From NCBI GenBank assembly GCA_964459995.1, contig CAYWOR010000001.1, positions 79,496 through 143,495 of the forward strand: a stretch of DNA of 64,000 bases, given 5' to 3'. Within the stretch, counting starts at the first letter, position 1, and the number at the start of each line of letters is the position of its first letter. Source of the DNA: an uncultured bacterium. GTDB lineage: Bacteria > UBP14 > UBA6098. Shown here in pieces: positions 1 to 64,000 of this stretch. The notes under the pieces are model-generated. The model was not told where the DNA came from. It worked only from the letters and a program-made list of their open reading frames with translations, and ran no database searches. Made by a program: the position numbers and the translations under genes.

Positions 1-1057
1 GGAAGATGTGTTTCCACTGGAGACTCGTGGTGAAATTGCCCCAGCGATACTCGAAATCGTCGTTGTATTCGTCCTCGTCATCGTCCTCGAAAGCGAGAAC
101 ATCGTCACCGGAATAGAAGCTTAGAGTTAGCCTATCGCGCGGGGAAAACTCCTGGTTGATGCGTGATTGGAAATCGTAGAAGCTGTATGGCAATTTTTCT
201 TCCATCATGTCGGCTGAGGCCATAAGACCTGTCGCGAGGTCAATCCATGTGCGCCTTCCGGCGGCCATAAAACTGCCATTGCCGACAGGGCCTTCGAGCA
301 GAAGCTGACCTGACATGGCGGAAAGTTCCGCGATTCCCTCGAATTCTTTGCGGTTGCCGTCTTTGTTTGTAATTTCGAGAACGCTTCCGAGACGTCCGCC
401 CCATTTTGCCGGATAGCCGCCCTTGACGAGGTTCGCCTCGCGGATAGCGTCGGCGATGAAACTGCTGGTTAGGCCGAAAAGGTGGGTTGGATTGTAAACC
501 TCGATGTTGTCGAGGAGCACCATATTACCGCTGGGTGTGGAGCCCCAGATATAGAGGCCGGAGGAGTAGTCGGATATCGACATGACGCCGGTCATCGTCT
601 GAAGGGTGCGGAACAAATCGGCTTCGAGGAAGCCCGGGGAGCGGAGAATGATGTCCTGTTTGACAATCGCGTGGCCGACATAGGGGTCTTCCATTCCGCC
701 GACGCGCTGGGCCTCGACCACGACCTCCTCGCCGACGATGGCTTTCTGTCTAATCTCGATATCGATGCGAATCGGCTCGCCGGTGCAAACGATTTCGCGC
801 GTAACAGTTTCGTAACCAATAGCGGAAATGCTAAGGGTGAATACCCCTTTTGGAACTCGGGGGATTGAGTAGAAGCCGTGAAGATTGGCCGCCGCGCCGT
901 ATGGTTCGCCGACGATTTTCAGATTCGCACCGGCTATGGCCTCGCCACTCGCGGCGTCCGAGATATAGCCGGAAATAACGCAATGGTCAGGTGTTTGAGC
1001 AATAGCGGCGAGGTTCAGCACCAGCAGAAGGAACGAAACGACACCGATTTTTTTCAT
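1..1057 (-). CDS. TonB-dependent receptor, N-terminal part (CarboxypepD_reg-like domain plus plug); gene runs off the window start
   Basis: Own translation of minus strand from ATG at 1057: MKKIGVVSFLLLVLNLAAIAQTPDHCVISGYISDAASGEAIAGANLKIVGEPYGAAANLHGFYSIPRVPKGVFTLSISAIGYETVTREIV... then plug-like SGLYIWGSTPSGNMVLLDNIEVYNPTH. Open to position 1; absent from ORF track because it has no stop in window. Confidence 0.8.
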   Translation of the reverse strand, partial: MKKIGVVSFLLLVLNLAAIAQTPDHCVISGYISDAASGEAIAGANLKIVGEPYGAAANLHGFYSIPRVPKGVFTLSISAIGYETVTREIVCTGEPIRIDIEIRQKAIVGEEVVVEAQRVGGMEDPYVGHAIVKQDIILRSPGFLEADLFRTLQTMTGVMSISDYSSGLYIWGSTPSGNMVLLDNIEVYNPTHLFGLTSSFIADAIREANLVKGGYPAKWGGRLGSVLEITNKDGNRKEFEGIAELSAMSGQLLLEGPVGNGSFMAAGRRTWIDLATGLMASADMMEEKLPYSFYDFQSRINQEFSPRDRLTLSFYSGDDVLAFEDDDEDEYNDDFEYRWGNFTTSLQWKHIF

Positions 1058-1058
1058 G

Positions 1059-2357
1059 TTACTCCCTTTTGGGGGCGGTTTGCGGCTCCTGATTCAGCAT
1101 CGCGACGAGAAGACGCTCGAAATTCGCCATTACCGACTTCGAAAAACCGGCAAAGGATTCCACAACAAGCCCCTGCGGCGAGATTATTACTGTCTGCGGA
1201 GTTGCGCCGCCGTAATAGGGGTCGAGCTGTTTTTCGCCCTTTTCGTCCGGAAGGATGACAGGGTATTTCAAATGTTTGTCTTTGATATATTCGATGACAG
1301 AGTCGCGTTCGCCGATATTGACCGAGATACCCAACGCCGCGATTCCCTCGTGGTCTGTTACGAGGCGGGAAAGCCATTCCATTTCTTCCTCGCAATGGTC
1401 GCAATCGGTGGAGAAAAACTGGATAACCAAAGGCTTTCCTCGGAAATCGCTTAGTGAGATATTGTTACCGGTGCGGATATCTTGTGCTGTAATATCGGGC
1501 GCGGGTTTGTTGAGAAGTTTTGCTCGCTGTTCTGCCCATTTTTGTTGAAGATCGGCCAACATTGCCTGACGGACATATTCCTGCGGCTTTTGCAGGAATG
1601 AGTTGATTGTGTCGGAGATAGCTTTATAGACAACATCCTCGGGCATTCCTTCGAGAATTCTTCCGATGGGCAGATGGAAAAAGCCGTCCACAAGCATTAT
1701 GCTTGCGTCGGTGCCGCCTGCGGGGTTAGGTCTAATCTCTCCGAAAACGCCATAACGAATGCCGAGTATTCGATTGTATTTCCGTGCGACATCCTGAATG
1801 GCCTGTTTGCCGTATTTCGGGTCGGTTTGAATCGCGTTGGCGTAATCGTTTGGGTTGATTGGTTTAAATCCCGGGGGAAGATGCTCCACTAAATAGCGGA
1901 AAAGGTCGAGTGAATATTCGTTTCCGCCGGCAATACCGCGGTTTTGGAAGGGGACAATTGCAATCGTGGAATCGCCCTTTTCGAGCTTGGTCTCGATAAC
2001 TTCGGCTTTAATAGTCAGTTTGGTATTTTTTGGGTCGGCATTAGTGCGAAGCATCAAACTGCTAACATCCTCGCCGACCTTCTCCGGTGCGACATATTCG
2101 ACGAGAATGCTGTCTCGAAGACCTGGCGGGATTGTGTCCATCGCCTCTTCGACCGAGATGCAATCGCACAACGGACGAATATTTTCTATGATAAGCGGCG
2201 TTTTGCCGGTATTTTCGATGACGAACCAGACTTCGATTTTCTCTTTGGCGATAACCTTGCCGGCGTCGTGCTCTATAGGTGAAATGCTCATCTGTGGTGT
2301 GCCTGAGCAGGAAAGAACGAGCAATGCGATTGCGAATAGTAGCCCTGATTTTTTCAT
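1059..2357 (-). CDS. Lipoprotein with N-terminal DUF1573-like domain fused to C-terminal TlpA/ResA-like thioredoxin-fold thiol-disulfide oxidoreductase
   Basis: Start chosen at MKKSGLLFAIALLVLSCSG (lipobox-like signal; ATG 2357) because the longer ORF would overlap the upstream peptidase by 166 nt. DUF1573-type motif IRPLCDCISV; redoxin CxxC motif FFSTDCDHCEEE. Confidence 0.6.
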   Translation of the reverse strand: MKKSGLLFAIALLVLSCSGTPQMSISPIEHDAGKVIAKEKIEVWFVIENTGKTPLIIENIRPLCDCISVEEAMDTIPPGLRDSILVEYVAPEKVGEDVSSLMLRTNADPKNTKLTIKAEVIETKLEKGDSTIAIVPFQNRGIAGGNEYSLDLFRYLVEHLPPGFKPINPNDYANAIQTDPKYGKQAIQDVARKYNRILGIRYGVFGEIRPNPAGGTDASIMLVDGFFHLPIGRILEGMPEDVVYKAISDTINSFLQKPQEYVRQAMLADLQQKWAEQRAKLLNKPAPDITAQDIRTGNNISLSDFRGKPLVIQFFSTDCDHCEEEMEWLSRLVTDHEGIAALGISVNIGERDSVIEYIKDKHLKYPVILPDEKGEKQLDPYYGGATPQTVIISPQGLVVESFAGFSKSVMANFERLLVAMLNQEPQTAPKRE

Positions 2358-2359
2358 AA

Positions 2360-4156
2360 TTATTCTGTTATGTTGATGTTCCCCCCCGCGAAAACAAGCA
2401 CAAAAGCGCCTTCGCCGGGAGATAGAGTTTTTGATTGAATATAGTTTTGTTCGATTGAGTCCCATTTGTAGAGAACAACGTCCAAATCCGCTGTTGATGA
2501 GGTTTCGATAGCCGACAGGAAGCACTTTGGTCGGATTCCGCCGATGGTGTTCCAGCCGGTTCCGGCAGGTTTGGATATCGAGGTTAGCGGTGCACCGGAG
2601 ATTGAGAGCAGTCTTGCGCTTTCATAGAAAACGAAATAGGCCTCGCCACCCTCGATTGAAGAAACGGCCTCATATTCCGACAAAGAGGGATTCCATCGCC
2701 AAACCTCGCCGACACGTCCGGGAAAAGCCGAATCAATTGACAATGTCCCGACTACCGGAAGCGATATGAAGTTCCATCCTCTGAACACCGGAATTTCAGC
2801 GCCGCCGCCCACCGGATAGGATAGCGCCGCGCGAATATCGGGAACTCCCCAGCCGATATTGTTGTTCGGCGAGGTTCTGTTGCTTGCGGTCATCATCAGC
2901 GCTTCACGGACATCCATAGGCAAAAGGTAGGGTCTCGCCTGAAGCAGAATGGCGGCCAGCCCTGCCGCGATTGGTGTTGATGCGCTCGTGCCGAAACTTG
3001 AGCCGTATGAATTTGTTGTGCTCGATGTCGCAGACCATACACCTGCGCCCATAGCGCAGATTTCCGGCTTGATTCTGCCATCCGCGGTAGGCCCGCGCGA
3101 GGAGAAACCGGCAATGCTTCCGTCGGCGTTTACAGCTCCGACAGTGATAATCGAGTCGGCATCTCCGGGGGCGACGAGGGTGTTGTAACCCATCCCTCTG
3201 TTTCCTGCGGCGGCTGTTATAACAATACCGTTCTCGGCCATTCTATCTGCGGCGATTGAAATCGGGGCGATATCGCCGGTCATCGAATCGGCGGAATACC
3301 ACTCATAATAACCAAGGCTTAGGGTGATTATGTCCGCACCCAATGAATCGGCCCATTCCGCGGCGGCAATCCAATGATCCTCCTCGCCCGGGTATTCGAG
3401 ATCGTAATGCTCGGTTCGCGCCAGAAGAAAACTCGCCTCGTGCGCAATTCCGATAAGATTACCCGGCGAATTACCCGCGATAATCGACCAAACCTTTGTG
3501 CCGTGGGTTTCGGTGGCAAGCGGGTCCCCCGGCTCGATTGTAACCACAGAATCGTCATCGACAAAATCGTAATAACCGAGGATATCAGCATCGGCCATAG
3601 CCTCGTGGTCGAGCTTGAAACCGGTGTCGGTAACGCAGATTAAAACACCCTCGCCATGGAGACCCAAACGATGAGCGAAAGGCGAATTTACGGTGGAATT
3701 TTGGGCAAAGCTATTGCCGTAGTCGGCAATTTCGACCATCTCATAATGGCCGGAAGGCTCTGGTGTGTAAATGCGTTTTGCGAGTGGGGAGATTCTTTCG
3801 ACAAAGGGCAATTTTGCGATTTTTTCGAGGGCGTCCGCCTGCGCGGTAATGCTTACGGCGTTCAAAACGCGGCTTGCTACTCGAATCTCCGCGCCGGTGC
3901 GGCTTACCTCGGCAATGTATTCCTCGGATGGCGGTATATCGCGGAAATCTACGATATTGCCCTCGCCGCGCGCTTTGATTCTTCGGGTCATCGCGCGTTC
4001 GGACAGAGACTTTTCGGCTTCGCGAAGCGCGATAAATTCTTCAGTCGAGCCGTTCTCGAAACCCTTATCGGCGAACCATACCCAGTAGTTTTCGGCGAAA
4101 CATGCCGTTGTAAAAAGTATCAAGACAATGAAAACGATTCTTTTCATAAGCATCAC
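2360..4156 (-). CDS. S8 family (subtilisin-like) serine peptidase, secreted
   Basis: Signal peptide MKRIVFIVLILFTTACFA; catalytic triad motifs VTDTG (Asp), HGTKV (His), GTSASTP (Ser); ~150 aa C-terminal extension. Confidence 0.8.
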   Translation of the reverse strand: MMLMKRIVFIVLILFTTACFAENYWVWFADKGFENGSTEEFIALREAEKSLSERAMTRRIKARGEGNIVDFRDIPPSEEYIAEVSRTGAEIRVASRVLNAVSITAQADALEKIAKLPFVERISPLAKRIYTPEPSGHYEMVEIADYGNSFAQNSTVNSPFAHRLGLHGEGVLICVTDTGFKLDHEAMADADILGYYDFVDDDSVVTIEPGDPLATETHGTKVWSIIAGNSPGNLIGIAHEASFLLARTEHYDLEYPGEEDHWIAAAEWADSLGADIITLSLGYYEWYSADSMTGDIAPISIAADRMAENGIVITAAAGNRGMGYNTLVAPGDADSIITVGAVNADGSIAGFSSRGPTADGRIKPEICAMGAGVWSATSSTTNSYGSSFGTSASTPIAAGLAAILLQARPYLLPMDVREALMMTASNRTSPNNNIGWGVPDIRAALSYPVGGGAEIPVFRGWNFISLPVVGTLSIDSAFPGRVGEVWRWNPSLSEYEAVSSIEGGEAYFVFYESARLLSISGAPLTSISKPAGTGWNTIGGIRPKCFLSAIETSSTADLDVVLYKWDSIEQNYIQSKTLSPGEGAFVLVFAGGNINITE

Positions 4157-4192
4157 GATGATGAATCTCCAGGGACGGGTTTACCGAAAATG

Positions 4193-5452
4193 TTACTCCG
4201 GTTTCGGGTTATCGTTTTCCGGTTCCTTTTGAATCAAGATAGGCGCTTGGATTATTTTCGAGTTGAAAAAAACAATCTCTCTGTTGTCATCGGTTACAAT
4301 CCTCGTCCACACAATGCCTATCATATCGACTTTGCCTTCGATTTCGTCGATTCGAATTTTATCGCCGATCTTGATTTTGCGTGCGAGCAACATCGCCAAC
4401 CCCGCGAAAATTCCCGAGATGTATGGCAGAGCCGATATTCCGATGAAAACCCCTGCCAAAAGGAAAAGCCCGAAAGCGAGATATTCCCCCGGTCCCGGAA
4501 TAACCGCAACAAGTGCGATTACGAAGGACATTACGATAAGAGCCTTGAAAAGCCTTTTCAGGGGGGATATTGCGGCGTCGGGAATTCGTGTCGAGTTTGG
4601 GTTTTCCTCATAATGGCGAAAAATCATATCCACAATCGCCCATAGAATTCTTGCGGCGAGATAGAGGAAGAATCCGGCCACTGCGAATTTGAGAAGGTCG
4701 AAAAGTATGCCGACCAGCTTTTTCAGCCAATCGAGGCTTGTCGAAAGCAACATTTGCGAATACTGCTGTGTCGCAGGGAATAGTGTGAAGAAAACGTATA
4801 TCATCGCATACATCGCAAATGCGATAATGACCCATTTGAGTATCAGCAGGAATTTAAGAATGATGCTTACCTCGAGGCGCGCGGGGATTATCACCATTTT
4901 GCCGATGCTGATTCCGCGAAAACTCACGCCTTCGCGCTGAACCACCGATTTGGAGGTTTTGCGGAATAGCTTGTCGATGAGATAATACAAAATCAGCACG
5001 AGGAAGGGAAAAAGCACTCCCAGCGCGAGTTTGGCGAGGTTGTCGAAGCTAAGGGAGCGCTGACGTTCCGTGGAAATGCCCTTGCGGATTTCCCAATACC
5101 AGTGGTTAGCGAGTGTTGACAGGTCTTTTCCGGTGCCTGCAGTGTCCGCCGGAAGAACATCAATAACCTTAAGGGTTCTGCCGGATTTGCCGTTGAGTTT
5201 GCCGTGATAGACGATTGAAAAGATGCTGTCTTTTTGTTCAATGCGGAGTGAGTCCAGCTCGCCGTCGCGGTCGGTCATAATGTCCGCAATGGCGCGAGAG
5301 GCGATAGATGCCCTTTGTGTGGGCGAAAGGTTACCTTCGGGGCTGTTCAGGCAGAAGAGGACTGTCTGTCCGATTCGAACGCATGAATCGGATTCCGCTC
5401 CGAAAGCGGTTATTACTGCTATTAAAACTAAGACGAAAATTCTAATTCTCAT
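4193..5452 (-). CDS. MscS-family mechanosensitive ion channel
   Basis: N-terminal signal, multiple TM helices, C-terminal MscS-like GDKIRIDEIEGKVDMIGIVWTRIVTDDNREIVFFNSKII. Confidence 0.7.
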   Translation of the reverse strand: MRIRIFVLVLIAVITAFGAESDSCVRIGQTVLFCLNSPEGNLSPTQRASIASRAIADIMTDRDGELDSLRIEQKDSIFSIVYHGKLNGKSGRTLKVIDVLPADTAGTGKDLSTLANHWYWEIRKGISTERQRSLSFDNLAKLALGVLFPFLVLILYYLIDKLFRKTSKSVVQREGVSFRGISIGKMVIIPARLEVSIILKFLLILKWVIIAFAMYAMIYVFFTLFPATQQYSQMLLSTSLDWLKKLVGILFDLLKFAVAGFFLYLAARILWAIVDMIFRHYEENPNSTRIPDAAISPLKRLFKALIVMSFVIALVAVIPGPGEYLAFGLFLLAGVFIGISALPYISGIFAGLAMLLARKIKIGDKIRIDEIEGKVDMIGIVWTRIVTDDNREIVFFNSKIIQAPILIQKEPENDNPKPE

Positions 5453-5595
5453 TAATACTCCTCGAATAATTATAAAAAATAGGCCTTCACAAGGCCGATG
5501 TCAATCTATAATATTGAACCGAATGTTTCATCGGAGAGTCGCGGACACAATTTAATCTCTTGACCGTCAAGGTTCTATCTATATTTTACAAGGTT

Positions 5596-7152
5596 ATGTT
5601 AGTCGATTCGCATGCACATATCGATTTTCCGCATTTCGCCACAGACCGCGCCGAAATGATTGACCGGGCATGGGAAAGCGGTGTCCGCACGATAATAATC
5701 CCCGGCGTGGAACGCGAAAGCAATCTGCGTAGCGTGGAGATTGCGGAAAAATATCCCCATGTTTGGTTCTCCACCGGATGGCATCCCCACGACGCCGACA
5801 AACTGGACATGAGCCTTTTGTCGAGGCTCGCGGGGCATCCGAAATGTGTGGCGGTCGGCGAAATCGGTCTCGATTATTACCGCGACCTTTCCCCTCGGGA
5901 TGTTCAGGAGAAGGCTTTCCGAAAGCAAATCGAGTTTGCCGTGCATAAAAACATGCCGGTGATAATTCATATTCGGGACGCTTGGGAGGATGCGATACGC
6001 ATTCTCGGCGATTACGACTGTCTTCGCGGGGTTTTCCACGCCTTCTCGGGTGCGGAAACCGAGCTTGAGTGGGCGAAGGCGCATGGTTATTATATCGGGT
6101 TGGGCGGGCCGGTTACTTTCGACAATTTCAAAAAAGGCGATGTTGTCGCGAAAATGCCGCCGGAACATATTCTGACTGAAACCGACTGCCCCTATCTTGC
6201 GCCGCAGTCATGCAGGGGCAAGCGTAATGACCCCGCCCATATTCGTGAAATTCTCGCGAAATGCGCAGAGTTTATGAAAATCGACGAGAAAAAACTCGAA
6301 GCGCAGGTCGAAAGAAATGTCGTCGAGCTTTTTAGAATCCCTCTGCCGCAATATTCGAATCATCCTGAGGCCGCAAAAAAGTCCTTCTCTCAAAACTTCC
6401 TTACCGATAAAAACATGGCGCGTAAAATCTCGGAAACAGCGGGCGTCGCCGATGTTTGTGTCGAGATTGGCGCGGGAAACGGCGAATTGACCCGCTTTCT
6501 GAAGGAGAATTTCACCCGAATTTATGCTATCGAACCGGACTGGGATAGAATCGAGAATCTTTTTCGCGAGGTTCCCGATGCTGTGATAATCCCCAAAAAG
6601 TTGCAAGAAGTAGATTTGCGGGGCATTGAAATTTTTGAGGGGAGAAAAGTAGCGGTGGTTGGCAATCTTCCCTATGGCGAGACATCCCCGATTCTTTTCG
6701 ATTTGCTCGATAATCGGACTGCTATCCTTCGAATGACCGTAATGACTCAAAAAGAATTCGCGCAGAGGCTTTGTGCGAACCCTGGGTCGAAGGATTATGG
6801 CATACCTTCGGTGCTTTTTTCCGCCTTTTTTTCGATTATCGAGGAATTCGATATTCCGCGCAGATGTTTCAAACCTTCGCCGGATGTCGAATCGACCCTT
6901 TTGACATTAACAGGGCTCGAAAAGCCATTTATCGAGGATTATGAATTCGATGCATTTAAAAAGGTTGTGAAATCGGCCTTTGCACATCGGAGGAAAACAA
7001 TCGCAAACTCTCTTCAGCACGAACTTTCCGGCGTTGATGTAAAATTGCTTCTCGAAAAGGCTGGAATCGAGCCGTCTTCCCGCGCGGAGCAGATTCCGGT
7101 GGAAACATTCGCGAGGTTGACGCGAGCTTATATAGAAGGCGGCAAAGCCTGA
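5596..7152 (+). CDS. Fusion protein: TatD-family metal-dependent hydrolase (N-terminal) plus 16S rRNA dimethyladenosine transferase RsmA/KsgA (C-terminal)
   Basis: N-terminal MLVDSHAHIDF and GEIGLDYY TatD motifs; C-terminal KKSFSQNFLTD, VEIGAGNGELT (SAM binding), GNLPYGETSPI (NLPY catalytic motif) in one uninterrupted frame. ATG 5596 preferred over TTG 5560. Confidence 0.75.
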   Translation: MLVDSHAHIDFPHFATDRAEMIDRAWESGVRTIIIPGVERESNLRSVEIAEKYPHVWFSTGWHPHDADKLDMSLLSRLAGHPKCVAVGEIGLDYYRDLSPRDVQEKAFRKQIEFAVHKNMPVIIHIRDAWEDAIRILGDYDCLRGVFHAFSGAETELEWAKAHGYYIGLGGPVTFDNFKKGDVVAKMPPEHILTETDCPYLAPQSCRGKRNDPAHIREILAKCAEFMKIDEKKLEAQVERNVVELFRIPLPQYSNHPEAAKKSFSQNFLTDKNMARKISETAGVADVCVEIGAGNGELTRFLKENFTRIYAIEPDWDRIENLFREVPDAVIIPKKLQEVDLRGIEIFEGRKVAVVGNLPYGETSPILFDLLDNRTAILRMTVMTQKEFAQRLCANPGSKDYGIPSVLFSAFFSIIEEFDIPRRCFKPSPDVESTLLTLTGLEKPFIEDYEFDAFKKVVKSAFAHRRKTIANSLQHELSGVDVKLLLEKAGIEPSSRAEQIPVETFARLTRAYIEGGKA

Positions 7153-8354
7153 TGGAAATCATTATCGCCCTTGTAATTCCGATATTTTTAATATGGTGGA
7201 TTCTCGAATATCGCCGCCACAAGGTCAATGTCGAGAGAGTGCCTATTCGGATTCATGTCAACGGCACACGCGGGAAATCCTCAGTAACGCGGCTTATTGC
7301 GGGTGCGTTGCGGGAGGCCGGTATTAAAACTGTCGCGAAAACCACAGGAACTCTTCCGCAGTTTATTTTCGAAGACGGCACCGAGGAACCAATTGTCCGT
7401 CTCGGCCCGCCGAATATTCAGGAGCAGGTGGGGATTATACGCCGTGCCGCTAATATGGGTGTCGATGCGATCGTGCTCGAGTGTATGGCGCTTCAGCCCG
7501 ATTATCAGGAGCTTTCCGAGCGGAAGATTGTCAGAAGCACGATTGGAGTAATCACCAATGCCCGCCCCGACCATCTGGAGGTTATGGGTCCGACCGAGCT
7601 GGATGTCGCGGATGCGCTTTCTGGAACGATTCCGCCCGGAGGCATATGCTTTACCGCCGAGCGCACAAGATTCGACCGATTGCGCAAGAACGCCGAGGAA
7701 TTGAGTGCCCGAATCGTTCAATCCGACCCCGCGATTGTAACAGCTGAGGAAATGGCGGGTTTTAGCTATGTCGAGCATCGCGAAAATGTCGCGTTGGTTC
7801 TCGAGATAACAAAGCATCTCGAAATTCCCCGTGATGTTGCTTTGAGAGGTATGTATAAGGCCGCGCCCGATTTGGGTGCGCTTTTCGTGTATGAGATAGA
7901 TTTTTTCGGCAAAAGACCGGTTTTCTATAATGGTTTCGCGGCAAACGACCCGGAATCGACCTCGGCTTTATGGGGACTTCTCGGTCTCGACCCGGATAAG
8001 AACAATCCGGTTATCGTTCTCGCGAACAATCGTGCGGACAGGTCGAGCCGGACTGTTCAGCTGGCGTCGATGTTGGTAAATCAGGTCAAGGCTGATTATA
8101 TCGTTCTCGTCGGCACAAACACGAAGCTTCTTTGGGAGGAACTTGGCCGAATGGGTATGGAGATGGCCATGGTTGTGGATATGGGCGAAGAAGAGGTGGA
8201 GGATATTTTCGAGAAGTGTATGGAACTCACCCCTGGCCGAAGCAGAATAATCGGTGTCGGGAATATCGGCGGTATAGGACGTGAGCTTGTTTATTATTTC
8301 GAAGCGCGCGCCCTTCCGAAACTCCGTCACGACGACTCAGCGGACGGGGTTTGA
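7152..8354 (+). CDS. pgsB: Poly-gamma-glutamate synthase PgsB/CapB (Mur-ligase-like amide ligase)
   Basis: N-terminal TM helix then NGTRGKSSVTRL, GPPNIQEQ, ECMALQPDYQ, IGVITNARPDHLEVMGPT, NGFAANDPEST, NNRADRSSRTVQ, GVGNIGG: matches the PgsB/CapB pattern as I recall it. Start overlaps tatD-rsmA stop by 1 nt. Confidence 0.8.
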   Translation: MEIIIALVIPIFLIWWILEYRRHKVNVERVPIRIHVNGTRGKSSVTRLIAGALREAGIKTVAKTTGTLPQFIFEDGTEEPIVRLGPPNIQEQVGIIRRAANMGVDAIVLECMALQPDYQELSERKIVRSTIGVITNARPDHLEVMGPTELDVADALSGTIPPGGICFTAERTRFDRLRKNAEELSARIVQSDPAIVTAEEMAGFSYVEHRENVALVLEITKHLEIPRDVALRGMYKAAPDLGALFVYEIDFFGKRPVFYNGFAANDPESTSALWGLLGLDPDKNNPVIVLANNRADRSSRTVQLASMLVNQVKADYIVLVGTNTKLLWEELGRMGMEMAMVVDMGEEEVEDIFEKCMELTPGRSRIIGVGNIGGIGRELVYYFEARALPKLRHDDSADGV

Positions 8355-8633
8355 AGAGATGAAATTCTTGTTTTTGGATGAATCGGACGACATGGGAATA
8401 TGTCGGACAGTTGTGTTATTTTTCGTAAGGTAGATAGAGATGAGCAAGAGTCGATTCGCGGGTTCCAAGAAAAATTTTAGGAACAGACTCCTTGCGGGGG
8501 CTGACGGTTCTAGGCCAGCTGGGCGAGCTATATACCTCGTTTTCAAGGCGAGAGATTGTCTTCGCTTTTAAGTTAATTATATTAGTAAAGTGATTATGTC
8601 AATAGTAAAAATATTGATCTGTAAGGATAAACT

Positions 8634-9101
8634 ATGCTTTGGTTATCTGTTGGAATTGGATTAGCGCTCTCGCTGGTTTTCGCGGAGTGGTTCGGGCTGG
8701 CGGCGGGAGGGCTGGTGGTGCCGGGGTATATCGCCCTATTCTGGAACGACCCTATGAAGATTGTCGGCACGATTACAATCGCTATGGCGGCATTCGGCAC
8801 GGTGAAGGTCGCAAGCTCATACACGATACTCTACGGACGGAGAAAGCTCGTTCTTACTGTGCTCGTGGCCTTTGTTTATGCATGGATTTTCCGCTTCATA
8901 ATGGGTGCAGGGGCGGTTGGAGCGCTCGGTTCTTTCGACCCTATCGGGTTTATTATTCCCGGCCTTCTCGGTTATTGGATGGATAGGCAGGGTATTCTCG
9001 AAACGCTTTCCACGATGGTAATCGCCAGTGTTATTGTCCGTTTGATTCTTATTATGGTGAATGGAGGTGACCTCCTTGAAGTGGCGCTCCCGACGAGTTA
9101 G
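8634..9101 (+). CDS. pgsC: Poly-gamma-glutamate biosynthesis membrane protein PgsC/CapC
   Basis: 155 aa polytopic membrane protein; FAEWFGLAAGGLVVPGY, ILYGRRK, GFIIPGL match recalled PgsC signatures. Confidence 0.8.
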   Translation: MLWLSVGIGLALSLVFAEWFGLAAGGLVVPGYIALFWNDPMKIVGTITIAMAAFGTVKVASSYTILYGRRKLVLTVLVAFVYAWIFRFIMGAGAVGALGSFDPIGFIIPGLLGYWMDRQGILETLSTMVIASVIVRLILIMVNGGDLLEVALPTS

Positions 9102-10194
9102 TTTAGGCGCTCTTATCCTGCTTGCGGGGCTTGGAATAGCGGCTATGGCCGTTGTCGAGTTCTCGAAAATCAGGGTAAACAAGAGCTATTACGAAGAGAA
9201 AGTAATCGCGAGTCAGCTTGCTTTTCGTGCCGCCGAGGTTGTTCGTTCCTCGAAAATAGGCGTGCAGATTGTGATCGATCCTATTGCAGACCGCAATGCG
9301 ACAGGTCTTATCGGCGATCAATTCACGATTATCACTACCGACCGCGGAAGTCTTACGGCGAAGCTCACAACGACGAATCCGAACTGGGCGGCAGTAATTG
9401 TCGATATGCTTCACGAAGCTGGGGTGGAAGCCGGCGATAAGGTCGCTGTCGGATACACCGGATCGATGCCGGCATTAAATATAGCCGCACTTGCCGCAAT
9501 ACAGACAATCGGTGCCGAGCCGGTGATTATTTCCAGCGTTGGCGCATCTATGTGGGGTGCGAATAATCCCGAGTTCGCATGGCTGGATATCGAAACACTG
9601 CTTTATGAAAAGGGTATTTTCAGATATCGAAGTGTTGCTTCGACGCTTGGTGGGCGAGGAGATGTCGGCGGCAATGTTTCCCCTGAGGGAAGGGCGATTC
9701 TTCGCGCGATTATCGAACGCAACGGTGTCGAGAAAATCGAAGAACCCACTCTCGATGCCAACATCAAAAGGCGTGTGGAGATTTATAAATCGCATCTCAC
9801 AGAAGGCGAAAAATATGCCGCATATATCAATATCGGCGGCGGCCTCGGGTCGATTGGAAGCACACAAAACCTCGTCCCAATCAAACCGGGGGTCAATAAA
9901 CGTATTCCCGATGCAAATTATCCTCTTCGAGGCGCGATGATCCATATCGGCGCGATGGGGACGCCGATTATCAATCTTACCGACGTCTCAATTCTCGCTA
10001 ACCGATATGGGTTGCCTATCGCTCCCGAACCATTGCCCGATATTCCCCATGGCGATGTCTATTTCGAGAACCGCTATCGGATGCATCTTGTTATTCCGGC
10101 GTTCATTATATATATCGCCCTTGTTTTTGCAGTCATAAGAATCGATCTCAATACGATCCTTTTCGGACGAAAAAAGAAATCCTCGCAGTCGTAA
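9061..10194 (+). CDS. Putative poly-gamma-glutamate system protein (third component of the locus; not PgsA/CapA-like)
   Basis: 377 aa with N- and C-terminal TM segments; overlaps pgsC by 41 nt (alternative TTG start at 9076 gives MKWRSRRVSLGALILLAGLGIAAMA). Lacks CapA metallophosphatase motifs; family assignment is by locus position and recollection of a PgsB/PgsC-associated family. Confidence 0.4.
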   Translation: MEVTSLKWRSRRVSLGALILLAGLGIAAMAVVEFSKIRVNKSYYEEKVIASQLAFRAAEVVRSSKIGVQIVIDPIADRNATGLIGDQFTIITTDRGSLTAKLTTTNPNWAAVIVDMLHEAGVEAGDKVAVGYTGSMPALNIAALAAIQTIGAEPVIISSVGASMWGANNPEFAWLDIETLLYEKGIFRYRSVASTLGGRGDVGGNVSPEGRAILRAIIERNGVEKIEEPTLDANIKRRVEIYKSHLTEGEKYAAYINIGGGLGSIGSTQNLVPIKPGVNKRIPDANYPLRGAMIHIGAMGTPIINLTDVSILANRYGLPIAPEPLPDIPHGDVYFENRYRMHLVIPAFIIYIALVFAVIRIDLNTILFGRKKKSSQS

Positions 10195-10195
10195 A

Positions 10196-10328
10196 ATTGG
10201 GGCGTCGCGCGGCCATAGGCCGCATAGGATAGCCGGAAATATTTTCCGGCTATCCTATGCCTTCTTCGCGGGAGCTTTCGGAAAATGTTTTTCCGAAAGC
10301 TTTTGCGAAGAAGGCGCGACGCCCCAAT
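10196..10328. repeat. 133-nt element of nested perfect inverted repeats (outer 15-bp stem, two internal hairpins of 18 and 13 bp, inner 9-bp stem)
   Basis: Outer arms attggggcgtcgcgc (10196-10210) and gcgcgacgccccaat (10314-10328); hairpin 1 gcataggatagccggaaa-tat-tttccggctatcctatgc (10222-10260); inner stem cttcttcgc (10261-10269) with gcgaagaag (10305-10313); hairpin 2 agctttcggaaaa-tgt-ttttccgaaagct (10273-10301). All stems are exact reverse complements. Confidence 0.5.
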
Positions 10329-10573
10329 GTTTGCATATCCGCTAAATTTTCCTTGCCATTACAAGTTATTTCAATATAATCATGCGCAATGGCCTCGAAG
10401 GCCTTAACTAAATTTCTTAATCGCTTGATATGCAACGTGTTGAGAAAAATATCGACAGAGACCTCGGCTACCGCAACCATGTCTTCGGCGGCCCAGGTGG
10501 CACTTTTTGCTAAACCAGCAAATATTCCCCTATCATTTTATTAAATAACGACTTACCAATTGGAGGTCCAGAT

Positions 10574-11911
10574 ATGAGAAAACTTTCAAGGGCGGAAGTT
10601 GCCGCTATTAATGCTAATAATGTTCATGAGGTTTTGGGCACGGTGATGCTTGCCGACGGAATGGATATGGTTGTAGATCTCGATAAATCACAGGGGCAGA
10701 TGCTCTACGATGCAAAAGCGCAAAAGCCTTATCTCGATTTCTTCAGCTATTTCGCGAGCAATCCGATTGGCCATAATCATCCCAAAATGACAACACCGGA
10801 ATTTATCGAGCTTATGGGCAAAATCGCTGTTCATAATCCCTCGAATTCCGATCTTTATTCTGTCGAAATGGCGAAATTCGTTGCGACTTTCGCACGTGTG
10901 GCGATGCCGGAAAGTATGAATTATCTATTTTTGGTCGCTGGCGGAGGGTTAGCTGTCGAAAACGCTCTCAAGGCGGCTATGGACTGGAAAGTCCGTAAAA
11001 ATGTCGCGGCTGGCAAAGGCGAAATTGGAACAAAAGTGCTTCATTTCGAGAACTCCTTCCACGGCAGAACCGGATATACCATTTCTCTGACAAACACCGC
11101 AGATCCGCGCAAATATATGTTCTTCGCGAAATTCGATTGGCCCAGAGTTCCCGCACCCTATTGCGAGTTCCCGCTCGAAGGCGCTAATTTCGACACTACA
11201 ATCGATAGAGAAAATGTCTCGTTAGAAATGATCGAAGACATTCTAAAGAAAGACGCCGACAATATCTGCTGTATAATCATCGAGCCGATTCAGGCAGAGG
11301 GCGGCGATAATCATTTTCGTAAAGAATACCTTCTCGCGCTGAAAAATCTTTGCCTGAAGTATGACATCCTGCTGGTTTTCGACGAGGTTCAGACCGGCAT
11401 GGGTCTAACTGGCGCGATGTGGGCATGGCAGAAAATCGGTGTAGAACCGGACATCCTCAGTTTCGGGAAAAAGGCGCAGGTGTGTGGTATTATTGCAGGA
11501 TCGAGAATCGACGAGGTTGAAAAGAACGTTTTCCATGAATCGAGCAGAATCAATTCGACATGGGGCGGAAACCTTGCTGATATGGTCCGTTGCAGGAAAT
11601 ATCTCGAAATTATCGAAGAGGAAAATCTCGTCGAAAACGCCGACAAAATGGGTAAACTTCTTCTCAATGGTCTTCTCGAAATCCAGAGAAAACACCCGAA
11701 GGTGTCAAATGCCCGCGGTTCGGGGCTTATGTGCGCTTTCGATCTGCCGGATTCGTCATGCAGAAACGGTTTCATTGAAACATGCATGGAAAAAGGCATG
11801 ATGGTTCTGCCATGCGGGACAAAATCCATACGTTTCCGGCCGAGCCTGAATGTCGAAAAGGAGCATATCGAACGCGCTATCGCCATAATCGACAGCGTTC
11901 TAAGCGAATAG
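10574..11911 (+). CDS. lat: Class III aminotransferase, L-lysine 6-aminotransferase (Lat) family
   Basis: NSDLYSVEMAKFVATFARV, ENALKAAMDWKVRKN, FHGRTGYTISLTNT, EPIQAEGGDNHFR, FDEVQTGMGLTG, FGKKAQVCG (PLP lysine), STWGGNL; GGAGG RBS upstream. Confidence 0.7.
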   Translation: MRKLSRAEVAAINANNVHEVLGTVMLADGMDMVVDLDKSQGQMLYDAKAQKPYLDFFSYFASNPIGHNHPKMTTPEFIELMGKIAVHNPSNSDLYSVEMAKFVATFARVAMPESMNYLFLVAGGGLAVENALKAAMDWKVRKNVAAGKGEIGTKVLHFENSFHGRTGYTISLTNTADPRKYMFFAKFDWPRVPAPYCEFPLEGANFDTTIDRENVSLEMIEDILKKDADNICCIIIEPIQAEGGDNHFRKEYLLALKNLCLKYDILLVFDEVQTGMGLTGAMWAWQKIGVEPDILSFGKKAQVCGIIAGSRIDEVEKNVFHESSRINSTWGGNLADMVRCRKYLEIIEEENLVENADKMGKLLLNGLLEIQRKHPKVSNARGSGLMCAFDLPDSSCRNGFIETCMEKGMMVLPCGTKSIRFRPSLNVEKEHIERAIAIIDSVLSE

Positions 11912-11935
11912 CAAAACAATTAATTCGGATTACCC

Positions 11936-11967
11936 AAAAGGGCGGTTCTAATGCCGCCCTTTTTTTA
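11936..11967 (+). terminator. Rho-independent terminator after lat
   Basis: aaaagGGCGGttctaatgCCGCCCttttttt: 6-bp GC stem, 8-nt loop, 7-T run, about 25 nt after the lat stop. Confidence 0.6.
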
Positions 11968-12040
11968 ATGTTGCTTTATCAGTTCCATTAAGCTAAAATA
12001 TATTGATTTGATATTCAATATCGACACTCGGAGTTTCGGA

Positions 12041-12439
12041 ATGAAAAAAATTATCCTGCTAATCATCATCGTCGGCGGAATCTATCTGCTATATAACCAC
12101 TTCATCGCCGAACCCCGCCAACAGCTTCATGAAGAGACCGCTAATCTTTCCGAGGCCGCACTCAGAGCAAGACAAAACGAAGCTCGTCAGCTTCTGCGAA
12201 TAGCCTACCAAAAGCAACAGTCCTACCACGCTCAGCACGGTAAATACACGAAGAATCTCGACGATCTGAAAGTCCAGACTCGCGGAACCTTCTACAAACT
12301 CGAAAGCAAAAGCGCTACTTTTACAAATTTCGAGATTAGGGCTATTGGCAACATCGACAACGACGGCATTCTCGATGTTTGGGTTGTCGATCAGAATGGA
12401 AATCCGTATAATCTTGTTGACGATGTAAAGAAGAATTGA
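12041..12439 (+). CDS. Small membrane-anchored hypothetical protein (pilin-body-like, no prepilin cleavage motif)
   Basis: MKKIILLIIIVGGIYLLYNHF signal anchor; ATG 12041 with upstream GGAG; stop 9 nt before the cyclase gene. Confidence 0.4.
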   Translation: MKKIILLIIIVGGIYLLYNHFIAEPRQQLHEETANLSEAALRARQNEARQLLRIAYQKQQSYHAQHGKYTKNLDDLKVQTRGTFYKLESKSATFTNFEIRAIGNIDNDGILDVWVVDQNGNPYNLVDDVKKN

Positions 12440-12448
12440 CGATTCGAA

Positions 12449-15412
12449 ATGTCCTCGAAAGGCGACTTAGAAAAATTCGATAACCCCAAAATCGCCCGAG
12501 CGATAGCATCGTTTATTCCCAATCAGGTTCTCTCGCGCGTTGTCCGGAACCCCGAAAAACTCGATAGGGTTGGCGAAAGACGCACAGTTACCGCAATGTT
12601 CGTCGATATTGCGGGTTTCACGTCTTTCTGCGAAAACCGTGATGCCGAAGAGGTTATGCTTCTGCTAAACAGGCTTTTCTCATCGATTCTCGAACCGGTC
12701 GAAAAATTTTCCGGCGAAGTAGATAAATTCATGGGGGATGCCGCAGTCATAATTTTCGGCGCGCCGGTGGCTCATGAGGATGATCCACAAAGAGCGCTCG
12801 CCTCAGCGCTGGAAATAATGGCGCGGATTCAAGAATTTCAAGGGTTGCAGGTTTCTATCGGAATAAATACCGGCGAGGTTGTCGCGGGAATCGTCGGCAA
12901 CGACAACCACCGCGAATACACAGTCATCGGCGACGCCGTAAACACCGCTTCGAGACTCCAAAGCGCCGCCGAGGCCGGCGAAATCCTTGTCGGAAAGGAA
13001 ACTGTGCGGTTGGCAGGAAAAGGATTCCTTTTCGGCGAGGCTCGCAAGCTCGATCTCAAGGGCAAATCGCACCCGATAGAGGCTTTTCCCCTTCGTGGAA
13101 TCTCAATCGAGGAAAAAAAAACTTCATCGGACTGTATAATCGGGCGTGAAAGAGAGCTGTCGGCTGTAAATGCTGTAATCGATGGCACAGCGAAATCCGC
13201 GGCGATAATCGGACCCGCTGGAACAGGCAAAACAACCCTGATTAACCGTATCACAGACGAAGCCATCTCCAAAGGCTATCGCCTAATAGATATTTCCGCG
13301 ATAACATGGGCGGAGAATATCCCATACGCGTCGGTTCAACGCTTAGTTCGCGATATTCTCGGCGCTGACCCGCTTAAAAAACTTCGGAAACTCCTTCCAA
13401 AAAGTGCCGACCTTTTCCCACTGCTCTCAGGATTATTGGGTGCGGAAATTCCCGGAAGAGGGCGGGTGGAATATCTTTCGCCGGAAGAAAAACGAAAAGC
13501 CCTTCAGAGTTTGATTTATGAAATTCTCTCGACCGAGGGGCACAAATCCCCAATATTTCTTGTTTGCGACGGAATAGAAAATCTCGATCCCTCCACCGCG
13601 GAACTTCTCGAAATGGCAATTTCGAACCGCGAATTTCCAGTTGTTATAGCGGGCAGAAACTTCGGAGCGATTTCATCGGCTGTCGATTTTGTTGTCGAGC
13701 TGAAAGCCCTTTCCAAAAAGGATTCTAGTCCTTTGATACGCGATATTCTCGGCGCGGAAAAGATCGGTGCGAATCTTCTTTCGGCGGTTTATAACGAAAC
13801 CGGCGGCAACCCGGGCTGGATAAAAGAGCTTTTGACCCTTATCTCGGAACGGGGCGGCATAACAATCGACAAAGGCGTCCACAGGCTGTCCTCAGCTATC
13901 GAGGGCAAACTGCCGAAGGGCATCGACGGCATCTACACCGCCCGTATCGACGCTTTCCCGCCGGATGCAAGGGAGACTTTGCGCGTCCTTTCCGTGCTTG
14001 GACAGGAATTTCCGAAGGATCTCCCTGAAGAGCTTCTCGATCCATCGATTTACCGGAGCGGAGGCCGAAATCTTGTCGAAATAGGCGTTTTGAGAGACCT
14101 TGGCGAGAAATATCGTTTTGAGTCCGTGCCGCTGATGAAGGCCGCCTATCATTCGCTTTTCCAATCCGTTAGAAAAAAGCTCCATAAATCAGCCGGCGAA
14201 ACAATCGAAAAACGTTTCGCTGACAAACTCGAAGAGCGTTACGAAGAGCTTGCACGGCATTTTCGCCTCGGCGAAGACCCCCGTAAGGCTTTCGTCTATC
14301 AGAACCTCTCCGGACACAAACAGGAAAAGAGTTTCGCGAATCTTGAAGCCTTGCATTATTACAATGAGGCGTTGAGCATCGAAGACGCCGATGCCATCCG
14401 ATGGGGCATTTGGCGAGAACTTCTCGGAACTATCGAAGCCGCGGGAAGGCTGTATTGGTATTCCGGCGATTTGGAAAAGGTCGTCGAGCTGAATGAACGT
14501 GCGAAATCCCTCGCGGAGCAAACCGGCGAAACAGTGATGATCAGCGACGCCGTTAACAGAATAGCCCTCGCATTTCAGGAAATGGGGCGGTTCGACGAGG
14601 CTGGCGAGCTTTATGAGAACCTTCTCGAAATGCTCGGTTCAGTCGAGGGGCAAAAGGAGCGGCTTCTTCAGGCGATGGCGAACTACGGCACCCTTCTTTC
14701 CGACCTCGGCAAGCTCGACAAGGCACGTGCGCTTTATATACGCGGTCTCGATCTTGCCGATGCCGAAACTGTCTCGGCAGGAGCCGCAAATTTACTTGGC
14801 AACCTCGGTTGGCTCGAAGCCCGAATGGAGAATTTCGATGCCGCAGTGGAGAACCTTCAAAAAGCCGGCGAGATAGACGAAAAGCTTGGAAATCTTCGCG
14901 GGCAAGCGATTAACTTGGTGAATCTCGCGCAGATTTTCCGCGCAAGAGATATGAAAACCGAGGAAATTGAAGCCTATAATCGAGCGTATCAAATTTTTGT
15001 AAGCATCGGCGATAGACGCGGGGAAGCGCTCTGCCTATCGAATCTCGGGGACACATCGCGAGAGACTGGTGATATCGAAAAAGCGAAATCGCTTCACCGC
15101 AAAGCTCTTAAGCTTGCCACCCAATTGCGCGACAATATGCGAATTGTCGATGCAAATTTGGGCCTCGCTTTGGATTATTTTGCCGAGGGCGAGGTTAAAT
15201 CTGCCGTCCGACGCGCAAAAACTGCCCTTCATATCAGCATAGAATGTGGCGATTGGGAGGGGCAAATCGAGACCGGAATAGCGTTATTGAATTTTTATAA
15301 CTATCTTCGAGACGAAAAATCCTTTGAAAAACTGTCGAAACAACTTCGGAAAATCATAGAAAACAACAATCCGGCCGCTATTTCGCGGCTTCCAAAAAAG
15401 GAAAAAGGCTGA
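12449..15412 (+). CDS. Class III adenylate/guanylate cyclase domain fused to STAND-type P-loop NTPase and C-terminal TPR repeats
   Basis: Cyclase motifs FVDIAGFTSF, KFMGDAAVIIFGAP, GINTGEVVAGIVG, YTVIGDAVNTASRLQS; Walker A GPAGTGKTT; TPR-like C-terminal half. 987 aa. Confidence 0.8.
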   Translation: MSSKGDLEKFDNPKIARAIASFIPNQVLSRVVRNPEKLDRVGERRTVTAMFVDIAGFTSFCENRDAEEVMLLLNRLFSSILEPVEKFSGEVDKFMGDAAVIIFGAPVAHEDDPQRALASALEIMARIQEFQGLQVSIGINTGEVVAGIVGNDNHREYTVIGDAVNTASRLQSAAEAGEILVGKETVRLAGKGFLFGEARKLDLKGKSHPIEAFPLRGISIEEKKTSSDCIIGRERELSAVNAVIDGTAKSAAIIGPAGTGKTTLINRITDEAISKGYRLIDISAITWAENIPYASVQRLVRDILGADPLKKLRKLLPKSADLFPLLSGLLGAEIPGRGRVEYLSPEEKRKALQSLIYEILSTEGHKSPIFLVCDGIENLDPSTAELLEMAISNREFPVVIAGRNFGAISSAVDFVVELKALSKKDSSPLIRDILGAEKIGANLLSAVYNETGGNPGWIKELLTLISERGGITIDKGVHRLSSAIEGKLPKGIDGIYTARIDAFPPDARETLRVLSVLGQEFPKDLPEELLDPSIYRSGGRNLVEIGVLRDLGEKYRFESVPLMKAAYHSLFQSVRKKLHKSAGETIEKRFADKLEERYEELARHFRLGEDPRKAFVYQNLSGHKQEKSFANLEALHYYNEALSIEDADAIRWGIWRELLGTIEAAGRLYWYSGDLEKVVELNERAKSLAEQTGETVMISDAVNRIALAFQEMGRFDEAGELYENLLEMLGSVEGQKERLLQAMANYGTLLSDLGKLDKARALYIRGLDLADAETVSAGAANLLGNLGWLEARMENFDAAVENLQKAGEIDEKLGNLRGQAINLVNLAQIFRARDMKTEEIEAYNRAYQIFVSIGDRRGEALCLSNLGDTSRETGDIEKAKSLHRKALKLATQLRDNMRIVDANLGLALDYFAEGEVKSAVRRAKTALHISIECGDWEGQIETGIALLNFYNYLRDEKSFEKLSKQLRKIIENNNPAAISRLPKKEKG

Positions 15413-15426
15413 AGGAGGACGATATT

Positions 15427-17280
15427 ATGAAGAAGATGTCGATTTTGGTATTTATCACCCTAATGCTTACCCTGACAGTATTTGCGCAGAGATGGGAGCA
15501 TATCGGCCCTGTTACCGAAAAATTTATCACGGTGAAGGTTCATCCGGATTTTCCCGATACGATTTTCGCAGTGCAGGAGGGGCACTCGGAGCCTTCGCAC
15601 ACGCTTTGGGTTTCGCCCGACCGTGGCGAATCATGGGAGAGAATAGGCGAATACAAAGGTGTCTCGCTTCATCCATCCTCACCGGAAACTCTATTGGTGA
15701 GCCTCGGAATTGGTTCCTTCTCCGATGGTATTTACAAAAGCAGAGACATGGGCAGAAGTATCGAGCCTGAAGCGCTGACATACATGTATTTCGCTTCCGG
15801 TGCGTATTACGACCCCACCGACCCCCGATGCATCTATTGCTGGGGGCAGGGGCTTGTTTACACGCGCGACAGCGGAATTTTATGGGATAGGCCATCTTTC
15901 CCTTCGATTCCCATGAATTATTGGGGAGTTATCATAGACCCGATGGAGAATAGCAATGTTTGGGCATGGACGAACACCGGTTTGGTAATACATTCGCGCG
16001 ATTACGGCGGCGATTGGCCATATATGGAGGGTTATCCGGACGATGTCGCGCCTAACGATATGGCTGTATCTCCCATCGATTTGGAATATGTCTATATGGC
16101 TAATTGGAACGGGATTTCGAGAAGCCGCGATTATGGCGCAAGTTGGGAGGATTTCAGAATGCCATCACAGCCCACGAGCTGTGTTTGGGTTTCCGAGCAT
16201 GATCCTGAATCTATAATCTTCGGCGGCGCGTATGGAGTTTTTAAATCATCCAATGGCGGCGAGACATACGATTTAGTCGGCGATTCTCTCGAATATGAAG
16301 TCCTCGACATCGAGGTAATTCCCTATGGCGGCGGATATCGAATTTACGCCGCGACATCGCGCAACGGCATTATGTTCGCCGAGACAAGCCCATTCTCAAC
16401 AGGGCCGATGATTTCCGGCGCATGGCCGCCCAACGGCAAATGGGTGTCTTTGGAGGATTTCGATGTCAGAATCAAAATTCAGGACCCGGACGGTGTGGAT
16501 GAGTCCTCGATCGTCTTCGAGGTAAACGGCACAGCATACACAACCGCGGACCCGGAGCTTTCTTTCGAGGACACGGTTTTAATTTTCACAGGGCATTTCG
16601 ATGACGGCTCAAATGTCGAGTGCGAGCTTATCTCCGCCGAGGACGCGCTGGGGAATCCATCGAGTGTTCTGCCCTACAATTGGCTCTTCAAAATCGACAG
16701 AACACCGCCACGCGCGACATATATCAACCCGCATCCCGACGACACTGTCTCCGCGACACCGTTTCTTTTCAAGATGCATCTTATCGACGAACGTAGCGGC
16801 CTGAAACTGCCATCCTTCGTCGCGACTTTCAACTCCGTGACAGTCTATTCGAGTTGTATGTCATTTCTCTTCGATGCCGACACGGTTCTTATCGACTTAA
16901 ATGCCGCGGGTCTTACACTCGAAGAGGGTTTGACTATCGAGGTCGGCATCTATGCCGAGGACTCGGTTGAAATTGGTGATGCCAATGCTCTCGACGATGA
17001 ATGGGTTTTCTATGTTGCGAGTGCGGGGATAGGCTACCGCGAACTTCCGCTTTCGCAGAGGCTTCGAATCTCACCGAATCCTTTTAATGCGGCTTGCAGA
17101 ATCGAAACACCTGAAGAATATCGTATTTATGATGCATCGGGCAAGCTAATAATCGAGCGAAAGGCAATGGAACGCAAGGTTTGGGACGGATGTAACGATA
17201 TTGGTATGCCGGTGCCATCTGGGATATATTTTATCCAGACCTCCGGCGGCGAAAGAGCGCGGATTATACTTCTGCGATAG
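15427..17280 (+). CDS. Secreted BNR/Asp-box repeat beta-propeller protein with T9SS-type C-terminal sorting domain
   Basis: Signal peptide MKKMSILVFITLMLTLTVFA; repeated SxDxGxxW-like boxes (SPDRGESW, SRDMGRS, TRDSGILW, SRDYGGDW, SRDYGASW); C-terminus ISPNPFNAACRI...SGIYFIQ typical of T9SS-type sorting domains. Confidence 0.6.
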   Translation: MKKMSILVFITLMLTLTVFAQRWEHIGPVTEKFITVKVHPDFPDTIFAVQEGHSEPSHTLWVSPDRGESWERIGEYKGVSLHPSSPETLLVSLGIGSFSDGIYKSRDMGRSIEPEALTYMYFASGAYYDPTDPRCIYCWGQGLVYTRDSGILWDRPSFPSIPMNYWGVIIDPMENSNVWAWTNTGLVIHSRDYGGDWPYMEGYPDDVAPNDMAVSPIDLEYVYMANWNGISRSRDYGASWEDFRMPSQPTSCVWVSEHDPESIIFGGAYGVFKSSNGGETYDLVGDSLEYEVLDIEVIPYGGGYRIYAATSRNGIMFAETSPFSTGPMISGAWPPNGKWVSLEDFDVRIKIQDPDGVDESSIVFEVNGTAYTTADPELSFEDTVLIFTGHFDDGSNVECELISAEDALGNPSSVLPYNWLFKIDRTPPRATYINPHPDDTVSATPFLFKMHLIDERSGLKLPSFVATFNSVTVYSSCMSFLFDADTVLIDLNAAGLTLEEGLTIEVGIYAEDSVEIGDANALDDEWVFYVASAGIGYRELPLSQRLRISPNPFNAACRIETPEEYRIYDASGKLIIERKAMERKVWDGCNDIGMPVPSGIYFIQTSGGERARIILLR

Positions 17281-18259
17281 TGCGCGCCCAGCGTTCGGCG
17301 AGTTCGATTGCGGCTTTCATGCTACTTGGATCGGCGACATCTTTTCCTGCGATAAGAAAAGCTGTGCCATGGTCGGGGCTGGTGCGGATAATTGGCAGGC
17401 CGAGGGTGGCATTGACACCCTTCTCGAAAGCTATCATCTTGAAGGGTATTAAAACCTGATCGTGAAACATGCCGATAAGCACATCGTAAACAGATCTGAT
17501 TTGCCACAAAAATGCTGTGTCTGGCACAATCGGCCCCGACACATTATAGCCGCGCCCCGAAGCGATAGTCATTCCCTCGACAATTCTCGTCTCCTCATCG
17601 CCCATTATCCCGGACTCGCCGCCGTGCGGATTAAGCGCTAAAACTCCAACGCGCGGCTCTTCGATGCCCTCGAATTTTTTCAGCGCGTCCGAGGTAATCG
17701 CGATCGTTTCGGCGATGAGTTCCGGTGTAACAGCTTTAGGAACATCGCGCAACGCAATATGCCGCGTCGCCGGCACGACCCTGTTCTCCCCCGCGATGAA
17801 TGCCATCACAACGCGGGGAACACTCGCTAAATCCTGCAGAATCTCAGTGTGTCCCGGAAAATCATGCCCGGCCATCTGAATCGCCGCTTTCGACAAAGGA
17901 GCTGTAACCAGAGCATCCGCGCGCCCCTCCATACATTCACGCGCGGCCGTAATAAGCGAGCGAAAAGCAAATTCCCCACCGACGGGCGTCGGGGTTCCGA
18001 AAGGAACAGAGCCGCAGAGTTTCGGTGCACCAAGAAACTCTATCTCCGCCCCCGAATTTTCCTCTCTAATAGAAGCTAATTCCATAATCTCTGCGGCCCA
18101 TCCGTAACGACGGCCAAGTTCGGCGTAAAATTTGGGTTCGCAAGCGAGGATAAAGTGAATGGGCATCTCGCGAAGTGCGAGAACCGCTTTGGCCGTCGTT
18201 TCGGATCCGACGCCCGCGGGATCGCCGAGACTAATTGCGATACGGATTTTTCCGGTCAT
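17264..18259 (-). CDS. pdxA: 4-hydroxythreonine-4-phosphate dehydrogenase PdxA
   Basis: MTGKIRIAISLGDPAGVG start; GHTE, NPHGGE motifs; ATG overlaps stop of upstream gene (ATGA). Longer ORF to 18583 rejected (328-nt overlap). Confidence 0.8.
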   Translation of the reverse strand: MTGKIRIAISLGDPAGVGSETTAKAVLALREMPIHFILACEPKFYAELGRRYGWAAEIMELASIREENSGAEIEFLGAPKLCGSVPFGTPTPVGGEFAFRSLITAARECMEGRADALVTAPLSKAAIQMAGHDFPGHTEILQDLASVPRVVMAFIAGENRVVPATRHIALRDVPKAVTPELIAETIAITSDALKKFEGIEEPRVGVLALNPHGGESGIMGDEETRIVEGMTIASGRGYNVSGPIVPDTAFLWQIRSVYDVLIGMFHDQVLIPFKMIAFEKGVNATLGLPIIRTSPDHGTAFLIAGKDVADPSSMKAAIELAERWARTIAEV

Positions 18260-20997
18260 TTCAGAAGCACGGCCTTTCGAGTGAGAGACATATCGTCGGC
18301 GGAAGCCCGTATCCAGTAGATTCCGGAGGGGGAGTCGCCCAAATCGAACGTTATATTGTGATTTCCGGCGGAGAGTTTTTCTATCTTGCGATGTTGAACC
18401 AATCTGCCATCGATGCCGTAAACTTCTATCTCGATATCGGAATCTTCTGGAAGGGCGATACTCAACGCAAAGGCCGAATTGAATGGGTTCGGAACTGTCG
18501 GGCCGAGAGCAAAAACCTTCGGAAGCACCGCCTCGCCGATATTGCATCCAATATAATATACTTCGCCGAGGTAATATTCCCACTCGCCCACTAATGGCGC
18601 ATCTGAATAAACATAACGACCGTCCGGTATGCTGAGATAGACCTCCAAAGTCTCTGATTCGGTGTTTTCGATTACGGAAATTCCACGGCCGTTAGTGATA
18701 TAAACGCTTCTATCGTAACTTACGCTGGAGTTCGGGTTGCCCTCGATAATCTCGAGTTGAAGTGTGCAGGAATAGGGGAAATACGTTCCTGTGGTGTCGA
18801 AAATATGGAATTCGATGGAATCCAGAAGCGCGCCGACCTCACAGCCGCAGGGCAAAATGTATTCGATAAGGGCTCTCGACTCGATCTGAATCTCGAACAC
18901 TCCGACCATATCGTCGCCGGAATCGACGATCAACCTAAACGCCTCGGGATCGCCATTAGTAATGATGAAACTGCCCAATCCGCCGATTATCTCCACCGAA
19001 TCCGGCGCGAAAACACTGCCGTTGTCGTTCGGATCGATTATTGTGATCGATGCAAAACCGTTGTAGGAGACATCTATGCCTTCGAGATTCATCACACCGA
19101 AAACCACGTTGCGGGGCTCCCATATCGGTTGCCATCTGTCGTATTCCAATGGGAACAGAACACCGCCGCCGGAGGGGTCGAGGAACATTAACGATGTATA
19201 TGTCGGCAAAAGCGGCCCGCTGATTTCCAAATCGACCCGCCCTGCGGAGTCTTTCATTATCGAGATTATGGCGATTCCGCCCTCGAAATTCACTATCCCC
19301 GAGGGAGGATCGAGTTCCGCGCCGCCATCTGCGACAACCACCGCGCTTCCGGAATATCCGGCGTCGATAAGCCCCGCGCCGGTTCGTGCGGTTATCGTTA
19401 GCCCGATGTTCTCCATCGATGGGAAAACCCCCGCGCCGGCTGGTTCAAAACGGTATTGAATCGCTCCGGAACTGTCGGCAATCTCGAAACGAATCTCATA
19501 TTCGTGCATAAAACCGATTAGCCCCTGATCGAACAGCCCCATCATCTCTGCGTCACGAGCGGCGAATCGAAGCGTCTCCGGCTGAGAATTCACGAGATAA
19601 AGCACATATCTGCCTTCGGTCATGTGAAGTCCTGTCTCGCCAGCCATGCCCGCTGTCCATGAATCCCCGGAGGCCGAATCTATAACTACCAGCGAAAAAT
19701 CTGTGTCCTCAAATTCGAGAATTAACCAAGCGTCGAGAGCGTCATCGATCTCGCCGAGACCGTTTATCCCCTGAATTTCCAGCTTCATCGTATCGCCGAC
19801 TATTGCGATATTCGGGCTTCGGAAGGCGAATTTGAGAGCAATATCCGGCGGAACAACCTGAATCGGTGTGTAAAATGGCACAACCAACTCCGGAACCGAG
19901 TCCGTTTCCGCGCCGATGAAGATGCAGAGCGTGTCCGGCTCGGAATCTGTCAGCATAAACCCGGCAAATCCGCCGGTTAATCTTCGCCACGAATCGGGTT
20001 CTAACACCACGCTCTCTGCGCCCTGTAAATCGATTGCATGTAACCGCACTTTTGTGCTACTATTAGAATAATCGGGCGTGGAACCGTTGAAGGCCATCGC
20101 ATAAATCGAAGACGGCCTATCCTGGGCTATTCTCATACCATCGAAACGATTGACAAGCAAAAAGGGCGATTCGGAGGCAGGAACGACATAGACCATAAAA
20201 GTATCGCTAGGAGTCAAAGTGTCCATCAAAGAGTATGCGCGCACGCCCACAGTTTCGCTCTCGGTGTTATGGATAAAGAAGGGCGCCATGCCGTAGATTA
20301 CCGGAAGAACTGCATAGGGCGCCGGTATCCTTGTGAATGGACTCATCACGCCGGCGCTACCGTTTGGGTTCGACTCGTAAACAACCTCGGCGACTGCATA
20401 ATCCATCACTATTCCCGGCAAAAATGAAGGAACCGGTAAGCCGTCCGCGTCCGAGGCCACCGCCCAGTGAAGGTCGAAATTATTATATTGCGATGTGATT
20501 TTCTCCCCAAAAATTTGCCATCGTGTGGCAACTGTTCCGGAAGGAACAACCTCGAAAAGTATCGGCAGAGAAGACTTCATTTCACCAAAAAAGTCCATTG
20601 CGCGAACCGCAAAAAACCCCTCGCCCTCCGCGCGAAGCAAAGCCATGCCCATCTCTGCGTTTACCGGAATCTCCGAAATGTAACTGCCAGTGATGTCGGT
20701 GCAGAAAGTCGTGTCGATATCATAGCGCGACGAGGTCATAAAATGCGGAACCGCGGTGCCGCTCCAAGTAGAATCGACAGGTGCTCGAAGCGGCCTTTCG
20801 GCCTGAATGATCAATATCTGCGCGCCTCCGGAGGGAATCCAATAATCGAGTGCCATCGTTTTGTAAAGAGTGGGGTCGGGTGGAAGCTCCATCGCGGACA
20901 TTATCGAAATCGGCTCGGAAACCCATGGATTCGGCAACTCGAGGGAGACGACAGCGGAAACGAAAACCATAAACAACACAAAAAACTTTCTCGACAT
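18256..20997 (-). CDS. Large secreted hypothetical protein (913 aa) with T9SS-type C-terminal sorting domain
   Basis: Signal peptide MSRKFFVLFMVFVSAVVS; C-terminus VPNPFNSAFALSIALPEDSDIEIEVYGIDGRLV...SGIYWIRA; no other recognisable motif. Confidence 0.55.
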   Translation of the reverse strand: MSRKFFVLFMVFVSAVVSLELPNPWVSEPISIMSAMELPPDPTLYKTMALDYWIPSGGAQILIIQAERPLRAPVDSTWSGTAVPHFMTSSRYDIDTTFCTDITGSYISEIPVNAEMGMALLRAEGEGFFAVRAMDFFGEMKSSLPILFEVVPSGTVATRWQIFGEKITSQYNNFDLHWAVASDADGLPVPSFLPGIVMDYAVAEVVYESNPNGSAGVMSPFTRIPAPYAVLPVIYGMAPFFIHNTESETVGVRAYSLMDTLTPSDTFMVYVVPASESPFLLVNRFDGMRIAQDRPSSIYAMAFNGSTPDYSNSSTKVRLHAIDLQGAESVVLEPDSWRRLTGGFAGFMLTDSEPDTLCIFIGAETDSVPELVVPFYTPIQVVPPDIALKFAFRSPNIAIVGDTMKLEIQGINGLGEIDDALDAWLILEFEDTDFSLVVIDSASGDSWTAGMAGETGLHMTEGRYVLYLVNSQPETLRFAARDAEMMGLFDQGLIGFMHEYEIRFEIADSSGAIQYRFEPAGAGVFPSMENIGLTITARTGAGLIDAGYSGSAVVVADGGAELDPPSGIVNFEGGIAIISIMKDSAGRVDLEISGPLLPTYTSLMFLDPSGGGVLFPLEYDRWQPIWEPRNVVFGVMNLEGIDVSYNGFASITIIDPNDNGSVFAPDSVEIIGGLGSFIITNGDPEAFRLIVDSGDDMVGVFEIQIESRALIEYILPCGCEVGALLDSIEFHIFDTTGTYFPYSCTLQLEIIEGNPNSSVSYDRSVYITNGRGISVIENTESETLEVYLSIPDGRYVYSDAPLVGEWEYYLGEVYYIGCNIGEAVLPKVFALGPTVPNPFNSAFALSIALPEDSDIEIEVYGIDGRLVQHRKIEKLSAGNHNITFDLGDSPSGIYWIRASADDMSLTRKAVLLK

Positions 20998-20999
20998 AA

Positions 21000-22151
21000 C
21001 TACCCCCTTAAATTTTCTTCAAACTCGCGCCATTTATCATCGACCCAAGCGCGCATTTTTTGCTGAAACACCTTTCTATCGAACCTCCGTGCGGATTGAA
21101 GTATATCCCCACGGTCAAAATCCATTTTTTCGAATCTCTCGACAGCCTCAATTAACGAATCCTCCGTCTGCTCCATGAAGAACACACCGGTTTTGTCCTC
21201 GATAACGCTTTCCCGCGCACCTGCGACGCCATAGGCAATAACCGGCCTGCCGGAGGCCTGTGCCTCCACCGGCACGATTCCGAAATCCTCGCGCCCCGGG
21301 AAAACCAGCGCACGGCAGGTCGAAAGCAATTCAGCTTTCGTTTGCGTATCGATACGCCCTAAAAACTTGATGTTCGTCCCGGCATCTTTCATTAATTGTG
21401 TGAGATGGGGACCATCGCCGGCAACATACAGCGGTTTGCCCATGCGCTTAAAGGCACTAATTGCGAGATCGACACGTTTGTAGGGCACCATTCGTGAGAG
21501 GCAAAGGTAAAAATCACCCTGCATACTGGATTCGACGGGCGTAAAATTTTCCAGATTCACCGGCGGATATATTATCTCCGAGTCTCTGCGGTAGAATTTC
21601 GAGATTCGTTTCTGAGTCTCATGCGAGTTGCATGCGAAATAATCGACACGATCGGCGGCAAGTTTGTCCCACATGCGCACATAGTTTAAGATTATGGGGT
21701 AGAAGAACTTAAATAAATCGCGCTTGAGAAAAAATCCGGACTGAGTGTAACCGTGTTTGTAGTCGAAATATAGCTCCCACGCTTGACGCATAGGGGTGTG
21801 GCAATAGGAGAGATGCAGAGTTTCGCTTCGTGTAAGAATCCCTTTCGCGACGAGATAACTGCTCGAAATTACCAAATCGAATTCTCGAAGATCCATCTGT
21901 TCTATCATCGTAGGATAGAGCGGCATGTAATATTTATACCAGCGGTGAATTCTCGGCAGACGTTGCGACCATCCCACCGGTCGGATATCCCAATCACGGA
22001 AATCCTCCGGAACGAAATTCGCGTCATAAACGAGTGTATAAACCGGCGCTTCGGGAAAAAGGAGCTTTATTTCGCGAAGAACCTCCTCCGCACCGCCGGA
22101 TTGAATCAGCAAATCCTGAACTATTGCTATGCGTCTGTTATCTTTCATCAC
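21000..22151 (-). CDS. Glycosyltransferase family 4 (GT-B fold)
   Basis: C-terminal GT1/GT4 signature region FPGREDFGIVPVEAQASGRPVIA. Confidence 0.7.
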   Translation of the reverse strand: MMKDNRRIAIVQDLLIQSGGAEEVLREIKLLFPEAPVYTLVYDANFVPEDFRDWDIRPVGWSQRLPRIHRWYKYYMPLYPTMIEQMDLREFDLVISSSYLVAKGILTRSETLHLSYCHTPMRQAWELYFDYKHGYTQSGFFLKRDLFKFFYPIILNYVRMWDKLAADRVDYFACNSHETQKRISKFYRRDSEIIYPPVNLENFTPVESSMQGDFYLCLSRMVPYKRVDLAISAFKRMGKPLYVAGDGPHLTQLMKDAGTNIKFLGRIDTQTKAELLSTCRALVFPGREDFGIVPVEAQASGRPVIAYGVAGARESVIEDKTGVFFMEQTEDSLIEAVERFEKMDFDRGDILQSARRFDRKVFQQKMRAWVDDKWREFEENLRG

Positions 22152-23268
22152 AATCTAATCTAATCAACTCTTCGTATATATCAAGAGTTTTAATTGCGCA
22201 CTTTTGCCATGAGAAATTTTCTGCCCTTCTAAGTCCTTTTTCGGCGAGATTTTCACGCAAAGACTTGTCTAATGCAAGTTTAAGGATGCAATCGGCGATA
22301 CTGCCGACATCCTCCGGGTCGGCCAGCAATGCGGCGTCTCCGGCAACCTCGGACATGCTCGACCGCATGGAAGTAAGAACCGGAGTTCCGCATGCCATCG
22401 CCTCGAGCACGGGCAAGCCGAATCCTTCATACAGGCTTGGGTAGCAGAAGAATTCCGCCGAGGAATAAAGCGCTGGAAGCGAACCAAAGGGTATATATCC
22501 TGAGAAAACGATCCTGTCCTCGAGATGAAGCCTTTGGACTGCCGCGAAAATCTCGTCGTAAAGCCATCCTTTGCCGCCGGCGATGACAAGTTTTAGACCG
22601 TCGATTCGGTCTCGAACCTCTGCAAAGGCCTCGATTAGCCTCTCGACATTTTTGCGCGGTTCGAGAGTGCCAACGAAAAGCGCGAATCTTTGTGGCAAAC
22701 CGAATTTTTGCCGAAGCTCGGAAATCACGCCCGAATCGTCGATTCTTCTAAATTCTGGCGATGCGGCCTCGTGAATTACGGTGATTTTGTGCGAGTATTG
22801 CGGAAAAAGCCGCAGAATTTCTCCCTCGGTGAATTCGCTTACGGCGATTAGTTTGTCCGCACGGCGAAGCGAACTTTCCAAAAAGAGGCCGTGTGAGATT
22901 CTATGCAGAAGGCTGTGCTGTTTCGAAACGACTATGCTCGAAAGGTCGTGCACTGTCGAGATCGATTTGCAGGCTATTCGCGGTGGAATAAGAAAATTTG
23001 TGCCGTGAAAAAGTTCGATATGTCTCTCGCGAATAATTTTTGGCGCATCGAAAAGCAGAAAGGGTGTAGATTTGGCATAATCACGCTTTGGAGGGACTAT
23101 TTCGAAATTGCGCGGTAGCGAAAAATCCATCTCGAATCGCCGATGTGCAAGCAGGAAATAGTCGTTGTCATTGTCGATCTCGCAAAGAGCTTTCACCAGA
23201 TGGTAGGTGTAAGTTCCTATTCCGGTTATCGTTTTCGCAAGCGGCGAGCAGTCGATCGCGATTCTCAT
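22138..23268 (-). CDS. Glycosyltransferase family 4
   Basis: PSLYEGFGLPVLEAMACGTPVLTS GT4 signature; MRIAIDCSP N-terminus. Confidence 0.75.
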   Translation of the reverse strand: MRIAIDCSPLAKTITGIGTYTYHLVKALCEIDNDNDYFLLAHRRFEMDFSLPRNFEIVPPKRDYAKSTPFLLFDAPKIIRERHIELFHGTNFLIPPRIACKSISTVHDLSSIVVSKQHSLLHRISHGLFLESSLRRADKLIAVSEFTEGEILRLFPQYSHKITVIHEAASPEFRRIDDSGVISELRQKFGLPQRFALFVGTLEPRKNVERLIEAFAEVRDRIDGLKLVIAGGKGWLYDEIFAAVQRLHLEDRIVFSGYIPFGSLPALYSSAEFFCYPSLYEGFGLPVLEAMACGTPVLTSMRSSMSEVAGDAALLADPEDVGSIADCILKLALDKSLRENLAEKGLRRAENFSWQKCAIKTLDIYEELIRLDCDER

Positions 23269-24134
23269 GCTTCACCTTTCAACACTGAGCGTGCATAATA
23301 AAAGGAATTGAGAAGATGCGCGATAGCTCTCAAAGGCCACCATCCGAAGGATTTTCCGCTCGGGCCGCCGTAGAAAAAGCGAAAGGGGAAAATTAGACTC
23401 TGCGCGATAAGATAAAAAAACGCTTTCGGTTTCGTTGTGATTGCAACTCCGCCGAGCGGCACGTCGCCGCGTTTTGCGAGAATCGCCCGCGCGGAACCAT
23501 ACCACTTTTCACGGTTACAAAGCTCACGGAAATTTTTTGGCAAAGCATGATAGACTATCGAATTAGGCGCGACTACGACTCTTTTCCCAAGTTTTCTAAT
23601 CTGATGCCTTAGAAAATTATCCTCGCCGGCAGGAAGGGTTTCGTCGTAACCGCCTGCCGCGAAGAAATCCGAACGGTGTATCGCGCAGAAAAGTGTGGTT
23701 GCCATATCGCTGTCAATAACAATATCATAAATAGGCGTATATGTTCTGTCGAATTGTCTTCTATAAGCTCGCTGAAATCTGTCAGCATCGATTGGAATAT
23801 CCTGCGATGTGCCGCAAATGCCTATATCGTCTGAACTCAGCAATGTGGTAATCACTCGCTCAAAAAGGTCATCCTGTTCGATAATGATGTCGTCGTCTGC
23901 GAAGATTAGAATATCTCCGGTCGATTTCTGTGCCCCCAGATTCCTTGCGCGTGAAGCAGGAGAAATATTCTCGATAATCACAACCTCATCGGGCGGAACA
24001 GTGCCGCGTATAAGCTTGTCGACGACATTGTCGAGTTGTTGCCTCCGTTCGGGTCTTCCGGCAGGGATGATAAGGCTTATTTTATTGCCGGCAAACAGAT
24101 TGTCCCCTTTTGTGAAGCTTATCGTAAAGAGCAA
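23265..24134 (-). CDS. Glycosyltransferase family 2 (start uncertain)
   Basis: KISLIIPAGRPE and IFADDDIII GT2 motifs. First in-frame ATG (24332) overlaps the upstream GT4 by 250 nt; TTG at 24134 or CTG at 24098 are more plausible starts. Confidence 0.6.
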   Translation of the reverse strand: MLFTISFTKGDNLFAGNKISLIIPAGRPERRQQLDNVVDKLIRGTVPPDEVVIIENISPASRARNLGAQKSTGDILIFADDDIIIEQDDLFERVITTLLSSDDIGICGTSQDIPIDADRFQRAYRRQFDRTYTPIYDIVIDSDMATTLFCAIHRSDFFAAGGYDETLPAGEDNFLRHQIRKLGKRVVVAPNSIVYHALPKNFRELCNREKWYGSARAILAKRGDVPLGGVAITTKPKAFFYLIAQSLIFPFRFFYGGPSGKSFGWWPLRAIAHLLNSFYYARSVLKGEA

Positions 24135-25314
24135 CGAGCCTCTCTGCGTCAGTTGCCCAATTAAAATCGTCCTCGACAGCTTTTTTGCCCATTTCTCCCA
24201 TCGCTTTGCGTTTTTCGGGATTATTTGCAAGCTCGATAACCGCTTTCGCAAAATCCGACGGCTCGAACCCCGTTGCAATTCCACAACCTGTTTCGCGGAC
24301 AATATTTGCGGTGGATTCCGAAGGGCTGACAATCACGGGAATCCCCGCGGCCATGTATTCAAATAGCTTGTGCGGGCTGGAGGCGTTGTAGTTGACATTG
24401 TCGTCGCTGAGGTGAAGCACGGCGACATCGCCTGCTGAAAGAACGCTGAATATTCGAGCATGCGGGATTCTGCCGAAAATCTCGATATTGTTCGACACGC
24501 CCAAACTTTCCGCCCTGCTCACGATAGCCTTTACATCCCTTTCAAAACCGGCACCGACTACCAGAAAAAGCGCGTTAGGGATCTCACGGACAATCTCCGG
24601 CAAAGCCTCGATAACGATAGAAATCCCCTTATCGAGCGAAAGAACTCCGAGATAGATAATCACAAATTTATCTTCGTATTTTTCTGCGAAAGCCGGATCG
24701 GGGGTTTCGAATCCATCGAGGTCGATAGTATTGCGAATAACCTCGATATTCTTCCCTGAAGAACCGTCGAGAATGACACGTGATTTGAACTCATCACAGC
24801 TAACAATGACTGCGTCGGATTTCTCGACAACAGATTTTTCATAACGAAGCCAGCGTTTAAGCCCTTTGAATGGGCCTTTAAGAATATCCAAAAGGGGAGT
24901 CCGCTCTTTCCAAAGCTGAAGAGCATAGGGATAATGCTCGTGCAAATCGGCAATCAAAGGGATTTTTCTATCCGTGGAGACCTTGAGCGCGGTTTTGCAG
25001 AGCGGCAGGTCGTGAATATGTAGAGATTCGAGCGAATTATCTTTCACGAATTTTTCGATGCATTTACGCCAATACGGACGAAACATCGCAATTGAGAAGA
25101 TAACCGAATCGATTTTCCGTGCGAAAACAGAAGGCGCAAAAACCCTTCGGACCCGAATACTGCCGACGGTTTCTTCATACGGCTCTCCCTGCCTTCCGAG
25201 GCATAAGAGATGAACCGAGTAGGAAGCGGCATCCAATGCAGAGGCTTCTTTTTTGATGCGGATATCCTCAGGAAAAGGCTCTAACAGAACCATGCCGATA
25301 GGCAGTTTATTCAT
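24082..25314 (-). CDS. Glycosyltransferase family 4
   Basis: GT-B C-terminal region HKLFEYMAAGIPVIVS; 410 aa. Confidence 0.7.
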   Translation of the reverse strand: MNKLPIGMVLLEPFPEDIRIKKEASALDAASYSVHLLCLGRQGEPYEETVGSIRVRRVFAPSVFARKIDSVIFSIAMFRPYWRKCIEKFVKDNSLESLHIHDLPLCKTALKVSTDRKIPLIADLHEHYPYALQLWKERTPLLDILKGPFKGLKRWLRYEKSVVEKSDAVIVSCDEFKSRVILDGSSGKNIEVIRNTIDLDGFETPDPAFAEKYEDKFVIIYLGVLSLDKGISIVIEALPEIVREIPNALFLVVGAGFERDVKAIVSRAESLGVSNNIEIFGRIPHARIFSVLSAGDVAVLHLSDDNVNYNASSPHKLFEYMAAGIPVIVSPSESTANIVRETGCGIATGFEPSDFAKAVIELANNPEKRKAMGEMGKKAVEDDFNWATDAERLVALYDKLHKRGQSVCRQ

Positions 25315-25344
25315 ATCGCTCCACTATCGAACTTCCGAAAATAT

Positions 25345-25941
25345 TTATTTTACGACCTTTGCGACGAACATCCGATGATAGGGATTTTCGAAGATTCGAT
25401 ATGTTTTCTCGATGCGAGTTCCGGCGTTTTCGAGTATGGCCATAACTTTTTTTAGTTCGAATCCGGGATTGTCCATCTCCCACTCATGTTCCGGCGGAAC
25501 AGGCCGCCATCCACCGAATGGTTTTGGTAAAAGCAGATCGCCACAAATTGGCAGGCGAAAACGAGAATAAATTCGTCCGTGCGGAAGCGAAATCAGGACA
25601 TACTTTTTCGCGACTCGACTTAGCTCGGCGACACATTTGGGAAAATCCTCGAAGGGCAGATGTTCAAGAACCTGAAAAGCGCAGACAGTATCATAAGAAT
25701 CGTTGGCAAGTGGAATTTCACGGACATCTCCCACGATATCCGGTTCGAGTGACTCATCGAAATCGAGAGTGGTGGTAACTACATCGAGTTTAGTCAAATA
25801 TTCAGCAACAAATTTATTACCAACGCCCACATCGAGGACATTCTCCGGTTGTGTTTGGATGATTTCGTGAATCTGATACCAATAGGAGGCAAACCTCTCT
25901 TTGGAATCATATACATGTCCGTAGAGCTTTTTATTTTGCAT
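25345..25941 (-). CDS. Class I SAM-dependent methyltransferase
   Basis: VLDVGVGNKFVAEYL motif I, FQVLEHL; start at MQNKKLYGHV. Confidence 0.6.
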   Translation of the reverse strand: MQNKKLYGHVYDSKERFASYWYQIHEIIQTQPENVLDVGVGNKFVAEYLTKLDVVTTTLDFDESLEPDIVGDVREIPLANDSYDTVCAFQVLEHLPFEDFPKCVAELSRVAKKYVLISLPHGRIYSRFRLPICGDLLLPKPFGGWRPVPPEHEWEMDNPGFELKKVMAILENAGTRIEKTYRIFENPYHRMFVAKVVK

Positions 25942-27436
25942 TACGTCCTCCGAACCTACCAAAGATTGTCTTCACTTCCCTAAAATAATCCAGATGAAAC
26001 AACTTGTCGATAGTAAAAAGTGCGAGGACAAATATCGCAACAATAAAAAAGCCATTGAAAACAACTCCTGCAATAGTTGCTCCGGGAAGATATGTTCTGA
26101 GGAAAGAGAAAACAGCCAAAGCCCCAAGTCCGGATACCAACGATGGCCCACTTACAGCAGTAAACTCTTTCAGAGAGACATTAATATCTTTTGACAGTCT
26201 ATAGAAATAATACGGCAGAGTCGCGACAAGACCGAGCAAAGCTGAAATCGCCGCCCCTGTAATACCGTGGGAGACTGTAAGAGGGTAAACCGTTATCGCC
26301 ATAACCGCAAGACGCATGAAATTTAGATAAGAATCTTGTTTGGGTTTCCCAAGAGCGATGAAAAGAGGTCCGCAGGAAGATACAATCGAACGTAAAAGCC
26401 CGCTTATTGCGAGAATCTTCGCGGGCAGAACAATCGGTTGCCACTTTTCGCCGATGAAGACACCCACAAAATCCTCCACCAGCCCGATAACTAAAAGCAT
26501 TACGGGGACAGATAGAATCATCATTAGGCGCAAAGTTCTAAGAAAACCGCTTTTGAGCCTGTCTATATCGTCCTTTATTTTGCTGTAAGTTGGGAATGCA
26601 ACCCGTGAAATTGTTTGGGTCATTTCCGTTGCGGACATATTCGAAATCTTGAAAGCCATCTGGTAGAATCCCAGCGCGGTAACGCCGAGGACTTTTCCCA
26701 CCACAACATCGTCGCCCTGGGTTACCAAAAATACGATAATACCCGAAACCCAGACCCACATCCCAAAGGAGAAAAGCGCACGGAAACTATCTTTGCGTAT
26801 TGCGAAACGCGGCCGGTAATTTTGGATGATATACGAAGCCACAACCTGCAATACAGAGCGTGCCAAGAACCCGAAAACCAAAGCCCATGCGTTCCGAAGG
26901 ATTAGCGCCGCTGTTATTGCTACCCCAAAATCGGCGATTGCGCCGCTGAATTCGTAGATGAAATCCTTTCGGAAATCAAGTTCTTTGCGAAAATATACTA
27001 CTCCGGGATTGCGTAAACCGGCCACGAAAACCCCGATACCGAGGACTCTCATAAGCATGAATGCGTTCGGTTCGTCGAAGAATCTCGCGATAAACGGCGC
27101 GCCGAAATAGAGGATTAGTCCAAGAAGTAAGCCCCTGATTATCTGCACGACCCATGCGGTATCGAGATGATGTTCGATATTGCCGCTTTTTTGAATTAGT
27201 GCCTGATCGAAACCGGTTGTCGAAACGTTCTCCATTGCGGCGAGGGCGAGCATAGCAATTCCGAAAAGCCCGAAATCGTCGGGCGAAAGCAGACGTGCGA
27301 GAACCAGCGTCCGAATAAGCGTAAGAAGCCGGTTCGCGATTCGAAGCGAAAAGGACCAGAATCCGCCGGAAACGGCCTTTTTTGCGAAGCCCTCGCGGTG
27401 GATCGAATCGGTATGTATGTCTTCGGTCGAAATCAT
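25931..27436 (-). CDS. Wzx-like oligosaccharide flippase / polysaccharide biosynthesis protein (MOP superfamily)
   Basis: 501 aa, about 12-14 predicted TM helices, RfbX/Wzx-like organisation. Confidence 0.65.
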   Translation of the reverse strand: MISTEDIHTDSIHREGFAKKAVSGGFWSFSLRIANRLLTLIRTLVLARLLSPDDFGLFGIAMLALAAMENVSTTGFDQALIQKSGNIEHHLDTAWVVQIIRGLLLGLILYFGAPFIARFFDEPNAFMLMRVLGIGVFVAGLRNPGVVYFRKELDFRKDFIYEFSGAIADFGVAITAALILRNAWALVFGFLARSVLQVVASYIIQNYRPRFAIRKDSFRALFSFGMWVWVSGIIVFLVTQGDDVVVGKVLGVTALGFYQMAFKISNMSATEMTQTISRVAFPTYSKIKDDIDRLKSGFLRTLRLMMILSVPVMLLVIGLVEDFVGVFIGEKWQPIVLPAKILAISGLLRSIVSSCGPLFIALGKPKQDSYLNFMRLAVMAITVYPLTVSHGITGAAISALLGLVATLPYYFYRLSKDINVSLKEFTAVSGPSLVSGLGALAVFSFLRTYLPGATIAGVVFNGFFIVAIFVLALFTIDKLFHLDYFREVKTIFGRFGGRNAK

Positions 27437-27454
27437 ATGGCCCTTTCGGCTTTG

Positions 27455-28900
27455 CTATAGACTCTGAAGTCCTTCCGGTGTTGCTGTTCCCTTATTCTGC
27501 GGAATGAAATCCGAGGGTTTTGCACCGGTAACCCACAGAATTAAAACAGCAGATGCAATAATCACGCCTATCCGCGACATAATAGGAGCCAGAAACCAGC
27601 ATCCTGCAATTCCTGAGCCGGCTATAATAATTATCAGCGAGAGCTTTGTCCATGGGTATTCTACCGGCATTAGCGGATTCCCCAACCTCCAGCTCATGAA
27701 AGCCATTGCGATGTAAGAAACAAGTGTCGCCCATGCCGCGCCGACGAAACCGTAGCGGGGAATAAGCCAAATATTTAAAAGCACATTCAAAATCGCCGCA
27801 AAGCCCGTAACTATGGGAATATAAATCGTGCGGTCGCGTGTCTGCATTCCGGCACCGAAAAAGAGGTTCATTGCCTCGAAAACCGCCGCAAGCGAGACCG
27901 GAACCAAAACAATTCTCGCCGAATGAAAAGCCTCGCCGACAAACAACTCGAAAAGCTCCGGCGAGATTCCCACAATTCCCACGGCGCAAATGCTCAGAAT
28001 GCCCACCAGCGGTGTGAGAACCTTCGGGTAAGTTCGATTAGCAATTTCATTATTGGCGGCCAGCTCGAACATATACGGCCCCCATGCGAACCTGAAGGCG
28101 GTATAAAGCAAAAACACCACCCCCGCGATTTTGTAGCCCACAGAATAAATCCCCGCCGCGTCGAAACCGTCCATATAGCGTAATAAAAGCCTGTCCGAGA
28201 GGGTAAGCACGACAGTCGCGAAAGAGGCCGGCACAAAGGGAATCCCCCACAACAGCATCGACCGAACAAGCCGAAAAGGCACTCTCAACGTGATATATTG
28301 CCCGATACGCACAAGCAAAGGCGCGAGTATCAAAATGTCGGCGACTATTCCGGCGATAAGAATTCCGGAAACGCCCATATCATAATGTTTCAACAAAATG
28401 AAATTCGTTACTACGACGATAACGACCTTCGCGAGGGTATAGCCGACATACCCCGCCGGCTTTTTCTCCATTCGGAAAATGAGTAGGGAAACCAAAAGAA
28501 TCGTATCGAGGCCTGCGTTGATTGCGGAAAGACCGACCAATCCACCTCTGCCGTGAACGCCGGTAAGCATTTGAGAAAGCGGAGATGCCAAAACATAAGC
28601 CAGCCCGATAATCGCACCGGAGCTTATCAAAACCCATATTAGGCAAGCGGAAAACAACTGCCTGCGATGCTCCTCGTCGCGCACGGTAACGAAATGCTTG
28701 AACAACGAGACGTTCATCCCTGTCATGCCGATAATCATCGAGATTGTAACGAAAAGCACCAGAAGCTGATAAACACCGTATTCTGCCGGCGAAAGGGCGG
28801 TAGTGTAAAGGGGAATCAACAAAAAGGCGATGAGCTTTGTGAGGATATCGCCTGCGCCGTAAAGGAATGTGTCTTTTATGAGTTGATTTTTCAGGGACAT
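27455..28900 (-). CDS. Second Wzx-like flippase / polysaccharide biosynthesis protein (MOP superfamily)
   Basis: 481 aa polytopic membrane protein; N-terminal LIKDTFLYGAGDILTKLIAFLLIPLYT typical of polysaccharide biosynthesis flippases. Confidence 0.65.
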   Translation of the reverse strand: MSLKNQLIKDTFLYGAGDILTKLIAFLLIPLYTTALSPAEYGVYQLLVLFVTISMIIGMTGMNVSLFKHFVTVRDEEHRRQLFSACLIWVLISSGAIIGLAYVLASPLSQMLTGVHGRGGLVGLSAINAGLDTILLVSLLIFRMEKKPAGYVGYTLAKVVIVVVTNFILLKHYDMGVSGILIAGIVADILILAPLLVRIGQYITLRVPFRLVRSMLLWGIPFVPASFATVVLTLSDRLLLRYMDGFDAAGIYSVGYKIAGVVFLLYTAFRFAWGPYMFELAANNEIANRTYPKVLTPLVGILSICAVGIVGISPELFELFVGEAFHSARIVLVPVSLAAVFEAMNLFFGAGMQTRDRTIYIPIVTGFAAILNVLLNIWLIPRYGFVGAAWATLVSYIAMAFMSWRLGNPLMPVEYPWTKLSLIIIIAGSGIAGCWFLAPIMSRIGVIIASAVLILWVTGAKPSDFIPQNKGTATPEGLQSL

Positions 28901-28939
28901 AATCGCCGATCGAGCTGAAGCTTTTCCGTGAAAACCGCC

Positions 28940-29896
28940 TTAGACCGCCTTTGTCGCGAGAAGGTCGTGAAGATGGACCAGCCCCTTGACCACACCGTTT
29001 TCGAGAACCGGCAACGCCGTGATTTTACGTTGTTCCATCAGCCTTACTGCTTCTTCGACGATTATGTTCGGCTCGACAACCACCGGATTTGATGTCGAGA
29101 ATTCGACGAGCTTCATTCCGGAGATATCTTCGTGCGGATGCGCCTGTAAAAGCCTCCTCAGGTCGCCGTCGGAAAAAATCCCGCGAAGTTCGTTATTCTC
29201 GATAATAAGAACATGCCCAAACCTTCCGGTGCTCATTGCGATTATGCCGTCGAGCACAGATGCCTCGGGACTCACGACCGGCAGACCTTTTCCTGTGTGC
29301 ATCACTTCGGAAATTCGCCTAAGCTGATGGCCTATTTTCCCTCCGGGGTGGAAAACCGCGAAATTCTCGCGTGTGAATCCGCGCTTCATCATTAACACAA
29401 CAGCAAGCGCGTCTCCAACCGCGAGAGTCGCCACCGCCGAGGTTGTCGGCACCATACCGAAAGGCTCGTCACGCTCGTTCACAAAGGTTTCAAGCACGAC
29501 ATCGGATTCGCGCCCAAGCTCCGATTTCGGGTCGTTCGTAATCGAGATAATCTTAACTCCAAGCCGTTTAAGCGGCGGAACGAGATTAAGAACCTCGGGC
29601 GTGTTGCCGCTTTTTGAGATCATCAGAGCGCAATCATGACAGGTTATCGTGCCGAGATCGCCATGGAGAGCCTCCGCGGCGTGCACAAAGAAGCTCGAAG
29701 TCCCAGTGGAAGCCAGCGTCGCGGCGATTTTCCGGCCGATAATTCCGCTTTTGCCCATGCCGATTACAATCACCCTGCCGTCGCAATTCAGACAAATATC
29801 CGCCGCCTCGATAACGCTGTCCTCGATTTTGCCGATAAGCGCGCCTATGGCGTCAGATTCGCATCGAAGCAGTTTTGAGATAGATTTGCGCAACAT
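28940..29896 (-). CDS. kdsD: Arabinose-5-phosphate isomerase KpsF/KdsD (SIS plus tandem CBS domains)
   Basis: SIS motifs VIGMGKSGIIG, ISKSGNTPE; C-terminal CBS pair. Confidence 0.8.
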   Translation of the reverse strand: MLRKSISKLLRCESDAIGALIGKIEDSVIEAADICLNCDGRVIVIGMGKSGIIGRKIAATLASTGTSSFFVHAAEALHGDLGTITCHDCALMISKSGNTPEVLNLVPPLKRLGVKIISITNDPKSELGRESDVVLETFVNERDEPFGMVPTTSAVATLAVGDALAVVLMMKRGFTRENFAVFHPGGKIGHQLRRISEVMHTGKGLPVVSPEASVLDGIIAMSTGRFGHVLIIENNELRGIFSDGDLRRLLQAHPHEDISGMKLVEFSTSNPVVVEPNIIVEEAVRLMEQRKITALPVLENGVVKGLVHLHDLLATKAV

Positions 29897-30667
29897 TTAA
29901 AACTCCAATCCCGGCAACTCCGGAAAAGCGGGGGGCTTGCGTTTGAAATCGCTCGATTCGTATCTCGAAATCACTAAATCGATATTTGCCGGCTCAAAAC
30001 CTTTAGTGATAAGCTCTTCCGGGTCGGTGCCCTCGTCGAAAAGAGCGTGGATAATTCGATCGGCCTCGGCGTATGTGATTCCCATCTCGCCCTCGTCGGT
30101 TTGGTCTTTCCAAAGGTCTGCTGTGGGGGTTTTCGCGATAATCCATTCCGGAAGGCCCATGTGCCGCGCCAATTCGCGCTCCTGAGTTTTCAGAAGCCCG
30201 CCGAGCGGAGTGAAAGCACAGGCCGCATCGCCCCACATCGTGAAATATCCCATAATCCGCTCTGTGCGGTTGCCGGTGCCGACAACCAGAAGGTTGCGCT
30301 CAGCCGAAATGTCGTAGAGATAAATCATTCGGACTCGAGCGCAAATATTTCCGAGACGAAGATTTGAAATGCTCGACCGTGAGGAAGCGATCGCATCGAC
30401 TGCGGGTGTGATTTCTTGTATTTCGAGATTCAGGCCGAGATGATGTGCGATTTTGTGCGCGTCTTCGAGGCTCGAAGGATTGCTGTGGCAATACGGCATC
30501 GCCACAACATGGATTTTTTCCGCACCGAGCGCTTCTACTGCAAGCCCGGCCACCACCGAGGAATCCAACCCGCCGGAAAGGCCCATAACAACGCCCTTCG
30601 CCGAACTGGAAGCCAAATATTCCGCGATAAAATCGACGATTGACCTGTGTGCCTCAGATATTTTCAT
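29897..30667 (-). CDS. nadE: NH3-dependent NAD+ synthetase
   Basis: PP-loop SGGLDSS; 256 aa. Confidence 0.8.
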   Translation of the reverse strand: MKISEAHRSIVDFIAEYLASSSAKGVVMGLSGGLDSSVVAGLAVEALGAEKIHVVAMPYCHSNPSSLEDAHKIAHHLGLNLEIQEITPAVDAIASSRSSISNLRLGNICARVRMIYLYDISAERNLLVVGTGNRTERIMGYFTMWGDAACAFTPLGGLLKTQERELARHMGLPEWIIAKTPTADLWKDQTDEGEMGITYAEADRIIHALFDEGTDPEELITKGFEPANIDLVISRYESSDFKRKPPAFPELPGLEF

Positions 30668-31091
30668 CGTCCTCCTCGAGGTAAATATCTCCGCTCATAG
30701 CAGAAATTCGCGCCTCGATGTCGGTCTCGCTGAAAAGCTCTCCAGAGCCGATTCCCGGACAGAAAGCCGCGGTTTTACGCCATGATTCCTCGTTGGCGAG
30801 ATTATCCGGCCAAAAGGGGAAAGTTCTGCACTGGAGAGGTCTTTTGTCATAAACCTTGCACCCGATTTTTTCATCGAAAAAGATGCAATCGCCGTTAGGG
30901 AAGCTTTTTAGCACCACAAATTTGTCCACAACCTCGGTATAAAGCCGTCGGAATTCCTCATCGGGCAGTTCGGTTTTCTCGATAAGACGCTCGAGGTCGT
31001 GCCGCGAAATCCAAACATAACCGTCCTTAATTCTGCAACACTCACCGCAGAAAGCACACGCGAATTTTAGACCATGCTTATAAAAACTCAT
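30654..31091 (-). CDS. YkgJ-family cysteine-cluster protein (CxxCxxCC)
   Basis: FACAFCGECCR motif plus additional conserved Cys; 145 aa. Confidence 0.6.
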   Translation of the reverse strand: MSFYKHGLKFACAFCGECCRIKDGYVWISRHDLERLIEKTELPDEEFRRLYTEVVDKFVVLKSFPNGDCIFFDEKIGCKVYDKRPLQCRTFPFWPDNLANEESWRKTAAFCPGIGSGELFSETDIEARISAMSGDIYLEEDDENI

Positions 31092-31172
31092 AAAAACCTA
31101 CCAGCTAACTTGAAAAACAATTCAAAATCCATATAATCTAAATCTTAGTGAGAATCAGAAAGGCAACTCTGA

Positions 31173-31940
31173 ATGAAAGTTATCAATTTGGCGAGCGGTT
31201 CTTCGGGGAACTGCTCCTACATCGAGGCCGACGGCACACGCATCCTTATCGACTGCGGCATTTCAGCCTCTGCGGCGGCGAAAGAGCTGGATAAGAACGG
31301 CATCTCCGCGGACTCCATTCAAGGCATATTTATAAGCCACGAACATCACGACCACATCGACGGAGCTTTCGCCTTCTCGAAGAAGTTCAAAAAGCCTCTC
31401 TATATGAATCTCGGCACCTATGCCGCAACGAATCACAAACTCAACGGCTCCGAAATCAGGCATTTCGCAACAGGCGATGTCCTCCCCTTCGGCAATGTTG
31501 ACATCCAATTCTTCCCTGTTTCGCACGACACTGCCGATCCGGTGGGGTTCAGAATCCACTCCGACGAGGGCGAGATAGTCCACGCCACAGATTTTGGTAT
31601 CGCCAACAACGGCCTCGGCGACTATTTCAATTCGGCGCGAATGATCCTGATGGATTTCAACCACGACATGGAAATGCTTATCAAAGGGCCTTATCCTATC
31701 TTTTTAAAAGAGCGAATAGCCGGCAACCGCGGCCATTTGTCTAACGAGGCGGCTTCTAAGTTTCTCGCGGAGCTTGAATTGCCGAATCTTGAAGCCCTCA
31801 TCCTCGCTCACATTTCCAGAACCAACAATGTTCCCACAGTGGCTCGTGCGACTGTTATGAACGCATTCGCAAACCGTCCGCGGACGCCGAAAATTCTTAC
31901 AGCGGATCAATACCGATCCGTCGCGGTAGAAACTTCCTAA
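31173..31940 (+). CDS. MBL-fold metallo-hydrolase (YycJ-like)
   Basis: MKVINLASGSSGNCSYIEADGTRILIDCG, HEHHDH metal-binding motif. Confidence 0.7.
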   Translation: MKVINLASGSSGNCSYIEADGTRILIDCGISASAAAKELDKNGISADSIQGIFISHEHHDHIDGAFAFSKKFKKPLYMNLGTYAATNHKLNGSEIRHFATGDVLPFGNVDIQFFPVSHDTADPVGFRIHSDEGEIVHATDFGIANNGLGDYFNSARMILMDFNHDMEMLIKGPYPIFLKERIAGNRGHLSNEAASKFLAELELPNLEALILAHISRTNNVPTVARATVMNAFANRPRTPKILTADQYRSVAVETS

Positions 31941-34414
31941 ATATCCAGCGTCGTTTCTTCAGGCTCGGAGCTTTCCTCGTCGCTCTCGACCACCCTCGCG
32001 ATACCGGAGACTTTGCCGTCGCCCCTCACTCGCATTATACGAACACCCTGAGTCGATCTGCCGTAGGAGCTGATTTCATCGACCCGCGTGCGTATAAGAA
32101 TGCCATCTGAGGCGATGACGATAATCTCGTCTCCCGGCTCGACAATAAGAGCGCCAACGACATTTCCGGTCTTTTTTGAAACCTTATGCCCGATAATTCC
32201 CATTCCGGCGCGGTGCTGAAGGCGGTATTCCTCGATGGGCGTGCGTTTGCCATAGCCGTTCTCGGTGATTGTGAGCATATCCTGATTCTCTTCGGTAACA
32301 TTGAGCATCCCGACAACCTCATCGTCGCCCTGAAGGCTGATTCCATTAACACCGGCGGCGCTACGCCCCATAGTTCTAACCTCGCCCAGTTCGAACCGGA
32401 TAGATTTGCCCTGTTTGGTAATAAGCACTATGTTTTCGTCGGCCTTTTCCACCGACCGAACGCCCATAAGCTCGTCGCCATCGTTGATACCGATTGCAAT
32501 GACCCCGTTTTTGCGCGCATTGCTGAAATCTGCAAGATTGGTTCGTTTGACTCTGCCCTGTTTGGTGCAGAAGAAAATGTCCTTGTTTTCGTCGAACTCT
32601 CGGATACGGCAACAGGAAGCAATACAATCGCCGGAGTTTATATTAATAAGGTTAGCGATTGCGAGACCCCTCGCGATGCGCGAGAATTCGGGTATCTCGA
32701 AAACGCGCAGTGAATAGACCTTGCCCTGTGTGGTGAAAATGAGAATAATATCATGGTTCGTCGCTGTGAATAGGCTTTCGACGAAATCCTCGTCGCGAGT
32801 TGACATGGCGTTGATTCCTCGACCGCCGCGACGCTGACTGCGATAGATGCTCGCCGGTGTCCGCTTGATATAGCCGCGATGGGTTACGCTGACAACCACC
32901 TCTTCATCGACGAAGAAATCCTCTTCGTTCATCTCTTCGGCATTCGGCACGATTTGCGTGCGCCGCGGATCGCCGTATTTTTCCTTGATATAAGCCAAAT
33001 CTTCTTTTATAAGCGCTAAAACCTTGCGTTCGTCATCGAGAATCTCTTCGAGGTATTTTATAAGGCGCAGTGTGTCCTCGAGATCCGAGACGATTTTGTC
33101 GCGTTCGAGGCCGGTGAGCCTTGCCAAGCGCATGTCGAGAATCGCCTTGGCCTGTCTTTCGCTGAGGTCGAGTTTTGACTGAAGCTTTTCCGAAGCCTCC
33201 TGGACAGTTCTCGATTTACGGATAATCTCGACCACAGTGTCGATATTCTCTATGGCGATCTTGAGGCCCTGAAGGATATGCGCTTTCTCGCGCGCCTTCT
33301 CGAGGTCGAATATTGTCCGGCGGATGATTACCTGCCTGCGATGCTCAATGAACTCGGCCAGCACCTGTTTAAGCTTCATCTCGACAGGTTTTTGCCCAAC
33401 GAGGCCGAGCATAATGACCCCGAAATTCTCCGACATCCTCGTGAGTTTGAACAGCTTGTTCAGTGTAACCTGAGCATTCTCGCCGCGCTTCAGCTCGATA
33501 TAGATGCGCATTCCTTGGCGGTCGGATTCGTCGCGAAGATCGGCGATAGATTCGATACGTTTATCCTTCACGAGGTCGGCAATCTGTTGAATGAGCGTCG
33601 ATTTGTTGACCTGATACGGGATTTCATTGATGATGATAGCGTCTTTTCCGCTTTTCGTCGAAGGCTCTACATAAGCGCGCGCCCGCATCGTGATTGTCCC
33701 CCTGCCGGTTTCGTAGGCTTCTTTGATTCCGGAGGTGCCCAAAATCAGGCCGCCGGTGGGGAAATCCGGACCGGGTATGAACTGCATAAGCTCCGCTGTA
33801 GTGGCTTTCGGGTTATCGACAAGATAAACAAGCGCGTCGCAAACCTCGCCGAGATTGTGCGGAGGAACATTTGTGGCCATTCCGACCGCGATTCCCGAAT
33901 TGCCGTTGACAAGAAAATTCGGAAAACGCGAGGGGAGAACCTCCGGCTCGGAGAGCGAGTTATCATAGTTCGGCACGAAATCGACGGTGTTTTTGTCGAT
34001 GTCCGCGAGAAGTTCCTCGCCGAGTTCACGCATTCTGACCTCGGTATAACGCATCGCCGCGGCCATGTCGCCATCGACCGAGCCGAAATTCCCCTGCCCG
34101 TCGATGATTGTGTATCTCATTCGGAAATCCTGTGCGAGTCGGACAATAGTGTCATAAATCGCGGCATCGGAATGGGGGTGGTATTTTCCCATGACATCAC
34201 CAACAACACGTGCCGATTTGACATAGGCTCGATTGTGAAGTAATCCCATGTCGAACATGGCGAACATACAACGTCTGTGAACCGGTTTCATGCCGTCGCG
34301 AACATCTGGAAGGGCACGGCTGATAATCGTGCTCATGGCGTAATCCATGTAGCTACGCTTCATTTCATCTTCGATATCGATCGGATATATATCGCCGAAT
34401 GGTTTGTCGGTCAT
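31937..34414 (-). CDS. gyrA: DNA gyrase subunit A
   Basis: Active-site region [30 protein letters not shown]; GyrA-box QRRGGRG; acidic C-terminal tail; 825 aa. Confidence 0.9.
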
Positions 34415-34615
34415 TTTTCAGCCTTTCGGAAGCTGTTTTACGAACTTTTTGACACTTATCCCCTCTTTGGGGGAGATTTTGTTCAATATAATATAGTAAT
34501 AGAAAAAATCAAGAGCAAAATTACCTTTAAATCCATATTTTTGCGATATTTGAAGCCGATTTGAGCAGGTTCGATTCGATTTCGATTGTCTTGAGAAATT
34601 TCATAATAATTTACT

Positions 34616-34651
34616 TTGACCAAAAGCGCTTAATGGGCTATTGTATAGGCG
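34616..34651 (+). promoter_or_regulatory. Sigma70-like promoter upstream of recD2 with -10 element 7 nt from the ATG (possible leaderless transcript)
   Basis: TTGACC (34616-34621), 17-nt spacer, TATTGT (34639-34644), 7 nt, ATG at 34652; no Shine-Dalgarno. Confidence 0.35.
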
Positions 34652-36838
34652 ATGCAAGAGGAAATCACCGAAATAAATGGAATTATCGAGCGGATAACCT
34701 ATTCCAACGAGGAAAACGGCTATGCCGTTCTGCGCCTTCGTTTGGGAAGCGGGCAGATGGCGACGGTCGTCGGAAGGCTGGATATGCGCCGTCCGGGGGA
34801 ATATCTATGTGCGAATGGGAAATGGATTTTTAATCCTCAATACGGCCGGCAATTCGAGGCGGAGTCCTATTCGATTGGTGCCCCGCCGGACAACGATTCG
34901 CTCATGCGCTATCTCGCCAGCGATGTAATCGACGGCATCGGCCAAGAAATGGCGCGGCGGCTGGTCGAGCATTTCGGCGGAGATTTCATGCGCATCGTCC
35001 GCGAAGAGCCGCAAAGGCTCACCGAGGTCGAGGGAATAGGTCGAAAACGCGCCACGCAGATTCGCAAATCACTCCTTAGCGAAGACCGCGAACAGAGAGC
35101 GCTTAGAGAGCTTTCCACGAGGTTGATGGGGTTCGGAATCGGCCCCGCTAAAATACGAAAAATCTACCGCGCCTACCGCGATGCCGCCCTCGATTATCTT
35201 CATCGCGACCCCTACCGCCTCATCGACGAGATAGACGGTTTCGGCTTTACAACCGCAGATATGATAGCCTCGCGGATGAATGTCGCGCCGGACTCGCCCT
35301 CGCGACTAAAAGCAGGCCTCGTTTATGTCCTTGAAAACGCTTCCGGCGAAGGGAACTGCTATCTCGAAAAAAGCGAACTGCTCGAGCAAGCGAGAAAATT
35401 GCTCGCCGTCGAAGGTGCGAAAATCGAAAATGCCTTCGTAAAATTAGCCGATTCACAGGCTGTGGTAGAGGAGAATGGCCGAGTCTATATCGCGAGGTTT
35501 TTCGATTTGGAATGCTCCGTCGCGAATGTGATTGTCGAATTTCTGCGCGCAAAGGGACGAAGTCTGCCAATCGGGACCATTCGTCGCGGCCTCGAAAATG
35601 TGCAAAAAGATTGCGATATCGAGTTCACACACGAGCAAAGAGGCGCAGTTGAGAACATTCTCAGCGAGAATCAAATTCAAATCCTCACCGGCGGCCCCGG
35701 CACGGGAAAAACAACCATCATTCGCGCGGTAGCAAAAATCGCAGATGCAAACCGATGGAACATCGCACTTTGCGCGCCCACAGGAAGAGCCGCACAGAGG
35801 CTCTCAGAAGCGGTTGATATGCCGGCATACACTATCCACCGTCTGCTAAATTTCCGCCCCGACCAGATTTCCGAGCTTGCAGTGCGGAAGTTGAACGTGG
35901 ATTTAATTGTCATCGACGAGATGAGCATGGTGGATTTGGAGCTTTTCAGCGTGGTGCTCTCCGCGCTCGATTCCGGCTGTAAAATCCTATTAGTGGGAGA
36001 TTCCGACCAGCTCCCCAGCGTCGGCCCGGGGCGTATCCTCGGCGACCTTATCGATTCCGCCGCGGTGCCGGTTGTCAAATTATCCCTAATCCACCGTCAG
36101 GCCGTAAAAAGCAGAATAATAGCCGAATCGCACAACATCATCCGAGGTCTTGTGCCCTCGATTAGGAACAACCCCGGCTCCGATTTCTTTTTCCTATGCG
36201 AGGAAGACCGCGAATTAGGCCTTCAGACGGTTATCGACCTCGTCTCGCATCGTTTGCCGACAAAATACGGATTCGATTCGAAACGAGATATTCAGGTAAT
36301 CGTGCCGATGTATAAAGGTGTCTGCGGCGCGAACGAGCTTAATAAAGGCATTCGCGAGATTCTGAATCGCGGGTCATTAAATGACCCGGAAGTCCATTTT
36401 CTCGCCGGCGACAAAGTGATGCAAATCAAGAACAACTACGATCTCGGCGTTTTTAACGGTGATATCGGCATTGTGGCTTCGGTAAACCGCGAGGAGGAGG
36501 AGATTCATGTCGATTTTGGCCGATCGGGCATAGCCTCATATTCGCGCGAGGACCTCGCCCAGCTAACACTCGCCTATGCAATCACGGTTCATAAATCGCA
36601 GGGAAGCGAGGTGCCCTGCGTGGTGATTCCACTCTATACCGAGCATTTCATGCTTCTGCGAAGAAAATTGTTATATACCGCAATCACCCGTGCTAAAGAG
36701 CTTTGCGTGATTGTCGGCCAACCACGCGCGCTTGAACTCGCTGTCCAACGAAGCATCGAAGACCATCGCAACACAGGCCTCGCCGAAAGGCTTCGGAAAA
36801 AAATCGCACACCGGAACGAGATTCCCGAACTCGATTAA
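34652..36838 (+). CDS. recD2: ATP-dependent RecD-like DNA helicase (RecD2, SF1B)
   Basis: Helicase motifs TGGPGTGKTT, DEMSMVD, VGDSDQLPSVGPG, ITVHKSQGSE; N-terminal extension typical of RecD2. Confidence 0.85.
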   Translation: MQEEITEINGIIERITYSNEENGYAVLRLRLGSGQMATVVGRLDMRRPGEYLCANGKWIFNPQYGRQFEAESYSIGAPPDNDSLMRYLASDVIDGIGQEMARRLVEHFGGDFMRIVREEPQRLTEVEGIGRKRATQIRKSLLSEDREQRALRELSTRLMGFGIGPAKIRKIYRAYRDAALDYLHRDPYRLIDEIDGFGFTTADMIASRMNVAPDSPSRLKAGLVYVLENASGEGNCYLEKSELLEQARKLLAVEGAKIENAFVKLADSQAVVEENGRVYIARFFDLECSVANVIVEFLRAKGRSLPIGTIRRGLENVQKDCDIEFTHEQRGAVENILSENQIQILTGGPGTGKTTIIRAVAKIADANRWNIALCAPTGRAAQRLSEAVDMPAYTIHRLLNFRPDQISELAVRKLNVDLIVIDEMSMVDLELFSVVLSALDSGCKILLVGDSDQLPSVGPGRILGDLIDSAAVPVVKLSLIHRQAVKSRIIAESHNIIRGLVPSIRNNPGSDFFFLCEEDRELGLQTVIDLVSHRLPTKYGFDSKRDIQVIVPMYKGVCGANELNKGIREILNRGSLNDPEVHFLAGDKVMQIKNNYDLGVFNGDIGIVASVNREEEEIHVDFGRSGIASYSREDLAQLTLAYAITVHKSQGSEVPCVVIPLYTEHFMLLRRKLLYTAITRAKELCVIVGQPRALELAVQRSIEDHRNTGLAERLRKKIAHRNEIPELD

Positions 36839-36866
36839 CCCAAGATTTGTCAGAAATTCAGTGGAA

Positions 36867-38429
36867 TCAACTGCCGAAAACAGTTCGCCACATGAAGAAG
36901 GCTATTGCGAAGAAAATGCCGGCGGTCAGAAGTTTGATTGTCGGCGTGTTCTTTTTGAGGAAATTTGTCAGCTGTTCGCTGGTCGTGCCGAAAAACACAA
37001 CCGCGAAAACGCCAATCAGCGGGATTATAAACATCAAATTATACAGGAAAAGGTAGAAAACAGCCTTTGTTTTAAGTCCCGGCGCGCCCATCACATAGAT
37101 AATTGTCGGAAGATAAACCTGCCCTGTGCAAGCCATCTCGAGGATGCTCACAAAAAAGCCGGTAGTGATCGAGGCGAAAACGATATTCCTACGCGCGCGC
37201 GGCTCGTTCTCTGAGATGATTACCTTGTGAATTCGCTTTTTAAGCTTGTCGGGAAGCTGAAGGGTCATCTCGGCGAACTCGCCCTTGCGGCTTCGGAAGA
37301 AATCATATATCGAAAGCACCCCGAGAGCAAGAACCAGAACACCTGTGGCCATATAAATCCATCTCGCGATGACATGAATGAATGGCAACGCTTGCATGAA
37401 CTTCAAAAAGCCTGTGCCGACGAGAAAATATGTCAGGAATACCGATAGTGTGAAAGCGATGCCAACCATAAGTATTTCGCGGCGTTTACGATTAACCACG
37501 GTGAGGAAAGTAACGAAGAATATAATCGCTCCGAAAGCGCAAGGGTTTACGCCGTCGATTAAACCGGCACCGAGAACCGGAAGAATCTGGAAACGCTGGA
37601 ATCGGGTGCGAATCCTCTCGTCGGCCTGAGCAAGCTCGGCTTCGGTTGCAATCCATACTGAGTCCATAAAAGCCGAGTTTTCCAGCTTAACCACCGCCTC
37701 TTCGACAGCGCGGAAACTTATCTGGCTCGTAACGAAATATGTATCCGGCAAGAAAATCGTCGGGGTCGCCAGATGGAGGTTTTCCGGCACTCCGAGGCGA
37801 TAAGCCAACACCTCGGCGAGAAGCTTCGCATCCTTTTCCTCGATATTAAAATCGCGTATAACGAGCGTAGGATGGTATCTCTGCAGAAGTTGAAGGTCAT
37901 AGGTTACCCTCGAACAATGCTGGCATCCGGGTTCCCAGAAGAAGGCCATTGTTACGGTTTGTATTGACTCTTGCGCGGCCTTTTGGAGCGTATCTTCACC
38001 CTCAGCAGGCTGAGACGACGTAGTATCGGGGCTCAAAGTGTCAGCGACTTTTATCTGCGAATGGGCGTCGTGATAATTGTTGCCTAATAGATATGTAAGG
38101 TAGGGCAAGAACCGCTCCGTTACCTCGTCTCCGCCGAAAACACTATCCCCGATGAAAACGACCGGGACCTCATTGTTCTCGTCGCCGAATTCACGTTCCA
38201 TTTGAATAAGACGTTCGTAATTATCGAGATTGTCCTCGATTTCGTTAGTTTGAAGCGTGATTCGTCCGGGGTAGTTTGCGAAAATCGGCGGGAAATACTC
38301 CTCGATAACCTCTTTGCAGTGTTCGCAGGTCTTCGAGTAGAAAACGATGACATCCACGCGCTCCAGCGGCAAAGCCGTGCCTGCGATGCAAAACAGAAGC
38401 ATTATTATAGCGAAGTTATATCGCATCAA
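36867..38429 (-). CDS. DsbD/CcdA-type thiol:disulfide interchange membrane protein with two N-terminal periplasmic thioredoxin-like domains
   Basis: Signal peptide; CxxC motifs YSKTCEHCKE and WEPGCQHCSR; DsbD TM-domain cysteines in GVNPCAFGAI and LEMACTGQVYLP. Confidence 0.7.
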   Translation of the reverse strand: MMRYNFAIIMLLFCIAGTALPLERVDVIVFYSKTCEHCKEVIEEYFPPIFANYPGRITLQTNEIEDNLDNYERLIQMEREFGDENNEVPVVFIGDSVFGGDEVTERFLPYLTYLLGNNYHDAHSQIKVADTLSPDTTSSQPAEGEDTLQKAAQESIQTVTMAFFWEPGCQHCSRVTYDLQLLQRYHPTLVIRDFNIEEKDAKLLAEVLAYRLGVPENLHLATPTIFLPDTYFVTSQISFRAVEEAVVKLENSAFMDSVWIATEAELAQADERIRTRFQRFQILPVLGAGLIDGVNPCAFGAIIFFVTFLTVVNRKRREILMVGIAFTLSVFLTYFLVGTGFLKFMQALPFIHVIARWIYMATGVLVLALGVLSIYDFFRSRKGEFAEMTLQLPDKLKKRIHKVIISENEPRARRNIVFASITTGFFVSILEMACTGQVYLPTIIYVMGAPGLKTKAVFYLFLYNLMFIIPLIGVFAVVFFGTTSEQLTNFLKKNTPTIKLLTAGIFFAIAFFMWRTVFGS

Positions 38430-38456
38430 TCACTTAGACATCTCGTCTGTCAGAGT

Positions 38457-39239
38457 TTATTGCGGGCCGGAGCCTTTGACCGGAATAGTGAAAAACAGGG
38501 GGTCGCCCGGAATTCCCTTGGCTTCCAAAGTAACCGAAGCCTTAATATATGTAGCCGCGCAGTCATAATCAGTGCAAAGTTCGAGAGTAAGCTCGGTCGA
38601 TTTGCCCGGCTTGAGTTTTTTGTCCTTCAGCTTCGGAACGCCGAAAACATCGGCGGTATAATCGATTATTTCAAGCTCCACTTCGGACTCGGTCGGGTTC
38701 TCGATTTTGAAAACCATCTGCTTTGGCGGATCCTCACCGCGCGGAATATCGAGCGCTCTCGGGACGACATTCAACGGCAGGCCGGTGCTGTCCATATCGG
38801 CGGAGAATGTTACGCGAATGCTTCTATTCACGGGGTCGTTGCTGTTGATAATGGCGCTTTTAGATGTTTTATGAAAATACCTCGCGCTATTGAAAACAAC
38901 CGTAACCTCAGTCTCTTCGCCGGGTTCGAGTTGCATCTTTTTCATTGGGGCGTTGGTGCATCCGCAGGTTGTTCTGACGCGCTGAATTCTCAGCTCGCCC
39001 TCGCCGGCATTGCGGACTTTGAAAGAATGGACGAGGTAGTAACCCTCGGGTGAAAAACCGAAATCGAAGCGCTGTTCGGGCACTACTATTTCGGGTTGGG
39101 GGCCGGTCAAATCAACCGGAAATTCTTCGTCTTCGGTCATCTGCTCATTCTGAGCGAAAACCGGGGCGAAAAGTAGGATCATCATGATTGAGATCAATGT
39201 CCACTTCGCCATCATTTTCTCCTTGTTGAGAATTGTCAT
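38457..39239 (-). CDS. DUF1573 domain-containing secreted protein
   Basis: Signal peptide; RVRTTCGCTNAP DUF1573-type CxC motif; ATG overlaps lpd stop (ATGA). Confidence 0.6.
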   Translation of the reverse strand: MTILNKEKMMAKWTLISIMMILLFAPVFAQNEQMTEDEEFPVDLTGPQPEIVVPEQRFDFGFSPEGYYLVHSFKVRNAGEGELRIQRVRTTCGCTNAPMKKMQLEPGEETEVTVVFNSARYFHKTSKSAIINSNDPVNRSIRVTFSADMDSTGLPLNVVPRALDIPRGEDPPKQMVFKIENPTESEVELEIIDYTADVFGVPKLKDKKLKPGKSTELTLELCTDYDCAATYIKASVTLEAKGIPGDPLFFTIPVKGSGPQ

Positions 39240-40600
39240 TTATGCAAAGCCTCTCCGAGAGCATCGAGAGCGGATTCTTTCAGAATTTCGCCGAAAGTAG
39301 GATGGGCAATAATCGTGTTTCGCCAATCATCGATTTTAATGCGGTGGGTTACGGATAAACTCGCCGCTGTGAGCATCTCAGAAGCACCTCTGCCCGCAAT
39401 ATGTATGCCAACGATGACATCGTCGCCGGTCGCGATAACTTTCGCAAAACCCTCTACTGCAGAGGCGGTTTTCGCCCTTCCGCTGGCCTGATAGGGGAAC
39501 ATCCCGATTTTGACCTCGTCGAATTTCTCCTTCGCCTGCGGTTCAGTTAATCCGACCGTGCCGATTTCCAGCGCGGTAAATGTCGCACCGGGGATGGCAT
39601 GATTGTCTATGTTTTTTCCTGCGCCGAGCATATTCTCGACAGCGATTTCGCCCATCGCGCTGGCCCAATGTGCGAGAAAGGGGTCTCCGCAGACATCGCC
39701 GGCGGCATAGATTCCCTCTCCAGCGGAGAGCTTGGAGTCGATAACAATCGCGCCGCGCTCGATTTTCACACCTGTGGTTTCGATTCCTTCGGGAGGGGTC
39801 GGTGTGCGTCCGACTGCGGCAAGTATTTCCTCCGCTTCGAACCTTTCGCCGCCGGCATAGGCGACAACCCCCTCCGCTGTGCGCTCGATTTTATTTATTG
39901 CGATTCCGGTTCTAAGGGCGACACCCTCTGCGGCAAGCACTTTGGTTATCACTGCGACGATATCGGGGTCGAATCCCGGCAGAATATTCTCCATCACCTC
40001 GATAATTGTAACCTTGCACCCGAAAGTTGCGAAGATATGCGCGAATTCGCAACCGATAACGCCGCCGCCGATTATAATCATGCTGGAGGGCATTTTTTCG
40101 GTGTTTAGGGCATCGGTGGAGTCCCAGACTCCGGAGCCGCTCCAGCCGTCTATTGGAAGCACGCGCGGAACGCTTCCGGTGGCGATAAGCAAGTTATCAT
40201 GCTCGATCTTCTCGCTTGAACCGTCCTTCGCAACCACCTCGACCGTGCCTACTCCGGAAATTTTGCCGATGCCGTCAGCCACGCGGATACCGTTGGTTTT
40301 CATAAGATATTCGATGCCCTTTACGAGCCGTTTGACGACGGTATCCTTTTTGCGGAGCATTCTAAGCCAATCGTGGGAGATTTCGCCCTCGAAGACCTTG
40401 TCCTTGGCCGCGTTGTGGAGGTCGTGCAAAGCCTCGGCATAGTGAAAATATGTTTTTGTGGGGATACATCCGCGGTTTGTGCAGACTCCACCGAGGGAGT
40501 CCTTTTCGACGAGAGTAACATCCGCGCCCAGTTGGGTGGCTCTAATCGCGGCGACATAGCCTGCAGGCCCGCCGCCGAGTATTGTTATTCTTTTTGCCAT
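39236..40600 (-). CDS. lpd: Dihydrolipoyl dehydrogenase family flavoprotein disulfide reductase
   Basis: GGGPAGY FAD motif, redox-active GGVCTNRGCIPTK, IIGGGVIGCEFA NAD motif, C-terminal AHPTFGE; no E1/E2 genes adjacent. Confidence 0.75.
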   Translation of the reverse strand: MAKRITILGGGPAGYVAAIRATQLGADVTLVEKDSLGGVCTNRGCIPTKTYFHYAEALHDLHNAAKDKVFEGEISHDWLRMLRKKDTVVKRLVKGIEYLMKTNGIRVADGIGKISGVGTVEVVAKDGSSEKIEHDNLLIATGSVPRVLPIDGWSGSGVWDSTDALNTEKMPSSMIIIGGGVIGCEFAHIFATFGCKVTIIEVMENILPGFDPDIVAVITKVLAAEGVALRTGIAINKIERTAEGVVAYAGGERFEAEEILAAVGRTPTPPEGIETTGVKIERGAIVIDSKLSAGEGIYAAGDVCGDPFLAHWASAMGEIAVENMLGAGKNIDNHAIPGATFTALEIGTVGLTEPQAKEKFDEVKIGMFPYQASGRAKTASAVEGFAKVIATGDDVIVGIHIAGRGASEMLTAASLSVTHRIKIDDWRNTIIAHPTFGEILKESALDALGEALHK

Positions 40601-40683
40601 CGTTCTCCTTAGAGCAAATTAACTTTTCATTATAAACCATATTGCGCCGATGTCAAAGAAAAATCGAAAAGCTAAGATAATCA

Positions 40684-40718
40684 TTGATAATGGGCGAAGA
40701 AAAAGATAATTTAGCGAT
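40684..40718 (+). promoter_or_regulatory. Sigma70-like promoter upstream of tsaD with -10 element 7-8 nt from the ATG (possible leaderless transcript)
   Basis: TTGATA (40684-40689), 15-16 nt spacer, GATAAT/ATAATT (40705-40711), 7-8 nt, ATG at 40719. Confidence 0.4.
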
Positions 40719-41720
40719 ATGAAAGTATTAGGGATAGAAACATCCTGCGACGATTCAGCGGTCGGCATTGTCGATAGCGGAAAAGTTCTCGCCAGCGTGG
40801 TGCATACGCAACAGGTTCACGCAAAATGGGGTGGCGTAATTCCGGAGCTTGCCAGCCGAGACCATGTGCGCACGATAATTCCGGTTATCCGCGAAGCGCT
40901 CAGCATTTCCGGCCTTTCGATTTCCGATATCGAGGGGATTTCGGCATGCAGAGGGCCTGGGCTTTTAGGGTCGCTTTTGGTTGGGCTTTGCGTTGGAAAA
41001 TCGATGGCTTACGGTCTTGGAATACCCTTTGTAGGAGTGCATCATCTCGAGGGGCATCTTCTCGCGGCGCAAATTGGCGCGCATATCGAACCGCCCTATC
41101 TCGCGCTGATTGTAAGCGGAGGTCATTCGCACATCTACGAAGTTCCGGAAGCCGGCAATTATATTCTAATCGGAAAGACCCGCGACGACGCCGCCGGAGA
41201 GGCATTCGACAAAGGAGCGAAACTTTTGCGTTTGCCCTATCCGGGAGGCCCCTCGATTCAAAATGCGGCGACAGGCGGGAATCCTTCCGCCTTCGATTTT
41301 CCTCGTGCGATGCAGATTTCCGGCGAGACCGATATGTCATTCAGCGGGCTTAAAACCGCGCTTTTGCTCGAGGTCGAGAAGCACGGCGAATCCGCGATCG
41401 AGGGTATGACCGCTAATCTTGCCGCGAGTTATCAGGAAGCCATTGTCGATGCGCTCATATGGAAGCTTAACGAGGCGGCGGAAAAGACCGGCCATCGGAA
41501 AATAGCAGTGGTTGGCGGTGTTTCCGCCAATGCGAGGTTTAGAGAAAAGCTCGGGGAATTCGGCGATAGGAAGGGTTGGGATATCGCACTTCCGCCGATG
41601 GCATTTTGCACTGATAACGGCGCTATGATAGCCGCGGCGGGGGAGTTCAGGTTTCTTCGCGGGGAGGAATCGCCACAAGACATAACGGCGGTCAGCAGAT
41701 GGCCGCTGGAAGACCTTTAG
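40719..41720 (+). CDS. tsaD: tRNA N6-adenosine threonylcarbamoyltransferase TsaD (Kae1/Gcp)
   Basis: MKVLGIETSCDDSAVGIV, metal-binding HHLEGH, SGGHSH, GGVSAN. Confidence 0.9.
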   Translation: MKVLGIETSCDDSAVGIVDSGKVLASVVHTQQVHAKWGGVIPELASRDHVRTIIPVIREALSISGLSISDIEGISACRGPGLLGSLLVGLCVGKSMAYGLGIPFVGVHHLEGHLLAAQIGAHIEPPYLALIVSGGHSHIYEVPEAGNYILIGKTRDDAAGEAFDKGAKLLRLPYPGGPSIQNAATGGNPSAFDFPRAMQISGETDMSFSGLKTALLLEVEKHGESAIEGMTANLAASYQEAIVDALIWKLNEAAEKTGHRKIAVVGGVSANARFREKLGEFGDRKGWDIALPPMAFCTDNGAMIAAAGEFRFLRGEESPQDITAVSRWPLEDL

Positions 41721-41729
41721 GAGAAGATT

Positions 41730-42632
41730 ATGCTCGAACAGACGGTAAATTATCTCAAGGAAACAGGGATCGAAGATGTAATCCAAAGCGTTAAAGGCTA
41801 TTGCCGGGCGGTTGGCGTGAAAATGCCGGAAAAGGCTGGTGTGAAATTAGAACTTGCGAGGCGCATGGTGCTTCCCAATCCCGGTCTTGACGAGTTTCAA
41901 GCACTTTCGGTGAGCGAATTGCAGGTAATAAAGCGGACGGTTCAGCGTGCAGAGGAGCTTCGCGAATATGGCGAGAGACTTGCCGCCTTCAGAGCGCTTA
42001 TCGCCGATTGCGAAAACCATGTTCCAGACCAGAAACTCAGCCTCGTAGCGAAAGACCTCGCGATGAGGTTCCAGCCGGAACTTCTTTTGGGCGATTCTCT
42101 CTCTCCTTACGCCCTCGATGCGAGGTGCGAGAATTTCGCAAATGATTATCAATCATGTTATATCGCTTTCCACAACAGTTGGCATGACGAGAAGCGCAAA
42201 AATACGGCGCGAGTCGAAAAAATCGCCACATTGGCCTTAGCACTCGATACGCTCGACACGTTGATGGGTGTGGATGTTCCGCGTCAGAATAGACGAAAGC
42301 ATGAACTTTCCGCTCTGCAGAATTTGTGTTCCTGCGAAGACCTCGGTTCACACCAAATAGGCTATGCCGCATTTTGTCCAAATTGCGGCCTTAAGTTTGG
42401 CGAGGTCTATGATTGGGTGAATCTGCCCAGATTCGAGGCCGAAGTTCGAAGACAATTGGAGGAGCATCAGGCAAAGCTCGCGCGAAGACTCGCGGACGAC
42501 CTCATTAAGCGAGTGCCGGATGACCCGCTTACCGGAATAGTCGAGGCGATTTCCGTGAGCGATTTGTCCAAGCTTCCGAACATTCTTACCGACGATGTGG
42601 TCGAAGCGCTTAGGAAGATATTAGGCAAATGA
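41730..42632 (+). CDS. Hypothetical protein (300 aa, soluble, Cys-containing)
   Basis: No recognisable family by eye; possible zinc-ribbon-like CSCED...CPNCG; 10 nt after tsaD stop. Confidence 0.45.
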   Translation: MLEQTVNYLKETGIEDVIQSVKGYCRAVGVKMPEKAGVKLELARRMVLPNPGLDEFQALSVSELQVIKRTVQRAEELREYGERLAAFRALIADCENHVPDQKLSLVAKDLAMRFQPELLLGDSLSPYALDARCENFANDYQSCYIAFHNSWHDEKRKNTARVEKIATLALALDTLDTLMGVDVPRQNRRKHELSALQNLCSCEDLGSHQIGYAAFCPNCGLKFGEVYDWVNLPRFEAEVRRQLEEHQAKLARRLADDLIKRVPDDPLTGIVEAISVSDLSKLPNILTDDVVEALRKILGK

Positions 42633-42703
42633 GTGCAATAGTTGCGTTTCGACCTTTTTTGGACGAAATCTTTCGGCATATCTCGACTTCGATTATGAAA
42701 TCC

Positions 42704-42738
42704 TTGACCAAAGGGTGTTCGTCTATTAAGTTATATTT
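42704..42738 (+). promoter_or_regulatory. Sigma70-like promoter upstream of ftsE with -10 region adjacent to the ATG (possible leaderless transcript)
   Basis: TTGACC (42704-42709), 17-nt spacer, TAAGTT (42727-42732; weak), 6 nt, ATG at 42739. Confidence 0.3.
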
Positions 42739-43422
42739 ATGGCTATCCTCGAAGTAAAAAGCGTAACGAAATCTTACGGCAAAGGCTGGACAGCTCTTTC
42801 GCGTGTCGATTTTTCTCTGCGCGAGGGGGAGTTCGTTTTTCTTGTGGGGTCTTCCGGGGCTGGCAAAAGCACCTTGTTGTCGCTTATCACCATGGAGGAG
42901 CGTCCGGATTCGGGAAAGGTTGCTGTCGCCGGTTTCGATTCCGAGACGATAAAAAACGAGGAAATCCCGTTGTTGAGACGGAAAATAGGGGTTGTTTTTC
43001 AGGATTTCCGACTTCTTCGAGAGATGACCGCATGGGAGAACATCGCATTTGCCCTCAAGGTAACCGGCCAACCGCGTAAATATATCAAAAAGCGAGTTTT
43101 CGAGCTTCTATCGATGGTCGGGCTTACACACAAAGCGCAGTCTTATCCTCATGAGCTTTCGGGCGGCGAAAAACAGAGAATCGCTGTTGCAAGAGCTTTG
43201 GCGAATAACCCGCTTCTTTTGCTTGCCGACGAGCCTACCGGCAATCTCGATCCTCGCGCTACAGACGAGCTTTTAGAGCTGTTTTTCGAGATTAATATGC
43301 AGGGGACTGCGGTTTTTATGGCGACACACAACACCGCACTTATCGATCTATCGCCAAAGAGGGTGCTGGAGCTGGAAAACGGAGTCCTTGTGGGCGACAG
43401 GTCGGCGGGGGCGGCATTGTGA
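42739..43422 (+). CDS. ftsE: Cell division ATP-binding protein FtsE
   Basis: Walker A GSSGAGKST, ABC signature LSGGEKQRIA, Walker B LLLADEPTGNLD; followed by ftsX with 4-nt overlap. Confidence 0.85.
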   Translation: MAILEVKSVTKSYGKGWTALSRVDFSLREGEFVFLVGSSGAGKSTLLSLITMEERPDSGKVAVAGFDSETIKNEEIPLLRRKIGVVFQDFRLLREMTAWENIAFALKVTGQPRKYIKKRVFELLSMVGLTHKAQSYPHELSGGEKQRIAVARALANNPLLLLADEPTGNLDPRATDELLELFFEINMQGTAVFMATHNTALIDLSPKRVLELENGVLVGDRSAGAAL

Positions 43423-44276
43423 GGGCATTTTTCTACGCATTAGGCCAAGCGCTGTCCTCATTTTGGAGGCGGAGTTTTGTAACCTTTTTGTCGATCACAA
43501 CAATAACCATCGCGCTTGTGATTCTTGGTGCTTTTGCGATTGTAACATTAAATCTTCGAAGCACATTGGGAAGTTTGAAGCGCAAGGTTCATCTCGAGTT
43601 TTATCTTCGTGACGGCGCCACCAAAGCTGATGCGACAGGGTTTATCGCTATGCTCGAAACCGAGGAGGGTGTCGAGTCGGTGGAGTTTGTTACCGCCGAA
43701 AAGGCTCGTATCGAATTTATAGAGGAATATGGCGAAGACCTTCTGCGCGGTCTTCCGAAGAATCCCTTCCCGCCGTCGGTGCGTGTGAGATTATCGCAGG
43801 CATTGACAATGGGCGAGGCTGTTACAAAATTGGCGGACAAATACTCGAAAGAGAGCATTGTCGCCGAGCTTTCCGCACCTAATCGTATTGCCTATAGGCT
43901 TGCCAAGTTGAGCGGGATATCCCTTATATTGACTGTTGGCTGGGGCATAATCTTGCTTTTTGCCGCAACAATTATTATCACAAATACTGTCAGATTAGCA
44001 ATAGCTCAGCGTGCCGACAGCATAGCAATTATGCAACTTGTAGGCGCTTCGAACAGTTTCATTCGTATGCCCTTCATTTTCGAGGGGGTTCTTCATGGTG
44101 CGGCTTCAGGCGGGCTTGCATGGCTTATTATTTGGGGTCTAACTGAGGCTTCGGCCTACATCCTTCCCGAAATCGTGCGTCTTCCTATATTAATCCATAT
44201 TGCGATAGTCCTTCTCGGTGGCGCTTTCGGCGGTGTCGGAAGTCTTATCGCTCTTCGGAAATATCTTCGATATTAG
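43419..44276 (+). CDS. ftsX: Cell division permease FtsX
   Basis: Four-TM topology with periplasmic loop; immediately downstream of ftsE. Confidence 0.75.
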   Translation: MRAFFYALGQALSSFWRRSFVTFLSITTITIALVILGAFAIVTLNLRSTLGSLKRKVHLEFYLRDGATKADATGFIAMLETEEGVESVEFVTAEKARIEFIEEYGEDLLRGLPKNPFPPSVRVRLSQALTMGEAVTKLADKYSKESIVAELSAPNRIAYRLAKLSGISLILTVGWGIILLFAATIIITNTVRLAIAQRADSIAIMQLVGASNSFIRMPFIFEGVLHGAASGGLAWLIIWGLTEASAYILPEIVRLPILIHIAIVLLGGAFGGVGSLIALRKYLRY

Positions 44277-44369
44277 ATATTCTGGAAATTTAAATATCCG
44301 GTGAGTAGGTTCAAAACTTAACCGCCAATCGTGAGGGCGACGCCCCCCTTTCGCGCAGACGACTTTCGA

Positions 44370-44906
44370 TTACATCTCTGCGGATTTGATGATTGCAATG
44401 ACCTCGCCGGGCTGTTCGGCGGAGCGAAGACGTTCGAGCGTTTCCTCGAAACGAAGAATTGTTGCGATTTTTGGCCAGAGACGGTTGTAGATCGCATCGT
44501 CGTATGTTGGAGCGACCATTATTAGAAAAAGATCGACCGGAATACCGTCGGAAGCCTCCCAATCGATTGGATAATCTGTTCGTGCGAATCCGATGGCGAT
44601 ATCGCGGACATGCTCGCTTCGGACATGCGGCACTGCGATTCCGCGCCCGAGACAGGTCGGAGCTTTGCGTTCGCGGAAGATGAGGTCATTATATAATCTA
44701 CCCTGATGCTGAATCACCTCGGAGGGCAATATCAGGTCGATAAGCTCGGCGATTATTTGCTCGCGCATATCACGCGGCGATGGAAGACAGGGCTCTTCGT
44801 CGGGGGGAGTGCATTCGATGATTTCCTGCCAAGCCATCGGTGCCTGAAGCTGAAGCCGGATATTGTCCACACCTATTATTCGCGATATTCTCGATTCCTT
44901 AGCCAT
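44370..44906 (-). CDS. ptsN: PTS EIIA type-2 domain protein (PtsN-like regulator)
   Basis: Active-site GIAVPHVR motif; start chosen at MAKESRISRIIG. Confidence 0.6.
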   Translation of the reverse strand: MAKESRISRIIGVDNIRLQLQAPMAWQEIIECTPPDEEPCLPSPRDMREQIIAELIDLILPSEVIQHQGRLYNDLIFRERKAPTCLGRGIAVPHVRSEHVRDIAIGFARTDYPIDWEASDGIPVDLFLIMVAPTYDDAIYNRLWPKIATILRFEETLERLRSAEQPGEVIAIIKSAEM

Positions 44907-46167
44907 CTTCGCTCTTAAGCCTCCGCGCAAGCATTTCGCTTGCGGTTATAAATTCGATTCCCCATTTTTCCAAATCCGGGAGGACACGTTTTATTGCAAT
45001 CAAAGTATTTGGGCGGGCATGGCCGACAATCAGGACACCGTCTTCGGATTCTCGGCTTGACATTGCAAGCTCTATGAATTTCTGCGCGATAGCCGAGGTG
45101 TCGTCAACTACATCGATGTTGCCATTTTGACAAGTTGTGGGAATACTAAAGCCTTGCATTGTCTTCATTGCGCATGTGTATGGTGTTGTTCTGCTGTCGA
45201 TGAAGAACAGGCCGGAGTCTTTTAACGCCTTGGCCACATTTTCCATTGTTTGCGCATCGGCAGTGGCTTTGCTTCCCATATGATTGTTCATTCCAACCGC
45301 GCTGGGAACCTGCTCGACAGCCTCCCGAACACGCTTTTGAATCTCCGCCGGCGGAAGTTTGATATAAACCGCCTTTGGGCCGGGGTCGTTTTTTGGGTAT
45401 GCCTCAGGCTCCATCGGCATATGCACAATCGTCTCTATACCCCTATTCGCAAGCGCTTCCGCGGATTTTTTTGTGTGTTTCTCGAAAGGAATAATCGCGG
45501 CTGTGAAAGGAATCGGAAGGTCGAGAAACCCCTTTATCAAATCGAAATCAATATCGCCGAAATCGTCGATTACAAGCGCGACAGTGCCGGTTAAAGGCTT
45601 GTCGGAAAGCTCTCTGCGAAGAGTGATTTTCCGCATCACGATATCGCCAATTCCCGCAGAAATAACAACCTCCCTGCCGTAACGTGTCTCGACCGCATCG
45701 ACAATATCTCCTCCGGCCTCGCGCCACGCCGCCTGAATAGTGTGATTCGCCATTCCAAGCGGAAAAGCTCTGCTTATATTGGCCGTGATATCGATAGCGT
45801 TGCCGCCGATTCCCCCAAGTTTCGCGCCTGTGCGAATTCTAAGCTTGTTTCGCGGCGCGCCGAGTCTCGCCAAAGCTCGATACAGCGATGTGTCGAGTAA
45901 CTCTTCGGTAGCTTCGGGGTAAATCGGCTTTCGGACAGCCGTTTCGCCATATTCTGTATGTTGAACTGCCGCAGAGTCGCCTTGCGAGGGCGGAGGCGGA
46001 GGTGGAGTCTCGGCGATAACCGTTTCTTCACGATGCGGAAGACTTTTCACGATAAAATAAACCACTCCCGTCAAAATCACCAACGCGAAAAAAATTGTTA
46101 AGCCGATACCGACTCCACGTGGTGGTGTCTTTGAGATACGTCTTTTTCTATGAAGCGTGTCCGCCAT
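44899..46167 (-). CDS. Divergent polysaccharide deacetylase family protein (YibQ-like)
   Basis: N-terminal TM anchor, Pro-rich linker, C-terminal domain with ALVIDDFG, HMPME, NNHMGS motifs. Confidence 0.6.
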   Translation of the reverse strand: MADTLHRKRRISKTPPRGVGIGLTIFFALVILTGVVYFIVKSLPHREETVIAETPPPPPPSQGDSAAVQHTEYGETAVRKPIYPEATEELLDTSLYRALARLGAPRNKLRIRTGAKLGGIGGNAIDITANISRAFPLGMANHTIQAAWREAGGDIVDAVETRYGREVVISAGIGDIVMRKITLRRELSDKPLTGTVALVIDDFGDIDFDLIKGFLDLPIPFTAAIIPFEKHTKKSAEALANRGIETIVHMPMEPEAYPKNDPGPKAVYIKLPPAEIQKRVREAVEQVPSAVGMNNHMGSKATADAQTMENVAKALKDSGLFFIDSRTTPYTCAMKTMQGFSIPTTCQNGNIDVVDDTSAIAQKFIELAMSSRESEDGVLIVGHARPNTLIAIKRVLPDLEKWGIEFITASEMLARRLKSEDG

Positions 46168-46170
46168 TCG

Positions 46171-47121
46171 TCAATTACCCGTTTCGAAATAGAAACCCAT
46201 TCCGGGATTTCTCTTGAATCCATATTTCATAACTACTTGTGCCGCAGTTTCGACCGAGCCGGAGTCTGTATCCGACCGCACAACTCCGACCGCCCGGCTC
46301 ATCGTGGCCGCAGTATCGGGCATATCCCCGAAAAAGACGACGAAACCGCCATTCGGAACCGAGTCGATAATTACATATAATAATTCAGCGGAGAGTTCTT
46401 TGTCAACCAAAGTTTCGAAATATAGCACCGAAGTCGAATCACCCGATAAGTAAATATGTTCGAGTTTGTGCGGATCGATAACCTCGAAGGCTTCACCCGA
46501 AGGCTTTTGCATCGATGTTATTATTGCGCTCGTGCCGATAAAAATAAACCATCCTGCGACGATAATAGCCAGAATTTTCGCGGCAACACGAAAAAACTTC
46601 ATCCTTCCAAGTTCACCGAAAAGGCTTAATGGTAGGAAAAAGACCGATGTGCCAGCAAAAAATGCCGCAAAAAAGAGCGCTCCGTAGATAGCCCCACCGC
46701 TTTCGAAAGCCCTTCCTGCGGCAATCAGAAAGGCGGGGCAGGGATTGAGACCGAGAATAAGCCCGAAAAGAATCGGGTGTGAAAGGAACTTTCCGCGCTT
46801 TTTGGCGGCGCAGTCATGTTCGATATGCCTTTTACGAAGGGCGTTGTAGATTATCAAAATAGCGAGGACGATATAAACCGCGCCCATCGCTGGTGTTTTG
46901 TGAGAATGATGAACATGTCCGCCAAGCGCGCCCGCAATCGCCCCAAAAGATATGTAGCCGATGAATTTGCCCGCGAGAAACCACAGAATTGTTGCGAAAT
47001 TGTTTCTAAGACGTCTTTCCTCTAAGAAGAGATAGGGCAAAATCACCGGCATGCAGGTTCCGAGGCATGACATACCAAGAGACAGCCCCAAAAAAAAGCC
47101 CTCTCCGGCGGAAGCGACCAT
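46171..47121 (-). CDS. CcdA/DsbD-like membrane protein with C-terminal soluble domain
   Basis: TM1 GMSCLGTCMPVILPY and TM4 GLNPCPAF resemble DsbD/CcdA Cys motifs; about 110-aa C-terminal extension of unknown function. Confidence 0.45.
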   Translation of the reverse strand: MVASAGEGFFLGLSLGMSCLGTCMPVILPYLFLEERRLRNNFATILWFLAGKFIGYISFGAIAGALGGHVHHSHKTPAMGAVYIVLAILIIYNALRKRHIEHDCAAKKRGKFLSHPILFGLILGLNPCPAFLIAAGRAFESGGAIYGALFFAAFFAGTSVFFLPLSLFGELGRMKFFRVAAKILAIIVAGWFIFIGTSAIITSMQKPSGEAFEVIDPHKLEHIYLSGDSTSVLYFETLVDKELSAELLYVIIDSVPNGGFVVFFGDMPDTAATMSRAVGVVRSDTDSGSVETAAQVVMKYGFKRNPGMGFYFETGN

Positions 47122-47591
47122 CAGCTATCCTTTTCCTCGGGGATGAAAATCGCGCCTGTGGGGCATATAAGAACACACGCTCCGCAACGGACACATTTTT
47201 CGGTGTCGATTACCGGCTTCGCATCGACCATCGATATTGCTTTGACCGGGCAGACTCTTGCGCATTCGCCGCAGGAGACACATTGCGCCGAATCGAGCAC
47301 GGGAAAACTCGTGATCTCGAGTTCGGAGCCGGCGGAGTCGAATTGTCCATAGACTGGATAGATAACTTTAATAGGACAAACCTTCTCGCAAACGCCGCAG
47401 GAAATGCACTTCCCCGGGTCGATAACGGCTTTTCTATTCTCCATTGTAATAGCCTTTGTTGGGCAGTGAATCGTGCATTTGCCGCAACCGATACATTTTA
47501 CGGTGTCCACTCGGTAGAACAAAACGCTTCCGACCGAAAGGGCTATTACTGCGAATAAAGCTAATATTGCGATTATAAAACGTGATTTCAT
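47121..47591 (-). CDS. Membrane-anchored ferredoxin with four 4Fe-4S cluster motifs
   Basis: N-terminal TM helix; four CxxCxxCxxxCP motifs (CIGCGKCTIHCP, CISCGVCEKVCP, CVSCGECARVCP, CVRCGACVLICP). Confidence 0.75.
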   Translation of the reverse strand: MKSRFIIAILALFAVIALSVGSVLFYRVDTVKCIGCGKCTIHCPTKAITMENRKAVIDPGKCISCGVCEKVCPIKVIYPVYGQFDSAGSELEITSFPVLDSAQCVSCGECARVCPVKAISMVDAKPVIDTEKCVRCGACVLICPTGAIFIPEEKDS

Positions 47592-47603
47592 TTTAGGCCT
47601 TTC

Positions 47604-48614
47604 TCAGCAAATCCGCGGTAGAGGGGAACCTTCGGGTTGCGCGAGTTTGCGCCTTCCGCCGGATTTTGTTTCGAGAATAACTCCTTGGCCCTTCTCGACA
47701 TGGCCGATTATACACGCGCCTTTGCCGTAGGGGCTTTTTGCGATGGAGTTTAGCAAAGCGCTTGCCGACTTTTCGGGCGCGATGAAAGCCATTCTCCCCT
47801 CGGAAGCCATGAACAGAGGGTCATAGCCAAAAAGCTCACATATATTATGAACGGTGCTTTCGATAGGAATTTCCGCTTCATCGAGGACAAATTTTGTCTG
47901 CGATTGCGAGGCGAGTTCGAGCAGAATTCCGCCGAGACCTCCTCGTGTGGGGTCCCGCATGGCATGGATTTCAGCCGAATCGATGGAGTTTTGAACCATG
48001 GATGCAAGCGGCGCGCAGTCGCTCTCTACGGGGGGGTCGGCCTTCAGATTTTCGCGCAGAGCGATTATCGAGGCGGCATGTTGTGCGATAGGGCCGTTGA
48101 CGATGATGACATCGCCCGGACGGACACTCGCCGGATCGATATTGATGTCGTCGCGAAGAATGCCGATTCCCGATGTCGTGATGTAAATGCCGTCGCCTTT
48201 ACCGCGCTGAACGACCTTCGTATCGCCGCATACGATTGCTATTTCTGCTTCGACGGCGGTTCTCGCCATAGAGCGCACGATTCGTTCGAGAAGTGCTATT
48301 TCGAGACCCTCTTCGAGAATAAATGAGGCAGAGAGCATTGCTGGTTTTGCACCGGAGGCGGATAGATCGTTCACAGTGCCGCAAATTGAGAGTTTGCCTA
48401 TATCGCCGCCGGGAAACTCGATCGGATCGATCACGAAACCGTCTGTTGTGAATGCTATTCGCGATGATGAGACGGCGCAGACCGCGGAATCATTGAGTTT
48501 CGACAGCATCGGATTATCGAAATGGCGCAGAAATAGGTCTCTGACAAGTCGCGTGGTCGCTCTTCCGCCCTCGCCGTCTATTAATCTAATTTTGTTGTGT
48601 ATGTCATTCATCAT
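47604..48614 (-). CDS. hypE: Hydrogenase maturation protein HypE (PurM-like superfamily)
   Basis: Close match along its length to recalled E. coli HypE (FTTDGFVIDP, GGDIGKLSICGT, GDTKVVQRG, RDPTRGG) and the diagnostic C-terminal PRIC. Confidence 0.8.
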   Translation of the reverse strand: MMNDIHNKIRLIDGEGGRATTRLVRDLFLRHFDNPMLSKLNDSAVCAVSSSRIAFTTDGFVIDPIEFPGGDIGKLSICGTVNDLSASGAKPAMLSASFILEEGLEIALLERIVRSMARTAVEAEIAIVCGDTKVVQRGKGDGIYITTSGIGILRDDINIDPASVRPGDVIIVNGPIAQHAASIIALRENLKADPPVESDCAPLASMVQNSIDSAEIHAMRDPTRGGLGGILLELASQSQTKFVLDEAEIPIESTVHNICELFGYDPLFMASEGRMAFIAPEKSASALLNSIAKSPYGKGACIIGHVEKGQGVILETKSGGRRKLAQPEGSPLPRIC

Positions 48615-48743
48615 ATTAAGTAAACTTATGAATATAACTAATACCTATCAATATGTCAACCCCCGAGAAAGAATCGATTTCTGCTGAAAGGACTTGTCCT
48701 GCGCCAATGGAGTGTTATATTTAAAAAACATTGAGGAGAAGAT

Positions 48744-49604
48744 ATGGATGCTAATGAGATTTTGAAAAAAGAGGCTGAGGTTGTCGAGAAGTGGCTTTAT
48801 AGGCTTATGCCGGATGAGAGCACTCCTCCGGTTGAGCTTCACAGTGCGATGCGCTATTCGGTTTTTGCCGGCGGGAAAAGACTTCGTCCGGTGCTCGCAG
48901 TTTTGGCATACCGATGGGCGGGCGGCGCGAGTGATGTTATCTATCCCCCCGCTTGCGCATTGGAGCTGATCCATACATACAGCCTAATTCACGACGATTT
49001 GCCGAGCATGGACAATGACGACCTTAGGCGCGGCAAACCCACAAGCCATATGGTTTTCGGCGAGGCTATGGCAATTTTGGCCGGGGATGCGCTTCATGCG
49101 ATGGCTTTCGAGCTACTGGCGATGGGTGGCCGAATCGAGATTATCACGGATGTTGCCAAGGCTATCGGCACAGGTGGATTAGTCGGAGGGCAGGTTTACG
49201 ATCTCGAGGCCGAAAATATTGAGCCTACGCCGGAGATTGTCGAGAAGATTCATCTGAACAAAACGGCGGCGCTTTTAACGGCGAGTCTTCGCGTGGGGGC
49301 GATAATGGCCGATACTTCCAAACGCGATCTTCATGCGATCACTGAATATGGCAAGGGAATTGGGCTAGCCTTTCAGATTATCGACGATATACTCGATATC
49401 GTTGCCGATCAGGATGAGCTTGGTAAGAATATCGGGTCAGACATCGAACATGGCAAAACGACCTATCCTGCGGTTTATGGAATCGAGAGAAGCCGCGAGA
49501 TAGCGAAGGCTTTGATCGAGAAAGCGAAATCTTCGTTGCCACCCGACAAGGATAATTCGGCATTCAACGCCCTTGCAGACTTCATTTTTGCGCGTTCGCA
49601 CTGA
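48744..49604 (+). CDS. ispA: Polyprenyl diphosphate synthase (farnesyl/geranylgeranyl diphosphate synthase)
   Basis: First Asp-rich motif LIHDDLPSMDNDDLRRG and second FQIIDDILD. Confidence 0.8.
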   Translation: MDANEILKKEAEVVEKWLYRLMPDESTPPVELHSAMRYSVFAGGKRLRPVLAVLAYRWAGGASDVIYPPACALELIHTYSLIHDDLPSMDNDDLRRGKPTSHMVFGEAMAILAGDALHAMAFELLAMGGRIEIITDVAKAIGTGGLVGGQVYDLEAENIEPTPEIVEKIHLNKTAALLTASLRVGAIMADTSKRDLHAITEYGKGIGLAFQIIDDILDIVADQDELGKNIGSDIEHGKTTYPAVYGIERSREIAKALIEKAKSSLPPDKDNSAFNALADFIFARSH

Positions 49605-49612
49605 GGAGTTTT

Positions 49613-50281
49613 TTAATCGTCGAGGAATTTCGTCACCTCACCGCCAGGGATTGGACGGCGTTTGCCCGTGTTGATATCGAGCACATTTCCGGGCAGAATT
49701 TCGGCTGTGTCGGTATAACCGCGTTTTTCCCAGTATCCCGGGACATAGTTATCCATAAGTTCAATTTTGACAACGCTTTTTGCGGATTTATATCCCCACA
49801 GATAGGGCACGAACGCTCTAACTGGACCACCGTAATCCTCGGTTAAAAACTCGCCGTCGAATTCCCATGCCAAAAGGGTTCGCTCCATCCGTGCGATTTC
49901 CACAGGGATACTTGTGTCATAGATTTTGCCATGCGACCAAAAGCGCACAAATTGAACCTTCGGCGATGCACCGACAGCATCGAGTATGTCCGACAGCCTC
50001 ACGCCGCCCCAAATCCCCCCGACCGACCATCTGGTAACGCTTGTCAATCTTGCATTTGCAAGGCTTTTCGGCATTTTTTGAAGGTCTTGCCATGTCAGGA
50101 CGCTCGGTTTGTCGCAAAGCCCCGCGATTTCTATCTTCCAATTCTCTTTAACCAATTTCCCCGGATGGCCCTCTGTCCAGAAAACTGGGGTGTCCATATC
50201 GCTAAGTTTATCTAATCCCATTCTTCGTTCCTTTCCTGATCGATACAGGCTGTCTGCGACAAATTGCGAGAAAAAAAACAC
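49613..50281 (-). CDS. Molybdopterin-dependent oxidoreductase, sulfite-oxidase family (YuiH/MsrP-like); start uncertain
   Basis: Oxidoreductase molybdopterin-binding domain features (WSVGGIWGGVRL, GGPVRAFVPYLWGYKSAK); alternative start MGLDKL at 50221. Confidence 0.5.
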   Translation of the reverse strand: MFFFSQFVADSLYRSGKERRMGLDKLSDMDTPVFWTEGHPGKLVKENWKIEIAGLCDKPSVLTWQDLQKMPKSLANARLTSVTRWSVGGIWGGVRLSDILDAVGASPKVQFVRFWSHGKIYDTSIPVEIARMERTLLAWEFDGEFLTEDYGGPVRAFVPYLWGYKSAKSVVKIELMDNYVPGYWEKRGYTDTAEILPGNVLDINTGKRRPIPGGEVTKFLDD

Positions 50282-50372
50282 ATGTCTTATATTTATTTAT
50301 GCAAATAATACGAATAATTTGGTCTGTGTCAATGCGTCGAATCTTCGTTAGTGCACCCCCTCCGGGCGCCGT

Positions 50373-50517
50373 GCCGATTTTATGTCCGAATTTTGCCAAA
50401 ATTCGGCCATAAAATCGGCTGGGGCAAATCGGCTTTCGAGCGGGCGAAAGGTTCTTTTTAGCCGAGAATTTTTATGCGGAAGGAGAATTTTAGCTTTGCA
50501 TTAGGCCGATTTGCCCC
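50373..50517. repeat. Cluster of inverted repeats built on GCCGATTT/AAATCGGC
   Basis: 46-nt near-perfect palindrome gccgattttatgtccgaattttg/caaaattcggccataaaatcggc (50373-50419, one mismatch) followed by ggggcaaatcggc (50421-50433) and its exact complement gccgatttgcccc (50505-50517); four copies of the 8-mer in about 145 nt. Confidence 0.45.
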
Positions 50518-50592
50518 GCACGACCCCATTTTCAGATGAGGAGCGAGACTTCGGAAAAAAAGAGGGTTCAAAATTTGGAAATTCGAGTCTTA

Positions 50593-51354
50593 TCAAAAAG
50601 AGGGGTCGTGCACGGCGCCCGGATTTGCGAGCAATTTGCGAATCTCCGCAAGATCTTCCGGTGTGTCGATACCGATAAGCGATTTGGCGGCAGGTATTTC
50701 GATGCAATGAATTTTGAAACCGTTTTCGAGGGCGCGGAGCTGTTCGAGCTTTTCGGCAAATTCTAAGGGGGAGGGGGGAAGTTTCGCAAAAAGTGCGAGA
50801 AAATCGGGGCGATAGGCGTATATGCCGATATGTTTGAAGAAAACAGGGCGATAATCACCTGCGACAAAGGGGATTCCGGCGCGGCTGAAATAGAGGGCAT
50901 TGGAGTTTGAATCGACAACCGCTTTCACTGTCGATGGGGTTTGAAGGTCATGCTCATCAGCAGGGGTTATAATTGTGGCCATCGGAGCGGAACATTCCCT
51001 CAGAGCGGATATAAGATCGCCAAGAATAGAAGGCGTCAACAAAGGCTCATCGCCTTGGATGTTCAGGACAAAATCGGGGCGATCTTCATTGGGTATCGAT
51101 TCGACAGCCTCGAAAACCCTGTCGGAGCCGCTTTTGCAGTTCGGCGATGTCATTATTACCTCTGCGCCGAAAGATTCCGCTGAAGTTCTAATTCTCTCGT
51201 CATCGGTTGCGATAATCACGCGCTCTATTTCGGATGTTAATTTCGCGGCCTCCCAAACCCATTGTAACATCGGCTTGCCGGCGATATCCGCGAGCGCTTT
51301 CCCCGGAAGCCTTGTCGAACAATAACGAGCCGGAATTATCGCGAAAATCCTCAT
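50593..51354 (-). CDS. kdsB: 3-deoxy-manno-octulosonate cytidylyltransferase (CMP-KDO synthetase)
   Basis: MRIFAIIPARYCSTRLPGKAL, NIQGDEP motifs; 253 aa. Confidence 0.85.
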   Translation of the reverse strand: MRIFAIIPARYCSTRLPGKALADIAGKPMLQWVWEAAKLTSEIERVIIATDDERIRTSAESFGAEVIMTSPNCKSGSDRVFEAVESIPNEDRPDFVLNIQGDEPLLTPSILGDLISALRECSAPMATIITPADEHDLQTPSTVKAVVDSNSNALYFSRAGIPFVAGDYRPVFFKHIGIYAYRPDFLALFAKLPPSPLEFAEKLEQLRALENGFKIHCIEIPAAKSLIGIDTPEDLAEIRKLLANPGAVHDPSF

Positions 51355-51357
51355 ATT

Positions 51358-51918
51358 TTACTCCAGAATGAAATCAATTCCCTTGGGAGGACTGATTTTT
51401 TGGCCGGTATCTTTTGTGGATGCCTTTCCGAAAATCAGAACCACCTCATTTCCGAAAATATCCACCCACGAAACCCTTTTCGGAAGGAATTCGCTGTCGA
51501 GGATGGCGTCGAACCGATCGACATTGCCGGTGCCGTCTCTGCCAATAACCGAAACCCCGCCGTCTTTAGGAATGTAGCCAATATTGAAATCCTCGCGAAG
51601 ACGCGCTATCAGAACTCCAATATCAGCGTAAATGAATTCTTCGATAGGAGTCTTTATCCCGACATCGGAGCCGCTGGTGAAGGTGTAAAGCGTCTCGCCG
51701 GTAAAAATTATCAGCTCCGATTCCGTTTCGAAATGGAAATAGGGATTATTCAGAATGAATTTCCCTTTCTCGGTAAGTGTATCGAAGGGGGTGATGTCGA
51801 GCCTCGTTATCTCAGAAGAAAAAAAGTTGCGCGCCGACCAAATATCGACAATCTGCTCCTCGTAGCCGGCAAAACAAGCGACGGCCGCTAATATCGTTAT
51901 CAGACAAGCTTTTTTCAT
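51358..51918 (-). CDS. Hypothetical lipoprotein (possibly LolA/LptA-like)
   Basis: MKKACLITILAAVACFAG lipobox-like signal; 4 nt upstream of kdsB, suggesting an envelope function; family not assignable by eye. Confidence 0.4.
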   Translation of the reverse strand: MKKACLITILAAVACFAGYEEQIVDIWSARNFFSSEITRLDITPFDTLTEKGKFILNNPYFHFETESELIIFTGETLYTFTSGSDVGIKTPIEEFIYADIGVLIARLREDFNIGYIPKDGGVSVIGRDGTGNVDRFDAILDSEFLPKRVSWVDIFGNEVVLIFGKASTKDTGQKISPPKGIDFILE

Positions 51919-51973
51919 GATTTCAATATACCTCCGCAAACCCCAAACTCAAGATAATATCTCGCTATTTGAC

Positions 51974-52007
51974 TTGAAATTCCCCGACTCGCTTTTATAT
52001 TGCCCAT
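51974..52007 (+). promoter_or_regulatory. Sigma70-like promoter upstream of ispE with -10 element 6 nt from the ATG (possible leaderless transcript)
   Basis: TTGAAA (51974-51979), 16-nt spacer, TATATT (51996-52001), 6 nt, ATG at 52008. Confidence 0.4.
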
Positions 52008-52862
52008 ATGAACAAACTCAAAATCAAAACACCGGCGAAGGTCAATCTTTGCCTTAAGTTAATCGGGGAGCGCTCCGACGGTTTTACCGATATATGGTCG
52101 ATAGTGCAAACGGTCTCGCTTTTCGATGAGATCGAGATCGAAAAAACCGACAGCGGTCTGGGTTTATCCTCGAACGACCCGACCATCCCCCTCGATGAAA
52201 GCAATACAGTTGCCAAATCGTGGGCGGCTATGTGCCAAGTTGTCGGCATGGAGCTTGGCGCGAAAATCCATCTCGGCAAAAAAATTCCCCCTCAGAGCGG
52301 CCTCGGCGGGGGAAGTTCCGATGCCGCCGCCGTTCTGGCAGGAATCGACAGCCTCTACGGTCTCGGTATCGATATTGCAATGCTGAAAAAAATCGGCGCC
52401 GCGGTGGGAAGCGATGTGCCTTTATTTTTCGGCTCCGGCACCAGCCTTATCACCGGAAGAGGCGAGATCGTGCAAGATATCGAGTTGGACAAGGATTTCA
52501 CCTTGCTTTTGATAAAGCCCCGCTATGGCATGTCCACCGCGAGGGCATATAATATCGCCAAAAAAGGCTTGACAAAGGGGTGGGCGGGGAATAATATTAC
52601 GCCTTTACAGCCGCCGATGTCGGCTATCGAGGCTTGCAGAATCGGGAACGATCTGCAGAGAGCCTTCTTTAATGAATATCCGGCGGCAAAAAGCATTATT
52701 GACAAACTCCTGTCAAGAGGTGCCGAACATGCGGCTCTTACAGGAAGCGGAAGTGCTATATTTGGGCTTTTCCCCGATTCCAAAACCGCGATGACCGCTT
52801 CGGAAGGGTTTCGCGACATATGGCGGGAGGTCGTTTCACCGGTGAATATCAGTCTCATTTGA
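52008..52862 (+). CDS. ispE: 4-diphosphocytidyl-2-C-methyl-D-erythritol kinase
   Basis: GHMP kinase motifs AKVNLCLKLIGERSDGF, PPQSGLGGGSSDAAA. Confidence 0.85.
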   Translation: MNKLKIKTPAKVNLCLKLIGERSDGFTDIWSIVQTVSLFDEIEIEKTDSGLGLSSNDPTIPLDESNTVAKSWAAMCQVVGMELGAKIHLGKKIPPQSGLGGGSSDAAAVLAGIDSLYGLGIDIAMLKKIGAAVGSDVPLFFGSGTSLITGRGEIVQDIELDKDFTLLLIKPRYGMSTARAYNIAKKGLTKGWAGNNITPLQPPMSAIEACRIGNDLQRAFFNEYPAAKSIIDKLLSRGAEHAALTGSGSAIFGLFPDSKTAMTASEGFRDIWREVVSPVNISLI

Positions 52863-52891
52863 GAATATTCATCGTCGAAGAATATTTTTTT
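52863..52891 (+). terminator. Weak AT-rich hairpin plus T-run after ispE
   Basis: gaatattc-atcgtcgaa-gaatatt followed by ttttt; stem almost entirely A:T, so low confidence. Confidence 0.25.
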
Positions 52892-52897
52892 GAACGA

Positions 52898-52968
52898 TGG
52901 GGTGTCGGCAAGCGGCAAGCCAACGGGCTTTGGACCCGTCATCGGAGGTTCGAATCCTCCCACCCCAG
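52898..52968 (+). tRNA. tRNA-Gln (anticodon UUG)
   Basis: Hand-folded cloverleaf: acceptor TGGGGTG/CACCCCA, D-stem GGC/GCC, anticodon stem ACGGG/CCCGT with loop CTTTGGA (anticodon TTG), T-arm GGAGG-TTCGAAT-CCTCC, discriminator G; resembles E. coli tRNA-Gln. CCA not encoded. Confidence 0.8.
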
Positions 52969-52994
52969 TAAATTTTACAAAACTCGAGGTTGAA

Positions 52995-53978
52995 GTGAAA
53001 AACCTGAAGCTCATCATCGGAAGAGCTAACCCAAATCTTGGGCTTGATATCGCCCACCGCCTTGGAATAGAGCCTTGCAGGACACTCATTACCAATTTTA
53101 ACGACGGTGAGATTAGGTTCAAAATCGAGGAAAACATCCGCGGCATGGATGTTTTTATAATACAGCCGACCGTTCCGCCCGCCGATAATCTACTCGAGTT
53201 GTTGATTATGATAGACGCCGCCAAACGTGCCAGTGCAAACAGGGTAACAGCGGTAATTCCCTATTACGGCTACGCGCGTCAGGACAGAAAAGACGAGCCG
53301 AGGGTGGCGATTTCCTCGAAGCTTATCGCCAACCTTATCGTTAGCGCCGGCGCCGACAGAGTTCTTACGATGGACCTTCACGCACCCCAGATACAGGGCT
53401 TCTTTGATGTTCCCACCGACCAGCTCGTTTCGGACTTGCTTTTTAAAAGGCATATCATGAAGGAAATCCTTCCGAGTATCGGCGAAACCGACCGTAAGAA
53501 AGTTGTCATTGTAAGCCCCGATATTGGCGGAGTGAAAAGGGTCGAGACGATCGCAAAAAGGCTCGATATCGAGATTGCGGCCATATATAAGCGGAGGAAA
53601 TTGGGCACTCTTCAGCCGGAAGCCCTAAAAATAGTTGGCGATGTCAAAGGAAAAACAGCGATTCTTCTCGACGATATAATCGACACCGCAGGAACAATGC
53701 GTGAAGCATGCCGCCTTCTCATAAAAGAGGGCGCCGAGAGAATTTTCATCTGTGCAACGCACCCACTTCTCTCTGGTCCGGCGATGGAGCGGCTCGACGA
53801 CACACCGATGGACTCTCTGACGGTTACGGATTCCATCCCGATTCCGGAAGAAAAAAGAAGAAATTATATAAAAATTATTCCAACCGGCAGTTTTTTTGCT
53901 ATGGCAATTCATAATATTCATTTCGAAAAATCCGTGGCTGTTTTACTCGACGATAAAGCCTCGGCAGAATTGTGGTAA
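52995..53978 (+). CDS. prs: Ribose-phosphate pyrophosphokinase (PRPP synthetase)
   Basis: Strong match to recalled Prs (GEIRFKIEENIRGMDVFIIQ, VIPYYGYARQDRK, LHAPQIQGFFD, DDIIDTAGT); GTG start at 52995 chosen because the longer ORF (TTG 52890) would read through the tRNA. Confidence 0.85.
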   Translation: MKNLKLIIGRANPNLGLDIAHRLGIEPCRTLITNFNDGEIRFKIEENIRGMDVFIIQPTVPPADNLLELLIMIDAAKRASANRVTAVIPYYGYARQDRKDEPRVAISSKLIANLIVSAGADRVLTMDLHAPQIQGFFDVPTDQLVSDLLFKRHIMKEILPSIGETDRKKVVIVSPDIGGVKRVETIAKRLDIEIAAIYKRRKLGTLQPEALKIVGDVKGKTAILLDDIIDTAGTMREACRLLIKEGAERIFICATHPLLSGPAMERLDDTPMDSLTVTDSIPIPEEKRRNYIKIIPTGSFFAMAIHNIHFEKSVAVLLDDKASAELW

Positions 53979-54002
53979 ACAAATATCAATTAAGGAGATA
54001 GA

Positions 54003-54629
54003 ATGGAAATCCTGACACTGAAAGCACAGAAAAGAGAACAAGTCGGCAAGGGAGCGAGTAAGAATTACCGCTCCGAAGAATTGGTTCCCGGAGTGCTCTA
54101 TGGCGCGGAAAGAGAGGCGATTCACGTCCTTCTTCCCGAAAGAATCCTTACCAACATGCTCAAAACCTCAGGCGAGCATTCGCTTATTCAATTGGAAATC
54201 GAGGGCGAAAAACCGCAGTTGAGCGTCGTGGCCGAGGTTCAACATCATCCGGTTAACGACAGAATACTCCATATCGATTTCAAAGCGGTCAAGCGCGGAC
54301 AGCTCATCGAGCTTCCCGTTCCGATCGAGTTTGTTGGCGAATCAAAAGGAGTTGCCGAAGGCGGATTATTCATGGCGAATGTCCATCAAGTCAATGTTCG
54401 TGCCACACCGATGAACATACCGACATCTATAGAGGTCGATATCACAGATCTTACCGATGAAAAAGCGCTTCACATCCGCGATATTCTTGTAGGCGAAAAT
54501 GTCGAGATAATCGATGACCCCGATATGTCTGTGGCAGTTATTCTGAAACCTAAAACTCATGTCGAGGGTGAAGAGGCTGGAAGCGCTGTGGAAGCTTCAG
54601 AAAAAACTGAAGCTCAAGAGGAAGCCTGA
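54003..54629 (+). CDS. rplY: 50S ribosomal protein L25 / general stress protein Ctc
   Basis: N-terminal L25 domain (KAQKREQVGKGASKNYRSEELVPGVLYG) plus Ctc-type C-terminal domain and acidic tail. Confidence 0.85.
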   Translation: MEILTLKAQKREQVGKGASKNYRSEELVPGVLYGAEREAIHVLLPERILTNMLKTSGEHSLIQLEIEGEKPQLSVVAEVQHHPVNDRILHIDFKAVKRGQLIELPVPIEFVGESKGVAEGGLFMANVHQVNVRATPMNIPTSIEVDITDLTDEKALHIRDILVGENVEIIDDPDMSVAVILKPKTHVEGEEAGSAVEASEKTEAQEEA

Positions 54630-54633
54630 GATA

Positions 54634-57000
54634 ATGAGGAAAAATACAGTAGCAACCGCCTTAATCATACTGTTCGCAGTAATTGTGACTGCAATTTCGC
54701 AGGAGATACCTGCTGAGTTTGCCAAAGAATACGAAAGACTTCTCGAAGGTGCAAAATCTCAGCGAAGGCCGGTTGCTACTGAGTATTCTCAATACGAAAC
54801 CCCTACGATATACGAAAAAGAGGACACGACTTTTTTTGAAAGATCCCTCAAAGAGGAAATTGAAAGTGTCCCTAAGCCTGCCGAAAACAAGGTTTTTAAT
54901 GAATATATAGTTGTTGGAAAGGACACTGTCCAAGTTATTACGAAAGCCGCTCCGGCAGAATTGGAATTCTTCGGACGAGACATATTCCGTGGAGACATCC
55001 TTCGTGCATATCCGGATGCCCCGATGCCCGATAACTATGTAATAACCCAAGGTGATAATATTCTCGTAAATCTTTGGGGGAGTGTCGATTATCAGTATAA
55101 TTTAACTGTCGATCGAGAGGGCAAAGTATTCATACCGAAAGCGGGGACGGTTTCGGTTGCCGGATACTCGCTCGGAAGAGCTTCCGAGGCCATTAGAAAC
55201 GCACTTTCCGGTATTTATACCGATTTTCAAGTCGATATTTCCGTCTCGAAAATTCGCGGTATCAGCGTTTTTGTTGTGGGCGAGGTCAAAAATCCCGGCG
55301 TTTACGCCCTTCCTGGATTATCGAGAGCAATCGACGCGCTTGTGCTTGCCGGCGGACCCAACAGTTATGGCTCTTATAGGAGAATCCAAGTTTATCGAGG
55401 CGGAAAACTCGCCGCAAATTTCGACCTCTACAAATTCATCCTCGATGGGAAAACCGGCGATAATATTCAACTTACTAACGGCGATGTTGTAACTGTGCCT
55501 CGAATGGGGTCGGCGGTCAAGGTCAGAGGGCAGGTTAGAAGGCCGGCGATATACGAAATCGATGATTCATCAACACTCGCCGAGGTTATAGAACTGGCCG
55601 GCGGGACATTGCCTCAGGCTAACAGTAAGTCTATTATGATCGATCGCATAATAGATGGCAAACACCGCATAACTACTTTCGATCTTGACGACGAAATCCA
55701 AAGATCCCAGTTATCGCTCGACGGCGATGATTTCTCGGTATTTCCAATCGAGGAGTTCAGGAATGATTTCGTCTTGCTGAAAGGGCAGGTTGTGCAATCC
55801 GGACCATATGGCCTCTACGAATCGATGAGGATATCCGATCTACTTCGAGGAGGCGAACAGCTTCTTCCTGATGCCTACACCAAGCGCGGCGACCTCATTC
55901 GAACCCTCGATGACCGAAAAAAAGAAATTATTCCAATCAGTATTGATTCGCTTTTAGCTTATCCAGGAAGCAAGCACGACCTCTTGTTGCAGAGCGAAGA
56001 CATGCTTGTAGTTTTTAATATCTGGGATATCGAAGACAAACGAGAAGTTACTGTTTCGGGTGCGATAAGACGTCCCGCAGTTTACGAGTATTTTGTTAAC
56101 ATGAAGGTCTCCGATCTTATTTTCGAATCCGGCGGCCTTTTAGAAAGTGCTTTTCTCGAACGCGCCGAACTGGCTCGGATAACCCCCGGAGAACTTTCTG
56201 AAATAATATTTCTCGATCTTAAGAAGATTCTCGCGAACCCGGGCGGACCTGAGGATATAATGCTATATCCCTATGATGCACTTTTCATTAGAGAAATTCC
56301 GGGGTGGAAACTTCAGGATGTTATAACAATCACCGGCGAGGTCGAATTCCCCGGTAAGTATGCTCTTTGCAAAAAGAACGAGAGACTATCCGAGATTATC
56401 GAAAGGGCAGGAGGGTTCACTTCGGAAGCTTTCATGCCGGGAGTCGTTTTTCTGCGTCCAAAGCTGGCTGAGGATATAGAAAACAAGAATTTGGTCAACA
56501 TAGTCCAACAGACGCAGGAAGCTATTCTCGATTCCGGCGGAGTAATCATCCGTCCACCTTTGCTTTTCAAATACTCCGGCGACCAGCTCGCGAGAATCAT
56601 TATCGACATCAATAAGGTCATGCGCGGAGTCCCCGAGGAGGACATCGTGCTCGAGTCCGGCGATTCTATTCATGTGCCGAAAACTCCGACAGGTGTTACG
56701 ATTATTGGAATGGTGGCTTCCAGCGGAACTATTCACTGGGTCGCGAATAAATCTGTCAAATACTATATCGAAAGAGCCGGCGGATACACCCGTAACGCCG
56801 ATAAGAGCAGTATCCGTCTGGTTAGAGCGAATGGCAAGGTCGAAAAAGTTTCGGCGGGATTCCATCGTGTCGAGCCGGGCGATGTTGTAATTGTTCCTCA
56901 GAGAATCAAAAAGCAGACCGATGTCTTCTCGATTGTCGAGCAAACCGTATCGATTCTTACTGGGATGGCAACTACGATATATATTCTCCTAAGGCTCTAA
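54634..57000 (+). CDS. wza: Polysaccharide export protein, Wza/KpsD family (multiple SLBB domains)
   Basis: Signal peptide MRKNTVATALIILFAVIVTA; PES-like N-terminal domain followed by repeated SLBB-like units; ATG 54634 chosen just after the rplY stop. Confidence 0.7.
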   Translation: MRKNTVATALIILFAVIVTAISQEIPAEFAKEYERLLEGAKSQRRPVATEYSQYETPTIYEKEDTTFFERSLKEEIESVPKPAENKVFNEYIVVGKDTVQVITKAAPAELEFFGRDIFRGDILRAYPDAPMPDNYVITQGDNILVNLWGSVDYQYNLTVDREGKVFIPKAGTVSVAGYSLGRASEAIRNALSGIYTDFQVDISVSKIRGISVFVVGEVKNPGVYALPGLSRAIDALVLAGGPNSYGSYRRIQVYRGGKLAANFDLYKFILDGKTGDNIQLTNGDVVTVPRMGSAVKVRGQVRRPAIYEIDDSSTLAEVIELAGGTLPQANSKSIMIDRIIDGKHRITTFDLDDEIQRSQLSLDGDDFSVFPIEEFRNDFVLLKGQVVQSGPYGLYESMRISDLLRGGEQLLPDAYTKRGDLIRTLDDRKKEIIPISIDSLLAYPGSKHDLLLQSEDMLVVFNIWDIEDKREVTVSGAIRRPAVYEYFVNMKVSDLIFESGGLLESAFLERAELARITPGELSEIIFLDLKKILANPGGPEDIMLYPYDALFIREIPGWKLQDVITITGEVEFPGKYALCKKNERLSEIIERAGGFTSEAFMPGVVFLRPKLAEDIENKNLVNIVQQTQEAILDSGGVIIRPPLLFKYSGDQLARIIIDINKVMRGVPEEDIVLESGDSIHVPKTPTGVTIIGMVASSGTIHWVANKSVKYYIERAGGYTRNADKSSIRLVRANGKVEKVSAGFHRVEPGDVVIVPQRIKKQTDVFSIVEQTVSILTGMATTIYILLRL

Positions 57001-58028
57001 TGAACAATCTCCGGGACGACATATATACGCGATTCAATCTATACTTGAGGATATTCCTCAAACGAAGACGTCTTTTCTTTGCCGCTGTTCTTGCCCCATT
57101 GGTTTTCACTATAGTTTTTTCTATGATTGCGACTCCGAGTTATCAATCTGTCGCGGTCATTCTGCCTTCCGATGGCGCTACCGATGTTGGAGTTCTTGGA
57201 ATCCTCGTCGGTGTTTTGGGGCGTTCCGGCTCTACAACCGAGGGTATGCCCACATCTTTTCTCTATGTCGATATTCTCAAATCCCGCACTGTTTTGAGCA
57301 ATGTTCTCGAATCAGAATACGAGGACTATAAGAATCCCGGCACAAAAAAAGACCTCTATAAGCTTCTTCATCTGCCGCGAAACGACCAAGGATTCCAGGA
57401 GTTCAAAGAATTGCTCGATATCAGAAGCGATTTCGAGACAGGAATTATCACAATAAAAGCCTCCGCACCAAATCCACATCTTGCGGCGAGAATAGCCGAC
57501 AACATGATTATCTCTCTGGATAATTTTAATAAAAATGTCCGGCAGACACAGGCAAAGAAAAATCGCGACTATCTTGAAACGCGTCTCGAAGAGGCTTATA
57601 TTCAATATCAGGCTATTCTGGACACCTTTGTCCAATTCCAGAAGGCGAATAGAGGTTACCCGGTAATTAGAAGCCCTGAGCTTGAAGCGCAGGCCGAAGA
57701 ACTCGATATGCGCAAGAAAACGAAGCAAGACATATATCGGCTTTTAAACGAAGAGCTCGAGATGACCAAACTTACCGAGGCAAAGACAACGCCGGTTGTT
57801 TCGGTTCTCGATTCCGCTTCGGTGCCGGCTGAAAAGGCTTCTCCGAAAAAAATACCCATTTTCATTCTATCGCTAATTGCAAGTCTTATTATCTTGTTTA
57901 TTTGGTTATTCATTCTCGAGGTTAATAATCCGACTTCAGCGGAACCCCCTGTTGTATGGGCAGAGATACACGGTGCTCTGAAGACGGATTATACCGATGT
58001 GAAAGCGGTTTTTCGGAGAAAAAAATGA
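57000..58028 (+). CDS. wzz: Polysaccharide chain-length determinant (Wzz/PCP family), no kinase domain
   Basis: N-terminal TM then Wzz-like periplasmic region (PSYQSVAVILP..., coiled coil), C-terminal TM; 342 aa. Confidence 0.55.
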   Translation: MNNLRDDIYTRFNLYLRIFLKRRRLFFAAVLAPLVFTIVFSMIATPSYQSVAVILPSDGATDVGVLGILVGVLGRSGSTTEGMPTSFLYVDILKSRTVLSNVLESEYEDYKNPGTKKDLYKLLHLPRNDQGFQEFKELLDIRSDFETGIITIKASAPNPHLAARIADNMIISLDNFNKNVRQTQAKKNRDYLETRLEEAYIQYQAILDTFVQFQKANRGYPVIRSPELEAQAEELDMRKKTKQDIYRLLNEELEMTKLTEAKTTPVVSVLDSASVPAEKASPKKIPIFILSLIASLIILFIWLFILEVNNPTSAEPPVVWAEIHGALKTDYTDVKAVFRRKK

Positions 58029-59458
58029 AATCGGCCGACAAAGGTGTCGTTGCCAACGATAAGTATCTTCAGCTTTTTTTGATTGTGCTTTGGGCTTTTC
58101 TGGGCGCGTTGGTAATTTCAAAGCCGCTCCCCAAATTTATCCTGCCCTTCCTCACACTTAATTTTGCACTTCTGCTTCTGCTTCCCTTTCGAAGATATTT
58201 CCCCTTTTTCGTTGTAATGTCATACGCCTACCCTTCAAATAGAATTGGTTTTTTTGTTGGAGGATGGGAAGTCCAATTCATTGAGGTGTTTTTCGTATTC
58301 ATTGTATTGCTAATCTTCGTAGAACTGCTTTGGAAAGACACGAAACTCAAAATCACACCGATCTCGGTCTTAGTTGCTCTATTCGTCATAAGCACATTGG
58401 GTCAATCGATCCGTGGAATAGTCTTGAACTATTCACTTCCATTTATTCGAACCGCCGGAAGAAATCTCGGAATGTGGAGCGTTTTTTTCCCCACGGTGGT
58501 TTTTCTTCAGAACGGTGGCAACTCAGAAAAGATCATCCGAATAATGCTTATCGGATGGGGATTATCGACAATCACCTATTTAATGGCGTATTTTGGGATT
58601 ATTCCAATTCCCGATATGTATTTTCTTGGACGTCCTTGGTGGCCGCCCACCTTGAATATCGCGCTGTTCTTTCCGATAATTTTGCTCACTCTTATTCCTT
58701 TCGAGAAAACAGATGAGATTAAAAGCACCCTGACATCACTTGTTCTTATGGTTCTTTCCGCGGCAATTTTAATACCCACGCAATCACGAACGATATACGG
58801 TGTATTGATAATAGAGATTTTCGTTATCTCCGGAATTCTTGTCGCAATCCATCAGAGAGGCCATAGATTGCTCTATTTCCTTAAGCTTATGACGATTCTC
58901 ATAACGTTGGGATTAGCTGGAATAGCGGTGTTAAGAATTATTATGGGCAATGATTTTATTGTTCTGTTTCAAACTCTGTTACGCCGTTTCGATACAATTA
59001 CTAATCTTCAGACCGACCTCGCTCTTGGCGCAAGAAGATGGCAGGTTTGGGAATCCATTCGAATACTGCAGGGCAACTGGCTTTTCGGGAGAGGATCAGG
59101 ATTCGAATGGTCTTCTTTTCGGGGGATGATGAGGGTCGATAATTTCTATTTTTCCTTGCTGGTTCATCAGGGGGTGGTTGGATTAAGTATCGTTTTAGCG
59201 ATATTCGGTTTATGGCTTCACAGATCTATTTGGCTAATTATCAACCGAAACCTCCTAGAGAGCTATCTGCTCAGAGCTTTTGCTATTGGCCAACCAGCTG
59301 TAATAGCGGCGATTCTTTCCTCCGGTATTACTTCCGCGGGATTTGTTTATGCGACTTCGAATGCAGTCCCGATGGTTATATTTGCAATTCTCACAGAGCA
59401 TTTATATCGAGAATACAAATTAAAGAAAGAGCTTCAAAATTCCGAAATATCTTCCTGA
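58025..59458 (+). CDS. O-antigen ligase/polymerase family membrane protein (Wzy-like)
   Basis: About 10-12 TM helices with large loop; ATG 58025 (MKSADKG) chosen to avoid overlap with wzz. Confidence 0.55.
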   Translation: MKSADKGVVANDKYLQLFLIVLWAFLGALVISKPLPKFILPFLTLNFALLLLLPFRRYFPFFVVMSYAYPSNRIGFFVGGWEVQFIEVFFVFIVLLIFVELLWKDTKLKITPISVLVALFVISTLGQSIRGIVLNYSLPFIRTAGRNLGMWSVFFPTVVFLQNGGNSEKIIRIMLIGWGLSTITYLMAYFGIIPIPDMYFLGRPWWPPTLNIALFFPIILLTLIPFEKTDEIKSTLTSLVLMVLSAAILIPTQSRTIYGVLIIEIFVISGILVAIHQRGHRLLYFLKLMTILITLGLAGIAVLRIIMGNDFIVLFQTLLRRFDTITNLQTDLALGARRWQVWESIRILQGNWLFGRGSGFEWSSFRGMMRVDNFYFSLLVHQGVVGLSIVLAIFGLWLHRSIWLIINRNLLESYLLRAFAIGQPAVIAAILSSGITSAGFVYATSNAVPMVIFAILTEHLYREYKLKKELQNSEISS

Positions 59459-59853
59459 CAAAAATCCATCATGCACCACAAAAAAACAGAGAAGAATCAA
59501 GACCAAAACCAAAATATCTGCACCTGAATTATCTCGCTTTGGATTTTCATTTCAAGATTTTCAAAATTGCGTGTCGAAATCGCGACACTCTGAGAATTCT
59601 CGCGAATACATTTCTTATGGGCGTTTTCTTCTGGTTCGGCGTGAAATTTGCTAATAATATACCAAGTGTAATAGGAATTTTATAACCGGAGGATTACGTA
59701 TATAGCGCTAAGCTATTTCAATCCGCCTTGCTATAATGGCTCAATGAAGAGGCTTTTGGAGTTTGTCCGAAATGCGCGCAAGGGGAATATTGTTGACGAT
59801 ACACTCTCTTAGCTTCAGAACATTCGCCGGAATCGCTAAACAACAATACGCTT

Positions 59854-60741
59854 ATGTCAAATTTGAAATCAAAAAAAGAAAGGCTCCTTATTACAGGGGC
59901 AAAAGGGATGATGGGCTCGGATATCGTCCCAATTCTCGAAAGAGAGTTCGAGGTTATCCCAACTGATATCGACGATTTGGATGTTACCAACATCGAACGT
60001 GTGCAGGCGGTTTTTAAAGAAAAACGTCCCGACTGGGTCATTCATATGGCCGCGTTGACCGATCTCGACTACTGCGAAGATAACCCGCTCACCGCGGACG
60101 CCGTGAACCATCTCGGAACCCGAAATGTCGCTCATGCATGCAAAGACAATGACATTCAGTTGATCTACATTTCCACCTCGGGAATTTTCTCGGGCAAAAA
60201 AGATGCGGCTTACAGCGAAATGGATACCCCGAAACCGCAAAATGCCTATGGTGTCAGTAAATATCGCGGAGAATGTGCGGTTCGGGAATTACTTCCCGCA
60301 GACAGGTGGATGATTCTTCGCGCGGGATGGCTTTTCGGCGGCGGATCGCGTGATATCAAGTTCGTAGGTAAAATTTACAAGCTTTGTCACGAACGCGAAA
60401 CCCTCTCGGCTGTCAATGATATTTTCGGTTCGCCCAATTATAGTCTGGACATTGGAGAATTAATAATATATCTTATTTTTAATGGACATCGCGGGGTATT
60501 CCATGCTGGCAACAGCGGAATTGCTACGCGATATGATATTGCGCGGGAGATTGTCAATTTCGCCGGTGTCGAATGTGAAGTCAAACCGGTGCCATCGACA
60601 AAATTTCCCACGAAAGCGCCGAGGCCGCCGATGGAGGCTATCAGAAACGAAAACCTCGAAAAAATCGGCTATAATATGCGCCCATGGCGAGAAGCTTTGA
60701 AGGAGTATATCGAGCGACTCAAATGCGAATTGCGATATTAG
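59854..60741 (+). CDS. NAD(P)-dependent sugar nucleotide reductase/epimerase, RmlD (dTDP-4-dehydrorhamnose reductase)-like
   Basis: Rossmann ITGAKGMMGS; catalytic YGVSK (YxxxK); about 295 aa. Confidence 0.6.
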   Translation: MSNLKSKKERLLITGAKGMMGSDIVPILEREFEVIPTDIDDLDVTNIERVQAVFKEKRPDWVIHMAALTDLDYCEDNPLTADAVNHLGTRNVAHACKDNDIQLIYISTSGIFSGKKDAAYSEMDTPKPQNAYGVSKYRGECAVRELLPADRWMILRAGWLFGGGSRDIKFVGKIYKLCHERETLSAVNDIFGSPNYSLDIGELIIYLIFNGHRGVFHAGNSGIATRYDIAREIVNFAGVECEVKPVPSTKFPTKAPRPPMEAIRNENLEKIGYNMRPWREALKEYIERLKCELRY

Positions 60742-61901
60742 GAATAAGGGGAATTCCGGCATCCTACGGCGGTTTCGAGACAAACGCCGAGATTACCGCA
60801 AAAGCACTCGTCGAAAGAGGGCACGAGGTTGTGGTCTATTGCCGCGGAAGCCGACGTGGTCGTCCGAAAATCTATAATGGCGTAAAACTTCGCTATCTCC
60901 CCTCGATCGAGTCGCGCGATCTCTCGACAATCAGCCACACAACTCTTTCTGCCCTGCATGCGATTTTTAATCGCTACGATGTAATTCATCTTTACAACGT
61001 CGGCAATTCGCATCTAATCCCGCTTCTCAGGCTATTCGGGAAGAAGGTTGTCGTCTCCGTTGACGGCGTAGAATGGCGCAGGAAAAAATTCGGCATTTTT
61101 GGAAGTATGTGGATGCATATGTCCGAGCGTTTTGCGATGTTCTTCTCGAACCGTATCATCGTGGACTCGCTGAAGGTGGGCGAATATTATAAGAATCAAT
61201 ACGATTCCGAAACGGTCTATATTCCCTACGGCAGTTCGATTATCGAAAGAGACCCCGAGCCGAGTTTTCTTGCGAAATTTGGACTCGAACCAAAACGCTA
61301 TCTTCTTTTTGTCGGAAGATTTATTCCGGAAAAGGGCGTGGATAAGCTTCTCAAGGCCTATGGCGAGGTTCGCACCGATATGCCGCTGGTTGTTGTGGGC
61401 GATAACCCCTATGACCGCGAATATTTCGAGCATCTCAAACGTTCCGCTCCACCGGGCGCTATTTTTCCGGGTGCAATTTATGGTGCTGGAGTGAAAGAAC
61501 TTTATCGGCAATCCTATCTCTTTATCAGCCCAAGCGAGCTGGAAGGCACAAGCCCCGCGCTTCTCGAAGCTATGGGGGCCGGAACTTGCGTTGTTGTAAA
61601 CGGAATCCCCGAACAGCTCGAGACGATAGGCGATTCTGGAGTATATTACCGGATGAATGACCTCGAAGACCTTAAACAAAAGGTCCAGGAGCTTATCGAT
61701 AATCCCGCGTTGCGCGAACTTTATGCCGAGCGCACACAGAAAAGGGTCGAAAAGTATTACCGTTGGCAGGACGTCATCAATCGCTACGAAATACTTCTAA
61801 AAGAGGTTGCGGGCAAGAATGACAGCCATGATAATTACAAAGTCGGTCTGGAACTGGCCGAATCGAAAAGAAAACCGGTTCCGACATCGAACACCCTCTG
61901 A
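60723..61901 (+). CDS. Glycosyltransferase family 4 with DUF1972-like N-terminus
   Basis: MRIAILGIRGIPASYGGFET N-terminus; C-terminal GT-B signature SPSELEGTSPALLEAMGAGTCVV. Confidence 0.7.
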   Translation: MRIAILGIRGIPASYGGFETNAEITAKALVERGHEVVVYCRGSRRGRPKIYNGVKLRYLPSIESRDLSTISHTTLSALHAIFNRYDVIHLYNVGNSHLIPLLRLFGKKVVVSVDGVEWRRKKFGIFGSMWMHMSERFAMFFSNRIIVDSLKVGEYYKNQYDSETVYIPYGSSIIERDPEPSFLAKFGLEPKRYLLFVGRFIPEKGVDKLLKAYGEVRTDMPLVVVGDNPYDREYFEHLKRSAPPGAIFPGAIYGAGVKELYRQSYLFISPSELEGTSPALLEAMGAGTCVVVNGIPEQLETIGDSGVYYRMNDLEDLKQKVQELIDNPALRELYAERTQKRVEKYYRWQDVINRYEILLKEVAGKNDSHDNYKVGLELAESKRKPVPTSNTL

Positions 61902-61946
61902 GTTATCTCAAATTAACCCTATTAATATAAGGATAGAAAATTACCT

Positions 61947-63461
61947 ATGACCTTTGGTAAGATTTTTAAAATAGCGACATTGTTTTTTCTTATGGCAGTT
62001 GCCGGAAACCTTTTGGCAATGGGCGGACGAGCGCTTGCGGACAAATGGCCTGAGGTTGGAATTTATCGCGAACTCGAACTTCGCGGTGATGTGCCGATTC
62101 AACCGAATGTCTGGCCGGACAGAAGCGGTGCGGTTTTGAGAAATCTTCCCGACAATCTGGAGGGGACATCTGGATTTTGGGCGGAGAAGCTGAGAAACAG
62201 GCTCGAACGCACCGAGATGAAACCCGACACCGTTACTTTTTTTATTGAACCCGGAATCAACGGCATCCTAAATAACCCGCGCGAATCTTCCGACCGGTTT
62301 TATCCGACATTGCGTCTCGGCGGCGGAATGTCCAAAGGCGCAATCGAAGGTTTTGTTGCCTATATAGTAAATCTGCGGTGGGCGCAGGAGGAAAATTATA
62401 GAGGCCGTCAATGGGCTGGTTTTGCGGGAAGACCGGATCAGGTTTTTATCAGGGCGTCGGGAGAGGACTGGGGGCTTCAGTTCGGCAAGGATTATCTCTC
62501 ATGGGGCGAAGGTCTTATGCGAGGGAAAAATCATGTCCCCTTCGAGATGCTGGGGTTCGATTTTCGTTTTGGATATTTTAATTTTTCGGGATTCACTGGT
62601 TTCCTCGACCCCTCATTTTCCTATGAGCCAATGCCAGTCGATACTTTCATTAAAAGAACCGCGAATAGGTATCTCGCGGGTCATCGACTCGAATTTGTTT
62701 CGAAACGTTTCACCATCGCGCTTAACGAAGAGGTTCTCTACGGCGGAATTGGAAGAATTCCGGAAATCTCCTATATAGTGCCTTTCTATTGGTATCACGC
62801 AGAACAGCTAAACCGCGGTTTCGACGACAACACCTATATCGGCGGAGATTTCAAGGTGCTTTTCCCGCCTGTTCGTTTTACCGGCGAGGTTCTCGTTGAT
62901 GACATTCAGGTTGAATCGAAGACGCAAGACGACGAAGAGCCGCCCCAAATCGGTCTTGCCGGCCAGCTCGATTACGGCACGACAATTTTCTCGAAATGGG
63001 CAACTTTCCGCACGAGATACGAGGGCGTTACAAATTGGACATACAACCAATCCAAAAATCAGAATAGGTATATTTACCAAAATGAATGTCTCGGAAGCCC
63101 CTATGGGAACGATTACGACCGGACGAGCCTCGGCCTCGACCTTTATCTGGCTCCGATGTGTATTTTGAATATTGAAGGGTTCTATTTTCGGAAGGGCGAA
63201 GGGCGTATCGATGCGCCTTGGACAACCCCATGGTCTGATATCGAAGGGCCATATTCAGAGCCATTTCCAACCGGAATCGTGGAGAAAACCAGCGGGTTTA
63301 AACTCGATTGGCAGGGATTTTTTGAGGATTACGGATTTTGGAAATTTGGTTTCGAATATGGACGGCAAAAAAACCAAAATCACGAAGAAAATAATGAGGG
63401 CGATTATTGGCAACTCGACCTTCAACTCGACCTAACTTTCTACCCCTCGATTTCGTTTTAG
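61947..63461 (+). CDS. Outer-membrane beta-barrel protein, possibly capsule assembly Wzi-like
   Basis: Signal peptide; aromatic-rich alternating segments and C-terminal ...YPSISF ending in Phe; position at end of the export gene block. Family assignment tentative. Confidence 0.35.
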   Translation: MTFGKIFKIATLFFLMAVAGNLLAMGGRALADKWPEVGIYRELELRGDVPIQPNVWPDRSGAVLRNLPDNLEGTSGFWAEKLRNRLERTEMKPDTVTFFIEPGINGILNNPRESSDRFYPTLRLGGGMSKGAIEGFVAYIVNLRWAQEENYRGRQWAGFAGRPDQVFIRASGEDWGLQFGKDYLSWGEGLMRGKNHVPFEMLGFDFRFGYFNFSGFTGFLDPSFSYEPMPVDTFIKRTANRYLAGHRLEFVSKRFTIALNEEVLYGGIGRIPEISYIVPFYWYHAEQLNRGFDDNTYIGGDFKVLFPPVRFTGEVLVDDIQVESKTQDDEEPPQIGLAGQLDYGTTIFSKWATFRTRYEGVTNWTYNQSKNQNRYIYQNECLGSPYGNDYDRTSLGLDLYLAPMCILNIEGFYFRKGEGRIDAPWTTPWSDIEGPYSEPFPTGIVEKTSGFKLDWQGFFEDYGFWKFGFEYGRQKNQNHEENNEGDYWQLDLQLDLTFYPSISF

Positions 63462-63953
63462 TATAATCGTATGATTTATAAGCAGTTAAGATTAATCGCT
63501 GTTGTAAGAAAATAGGAGAAAAGGGTTAATGTCCGTGCAAGACAACAAATTACGCGCCCACACTTTTTTCAAAAAAAAGTTTTTTTTGTTTGACTTGAAA
63601 AAAATATGAAGTATATTTCCATAACGAACATCCGTCGAGGTATGAAAAGAGCATGCTCGAATGCGGAATTTTTTTTAATATCCCCGGCGGCGGTGAAAAT
63701 GGCCTTGTCCGCGGTTGTCCGTTTTTAAGATGTCGAAGGAGAGAAAAAAGGTCTTGACAGTGTAGGATTACAAGATTATTTTAGCTCAAACCTGCCGAAA
63801 GGTCGGCGAGGTATGTTTGCTATTTTTGAATTTGAAGCTAAAACCGCGAGGTTTTAAGAAAAGAAAAGGTAACCGTAAATGGAAATTCCAAATCGCACAT
63901 TTAGTGATAGGGTTTCTAAAAACACAAAAAACAAAGGAAAGGAGAAGGGCGTT

Positions 63954-64000
63954 ATGGGTAAAAAAACCGTAATTGCAGCCCTACTGCTCAGTTTACTACT
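63954..64000 (+). CDS. 5' end of a gene encoding a signal-peptide protein (truncated by window end)
   Basis: GGAGAA RBS then ATG GGT AAA AAA ACC GTA ATT GCA GCC CTA CTG CTC (MGKKTVIAALLLSLL). Confidence 0.35.
   Translation, partial: MGKKTVIAALLLSLL

Follow-up and report, generated by a model that had tools for sequence, protein, structure and literature searches.

Gene content of the locus

In a window of 64 kb (the whole stretch of DNA that was analysed), we found a locus of three genes, pgsB, pgsC and a third gene that is called X here. The features of the locus and of the adjoining DNA are listed in Table 1.

Table 1. Features of the pgsB-pgsC-X locus and adjoining DNA in the window
Feature	Position	Strand	Description
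MscS-like channel gene	4193-5452	-	adjoins the locus
TatD-family nuclease / RsmA-KsgA (16S rRNA dimethyltransferase) fusion	5560-7152	+	530 aa
pgsB/capB	7152-8354	+	400 aa; ATP-dependent amide ligase subunit of poly-gamma-glutamate synthase (TIGR04012)
pgsB-pgsC spacer	8355-8633	+	279 nt; apparently a decayed DUF3800 gene
DUF3800 5' remnant (putative)	8359-8433	+	24-codon ORF MKFLFLDESDDMGICRTVVLFFVR, then stop; N-terminal DES(G) motif kept
DUF3800 3' remnant (putative)	8430-8480	+	VDRDEQESIRGFQEKF, then stop; frame differs from that of the 5' remnant
Non-coding tail, apparently brought in with the inserted gene	8481-8612	+	conserved with the stretch downstream of the L003 DUF3800 gene
Predicted ancestral pgsB-pgsC junction, including the pgsC ribosome-binding site	8613-8633	+	GATCTGTAAGGATAAACT ahead of the ATG
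pgsC/capC	8634-9101	+	155 aa; small polytopic membrane subunit of the synthase
X, TIGR04332 'poly-gamma-glutamate system protein'	9061-10194	+	377 aa (ATG 9061) or 372 aa (TTG 9076)

The initial annotation had recognised pgsB and pgsC, and the curated HMMs TIGR04012 and TIGR04011 agree with it, both scoring above cutoff. PgsB matched the TIGR04012 equivalog over its full length (418 bits, E = 2.8e-125, cutoff 222.7, profile positions 1-380 of 380), and it also matched Mur_ligase_M (PF08245) in the Pfam search. The Mur-ligase P-loop GTRGKSS lies at residues 38-44, and the hydropathy analysis gave an N-terminal membrane anchor, a hydrophobic segment at residues 1-21 (KD 2.27). Other identities of PgsB were rejected, including FolC (32.7 bits against a cutoff of 162.65), MurE (20.9 bits, at most 22, against 257.3), MurD (16.6 bits against 211.95), and cyanophycin synthetase (14.9 bits against 850). 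By HMM score the protein groups with CapB/PgsB. A grouping with FolC or the Mur ligases, which the initial annotation had named as evidence against its reading, is not seen. In addition, the 90 % cluster holding PgsB carries the JGI name 'poly-gamma-glutamate synthase PgsB/CapB'. PgsC matched TIGR04011 (124.7 bits, E = 2.8e-36, cutoff 96.45, profile positions 1-132 of 132) and PF14102 (108.3 bits, E = 4e-31, cutoff 27), and hydropathy gave about four hydrophobic stretches.

The ORF upstream of pgsB matched both PF01026 (241 bits) and PF00398 (146 bits), and it also scored above cutoff for TIGR00010 and TIGR00755. Its stop codon TGA shares 1 nt with the ATG of pgsB (cTGATGg; 7150-7154). The same fusion with the same 1-nt overlap was found at the relatives L081, L083, and L003. 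Because of the TGA/ATG overlap, it is probable that pgsB shares a transcript with the tatD-rsmA fusion gene and is translationally coupled to it.

The third gene X

X matched TIGR04332 over its full length (302.7 bits against a cutoff of 100, profile positions 3-307 of 307). The JGI name of the gene is 'poly-gamma-glutamate system protein', and NCBI uses the same name for the homologues. TIGR04332 is defined by its association with PgsB and PgsC, and X does not belong to an unrelated, well-characterised family. The initial annotation had described a membrane-anchored third protein of 377 aa overlapping pgsC, and we found all three ORFs at the coordinates given there. The overlap with pgsC is 41 nt from ATG 9061 and 26 nt from TTG 9076. 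The homologues of X begin at the position equivalent to TTG 9076 (MKWRSRRV), which is preceded by GGAGGTGA.

The AlphaFold2 model of X (pLDDT 91.0, pTM 0.87) and the hydropathy profile place one TM helix near the N-terminus (residues 12-37, nt 9094-9171) and another near the C-terminus (residues 339-369, nt 10075-10167). Between the two helices lies an alpha/beta domain of about 300 aa with beta-alpha-beta structure. We looked for a close PDB relative of this model and found none. Among the residues that are invariant in 43 homologues of X are K47, D73, D77, K101, N140, S159, S163, W174, D176, D201, R211, and N257, as well as several glycines. Meanwhile, the mean K+R count in 40 homologues was 7.05 at the termini and 5.33 at the domain-side flanks. 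Because of this excess on the termini, the sequences favour an N-in/C-in topology, with a modest signal that is still compatible with a cytoplasmic domain. Furthermore, there are variants of X that carry an additional TM helix and C-terminal domain, and in these TM2 is followed by an Arg-rich loop. No biochemical activity of any TIGR04332 member has been demonstrated in the accessible literature.

The third gene had been said not to encode PgsA/CapA, and our searches led to the same result. X gave no match to PF09587 (PGA_cap), and indeed no Pfam match at all even at E ≤ 1, whereas a Bacillus-type PgsA control gave 265 bits to PF09587 in the same run and is thereby confirmed as a PGA_cap protein. 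Remote homology and a common fold were rejected as well, and hhalign against the PGA_cap control gave a probability of 0.16 %. X is unrelated to PgsA. The earlier term 'non-canonical third component' is right as far as the difference from PgsA goes, but TIGR04332 is an already curated, named, and very widespread family.

There is no PGA_cap gene in the window. A PGA_cap domain is encoded beside the cassette in five relatives, namely Melioribacter and other Ignavibacteria loci (L013, L022, L038, and L046) and an Eisenbacteria locus (L027). For instance, the PGA_cap protein of Melioribacter (L038) is a secreted protein of about 1000 aa with a T9SS tail, and its gene lies immediately upstream of pgsB. 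Therefore, the X and PGA_cap types can coexist. Given this coexistence in some loci, X is not a clean substitute for PgsA.

Distribution and gene order of the family

Relatives of X are encoded in at least 564 species genomes and form 1616 clusters (50 % identity) at E ≤ 1e-3. The MAG labels among the carriers include Bacteroidales, Ignavibacteria, Cloacimonadota, Zixibacteria, Nitrospirota, Gemmatimonadota, and Chlamydiae. The order pgsB-pgsC-X was found in 68 of 80 loci, and pgsC lies directly upstream of X in all 75 informative loci (those with upstream DNA). The genes pgsC and X lie close together or overlap: the median distance is 12 nt, and many of the values are negative. At L006-L008 and L063, pgsC and X stay together though pgsB is not adjacent; therefore, X appears to be tied most tightly to PgsC.

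In most diderm relatives, X is directly followed by two outer-membrane-barrel-like genes and a gene for an LVIVD lipoprotein. None of these was found within the 64-kb window, and neither was a CapD/GGT or PgdS gene. In addition, an MscS-like channel gene, which adjoins the locus in the window, lies directly after X at L003 and L004.

The pgsB-pgsC spacer

The spacer between pgsB and pgsC, given earlier as 280 nt and called unusual, measures 279 nt and is indeed unusual: the gap in 50 genome loci has a median of -4 nt and is at most 9 nt in 47 of them. We found that the UBP14 relative L003 carries an intact 272-aa DUF3800 ORF (PF12686, 48.7 bits) at the same site, and that spacer positions 92-229 match L003 5386-5525 (70 % over 142 nt, E = 4e-10, blastn). 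Another relative has a Fic gene at the pgsB-pgsC junction. In the spacer, the 5' remnant shares 8 of 11 residues with the N-terminus of the DUF3800 protein of L003 (FVFLDESGDFG), and the 3' remnant shares 10 of 15 with the C-terminus of that protein (DSEGEESIYGFQEVF, then stop), with the stop codon at the same position. An intact DUF3800 (PF12686) was rejected: only the first ~11 and the last ~15 codons are left, and they stand in two frames. For this reason, we regard the spacer as a remnant and not as a member of the family. Furthermore, the end of the spacer matches the uninterrupted 32-nt pgsB-pgsC junction of L081 (GATCAATAAGGATTAACTATG), and the ribosome-binding site of pgsC is kept. From these alignments, the spacer is best described as what is left of an inserted DUF3800 gene that later lost about 690 nt from its interior. 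The initial annotation had counted the spacer among the signs of a PGA-type pathway outside Bacillus-type organisms, but an insertion scar is silent on the pathway.

The tail of the spacer contains a weak hairpin (8536-8552) and a sigma-70-like match (TTGTCT-16-TATATT, 9 of 12; 8556-8583), with site counts within shuffle expectation. This candidate site could drive pgsC-X independently. No Rfam match was found in the spacer, and its RNA folding z-score was -1.03.

Discussion

Compared with the TIGR04332 family and with TIGR04012 and TIGR04011, nothing essential differs in the window, where X matches its family in full and well above the curated cutoff. The X of the window belongs to a minimal locus of three genes, in which the pgsB-pgsC junction is interrupted. 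The same three-gene content is seen in capBCA (FTT0805-0807) of Francisella tularensis. This species is a pathogen of the Gammaproteobacteria, while the source of the window is an uncultured lineage of environmental MAGs, represented by GCA_030153525.1. capBCA is a virulence locus of Francisella (PMC5362203, PMC4688374), and the RefSeq name of its CapA is 'poly-gamma-glutamate system protein' (PMC5362203), from which we infer that this CapA belongs to TIGR04332. Meanwhile, a PGA operon 'CapB, CapC, CapA (PgsF)' was described in Candidatus Cloacimonadota (ISME J 2026, PMC13082233), where the third protein was called CapA-like and PGA-like clumps were stained with PGA-DAPI in an enrichment. In the Cloacimonadota loci found here (L069, L070, and L072) the order is pgsB-pgsC-X, and X is 42-46 % identical to that of the window; these loci continue with two outer-membrane-barrel-like genes, unlike the window. 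Since TIGR04332 is already curated and appears to include both the Francisella 'CapA' and the Cloacimonadota third gene, X is not a discovery; judged by these matches, the pgsB-pgsC-TIGR04332 cassette is already known and its third family catalogued.

The PgsBCA(E) and CapBCA(DE) systems of Bacillus subtilis and B. anthracis share with the window PgsB and PgsC, which are orthologous at the equivalog level, and the gene order B-C-third. In both, the third protein is membrane-anchored with its main domain beyond the membrane, which is known for PgsA and suggested for X. However, PgsA is a single-anchor PGA_cap (PF09587) protein, and a review describes it as homologous to Ser/Thr phosphatases (PMC3815933), whereas X has two anchors and an alpha/beta domain, and no similarity between the two proteins was detected. 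In addition, unlike in the Bacillus system, there is no pgsE/capE, capD or pgdS nearby and the host is a diderm.

We think it rather likely that the locus is an intact diderm-type PGA cassette, pgsB-pgsC-TIGR04332, with a DUF3800 scar as its spacer and working as follows. PgsB would be an N-terminally membrane-anchored, cytoplasmic Mur-ligase-type ATPase and, together with the polytopic PgsC, would join glutamate units at the inner membrane into a polymer with gamma-amide bonds. X, from an overlapping and presumably coupled gene, would be made in fixed proportion with PgsC and be anchored in the inner membrane through its two terminal helices. The conserved alpha/beta domain between them, about 300 aa long, would probably face the periplasm and there take up, steer or let go of the growing polyanionic chain. 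In Bacillus, chain handling is the role usually given to PgsA/CapA. Transcripts of pgsC-X would either read through from upstream or begin at the AT-rich end of the DUF3800 scar; the scar would stand outside the mechanism, and it may lower or uncouple the expression of pgsC-X. What was seen directly is to which families the proteins belong, how the genes are ordered and overlap, that X has no relation to PgsA, and that it combines two TM helices with an alpha/beta domain. From this we infer that X forms a complex with PgsC, that its domain faces the periplasm and handles the chain, and that the product is gamma-PGA. The HMM memberships also speak for the earlier suggestion of a PGA-type pathway outside Bacillus-type organisms with a different accessory component.

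The product would be PGA by the homology of PgsB and PgsC, but a review doubts that the Francisella capBCA locus makes a capsule (PMC4688374). PgsB, PgsC and X might make no free PGA; they might attach gamma-glutamyl units to some other molecule of the envelope, or their product might be a polyamide that is short or of a different kind and stays in the periplasm, for instance as a polyanionic osmoprotectant. No PGA capsule has been tied to the same cassette in Francisella, where capB and capC were reported to be dispensable for the capsule (PMC4688374). Furthermore, the window has none of the outer-membrane partner genes of most diderm relatives in its 64 kb, and an MscS-like gene travels with the locus in the clade, although close relatives may simply share this gene order. 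We nevertheless hold such a product to be unlikely: PgsB and PgsC pass equivalog-level models that were built on PGA synthases, and the PGA-like material was stained in an enrichment whose Cloacimonadota carry the cassette (PMC13082233).

X might also act after synthesis, as a transpeptidase, an anchoring enzyme or a depolymerase, and not be a synthase subunit. The invariant polar residues (D73, D77, K101, N140, S159, S163, D176, D201, R211, and N257) form a pattern that resembles an active site more than a passive channel. In Bacilli, CapD and PgdS have a role in polymer processing, and genes for CapD/GGT or PgdS are absent from the window. Moreover, X need not do the job of PgsA, since PGA_cap proteins coexist with it in some loci. 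On balance, we consider a processing enzyme quite improbable. Decay of the whole cassette, with an insertion and a deletion at the pgsB-pgsC junction having uncoupled the genes, would agree with the pseudogene scar and the hairpin inside it, with the loss of the tight pgsB-pgsC coupling that 47 of the 50 other loci keep, and with the absence of the accessory genes of other phyla. However, pgsB, pgsC, and X are all full length against the HMMs and free of frameshifts and internal stops, at least 24 contigs of independent assemblies encode exactly this X protein, L003 and L083, which carry an intact inserted gene, also keep pgsB, pgsC, and X intact, and the ribosome-binding site of pgsC is preserved, so that a non-functional cassette is very hard to credit.

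A wider reading goes beyond the intact PGA cassette preferred here. Diderms may have a dedicated trans-envelope PGA machine, in which TIGR04332 is a structurally new, PgsC-coupled periplasmic module. Its parts may be PgsB, PgsC, and X in the inner membrane, two dedicated outer-membrane barrels, the LVIVD lipoprotein, and enzymes that the T9SS brings to the surface, either a C25 peptidase or a protein with a PGA_cap domain. In the lineage of the window, where the outer-membrane parts are missing from the 64 kb and an MscS-like gene adjoins the locus, the polymer might not be exported but serve within the periplasm as a buffer for osmotic strength or ions. Taken jointly, these proposals are a speculation to which we give only a slim chance.

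For the window itself the significance is small, and standard pipelines already annotate the locus correctly. For the family, found in at least 564 species genomes, the lesson is that the textbook PgsBCA of Bacillus is not the most common form of PGA synthase cassette in nature. The third subunit of the commonest form lacks a solved structure or one of a close relative, and the label 'CapA' in the Francisella and Cloacimonadota papers hides its lack of relation to PgsA. The function of TIGR04332 would bear on the virulence and vaccine locus of Francisella and on the claims of PGA synthesis that are based on MAGs.

Identity of PgsB, PgsC and the third protein

The three ORFs of the locus were found on the forward strand exactly where the initial annotation had placed them (7152-10194), and its recognition of pgsB and pgsC was borne out, with both products over the curated cutoffs. 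In a profile search, PgsB scored 418 bits against the TIGR04012 equivalog (cutoff 222.7) and matched profile positions 1-380 of 380, and PgsC scored 124.7 bits against TIGR04011 (cutoff 96.45) and also matched PF14102 CapC. In addition, PgsB carries the P-loop GTRGKSS and an N-terminal hydrophobic anchor, and hydropathy gave about four hydrophobic stretches in PgsC. A relationship of PgsB to folylpolyglutamate synthase or other Mur ligases had been considered; we found it to be of the CapB/PgsB type, and the FolC, MurE, MurD and cyanophycin synthetase models gave 15-33 bits, all far under their cutoffs.

The third gene, here called X, had been described as something other than PgsA/CapA, and the HMM search proposed for it gave a clear family. 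X matched the whole profile of the curated NCBIfam model TIGR04332 (poly-gamma-glutamate system protein) with 302.7 bits (cutoff 100), and no Pfam match was found even at E ≤ 1. In the same Pfam run, a Bacillus-type PgsA sequence used as a control scored 265 bits on PF09587 PGA_cap, confirming it as a PGA_cap protein. Furthermore, hhalign of a profile from the 43-member X alignment against the PgsA sequence gave a probability of 0.16%. A diverged PgsA is ruled out by the Pfam, hhalign and fold searches. We regard the family assignments of all three proteins as practically certain. In TIGRFAMs, TIGR04332 is described as neighbouring PgsB/PgsC, an adjacency that our own survey measured.

The reported overlap of X with pgsC is real and comes to 41 nt from ATG 9061, or 26 nt if TTG 9076 is the start. 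The TTG codon is preceded by GGAGGTGA, gives 372 aa and agrees with the MKWRSRRV start of close homologues. Thus, the start codon of X is ambiguous between the two. JGI gives the gene itself the name 'poly-gamma-glutamate system protein' from a later start codon (349 aa, from Met29), by which most of the first TM helix would be lost.

X is not new, and it is already named by annotation pipelines and common across bacteria. A word-indexed search returned 414 homologues, and for many of them NCBI or JGI uses the name 'poly-gamma-glutamate system protein'. When 1.84 billion cluster representatives were searched exhaustively with an HMM, 1616 clusters matched at E ≤ 1e-3 and 857 at E ≤ 1e-30. Relatives are encoded in at least 564 species-representative genomes, and the 80 best of these carry, among others, the MAG labels Zixibacteria, UBP14, Bacteroidales, Ignavibacteria, Cloacimonadota, Nitrospirota, Gemmatimonadota, Eisenbacteria, Neomarinimicrobiota, Auribacterota and Chlamydiae. 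Meanwhile, the window sequence is identical to part of the NCBI MAG GCA_030153525.1.

Predicted structure of X

The confident AlphaFold2 model of X, built on a 43-sequence alignment (pLDDT 91.0, pTM 0.87), has TM helices at 15-34 and 341-368 with a beta-alpha-beta domain between them, and hydropathy agrees. Over 40 homologues, the mean K+R count was 7.05 at the termini and 5.33 in the domain-side flanks, a modest charge bias that would place the termini in the cytoplasm and the domain in the periplasm. No related solved structure was found: all PDB sequences were searched with a profile and none matched at E ≤ 1, and Foldseek with the model gave no hit at E ≤ 0.001 (TM-scores about 0.15). The invariant polar and other residues of the alignment include K47, D73, D77, K101, N140, S159, S163, W174, D176, D201, R211 and N257.

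Some family members differ in length. The proteins P0133, P0135, P0140 and P0146 have about 670-690 aa, nearly double the usual length; the two that were read (P0133 and P0135) have an Arg-rich loop after the usual TM2, followed by a further hydrophobic segment and, at the C-terminus, a domain of about 300 aa. In addition, P0220 (734 aa) seems to join X to the outer-membrane-barrel-like neighbour, through either a fusion or a mis-call.

Origin of the pgsB-pgsC spacer

The spacer between pgsB and pgsC (8355-8633) had been called unusual at 280 nt. It measures 279 nt and is indeed atypical: among 50 genome loci the median gap was -4 nt and 47 of the 50 gaps were at most 9 nt, and the longer ones (45, 70 and 966 nt) occurred only in the window's own clade. 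The 966-nt gap belongs to L003, a locus of the UBP14 MAG UBA6098, and holds an intact 272-aa DUF3800 gene (4602-5420; PF12686, 48.7 bits), both ends of which align to the window spacer. This gene also has a weak PADLOC PDC-S51 match. In the window, the stretch corresponding to its C-terminus has the stop codon placed as in L003 and lies in a frame other than that of the N-terminal ORF, and the non-coding tail that follows is about 70% identical to L003 over 142 nt (E 4e-10). Furthermore, L081 (X 82% identical) has an uninterrupted 32-nt junction, both ends of which are recognisable at the edges of the window spacer. L083 (X 81% identical) has at the same site a 491-aa Fic-domain gene (4055-5530) that resembles SoFic/PDC-S04 candidate defence proteins.

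Since the spacer aligns to both DUF3800 ends and the L081 junction is kept at its edges, we read it from these alignments as what a deletion left of an inserted accessory gene; the junction has been struck more than once. Defence-like genes may insert preferentially between pgsB and pgsC, which would make this site a minor hot spot. Two other explanations were rejected. A structured RNA or riboswitch found no Rfam match in the spacer, and the folding energy was not unusual (z = -1.03). A missed small gene, such as a pgsE-like one, does not hold, as both short ORFs are the ends of the DUF3800 gene in different frames. The spacer also contains a sigma-70-like match (8556-8583) and a weak hairpin (8536-8552), with site counts in the scanned region within shuffle expectation.

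Features of the window and of related loci
Feature	Location	Strand	Description
S8 subtilase	2360-4156	-	598 aa; upstream of locus
MscS-like channel	4193-5452	-	419 aa; upstream of locus
TatD nuclease-RsmA/KsgA (16S rRNA dimethyltransferase) fusion	5560-7152	+	single 530-aa ORF
pgsB	7152-8354	+	400 aa
5' ORF of spacer	8359-8433	+	MKFLFLDESDD...; 8/11 residues as in L003 DUF3800 N-terminus
3' stretch of spacer	8430-8480	+	VDRDEQESIRGFQEKF*; 10/15 residues as in L003 DUF3800 C-terminus
pgsC	8634-9101	+	155 aa
X	9061-10194	+	377 aa from ATG 9061
L-lysine 6-transaminase, gene after X	10574-11911	+	TIGR03251, 628 bits (cutoff 521)
Polysaccharide cluster 1	21000-29896	-	GT4, GT2, methyltransferase, two Wzx-like flippases, SIS+CBS protein (KpsF/KdsD type)
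Long ORF	36867-38429	-	520 aa; no Pfam match at E ≤ 1e-4
Long ORF	51358-51939	-	193 aa; no Pfam match at E ≤ 1e-4
Polysaccharide cluster 2	54559-63461	+	Wza-like exporter with SLBB, Wzz/GNVR, RmlD, GT4
Long ORF	57956-59458	+	500 aa; no Pfam match at E ≤ 1e-4
PGA_cap gene	L038:1232-4243		upstream of pgsB
PGA_cap gene	L022:1319-4324		upstream of pgsB
PGA_cap gene	L046:1345-4311		upstream of pgsB
PGA_cap gene	L013:1335-3227		upstream of pgsB
PGA_cap match, Eisenbacteria	L027:268-1254	-	upstream, on the opposite strand

Neighbouring genes and host

The ATG of pgsB and the stop codon of the tatD-rsmA fusion overlap by 1 nt, and the same is seen in L081, L083, L003 and probably L001. Because the fusion and the overlap are kept across the window's clade, pgsB looks like a member of a housekeeping operon there. 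L-lysine 6-transaminase, which yields glutamate from 2-oxoglutarate, is encoded right after X in L081 and L083 as well. The 379-nt gap after X contains a strong sigma-70-like site (10353-10380, 11/12), so the transaminase gene is probably a separate transcript. Meanwhile, the MscS-like and subtilase genes keep close to the PGA locus across the clade and vary in side and orientation: L003 (7134-10183) and L004 (1617-4669) have them directly after X, whereas in the window they are inverted and lie upstream. A functional link may underlie this adjacency, or simple synteny.

The two polysaccharide clusters indicate that, in addition to any PGA, the host has further surface polymers. The window encodes a KdsB-type cytidylyltransferase, a KpsF/KdsD-type SIS+CBS protein, a T9SS-tail protein and Wza/Wzz-type genes, and the host, to judge from sequence, looks like an FCB-type diderm. 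In addition, an ORF at 52890-53978 (+) overlaps tRNA-Gln (52898-52968), which places its true start further downstream.

Genomic context among relatives

To survey the context of the cassette (pgsB-pgsC-X), the three proteins of the window served as tblastn queries against the 80 best genome loci. The order pgsB-pgsC-X was found at 68 of the 80, and 7 of the remaining 12 end at a contig edge. Moreover, pgsC lies immediately upstream of X at all 75 loci having upstream DNA, and the pgsC-X junctions are short or overlapping. Four loci of close relatives (L006, L007, L008 and L063) have pgsC-X without an adjoining pgsB; unrelated genes precede it, namely pth with mutL, a sensor histidine kinase or a GT2 glycosyltransferase. 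At L005, which has less than 1 kb of upstream sequence and no pgsB match, pgsC-X is probably a two-gene unit. Thus, pgsC is the gene to which X is most closely linked.

In most other phyla the cassette is longer, for example L015:551-12857 (loci L013-L080). A C25 peptidase of about 1250 aa with a T9SS tail lies upstream in 38 loci. Downstream, 61 loci have at least one, usually two, paralogous genes (about 300 and 380 aa) without a Pfam match; they look like outer-membrane barrels, since the one representative that was read starts with a signal peptide and ends in ...YRF. Other downstream genes encode an LVIVD-repeat lipoprotein (42 loci), an HGSNAT/acyltransferase-3 membrane protein (25 loci) and a protein of about 415 aa (23 loci). 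No homologues of these accessory genes were found within the 64 kb of the window. A search for PGA hydrolase or anchoring genes elsewhere in the genome had been suggested; it was carried out for the 64-kb window, where scanning of about 55 ORFs plus tblastn found no PGA_cap/PgsA, GGT/CapD or PgdS.

Four Ignavibacteria loci (L013, L022, L038 and L046) have a gene with a PGA_cap domain upstream of pgsB. In Melioribacter (L038), a secreted PGA_cap protein of about 1000 aa with a T9SS C-terminal sorting domain stands immediately before pgsB, and its PGA_cap domain is 28% identical to PgsA over 325 aa (E about 5e-37). This PgsA-like protein probably goes to the cell surface. The coexistence of X and a PgsA-like domain argues against X as a one-for-one replacement of PgsA.

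Discussion

The suggestion of a PGA-type pathway outside Bacillus with a different accessory component holds, and the third protein belongs to TIGR04332. Bacillus PgsA, described as homologous to Ser/Thr phosphatases (PMC3815933), is a PGA_cap protein, whereas X has no PGA_cap match. The capA product of Francisella tularensis is named 'poly-gamma-glutamate system protein' in RefSeq (PMC5362203); since this is the name of TIGR04332, Francisella CapA would belong to this family. The capBCA genes are needed for Francisella virulence, and a review doubts that they have any capsule role (PMC4688374). Furthermore, a 2026 paper reported a 'CapB, CapC, CapA (PgsF)' operon and PGA-like clumps in an enrichment culture of Cloacimonadota (PMC13082233), and the Cloacimonadota loci of our survey have pgsB-pgsC-X as in the window. 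When 'PgsF' was looked up in the literature as a name of the third subunit, the papers listed had unrelated uses only.

We favour, with some reserve, a reading in which PgsB, PgsC and X would form one inner-membrane synthase. Its product is likely gamma-PGA. Within this synthase, X would handle the nascent chain on the periplasmic side, a role that we put forward only tentatively. It is unlikely that the product is something other than free PGA or that the polymer is kept in the periplasm, and X is quite unlikely to be a processing or anchoring enzyme. A decaying, non-functional locus is very improbable, as none of the three ORFs is broken and X recurs without change on at least 24 contigs.

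The locus as such is already known, being named by pipelines and common across bacteria, and the spacer, its sole locus-specific oddity, has an ordinary explanation. The remaining interest therefore lies not in the window but in the uncharacterised TIGR04332 family as a whole.

Follow-up and report, generated by a model that had tools for sequence, protein, structure and literature searches.

In this work, we describe a small, lineage-specific and previously undescribed family of structured elements located at gene ends in a Zixibacteria-like bacterium. Its first member, copy 1, at positions 10196-10328 of the window (i.e. the whole 64-kb stretch of DNA that was analysed), is a four-way junction in which a closing helix surrounds a mini-hairpin, an 18-bp hairpin and a 9+13-bp hairpin. 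As the fold is kept through compensatory mutations in related species, the element most likely acts as a structured RNA that seals off the transcript upstream of it. We give a probability of roughly 45% to the complete reading, according to which a gene-end RNA element would terminate, insulate or stabilise the transcript, its palindromes being renewed by template switching.

Structure and genomic context of the two window copies

Copy 1 follows a gene encoding a poly-gamma-glutamate system protein (TIGR04332) and precedes lat, which encodes an L-lysine 6-transaminase (LAT_fam, 628 bits); an earlier reading of the sequence alone (hereafter the sequence-only reading) had correctly named these neighbours as pgs and lat. 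It had further described the element as made entirely of four exact stems. All four (15, 18, 9 and 13 bp) were recovered at their positions, and the mini-hairpin at 10211-10221, which had been missed, makes the arrangement a four-way junction. The arms of the closing helix, ATTGGGGCGTCGCGC and GCGCGACGCCCCAAT, pair perfectly over 15 bp, or over 18 nt if one mismatch is allowed. In arm 2, positions 10222-10239 pair with 10243-10260 around a 3-nt loop, in which falls the element's sole SNP among four strain-level copies that are otherwise identical. Arm 3 is composed of a lower stem of 9 bp (11 bp counting the shared GC) and an upper stem of 13 bp. A three-base GGG/AAA difference separates its two sides: between the stems, GGG lies opposite TTT, i.e. 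three G-U wobbles in plus-strand (sense) RNA. At the position of arm 1, the relative L019 has a 21-23-bp perfect hairpin.

The plus strand of copy 1 folded as RNA at -112.7 kcal/mol, against -47.4 +/- 4.2 for shuffled sequences (z = -15.6; 0 of 200 shuffles equal), and the minus strand at -102.5 kcal/mol. With DNA parameters, the energy was -70.2 kcal/mol (z = -14.9). A sliding 140-nt scan of the whole window identified copy 1 as its strongest structure, more than 8 standard deviations from the mean. The element is carried by the ENA, NCBI, Logan and JGI assemblies, and its presence in independent assemblies indicates that it is not an assembly artefact. Its 3' flank reads AATGTTTGCAT and contains no T-run, in line with the remark of the sequence-only reading that this is not a simple terminator. 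The promoter-like match at 10353-10380 is alignable in relatives and is predicted to drive a small ORF and lat. A 76-aa minus-strand ORF (10250-10480) placed across copy 1 by public gene callers was not conserved and was discarded as a spurious gene.

Table 1. Features of the three loci in the window (strand: +, forward; -, reverse)
Feature	Position	Strand	Remarks
Stop codon TAA of the poly-gamma-glutamate system gene (9061-10194)	10192-10194	+	1 nt before the 5' arm of the closing helix
Copy 1, closing helix, 5' arm ATTGGGGCGTCGCGC	10196-10210	+	Includes the family core GGGCGYCGNG
Copy 1, arm 1, mini-hairpin GGCC-ATA-GGCC	10211-10221	+	
Copy 1, arm 2, perfect 18-bp hairpin, tip CCGGAAATATTTTCCGG	10222-10260	+	
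Copy 1, arm 3, 27-nt arms, tip TTCGGAAAATGTTTTTCCGAA	10259-10315	+	9-11-bp stem, GGG/TTT wobbles, 13-bp stem
Copy 1, closing helix, 3' arm GCGCGACGCCCCAAT	10314-10328	+	
Sigma-70-like promoter match TTGCCA-16-TATAAT	10353-10380	+	11/12, best in 1-20000; 24 nt past copy 1
Copy 3, lone closing-helix arm GGGGGGCGTCGCC (probable remnant)	44335-44349	-	In the 93-nt spacer between ftsX and a PTS-EIIA gene
Sigma-70-like promoter match TTGACA-16-TATTAT	50305-50332	-	11/12; 28 nt past copy 2
Copy 2, complete, 263 nt	50361-50623	-	Behind kdsB, in the sense orientation of kdsB
Copy 2, closing helix TCCGGGCGCCGTG / CACGGCGCCCGGA	50361-50373 / 50611-50623	-	
Copy 2, arm Hc, last in kdsB orientation	50373-50419	-	Near-perfect 23-bp hairpin
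Copy 2, arm Hb	50421-50517	-	13-bp stem GGGGCAAATCGGC/GCCGATTTGCCCC around a 71-nt G-poor loop
Copy 2, arm Ha, first in kdsB orientation	50518-50611	-	Stem GCACGACCCC/GGGGTCGTGC around a 74-nt G-poor loop

A looser palindromic cluster had also been pointed out at 50373-50517. This cluster is real and belongs to a second copy with the same closing helix, its true extent being 50361-50623. The kdsB stop codon (50593-50595) falls within arm Ha: the kdsB frame runs 9-11 codons into copy 2 in three lineages and ends right at the arm in two others. Across four lineages, the stem of arm Hb differs by at most one base per arm, and L206 shows two adjacent compensatory pairs in this arm. Each sampled lineage has its own hairpin sequence in arm Hc. 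The promoter-like match at 50305-50332 precedes a molybdopterin-oxidoreductase gene (49613-50281, minus strand). As a side observation, the gene annotation stretches kdsB by 9-11 codons into copy 2.

The 5' arm of each copy lies 0-22 nt past a stop codon, unless the reading frame enters the copy. Both window copies lie in the interval from a stop codon to the following promoter-like site, at the end of a transcription unit; in the first two families, about 24-33 nt separate the element from the -35 box of that site. Capsule or envelope genes flank both window copies.

Copy 3 and distribution of the family

A third copy is complete in L204 (17065-17264), between convergent genes. The window has a lone closing-helix arm at the orthologous site, which is probably a remnant of this copy. 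Copies 1, 2 and 3 have in common the closing-helix core GGGCGYCGNG/CNCGRCGCCC and the four-way architecture. The closing helix measures 9-15 bp in all copies, and the same 10-12 nt of it recur at three unrelated loci; this is the only stretch common between loci, the arms of the three copies being unrelated in sequence. The L206 ortholog of copy 2 carries GGGGCGTCGCGC, identical to an arm of copy 1 in the window. The four-way junction was the minimum-energy fold in 7 of the 7 complete copies examined, and likewise in copy 3, the finished folds spanning about -90 to -140 kcal/mol. Additionally, 7 of 8 copies have TYCGG/CCGRA in their last arm, the exception being copy 3 in L204. Within the loci of the clade, 10 closing-helix motif pairs were observed vs 0.43 in block shuffles.

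The density of the family is low: the roughly 74 kb of source genome covered here contain 2 copies and 1 remnant. With up to 3 mismatches allowed, the arm sequences of copy 1 occur nowhere else in the window, and extending the window by 10 kb yielded no additional copy. A scan of genome contigs for the flanking protein provided the taxonomic setting and one syntenic relative, without the element. In viral contigs, the two-arm motif gave 61 matches, which were attributed to chance (contigs of 68% GC on average, no nested palindromes). When the pattern was refined with an A/T run and applied to metagenome contigs, the matches listed were mostly high-GC chance hits; among them, contigs of 40-51% GC with long hairpins or inverted repeats (L182, L132, L166, L181, L141, L096/L119 and L153/L165) share the terminal motif and are only candidates for kinship to the family. 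Other structures were set aside. A closing-helix motif pair in pdxA (17984-18215) forms a similar junction, but within a genuine coding sequence, and this fold is present in the window species only, being absent in L016 and L018. The long hairpins L004:2783-2899, L004:5055-5132 and L016:6546-6628 are single stem-loops without the family helix.

Conservation and covariation across lineages

Orthologous copies were found in species whose flanking proteins are merely 60-82% identical. For copy 1, the window and L016 differ at 11 stem positions, ten of which form five compensatory pairs (including two in arm 2 and two in arm 3), while one breaks a pair. For copy 2, six pairs are altered on both sides among four lineages, a number reached by 0 of 500 shuffles, and slid controls gave 0-2. 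RNAalifold recovered the same structure from an uncurated alignment. Together, the orthologous copies carry 11 compensatory base-pair changes. The sequence-only reading would have reduced the element to a chance palindrome or an atypical terminator had there been neither further copies nor conservation nor transcript signal; both further copies and conservation were found.

Between lineages with KdsB proteins of 60-65% identity, the stems of copy 2 retain 73-95% identity, and those of the window and L204 reach 95%. Loops in the same arms, in contrast, are no more alike than shuffled sequence. The copies are inherited vertically and look to be under purifying selection, and their helix sequences are more conserved than pairing alone requires, which hints at a specific binding partner.

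The large loops are non-palindromic and closed by conserved helices. Their length is held at 66-74 nt (with one exception of 33 nt) despite saturated sequence, and in 5 of 5 lineages they contain little G on the strand that is sense for the upstream gene (G 79 vs C 174 in total, to be compared with 0.23 G and 0.28 C in the coding sequence of kdsB). The Ha and Hb loops of copy 2, mostly 66-74 nt long, contain 7-18% G and 18-33% C; loops of this kind are lacking from copy 1 in the window.

Copy 1 is absent from two related lineages, L004 and L018, and present in the most distant one, L019, so loss explains the presence pattern as well as gain does. By eye, a canonical terminator was suspected in its place in L004 and L018, but the consensus scan did not confirm it. 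With no recognisable substitute terminator there, copy 1 is dispensable in these two lineages. The same junction position is filled by unrelated perfect hairpins in different lineages.

A putative gene-end RNA element

A structured single-stranded nucleic acid, most likely RNA, best fits the compensatory changes, the helices closing 33-74-nt loops and the strand-specific, G-poor composition of these loops. Among the possibilities offered by the sequence-only reading (cruciform-forming DNA, a MITE/REP-like repeat or a stable structured RNA), the same three features favour the last. Total folding energy was abandoned as a guide to the transcribed strand, its answers being inconsistent: it favours the sense strand for copy 1 in 2 of 3 lineages and the antisense strand for copy 2 in 4 of 4, the latter because the sense loops are G-poor. 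In the conserved stems, G-U and A-C mismatches were about balanced.

Known terminators and retroregulators include intrinsic terminators, Rho-dependent terminators, in which a C-rich, G-poor rut site is followed by a pause hairpin, and the RNase III site of phage lambda sib. Like these, the elements occur at the end of a transcription unit, before the next promoter, and contain very stable hairpins, and their long duplexes could be RNase III sites. Copy 2 may resemble a Rho-dependent terminator in its two loops of about 70 nt, poor in G and rich in C, and in the strong hairpin that comes after them. The elements differ from terminators in being multi-branched and 5-10 times the size of an intrinsic terminator, and in the conservation of the closing-helix sequence across loci. 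No T/U run follows any copy (the 3' flanks in the window are AATGTTTGC and GGAGGGGGT), and without a U-tract they are not canonical intrinsic terminators. Such terminators are used by the same genome, e.g. at 11936-11963 after lat. The terminator consensus scan reported neither the closing helix nor the 3'-most arm of either window element; its one match in the copy 2 region (50433-50450, plus strand) sits within the Hb loop, on the antisense strand, and is at shuffle expectation.

We propose that the element acts as RNA within the 3' UTR of the transcript made from the upstream gene. Its three arms would fold during transcription, and the closing helix would form only after the last ribosome has left the stop codon, because the terminating ribosome would cover the 5' arm. 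The completed fold would then mark the end of the transcription unit by blocking 3'-to-5' exonucleases and by stopping or pausing read-through ahead of the adjacent promoter. At kdsB, the two G-poor, C-rich loops of about 70 nt may act in the manner of Rho loading sites placed ahead of a strong pause hairpin; since copy 1 in the window has no large loops, this idea does not cover the whole family. The arms of 18-27 perfect bp are plausible RNase III substrates. Finally, template switching during replication would make or repair the perfect inverted repeats in one step, and selection would then retain the versions that can fold. Template switching is known to give perfect stems as well as multi-base compensatory changes (PMC8794818).

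A more specific version, which we consider tentative, is that of an undescribed class of RNA: a four-way-junction gene-end motif whose closing helix would be read by a dedicated nuclease, termination factor or RNA chaperone and which would serve Zixibacteria as punctuation between transcription units. Closure of the helix would be controlled by translation of the upstream stop codon, and template switching could rebuild the arms freely. This version is suggested by the helices conserved beyond pairing, by loop length and composition being kept without sequence, and by the recurrence of the closing helix at three loci.

Alternative explanations and comparison with known systems

It is unlikely, in our view, that the family is mobile DNA, i.e. 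a selfish or domesticated, MITE- or REP-like non-autonomous repeat whose closing helix would be the terminal inverted repeat for a transposase encoded elsewhere. Copies would then have landed beside stop codons, and mobile DNA could be the origin of the family even if it now acts as RNA. In enterobacteria and pseudomonads, REP/BIME are extragenic palindromes situated after stop codons, between co-directional or convergent genes; they are transcribed in 3' UTRs, block 3' exonucleases and, near a stop codon, affect the upstream gene. REPs themselves are single imperfect palindromes of about 20-40 nt, linked to RAYT and starting with a 5' GTAG, the whole sequence of which is found in hundreds of copies. 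The elements described here are likewise extragenic, mostly follow stop codons, with co-directional or convergent neighbours, form clustered hairpins and have no coding capacity. However, they have only a 10-12-nt closing helix in common, their unit is a four-way junction of 130-260 nt and their density is low; no GTAG was found at the helix ends and no RAYT (Y1) transposase in the window or flanks. MITEs with structured transcripts (the Correia elements of Neisseria, the enterobacterial ERIC/IRU and the Rickettsia palindromic elements) can extend or alter neighbouring frames and form stable RNA hairpins that get processed; they display target-site duplications and similarity between copies over their full length. 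Resemblance to them lies in size (100-300 nt), terminal inverted repeats and dispersed intergenic positions, but the loci described here lack internal similarity and orthologous copies carry compensatory substitutions.

The MITE/REP option of the sequence-only reading therefore stands as far as dispersal and terminal inverted repeats are concerned, and fails on target-site duplications, near-identical copies and a transposase, none of which was seen in the window. Dispersed copies that have only their terminal inverted repeats in common would suit mobile DNA, as would the lack of coding capacity (the 76-aa ORF not being conserved), yet near-identical copies are lacking, and arm sequences are unrelated across the three loci. 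Direct reading of the borders of 8 copies, where a search for target-site duplications had been suggested, revealed no consistent direct repeat (0 of 8). Presence is patchy, with copy 1 missing in L004 and L018 and copy 3 complete only in L204 and reduced to a lone arm in the window, and kdsB enters copy 2 in three lineages and stops at the arm in two; against this, orthologous sites are occupied over deep divergence with compensatory changes, and stems are far more conserved than loops, the opposite of decaying transposon ends. Inverted repeats with the same terminal motif in 40-51% GC contigs among the metagenome matches listed would also be consistent with mobility, but the genes of the 64-kb window and of the fetched flanks include no transposase, integrase or reverse transcriptase, and there are only 2 copies and 1 remnant per ~74 kb.

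We hold it to be distinctly unlikely that the element is an independent structured RNA or a ribonucleoprotein scaffold with a role beyond ending the transcript, for instance in signalling RNA processing, or as an RNA that is released from the 3' UTR and acts in trans. Helix conservation beyond pairing (95% between the stems of the window and L204), the 10-12-nt closing helix at three unrelated loci, loop lengths kept without sequence conservation and TYCGG/CCGRA in the last arm of 7 of 8 copies all argue for it. Nevertheless, the 0-22 nt between stop codon and 5' arm leave no space for a promoter of its own, copy 1 has been lost in two lineages, and folded functional RNAs seldom contain perfect duplexes of 18-27 bp. 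Nor does it match a known family at the gathering threshold: in the window, Rfam 15 retrieved only a tRNA-Gln, and the best sub-threshold models for the elements were generic hairpins, i.e. miRNA precursors (21-31 bits vs gathering thresholds of 73-100). ARAGORN and Rfam found no tRNA-like structure other than this tRNA-Gln, at 52898-52968, and the arms of the elements are 2-5 times longer than those of a tRNA.

Action at the DNA level is, in our assessment, very unlikely. DNA that is supercoiled, or for a moment single-stranded, would adopt hairpins or cruciforms immediately ahead of a promoter, and these would bind architectural proteins (HU, IHF, gyrase) or act as a folded single-strand recombination site. 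Perfect hairpins with 1-4-nt loops could extrude, and the DNA fold reaches -70 kcal/mol; but the closing helix (spacer of 103-240 nt) and arms Ha and Hb (loops mostly of 66-74 nt) have spacers too long for extrusion from duplex DNA, which disfavours, as the main mode, the cruciform that had been put forward from the sequence. These non-extrudable helices are the most conserved parts and bear compensatory changes. The ending of the elements 24-33 nt upstream of -35 boxes and a total folding energy that favours neither strand consistently would both accord with a role in DNA, whereas the G-poor composition of the loops is strand-specific. Integron attC sites, which directly follow or overlap a stop codon, are conserved in sequence at their ends and in structure in their interior, and act as a folded single strand. 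The elements share with them this stop-codon adjacency and this contrast between ends and interior, but an attC is a single bulged hairpin, not a four-way junction, and the neighbours here are syntenic housekeeping genes. The attC core sites RYYYAAC/GTTRRRY are absent on either strand, and neither cassette array nor integrase gene was found. Similarly, a terminal-repeat duplex around short hairpins and one long near-perfect hairpin recalls a retron msr-msd RNA, but no reverse transcriptase is adjacent: the downstream genes are lat, the molybdopterin oxidoreductase gene and ftsX, and the three loci are housekeeping ones. A precedent for action at the DNA level comes from the same superphylum. 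In the K-antigen capsule operon of Porphyromonas gingivalis, a 77-bp inverted repeat was examined along with an HU protein, its effect being proposed to depend on the structure of DNA or RNA and on the binding of HU (PMC3969353). It is, like those of the window copies, a large inverted repeat beside capsule or envelope genes, but it forms a single stem-loop at the 5' end of an operon and no sequence relation is expected.

Finally, we give very little credence to an absence of function, in which the elements would be neutral by-products of template switching in permissive spacers, with concerted evolution between arms keeping the palindromes: template switching can yield perfect stems and paired multi-base changes without selection (PMC8794818), and unrelated perfect hairpins replacing one another at the same junction position between lineages, the three-base GGG/AAA difference within arm 3, the dispensability of copy 1 in two lineages and a similar fold within the pdxA coding sequence of the window species only all agree with it, but arm-to-arm copying keeps complementarity within a genome, not identity between species, stems are 73-95% identical beside saturated loops, and architecture, closing helix, loop lengths and loop composition persist over five lineages and three loci.

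Conclusions

The elements matter for genome annotation: gene callers set a spurious 76-aa ORF over copy 1 and carry kdsB 9-11 codons into copy 2. The family is also a natural example of perfect hairpins being created, replaced and kept, with scaffold helices standing beside arms rebuilt in each lineage, and it allows the template-switching model of how stems evolve to be put directly to the test in the intergenic DNA of bacteria. Should the elements act as RNA, a covariation-supported motif from an uncultured candidate phylum would join the short list of complex 3'-end elements, suggesting that in some bacteria it is multi-branched structures, instead of simple hairpins, that mark where genes end.

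Structure and setting of the element between the pgs locus and lat

The element at 10196-10328 (copy 1) is real, conserved and structured, and is a member of a family. The four perfect stems reported in the sequence-only reading (15, 18, 9 and 13 bp) were all located where it had placed them. That description overlooked a mini-hairpin at 10211-10221 and, once this is counted, the overall structure is a four-way junction. Folding, a check proposed in the same reading, gave -112.7 kcal/mol for the plus-strand RNA vs -47.4 +/- 4.2 for shuffled sequences (z = -15.6), -102.5 kcal/mol for the minus strand and -70.2 kcal/mol with DNA parameters (z = -14.9), i.e. a fold far beyond chance. Copy 1 lay more than 8 sd off the mean in a 140-nt sliding fold scan of the whole window. 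When the spacers between genes were compared, only that of copy 1 (z about -11) and that at 50.3-50.6 kb (z about -5.7) stood out; the sole further outlier of this comparison (17281-18255, z about -6) was mis-assigned pdxA coding sequence and no true spacer.

The locus was found in independent ENA, NCBI (GCA_030153525.1), Logan and JGI assemblies, and inside the element four strain-level copies were identical except for one SNP in a hairpin loop, so copy 1 is no assembly artefact. Judging from homologs of the flanking protein, the organism falls among Zixibacteria-like bacteria (FCB group).

Genes on both sides had been labelled correctly, and no T-run follows copy 1, as had been remarked. The TIGR04332 gene is preceded by a Mur-ligase-like pgsB and a CapC-like gene. 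The pgsB/CapC-like spacer (8355-8633, plus strand) measures 279 nt in the window species vs 33 nt in the relatives L016 and L018; its extra sequence is not structured and folds much better on the plus than on the minus strand (-83 vs -47 kcal/mol). Farther upstream, one ORF (5560-7152, plus strand) fuses a TatD-type DNase domain to an rRNA adenine dimethylase (RrnaAD) domain and is kept in all fetched relatives.

Downstream of copy 1, the small ORF had no NCBIfam match; its conservation in five of five lineages, at 27-31 aa and with differences that are mostly synonymous, makes a genuine small gene or leader peptide very likely. The 76-aa ORF of public annotations runs antisense across it, the promoter and one third of copy 1; it is not conserved (longest equivalent in relatives, 22-52 aa) and was rejected as spurious. 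The textbook terminator past lat indicates that this organism also employs ordinary hairpin and T-run terminators.

Features of the window at and around the elements
Feature	Position	Strand	Description
Poly-gamma-glutamate system protein TIGR04332	9061-10194		upstream of copy 1
Copy 1, closing helix (outer stem)	within 10196-10328	+	perfect 15 bp, ATTGGGGCGTCGCGC paired with GCGCGACGCCCCAAT
Copy 1, arm 1	10211-10221	+	mini-hairpin GGCC-ATA-GGCC
Copy 1, arm 2	10222-10260	+	perfect 18-bp hairpin
Copy 1, arm 3	10259-10315	+	9-bp lower and 13-bp upper stem, GGG opposite TTT between
Promoter-like TTGCCA-16-TATAAT	24 nt beyond copy 1		best match of its region
76-aa ORF	10250-10480	-	public annotations (L001, L003)
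Small ORF	10430-10513	+	27 codons, MQRVEKNIDRDLGYRNHVFGGPGGTFC; between promoter-like site and lat
L-lysine 6-transaminase (lat)	10574-11911		downstream of copy 1
Intrinsic terminator	11936-11963	+	11-bp stem AAAAGGGCGG...CCGCCCTTTT then T-run; 25 nt past lat
Closing-helix-like motif pair	17984-18215	-	GGGCGTCGG / CCGACGCCC, inside pdxA
Lone closing-helix arm	44335-44349		GGGGGGCGTCGCC, spacer orthologous to that of copy 3 (L204)
Copy 2, complete	50361-50623	-	directly behind kdsB (CMP-Kdo synthetase)
Promoter-like TTGACA-16-TATTAT	28 nt beyond copy 2		best match of its region

Further members of the family

The looser palindromic cluster noticed earlier at 50373-50517 is real and of the same kind as copy 1, but its extent was too small: it is part of a complete element (copy 2) with the same architecture, i.e. 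a 13-bp closing helix enclosing three arms. The closing helices of both copies share the core GGGCGYCGNG/CNCGRCGCCC, and the exact 11-nt form GGGCGYCGNGC occurs in the window only in their four arms. This motif was defined from the two copies themselves; we put the chance of such likeness between two GC-rich stems at about one in fifty. Their membership of one family is independently supported by orthologs, e.g. in the relative L206 the element linked to kdsB has GGGGCGTCGCGC, the very sequence of the pgs-linked arm in the window.

Some 74 kb of the source genome was read, together with some 150 kb of DNA from relatives. The sequence-only reading had proposed to seek additional copies; beyond copy 2, scanning about 227 kb of the clade for motif pairs gave a third locus between convergent PTS-EIIA and ftsX (L204:17065-17264, copy 3), likewise folding as a four-way junction at -106.6 kcal/mol (z = -9.1). 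Ten closing-helix motif pairs were observed in the clade's loci vs 0.43 in block shuffles (maximum 2). At the copy 3 site, L206 has a very AT-rich spacer of about 750 nt (18194-18950) with a called 43-aa ORF, and L207 a 204-nt spacer without the element. The motif pair inside pdxA closes a four-way fold with perfect 12-bp and 11-bp stems (z about -5 to -6); it falls within true coding sequence and was rejected as a member. Since the fold is missing in L016 and L018, it is probably a codon coincidence or a lineage-specific oddity.

One metagenome scan and one genome scan gave no further clear members among the matches listed. Long inverted repeats starting with GGGCGCCGGGC were seen on three unrelated metagenome contigs of 44-47% GC (L132:464-602, L166:2681-2793 and L181, minus strand, about 317-460), those of L166 and L181 likewise placed after a stop codon and ahead of the following gene; GGGCGTCGCGC, as in copy 1, occurs on the metagenome contigs L182 and L141. 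These repeats may point to a wider family or may have been selected by the search pattern itself. The relatives L004 and L016 have other long hairpins between genes, each a single one that lacks the family closing helix (L004:2783-2899, z = -9.6; L016:6546-6628, z = -5.7).

Evolution across lineages

Copy 1 recurs at the matching position in L016 and L019, whose flanking proteins are 82% and 75% identical, and is absent from L004 (81%) and L018 (80%), where the pgs-lat spacer measures 265 and 274 nt vs 379-502 nt with copy 1 present. The stems of the window and L016 copies differ at 11 positions; ten of these make up five compensatory pairs and the eleventh breaks a pair. RNAalifold on the raw MAFFT alignment independently returned the same junction with four compensatory pairs. 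The L019 copy has an unrelated perfect 21-23-bp hairpin in place of the mini-hairpin and about 90 nt more in the arm 2 loop.

Copy 2 was present in all five sampled lineages (KdsB proteins 60-82% identical). In a curated stems-only alignment, six of its pairs changed on both sides, a count reached in none of 500 shuffles; slid controls gave 0-2 pairs. Stems are 73-95% identical between lineages, and same-arm loops are no closer than shuffled sequence. The two large loops (50421-50611 and orthologs in L204, L205, L206 and L207) keep a length of 66-74 nt, apart from a single loop of 33 nt, and an excess of C over G; their sequence has diverged as far as shuffled controls, i.e. to saturation. Each of the four complete copies compared (window, L204, L206 and L207) has its own, different perfect hairpin as last arm.

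Palindrome perfection can be kept by arm-to-arm copying; between-species stem identity beside saturating loops cannot. The stems are therefore under purifying selection. Replication template switching has been described for RNA stems (PMC8794818), and three observations match it: new perfect hairpins arise at fixed junction positions, adjacent bases changed together in a compensatory manner (AA/TT to GG/CC, second arm of copy 2, Hb, in L206), and a three-base block differs between the two arms of copy 1 arm 3 (GGG vs AAA). Template switching accounts for the making of the palindromes, not for the persistence of the scaffold.

Comparison with known elements

A mobile-element origin alongside a present RNA-level role is possible. 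No transposase, integrase or reverse transcriptase gene was found in the window and fetched flanks. Unlike MITEs, the elements show no whole-length likeness between loci and have no target-site duplications, which the sequence-only reading had suggested looking for. They also depart from REP/BIME, having neither a shared short palindrome nor GTAG. Intrinsic terminators have a U-tract, which the elements lack. The Rfam comparison, likewise suggested, returned no family at the gathering threshold and generic hairpin models below it, and this family of four-way-junction elements is not described in Rfam or the searched literature. The core sites of attC are missing, and the elements were not recognised as tRNA-like.

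Molecule and strand

We favour a single-stranded molecule in the sense of the upstream gene, because the conserved helices span long loops, the sense-strand loops are G-poor and the wobbles of copy 1 are G-U. The most conserved helices enclose non-palindromic loops of 33-74 nt (mostly 66-74 nt) and the closing helix 103-240 nt; extrusion from duplex DNA is impossible with such loops. Read in the sense of kdsB, copy 2 has large loops that are G-poor in all five lineages and total 79 G vs 174 C (kdsB coding sequence: G 0.23, C 0.28). On its plus strand, copy 1 has G-U at the three wobble positions. Against this reading, total folding energy has no consistent preference for the sense strand, and G-U and A-C mismatches are balanced in conserved stems.

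Position at gene ends and proposed role

In every copy the 5' arm starts 0-22 nt past the stop codon or is entered by the reading frame. KdsB has 244 aa where the stop abuts the 5' arm (L204 and L206, ending exactly at the arm) and 253-255 aa where the frame enters the element by 9-11 codons. In the window it has 253 aa, the last nine or so codons (PGAVHDPSF) coming from the 5' arm and first hairpin of copy 2 (50596-50625, minus strand). Inspection of the sequences showed a TTGACA box some 30-33 nt past copy 2 in L204 and L207, and TTGCCA about 25 nt past it in L206. From the stop-codon position, the downstream promoter-like sites and the ordinary terminators elsewhere, we infer that transcription of the upstream gene runs on into the elements, which form the 3' end of its message.

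The arms would fold co-transcriptionally and the closing helix would form solely when the stop codon is free of the ribosome, so that the completed junction would mark the end of the transcription unit. It could then hold back exonucleases and also block or pause transcription ahead of the next promoter. The G-poor loops of copy 2, each about 70 nt long, and the strong hairpin behind them look like a putative Rho loading site and pause site, and the perfect duplexes of 18-27 bp are plausible RNase III sites. These elements are best placed, as a new variant, among the extragenic, structured palindromic elements that act at gene ends; the mechanism proposed here has a probability of roughly 0.45.

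Follow-up and report, generated by a model that had tools for sequence, protein, structure and literature searches.

The operon studied here raises the question of whether a dihydrolipoyl dehydrogenase (Lpd) may supply electrons to a thiol-disulfide relay that ends outside the cell. The sequence-only reading had proposed a dedicated NAD(P)H-to-periplasm relay, composed of an Lpd-family flavoprotein without an E1/E2 partner, a secreted DUF1573 protein and a DsbD-type membrane conduit with two thioredoxin-like (Trx) domains. We analysed these three genes in their 64-kb window (the whole stretch of DNA under study) and in the loci of their relatives.

Operon layout and the Lpd flavoprotein

The lpd gene, the DUF1573 gene and the Trx-Trx-membrane gene are three co-directional ORFs, all on the minus strand and at the coordinates originally proposed, with the following features:

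40629..40656, minus strand: promoter-like site TTGACA-16-TATAAT ahead of lpd, 12 of 12 consensus matches
39236..40600, minus strand: lpd, 454 aa, with TIGR01350 and Pfam matches
40466..40483, minus strand: redox-active disulfide C40-T-N-R-G-C45 of Lpd, from the translation, kept in clade and outgroup Lpds
38457..39215 (likely start; ORF readable from 39239), minus strand: DUF1573 gene, 252 aa (260 aa from 39239)
38958..38966, minus strand: CGC (CxC) motif of the DUF1573 domain, a candidate redox-active pair within TCGCT
36867..38426, minus strand: Trx-Trx-CcdA-like membrane gene, 519 aa from ATG 38426 (520 aa from TTG 38429)
38088..38357, minus strand: first outward-facing thioredoxin fold, aa 24-113, CEHC at 38316-38327
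37680..37955, minus strand: second outward-facing thioredoxin fold, aa 158-249, CQHC at 37914-37925
36873..37643, minus strand: predicted CcdA/DsbD-superfamily six-helix membrane core, aa 262-518 (hhalign, jackhmmer, AF2 model)
37539-37541, minus strand: Cys296 (DGVNPCAF) in the broken TM1 of the membrane core
37128-37130, minus strand: Cys433 (EMACTGQVYLP) in the broken TM4 of the membrane core

TTGACA-16-TATAAT is the sole perfect sigma-70 consensus site within 36500-41000, and the operon showed no strong internal promoter or terminator. The lpd ATG at 40600 has an AAGGAG ribosome-binding site ahead of it. The ATGA overlap of lpd and DUF1573, from which translational coupling had been argued, is present in the sequence, but the coupling argument is weak because the likely DUF1573 start codon lies downstream of it: the ATG ATG at 39215/39212 has AAGGAG as its Shine-Dalgarno sequence, and in the alignment all DUF1573 homologues begin at the equivalent M-K-K-W position. 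The ATG of the overlap is thus probably not the start in use, and the two genes would lie ~20 nt apart without overlapping (16-28 nt in relatives). The 27-nt spacing between DUF1573 and the membrane gene was given correctly, counted from the TTG at 38429 that is the mechanical ORF start, and becomes 30 nt with ATG 38426 as the start.

The lpd product matches Pfam Pyr_redox_2, Pyr_redox and Pyr_redox_dim and scores 447.8 bits on the TIGR01350 lipoamide_DH model (cut-off 408.8), with MerA, glutathione reductase and other related models all under their cut-offs. Residues 40-45 read CTNRGC as had been described, the alignment keeps both the NAD-type acidic residue of TIIEV and the HPTFGE dyad, and no signal peptide was found in the protein; judged by these models and motifs, the product is a cytoplasmic NAD-type dihydrolipoyl dehydrogenase, a class I flavoprotein disulfide reductase. 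All catalytic motifs are kept, and there are only five clade-specific substitutions, none of them within these motifs. The enzyme groups with bona fide E3 enzymes, having passed the TIGR01350 cut-off with its motifs kept, which speaks against the dedicated role first proposed. That it lacks an E1/E2 partner was borne out: a Pfam scan of the ORFs in the 64-kb window turned up no gene for E1, E2, GcvH or any other lipoyl-domain protein, and no lipoyl carrier, AhpD-like adaptor or thioredoxin gene was found in the operon or the remaining 64 kb. This had been taken as unusual, but orphan lpd genes are normal in related lineages, with all three outgroup lpd genes examined (L089, L174, L175) lacking E1/E2 neighbours.

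The membrane protein and its DUF1573 partner

The membrane protein has its CEHC and CQHC motifs ahead of a polytopic membrane domain, and its family counts 599 relatives in the protein database, with relatives in at least 596 species genomes. The two proposed periplasmic Trx-like CxxC domains were recovered by alignment, by an AF2 model (pLDDT 83) and by structural matches: a disordered linker (aa 117-152) separates two thioredoxin folds, and the best Foldseek matches of the periplasmic part are tandem-Trx proteins (2ayt, 2ywm and 6il7), with PDO (2ayt) and the AhpF N-terminal domain among them. The basic loops NRKRRE and RSRKGE...RARRN are consistent with the Trx domains lying outside. The redox poise of these domains is uncertain because their CxHC active sites, from the motifs, appear nearer to those of DsbA/PDI than to that of thioredoxin.

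Pfam models gave no match to the membrane protein of the window, the Pfam DsbD_TM model matched 4 of 58 relatives at 24.5 bits at most (cut-off 27.1), and no PDB structural match was obtained for the membrane domain; the proposed DsbD-type conduit was nevertheless confirmed by profile-profile comparison with canonical CcdA. In hhalign against 13 canonical CcdA sequences, the probability was 95.5% (E 1.4e-8, 203 columns) with both redox cysteines aligned, and in a jackhmmer search from CcdA the two cysteine columns were Cys in 189/192 and 188/192 sequences. The AF2 model has its helices broken at Cys296 and Cys433. By these comparisons the membrane domain is a CcdA/DsbD-superfamily core. Six cysteines are invariant across 14 family members, and across 58 members C168, C171, C296 and C433 never vary, with the Trx1 pair conserved in 90% or more.

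The secreted protein matches DUF1573 (PF07610) at 75.9 bits (cut-off 26.1) and consists of a signal peptide (...APVFA/QN), the DUF1573 Ig-like domain and a second Ig-like domain. Its own CGC motif, as previously pointed out, is a consistent feature, the CxC cysteines being invariant in 20/20 aligned DUF1573 proteins, fused and distant ones included, and selenoprotein relatives having UGC in place of CGC (PMC9312934, PMC13188914). A DUF1573-AhpC/TSA fusion is encoded in the same window at 1059-2525.

DUF1573 lies directly upstream of the membrane gene in L004, L007-L009 and every lpd-bearing locus, and near it in L029 and L055, an adjacency seen in several phyla. At five loci, L028 (Poribacteria), L044, L065, L071 and L154, it is fused in frame to the N terminus of the membrane protein, and all five fusion proteins have CxC, CxxC, CxxC, NPC and CTGQ. 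The multi-phylum adjacency and the five fusions uphold the partnership that had been suggested, and this pairing is the strongest result of our analysis. Because it is adjacent across phyla and fused in five loci, DUF1573 looks like a fourth cysteine module, analogous, not homologous, to DsbD-alpha. We consider it likely that DUF1573 and the Trx-Trx-CcdA protein form a cysteine relay, which probably carries reducing power out of the cell. The L028 operon also encodes a double TlpA-like protein.

Distribution of the triad and the source of electrons

The gene order recurs in related genomes: the lpd-DUF1573-membrane triad was found in the window and in the loci of 7-8 relatives, including L006, L086, L087, L088, L090, L091 and L092. 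Its gaps measure 16-28 nt, and its flanking contexts are of at least five kinds. Both flanks were exchanged at least four times while the triad itself, at 54-76% protein identity, stayed together. Within the 60-76% identity clade, every Lpd with a visible context sits in a triad, and the next Lpd relatives outside this clade have at most 47% identity. In the membrane-protein tree, lpd adjoins the pair in one clade only; it is not beside the pair in the nested lineage L004 or the sister clade L007-L009, and no flavoprotein neighbour was found at more than 150 other family loci. Since the sister clade, L004, the fused forms and these other loci have no lpd neighbour, lpd adjacency looks like a single gain.

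Tentatively, and at a little less than an even chance, we read the operon as an envelope-reducing thiol-disulfide relay of the DsbD/ScsB/CcdA kind with Lpd as its NADH-linked input. A canonical NADH-dependent lipoamide dehydrogenase would have become the promoter-proximal gene of the operon in a Zixibacteria-affiliated clade, and it would feed the relay most plausibly via a lipoylated carrier protein or free lipoamide, not by direct contact. The cytoplasmic reductant would reduce the Cys296/Cys433 pair within the six-helix CcdA-like core. From the core, electrons would go first to the CxxC of either periplasmic thioredoxin fold fused to its N terminus, then to the other fold and finally to the CGC pair of DUF1573, the secreted Ig-like protein. 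DUF1573 would then serve as the hand-off module to periplasmic clients, a DsbD-alpha-like role, with TlpA/AhpC-type reductases or peroxiredoxins as the best candidates. We infer which way the electrons flow, in which order the two Trx domains act and what the clients are. Of the dedicated relay first proposed, the DUF1573/membrane part stands on adjacency and fusions, but the Lpd link is confined to one clade and to an ordinary E3. That Lpd is the electron donor, every step of which we infer, is plausible, if rather possible than probable: the enzyme is wholly ordinary by the E3 equivalog cut-off and motifs, the pair is kept without a neighbouring lpd in L007-L009, L004 and the fused forms, and all characterised DsbD-family proteins take electrons from thioredoxin (PMC3322552).

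It is also quite possible, though we would not call it probable, that the same relay is fed by thioredoxin and that lpd supplies the cell's usual E3, serving glycine cleavage, for instance, or a 2-oxoacid dehydrogenase whose genes lie at another site. In that case lpd would have landed once between the promoter and the pair in an ancestor, and stayed, as operon breakage would silence the downstream genes. One insertion fits a tree with one lpd-bearing clade, a nested loss in L004 and a sister clade without lpd, as well as the family members of other phyla without a flavoprotein neighbour, and the perfect constitutive-type promoter fits a housekeeping gene. An Lpd above the curated E3 cut-off, with its motifs kept and without signs of specialisation, and the orphan state that is the rule in related lineages agree with this, and the cytoplasmic loop motif LQLPDxLKKRIH, common to triad and non-triad members, suggests a common donor. 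The persistence of the triad through replacement of both flanks argues for the Lpd-fed relay instead, as does the finding that the known members of the distinct Lpd clade are all in triads; moreover, supplying electrons is the sole obvious way in which a cytoplasmic NADH:disulfide oxidoreductase could be tied in function to a transmembrane dithiol conduit. Stand-alone lipoyl-domain genes also adjoin two distant family members on the same strand, at L028 (in the same tight operon) and L123, a hint at lipoyl chemistry that was found post hoc at 2/171 loci and that, for L123, is not conserved in the closest relative L021.

The composition of the operon parallels that of MerP, MerT and MerA, in that a cytoplasmic class I flavoprotein disulfide reductase occurs with two cysteine-carrying partners, one a periplasmic protein with a Cys motif and one a membrane protein, and Mer-like handling of a thiophilic metal or metalloid (Cu, Hg, Se, Te or As species) would have DUF1573 capture the ion, the membrane protein import it and Lpd reduce it. 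Tellurite reductase activity is reported as a side reaction of E3 enzymes, a weak ArsG-family match was obtained for the membrane protein, and ArsR-like and permease-like ORFs lie near the L061 family gene (from ORF translations only). DUF1573 selenoprotein forms are, in addition, listed beside metal-related selenoproteins (PMC9312934). We regard this function as very unlikely: the flavoprotein is an E3 whose score on the MerA model, 302 bits, is far under the cut-off of 454, it has neither the C-terminal CC pair nor an N-terminal domain for metal binding, and the His-Glu dyad that marks true disulfide reductases is present in it. Unlike MerT, the membrane protein is CcdA-like, with a core that aligns cysteine for cysteine with CcdA; two CxxC thioredoxin folds suit a disulfide cascade better than an ion path, and no metal-sensing regulator gene was found nearby within the window.

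Lpd normally oxidises dithiols and reduces NAD+, CEHC and CQHC have the histidine typical of DsbA (CPHC) and PDI (CGHC), and no DsbB or VKOR gene was found in the window, all of which would suit an oxidising pathway from periplasmic cysteines through the CxHC domains, the core and Lpd to NAD+, as a DsbB/VKOR substitute. We think this extremely improbable, since it would be thermodynamically uphill to move electrons from protein dithiols (about -120 to -250 mV) to NAD+ (-320 mV), an Lpd neighbour is missing beside most family members, and all characterised CcdA/DsbD/ScsB cores move electrons outwards (PMC3322552).

Relation to known systems

DsbD of E. coli resembles the present system in its core with two redox cysteines in TM1 and TM4, its periplasmic thioredoxin-fold CxxC domain, its Ig-like Cys-pair domain as the last hand-off module and the overall logic of a multi-step dithiol-disulfide cascade (PMC3322552). 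The order is Trx-Trx-core here and alpha-core-gamma in DsbD, and the Ig-like module here is a separate protein or, in the five fusion loci, a far N-terminal fusion, with CxC as its cysteine motif. Six helices make up the core, the number found in CcdA, against eight in DsbD, the two Trx modules give four cysteine pairs rather than three, and TM4 has ACTGQ in place of xPC. The ScsB/CcdA systems (ScsB-alpha, ScsC, PprX, ResA/CcmG/TlpA) share the minimal six-helix CcdA-type core and show that alpha modules can be non-homologous from class to class and, as is known for ScsB, separately encoded; their clients include cell-envelope peroxiredoxins, known also for ScsB, and TlpA-like proteins (PMC3322552), which may be compared with the DUF1573-AhpC/TSA fusion of the window and the TlpA-like gene of L028. 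In contrast to these systems, the core here is too divergent for the Pfam DsbD_TM model and carries tandem Trx domains fused N-terminally. No description of DUF1573 as a partner of DsbD/ScsB/CcdA systems was found in the literature searched, where DUF1573 is seldom mentioned.

Bryk and colleagues reportedly described, in 2002, an NADH-dependent peroxidase of Mycobacterium tuberculosis made up of Lpd, DlaT, AhpD and AhpC. As in the Lpd-fed relay proposed here, a dithiol relay with a peroxiredoxin-type client at its end takes its electrons from NADH through an Lpd that is working outside 2-oxoacid oxidation; all parts of that system, however, are cytoplasmic, and it depends on a lipoyl protein (DlaT) and an adaptor (AhpD), whereas the relay here would cross the membrane and no lipoyl carrier or AhpD gene was found in the operon or window. 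Two consecutive thioredoxin folds also occur in PDO of Aquifex and Pyrococcus and in the AhpF N-terminal domain, but PDO and AhpF are soluble, cytoplasmic and fed directly by a flavoprotein, whereas the tandem here is anchored outside on a CcdA-like core. The system is a new variant among the DsbD/ScsB/CcdA envelope-reducing systems.

The operon and its flavoprotein

The operon lies on the minus strand of the window and has the following features:

40656–40629, minus strand: sigma-70 consensus TTGACA-16-TATAAT, just upstream of the lpd ribosome-binding site
39236–40600, minus strand: lpd, ORF of 454 aa
38457–39239, minus strand: ORF of the DUF1573 gene
36867–38429, minus strand: ORF of the Trx-Trx-membrane gene

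Both neighbouring genes are on the plus strand, with tsaD upstream (divergent) and a gene for a RecD2-type helicase downstream (convergent). The sigma-70 sequence was the sole 12/12 promoter match in the operon region, and a scan of that region yielded no convincing internal promoter or terminator. The sequence-only reading had described lpd and the DUF1573 gene as translationally coupled by an ATGA overlap; the overlap is physically present, but its ATG lacks a Shine-Dalgarno sequence, and the likelier start is the ATG ATG at 39215/39212. Since an AAGGAG precedes this ATG ATG and the DUF1573 homologues all start at the equivalent of M-K-K-W, the true spacing between the two genes is approximately 20 nt (relatives: 16–28 nt). 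The 27-nt spacing reported before the third gene was confirmed (27–30 nt, depending on the start used). Beyond the operon, between tsaD and ftsE, a plus-strand gene (41730–42632) encodes a 300-aa protein that matches only the C-terminal part (1013–1184 of 1238) of Pfam DUF6079, and this gene is conserved in the close relative L086.

The flavoprotein (Lpd) matched Pfam Pyr_redox_2, Pyr_redox and Pyr_redox_dim and scored 447.8 bits against TIGR01350, the NCBIfam equivalog for dihydrolipoyl dehydrogenase (cut-off 408.8); its scores against the MerA, glutathione reductase, transhydrogenase and other flavoprotein disulfide reductase models were all far under their cut-offs. Its catalytic motifs are kept clade-wide: C40TNRGC45, GGGVIGCEF...TIIEV with the NAD-type acidic residue, and the AHPTFGE His-Glu dyad. 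A signal peptide is absent from the sequence, and the C-terminus (...LGEALHK) contains no cysteine and hence no Cys-Cys pair. Assignment as MerA was rejected (302 bits against a cut-off of 454; C-terminal cysteine pair missing; His-Glu dyad retained). When compared to about 100 other Lpds, the clade carries only five fixed differences (Y51, K84, A293, M409 and F436), none in a catalytic motif, and a neofunctionalised Lpd was also rejected because the catalytic site is unchanged. Judged by its sequence, the window Lpd is an ordinary E3 (dihydrolipoyl dehydrogenase).

That this Lpd has no E1/E2 partner was correct for the 64-kb window, where none of the Pfam-scanned ORFs is an E1, E2, GcvH or lipoyl-domain gene. 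The absence is nevertheless unremarkable, since each of the three outgroup Lpds with readable context (L089, L174 and, in a Zixibacteria MAG, L175) is likewise an orphan. The next Lpd relatives beyond the clade that carries the lpd-DUF1573-membrane gene order (the triad) show at most 47% identity.

A membrane protein with a CcdA-like core

The window membrane protein had zero Pfam matches, falling short of the DsbD_TM gathering threshold, and its sole match in NCBIfam was ArsG (26.7 bits). When 58 relatives were scanned singly against Pfam, sub-threshold matches to SfLAP appeared in eight and to DsbD_TM in four, with 0/58 reaching the DsbD_TM threshold. A PDB sequence profile search with the whole protein matched only Trx, Grx and DsbA proteins and with the membrane part alone gave nothing meaningful; structure searches returned no match for the membrane domain.

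An AlphaFold model built on an alignment of 58 sequences (mean pLDDT 83; pTM 0.70) placed, in order, an N-terminal hydrophobic helix, a Trx fold (aa 24–113), a disordered linker (aa 117–152), a second Trx fold (aa 158–249) and six membrane helices, of which TM1 is interrupted at N-P-C296 and TM4 at C433-T-G-Q. Six cysteines are invariant in 14 family members; an alignment of 58 members shows no variation at C168 and C171 (the second Trx CxxC, CQHC) or at C296 and C433, and conservation of at least 90% at the first CxxC (C34 and C37, CEHC). Two basic loops, NRKRRE following TM1 and RSRKGE...RARRN preceding TM4, fit Trx domains that lie outside. The two periplasmic Trx-like CxxC domains proposed earlier were thus recovered as two fused Trx folds with conserved CxxC pairs.

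The affiliation of the membrane core came from profile comparison. Starting from the canonical CcdA gene of locus L061 (Pfam DsbD_TM, E 3.8e-17), jackhmmer gathered 12 more canonical CcdA ORFs from the loci under study and, by iteration four, pulled in the whole Trx-Trx-membrane family, with C296 and C433 sharing columns with the CcdA redox cysteines Cys39 and Cys152 (Cys in 189/192 and 188/192, respectively). In hhalign, the family matched a template of 13 canonical CcdA sequences, from which the bridging sequence was excluded, at 95.5% probability (E 1.4e-8; 203 columns; both cysteines aligned). On the basis of this profile-profile match with both redox cysteines aligned, we place the core in the CcdA/DsbD superfamily as a divergent member, which upholds the proposed DsbD-type membrane conduit even though the Pfam threshold was not reached. 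An hhalign comparison with the window's own DsbD_2 protein gave a probability of 12.6%, which carries no information because the template was one sequence, and hhalign detected no internal 3+3 repeat in the core.

The domain order differs from that of DsbD proper, in which an alpha (Ig-like) module, an eight-helix beta module and a gamma (Trx) module follow one another in one chain; the window protein consists of a signal/anchor helix, Trx, Trx and a six-helix core, and the Ig-like module is a separate gene. The periplasmic Trx-like CxxC acceptor that DsbD/CcdA/ScsB architectures require is provided by the two fused Trx folds; electron transfer itself is predicted. The family is large, with 599 relatives in the protein database. 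A family member was also found in at least 596 species genomes; most of these belong to Anaerolineae, and the remainder include Thermodesulfobacteriota, Gemmatimonadota, Latescibacterota, WOR-3, Poribacteria and Cloacimonetes. At least 581 metagenome contigs encode one as well; the metagenome matches listed are distant (at most 45% identity), with no further triad loci among them. As a large family uncaptured by Pfam, the Trx-Trx-CcdA-like architecture appears to be new. The components themselves are of known kinds: an E3, a DsbD/CcdA-superfamily core, Trx folds and a DUF.

Several neighbourhoods of family genes were recorded. At least 13 loci (L113, L023, L149, L024, L048, L100, L127, L097, L150, L094, L128, L049 and L061) have a canonical short CcdA (DsbD_TM) gene no more than 6 kb away from the family gene, so both kinds of conduit stand side by side in many genomes. 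In two Thermodesulfobacteriota-affiliated MAGs (L013:2979–5881; L016:2181–5083, labelled Syntrophorhabdus), the family gene follows genes for an FtsX-like permease, an ABC ATPase and a secreted DsbC_N/Thioredoxin_4 protein, which suggests that its periplasmic partners differ there. The related loci L021 (4404–5156) and L123 (602–1345) share a conserved ORF of about 250 aa, with a common ...LTPDN..CPAS motif, directly before the family gene; it is reminiscent of DUF169.

Another DsbD-superfamily gene of the window (DsbD_2; 316 aa, including a soluble extension at the C-terminus) stands in a minus-strand row (46171–48614) with a multi-cluster ferredoxin (47121–47591) and an AIRS/AIRS_C protein (47604–48614); a polysaccharide deacetylase gene (44899–46167) lies divergently just downstream of this row. 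Much of the remaining window is devoted to polysaccharide synthesis and export (glycosyltransferases, Wzz, a Wza-like protein, Wzi and two Polysacc_synt flippases). A Mur-ligase-like protein and a CapC homologue (7152–10194, plus strand) suggest a poly-gamma-glutamate capsule locus, and a 913-aa protein with a Por_Secre_tail domain for type IX secretion C-terminal sorting (18256–20997, minus strand) hints at a T9SS in the window's organism.

DUF1573 as a probable partner of the membrane protein

DUF1573, a domain of unknown function, is widespread in Bacteroidota, Planctomycetota and many candidate phyla, and the few papers found to mention it assign it no function. The window protein scored 75.9 bits against PF07610 (gathering threshold 26.1), and its CxC (C84/C86) is invariant in 20/20 aligned relatives; its other cysteines are unconserved. 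Against NF041425, the OS_HP2 (seleno)protein model, it scored 72.9 bits (cut-off 100), and on these residues and scores we class it as a Cys-containing relative outside the OS_HP2 subfamily. DUF1573 proteins with a UGC motif appear in two reviews of prokaryotic selenoproteins (PMC9312934; PMC13188914) and correspond to family OS_HP2 of PMC1976440; the existence of these UGC forms identifies the first CxC cysteine as redox-active or as catalytic in some other way. The closest non-subfamily DUF1573 protein (P0256) was set aside: the next ORF after its gene, where the contig ends, encodes a small membrane protein of an unrelated kind.

Directly upstream of the membrane gene, a DUF1573 gene is present in the window's clade and its sister clade (L004, L007–L009), down to 44% membrane-protein identity, and two MAGs, one of Aerophobetes (L029) and one of Clostridia (L055), encode DUF1573 in the vicinity of the membrane gene. 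In five loci (L028 from Poribacteria, L044, L065, L071 and L154), a single reading frame encodes both, with the DUF1573 domain joined to the N-terminal end of the membrane protein, and all five fusion proteins carry CxC, CxxC, CxxC, NPC and CTGQ in the same order. Adjacent genes and in-frame fusions together bear out the earlier suggestion that DUF1573 is a partner of the membrane protein, and this predicted partnership is our strongest result.

Proteins of the DsbD superfamily combine a two-cysteine membrane core with a periplasmic Trx module and then a class-dependent "alpha" module, which can be separately encoded, and among their clients are TlpA-like proteins and a peroxiredoxin of the envelope (PMC3322552). 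DUF1573 would fit the place of the final alpha-type module, by analogy and not by homology, and no structural homology to DsbD-alpha was found when tested. Its proposed use as a fourth cysteine module of the Trx-Trx-CcdA-like family appears to be new. The L028 operon also encodes a secreted double TlpA-like protein. Elsewhere in the window, a minus-strand ORF (1059–2525) encodes a 488-aa fusion of DUF1573 (CDC) to AhpC-TSA/Redoxin (CDHC); it overlaps an S8 subtilase ORF (2360–4156) just upstream on the same strand, both being mechanical ORFs. An S8 peptidase likewise adjoins a DUF1573 protein in Bacteroides thetaiotaomicron BT0212-13 (PMC10434189).

The lpd link and the source of electrons

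The gene order lpd/DUF1573/membrane gene recurs in related genomes, as anticipated: besides the window (identical copies L001–L003), we found it in L006, L086, L087, L088, L090, L091 and L092, with Lpd identities of 61–76% and membrane-protein identities of 54–76% to the window. Lpds of this clade with visible context all lie within a triad, in varied surroundings.

Genes flanking the triad
Window and L086: tsaD and recD2
L087: hypothetical and mobile genes
L088 and L091: pheS-rplT-infC-thrS downstream
L090: genes for large hypothetical proteins downstream
L092: transposase upstream; an aminotransferase among the downstream genes

Neighbour-joining of the membrane proteins groups the lpd-bearing loci in a single clade within which L004, without lpd, is nested, and the sister clade L007–L009 has no lpd at the locus; in the MAG of L007, the nearest Lpd is an orphan gene elsewhere (L089). 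Because of this topology, we reconstruct the lpd adjacency as one gain and at least one loss, kept through several rearrangements of the flanks. This clade-specific recruitment of lpd to the DUF1573-membrane pair appears to be new. Retention of the triad despite changing flanks is moderate evidence that Lpd is functionally coupled to the pair; the same pattern would arise if the operon were frozen with lpd as a housekeeping gene lodged behind the promoter and ahead of the pair.

The best-supported reading, which we consider probable, is an outward dithiol-disulfide cascade. A cytoplasmic donor would reduce the C296/C433 pair in the CcdA-like core, from which the two periplasmic Trx CxxC pairs, in either order, would take over the electrons and hand them to the CxC of DUF1573; DUF1573 would in turn reduce clients in the envelope, for which TlpA/AhpC-type proteins are the most plausible candidates. 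For the input, we tentatively propose, with rather less confidence, that NADH and Lpd may feed the relay; as the analogous Lpd-DlaT-AhpD-AhpC system of mycobacteria suggests, the step from Lpd would probably need free lipoamide or a lipoyl carrier. The parts of an M. tuberculosis-type relay (lipoyl carrier, AhpD-like adaptor) are found neither in the operon nor in the 64-kb window. It is about equally possible that ordinary thioredoxin feeds the cascade and that lpd is an operon passenger. Thermodynamics disfavours an oxidising pathway ending at NAD+, although with their CxHC active sites the Trx domains may be poised either way. A flavoprotein that is not MerA and a core of CcdA type make a Mer-like system for metals or metalloids unlikely.

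Two stand-alone lipoyl genes beside family members in distant loci, found post hoc among 171 loci, are a lead and not evidence. In L028, a Biotin_lipoyl protein (154–522; Pfam E 2.2e-15; ETEKF motif), encoded on the same strand as the Poribacteria family gene, opens a tight operon and is followed by the double TlpA-like protein, a 498-aa protein and the DUF1573-Trx-Trx-core fusion. In the metagenome contig L123, a lipoyl-domain ORF of about 90 aa (~3264–3530; canonical ETDKA; split by one frameshift) lies on the same strand about 130 nt past the membrane gene; this neighbour is absent in the closest relative, L021. Upstream of the L028 lipoyl gene no lpd was seen, as no ORF enters from the contig start, which is a long perfect palindrome (L028:1–120) and probably an assembly artefact. 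We regard it as unlikely, though worth stating, that the family is a class of transmembrane reductases for which lipoyl chemistry can take the place of thioredoxin as the source of power, with electrons running from NADH through Lpd, a lipoyl-domain carrier, the membrane cysteines, the Trx modules and the DUF1573 CxC/UxC to peroxiredoxin/TlpA-type clients; the operonic lpd and the lipoyl genes of L028 and L123 would then be three views of one input route.

If Lpd does not feed the conduit, the triad cautions that a gene order conserved in one clade can be a frozen accident. If it does, this would be the first DsbD-type system run on NADH and lipoamide dehydrogenase rather than thioredoxin, and redox carriers of central metabolism would be linked directly to periplasmic thiol homeostasis. 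Adjacency and fusion to a CcdA-type conduit give DUF1573 a concrete predicted role, that of a redox-active hand-off module in an envelope-reducing pathway.
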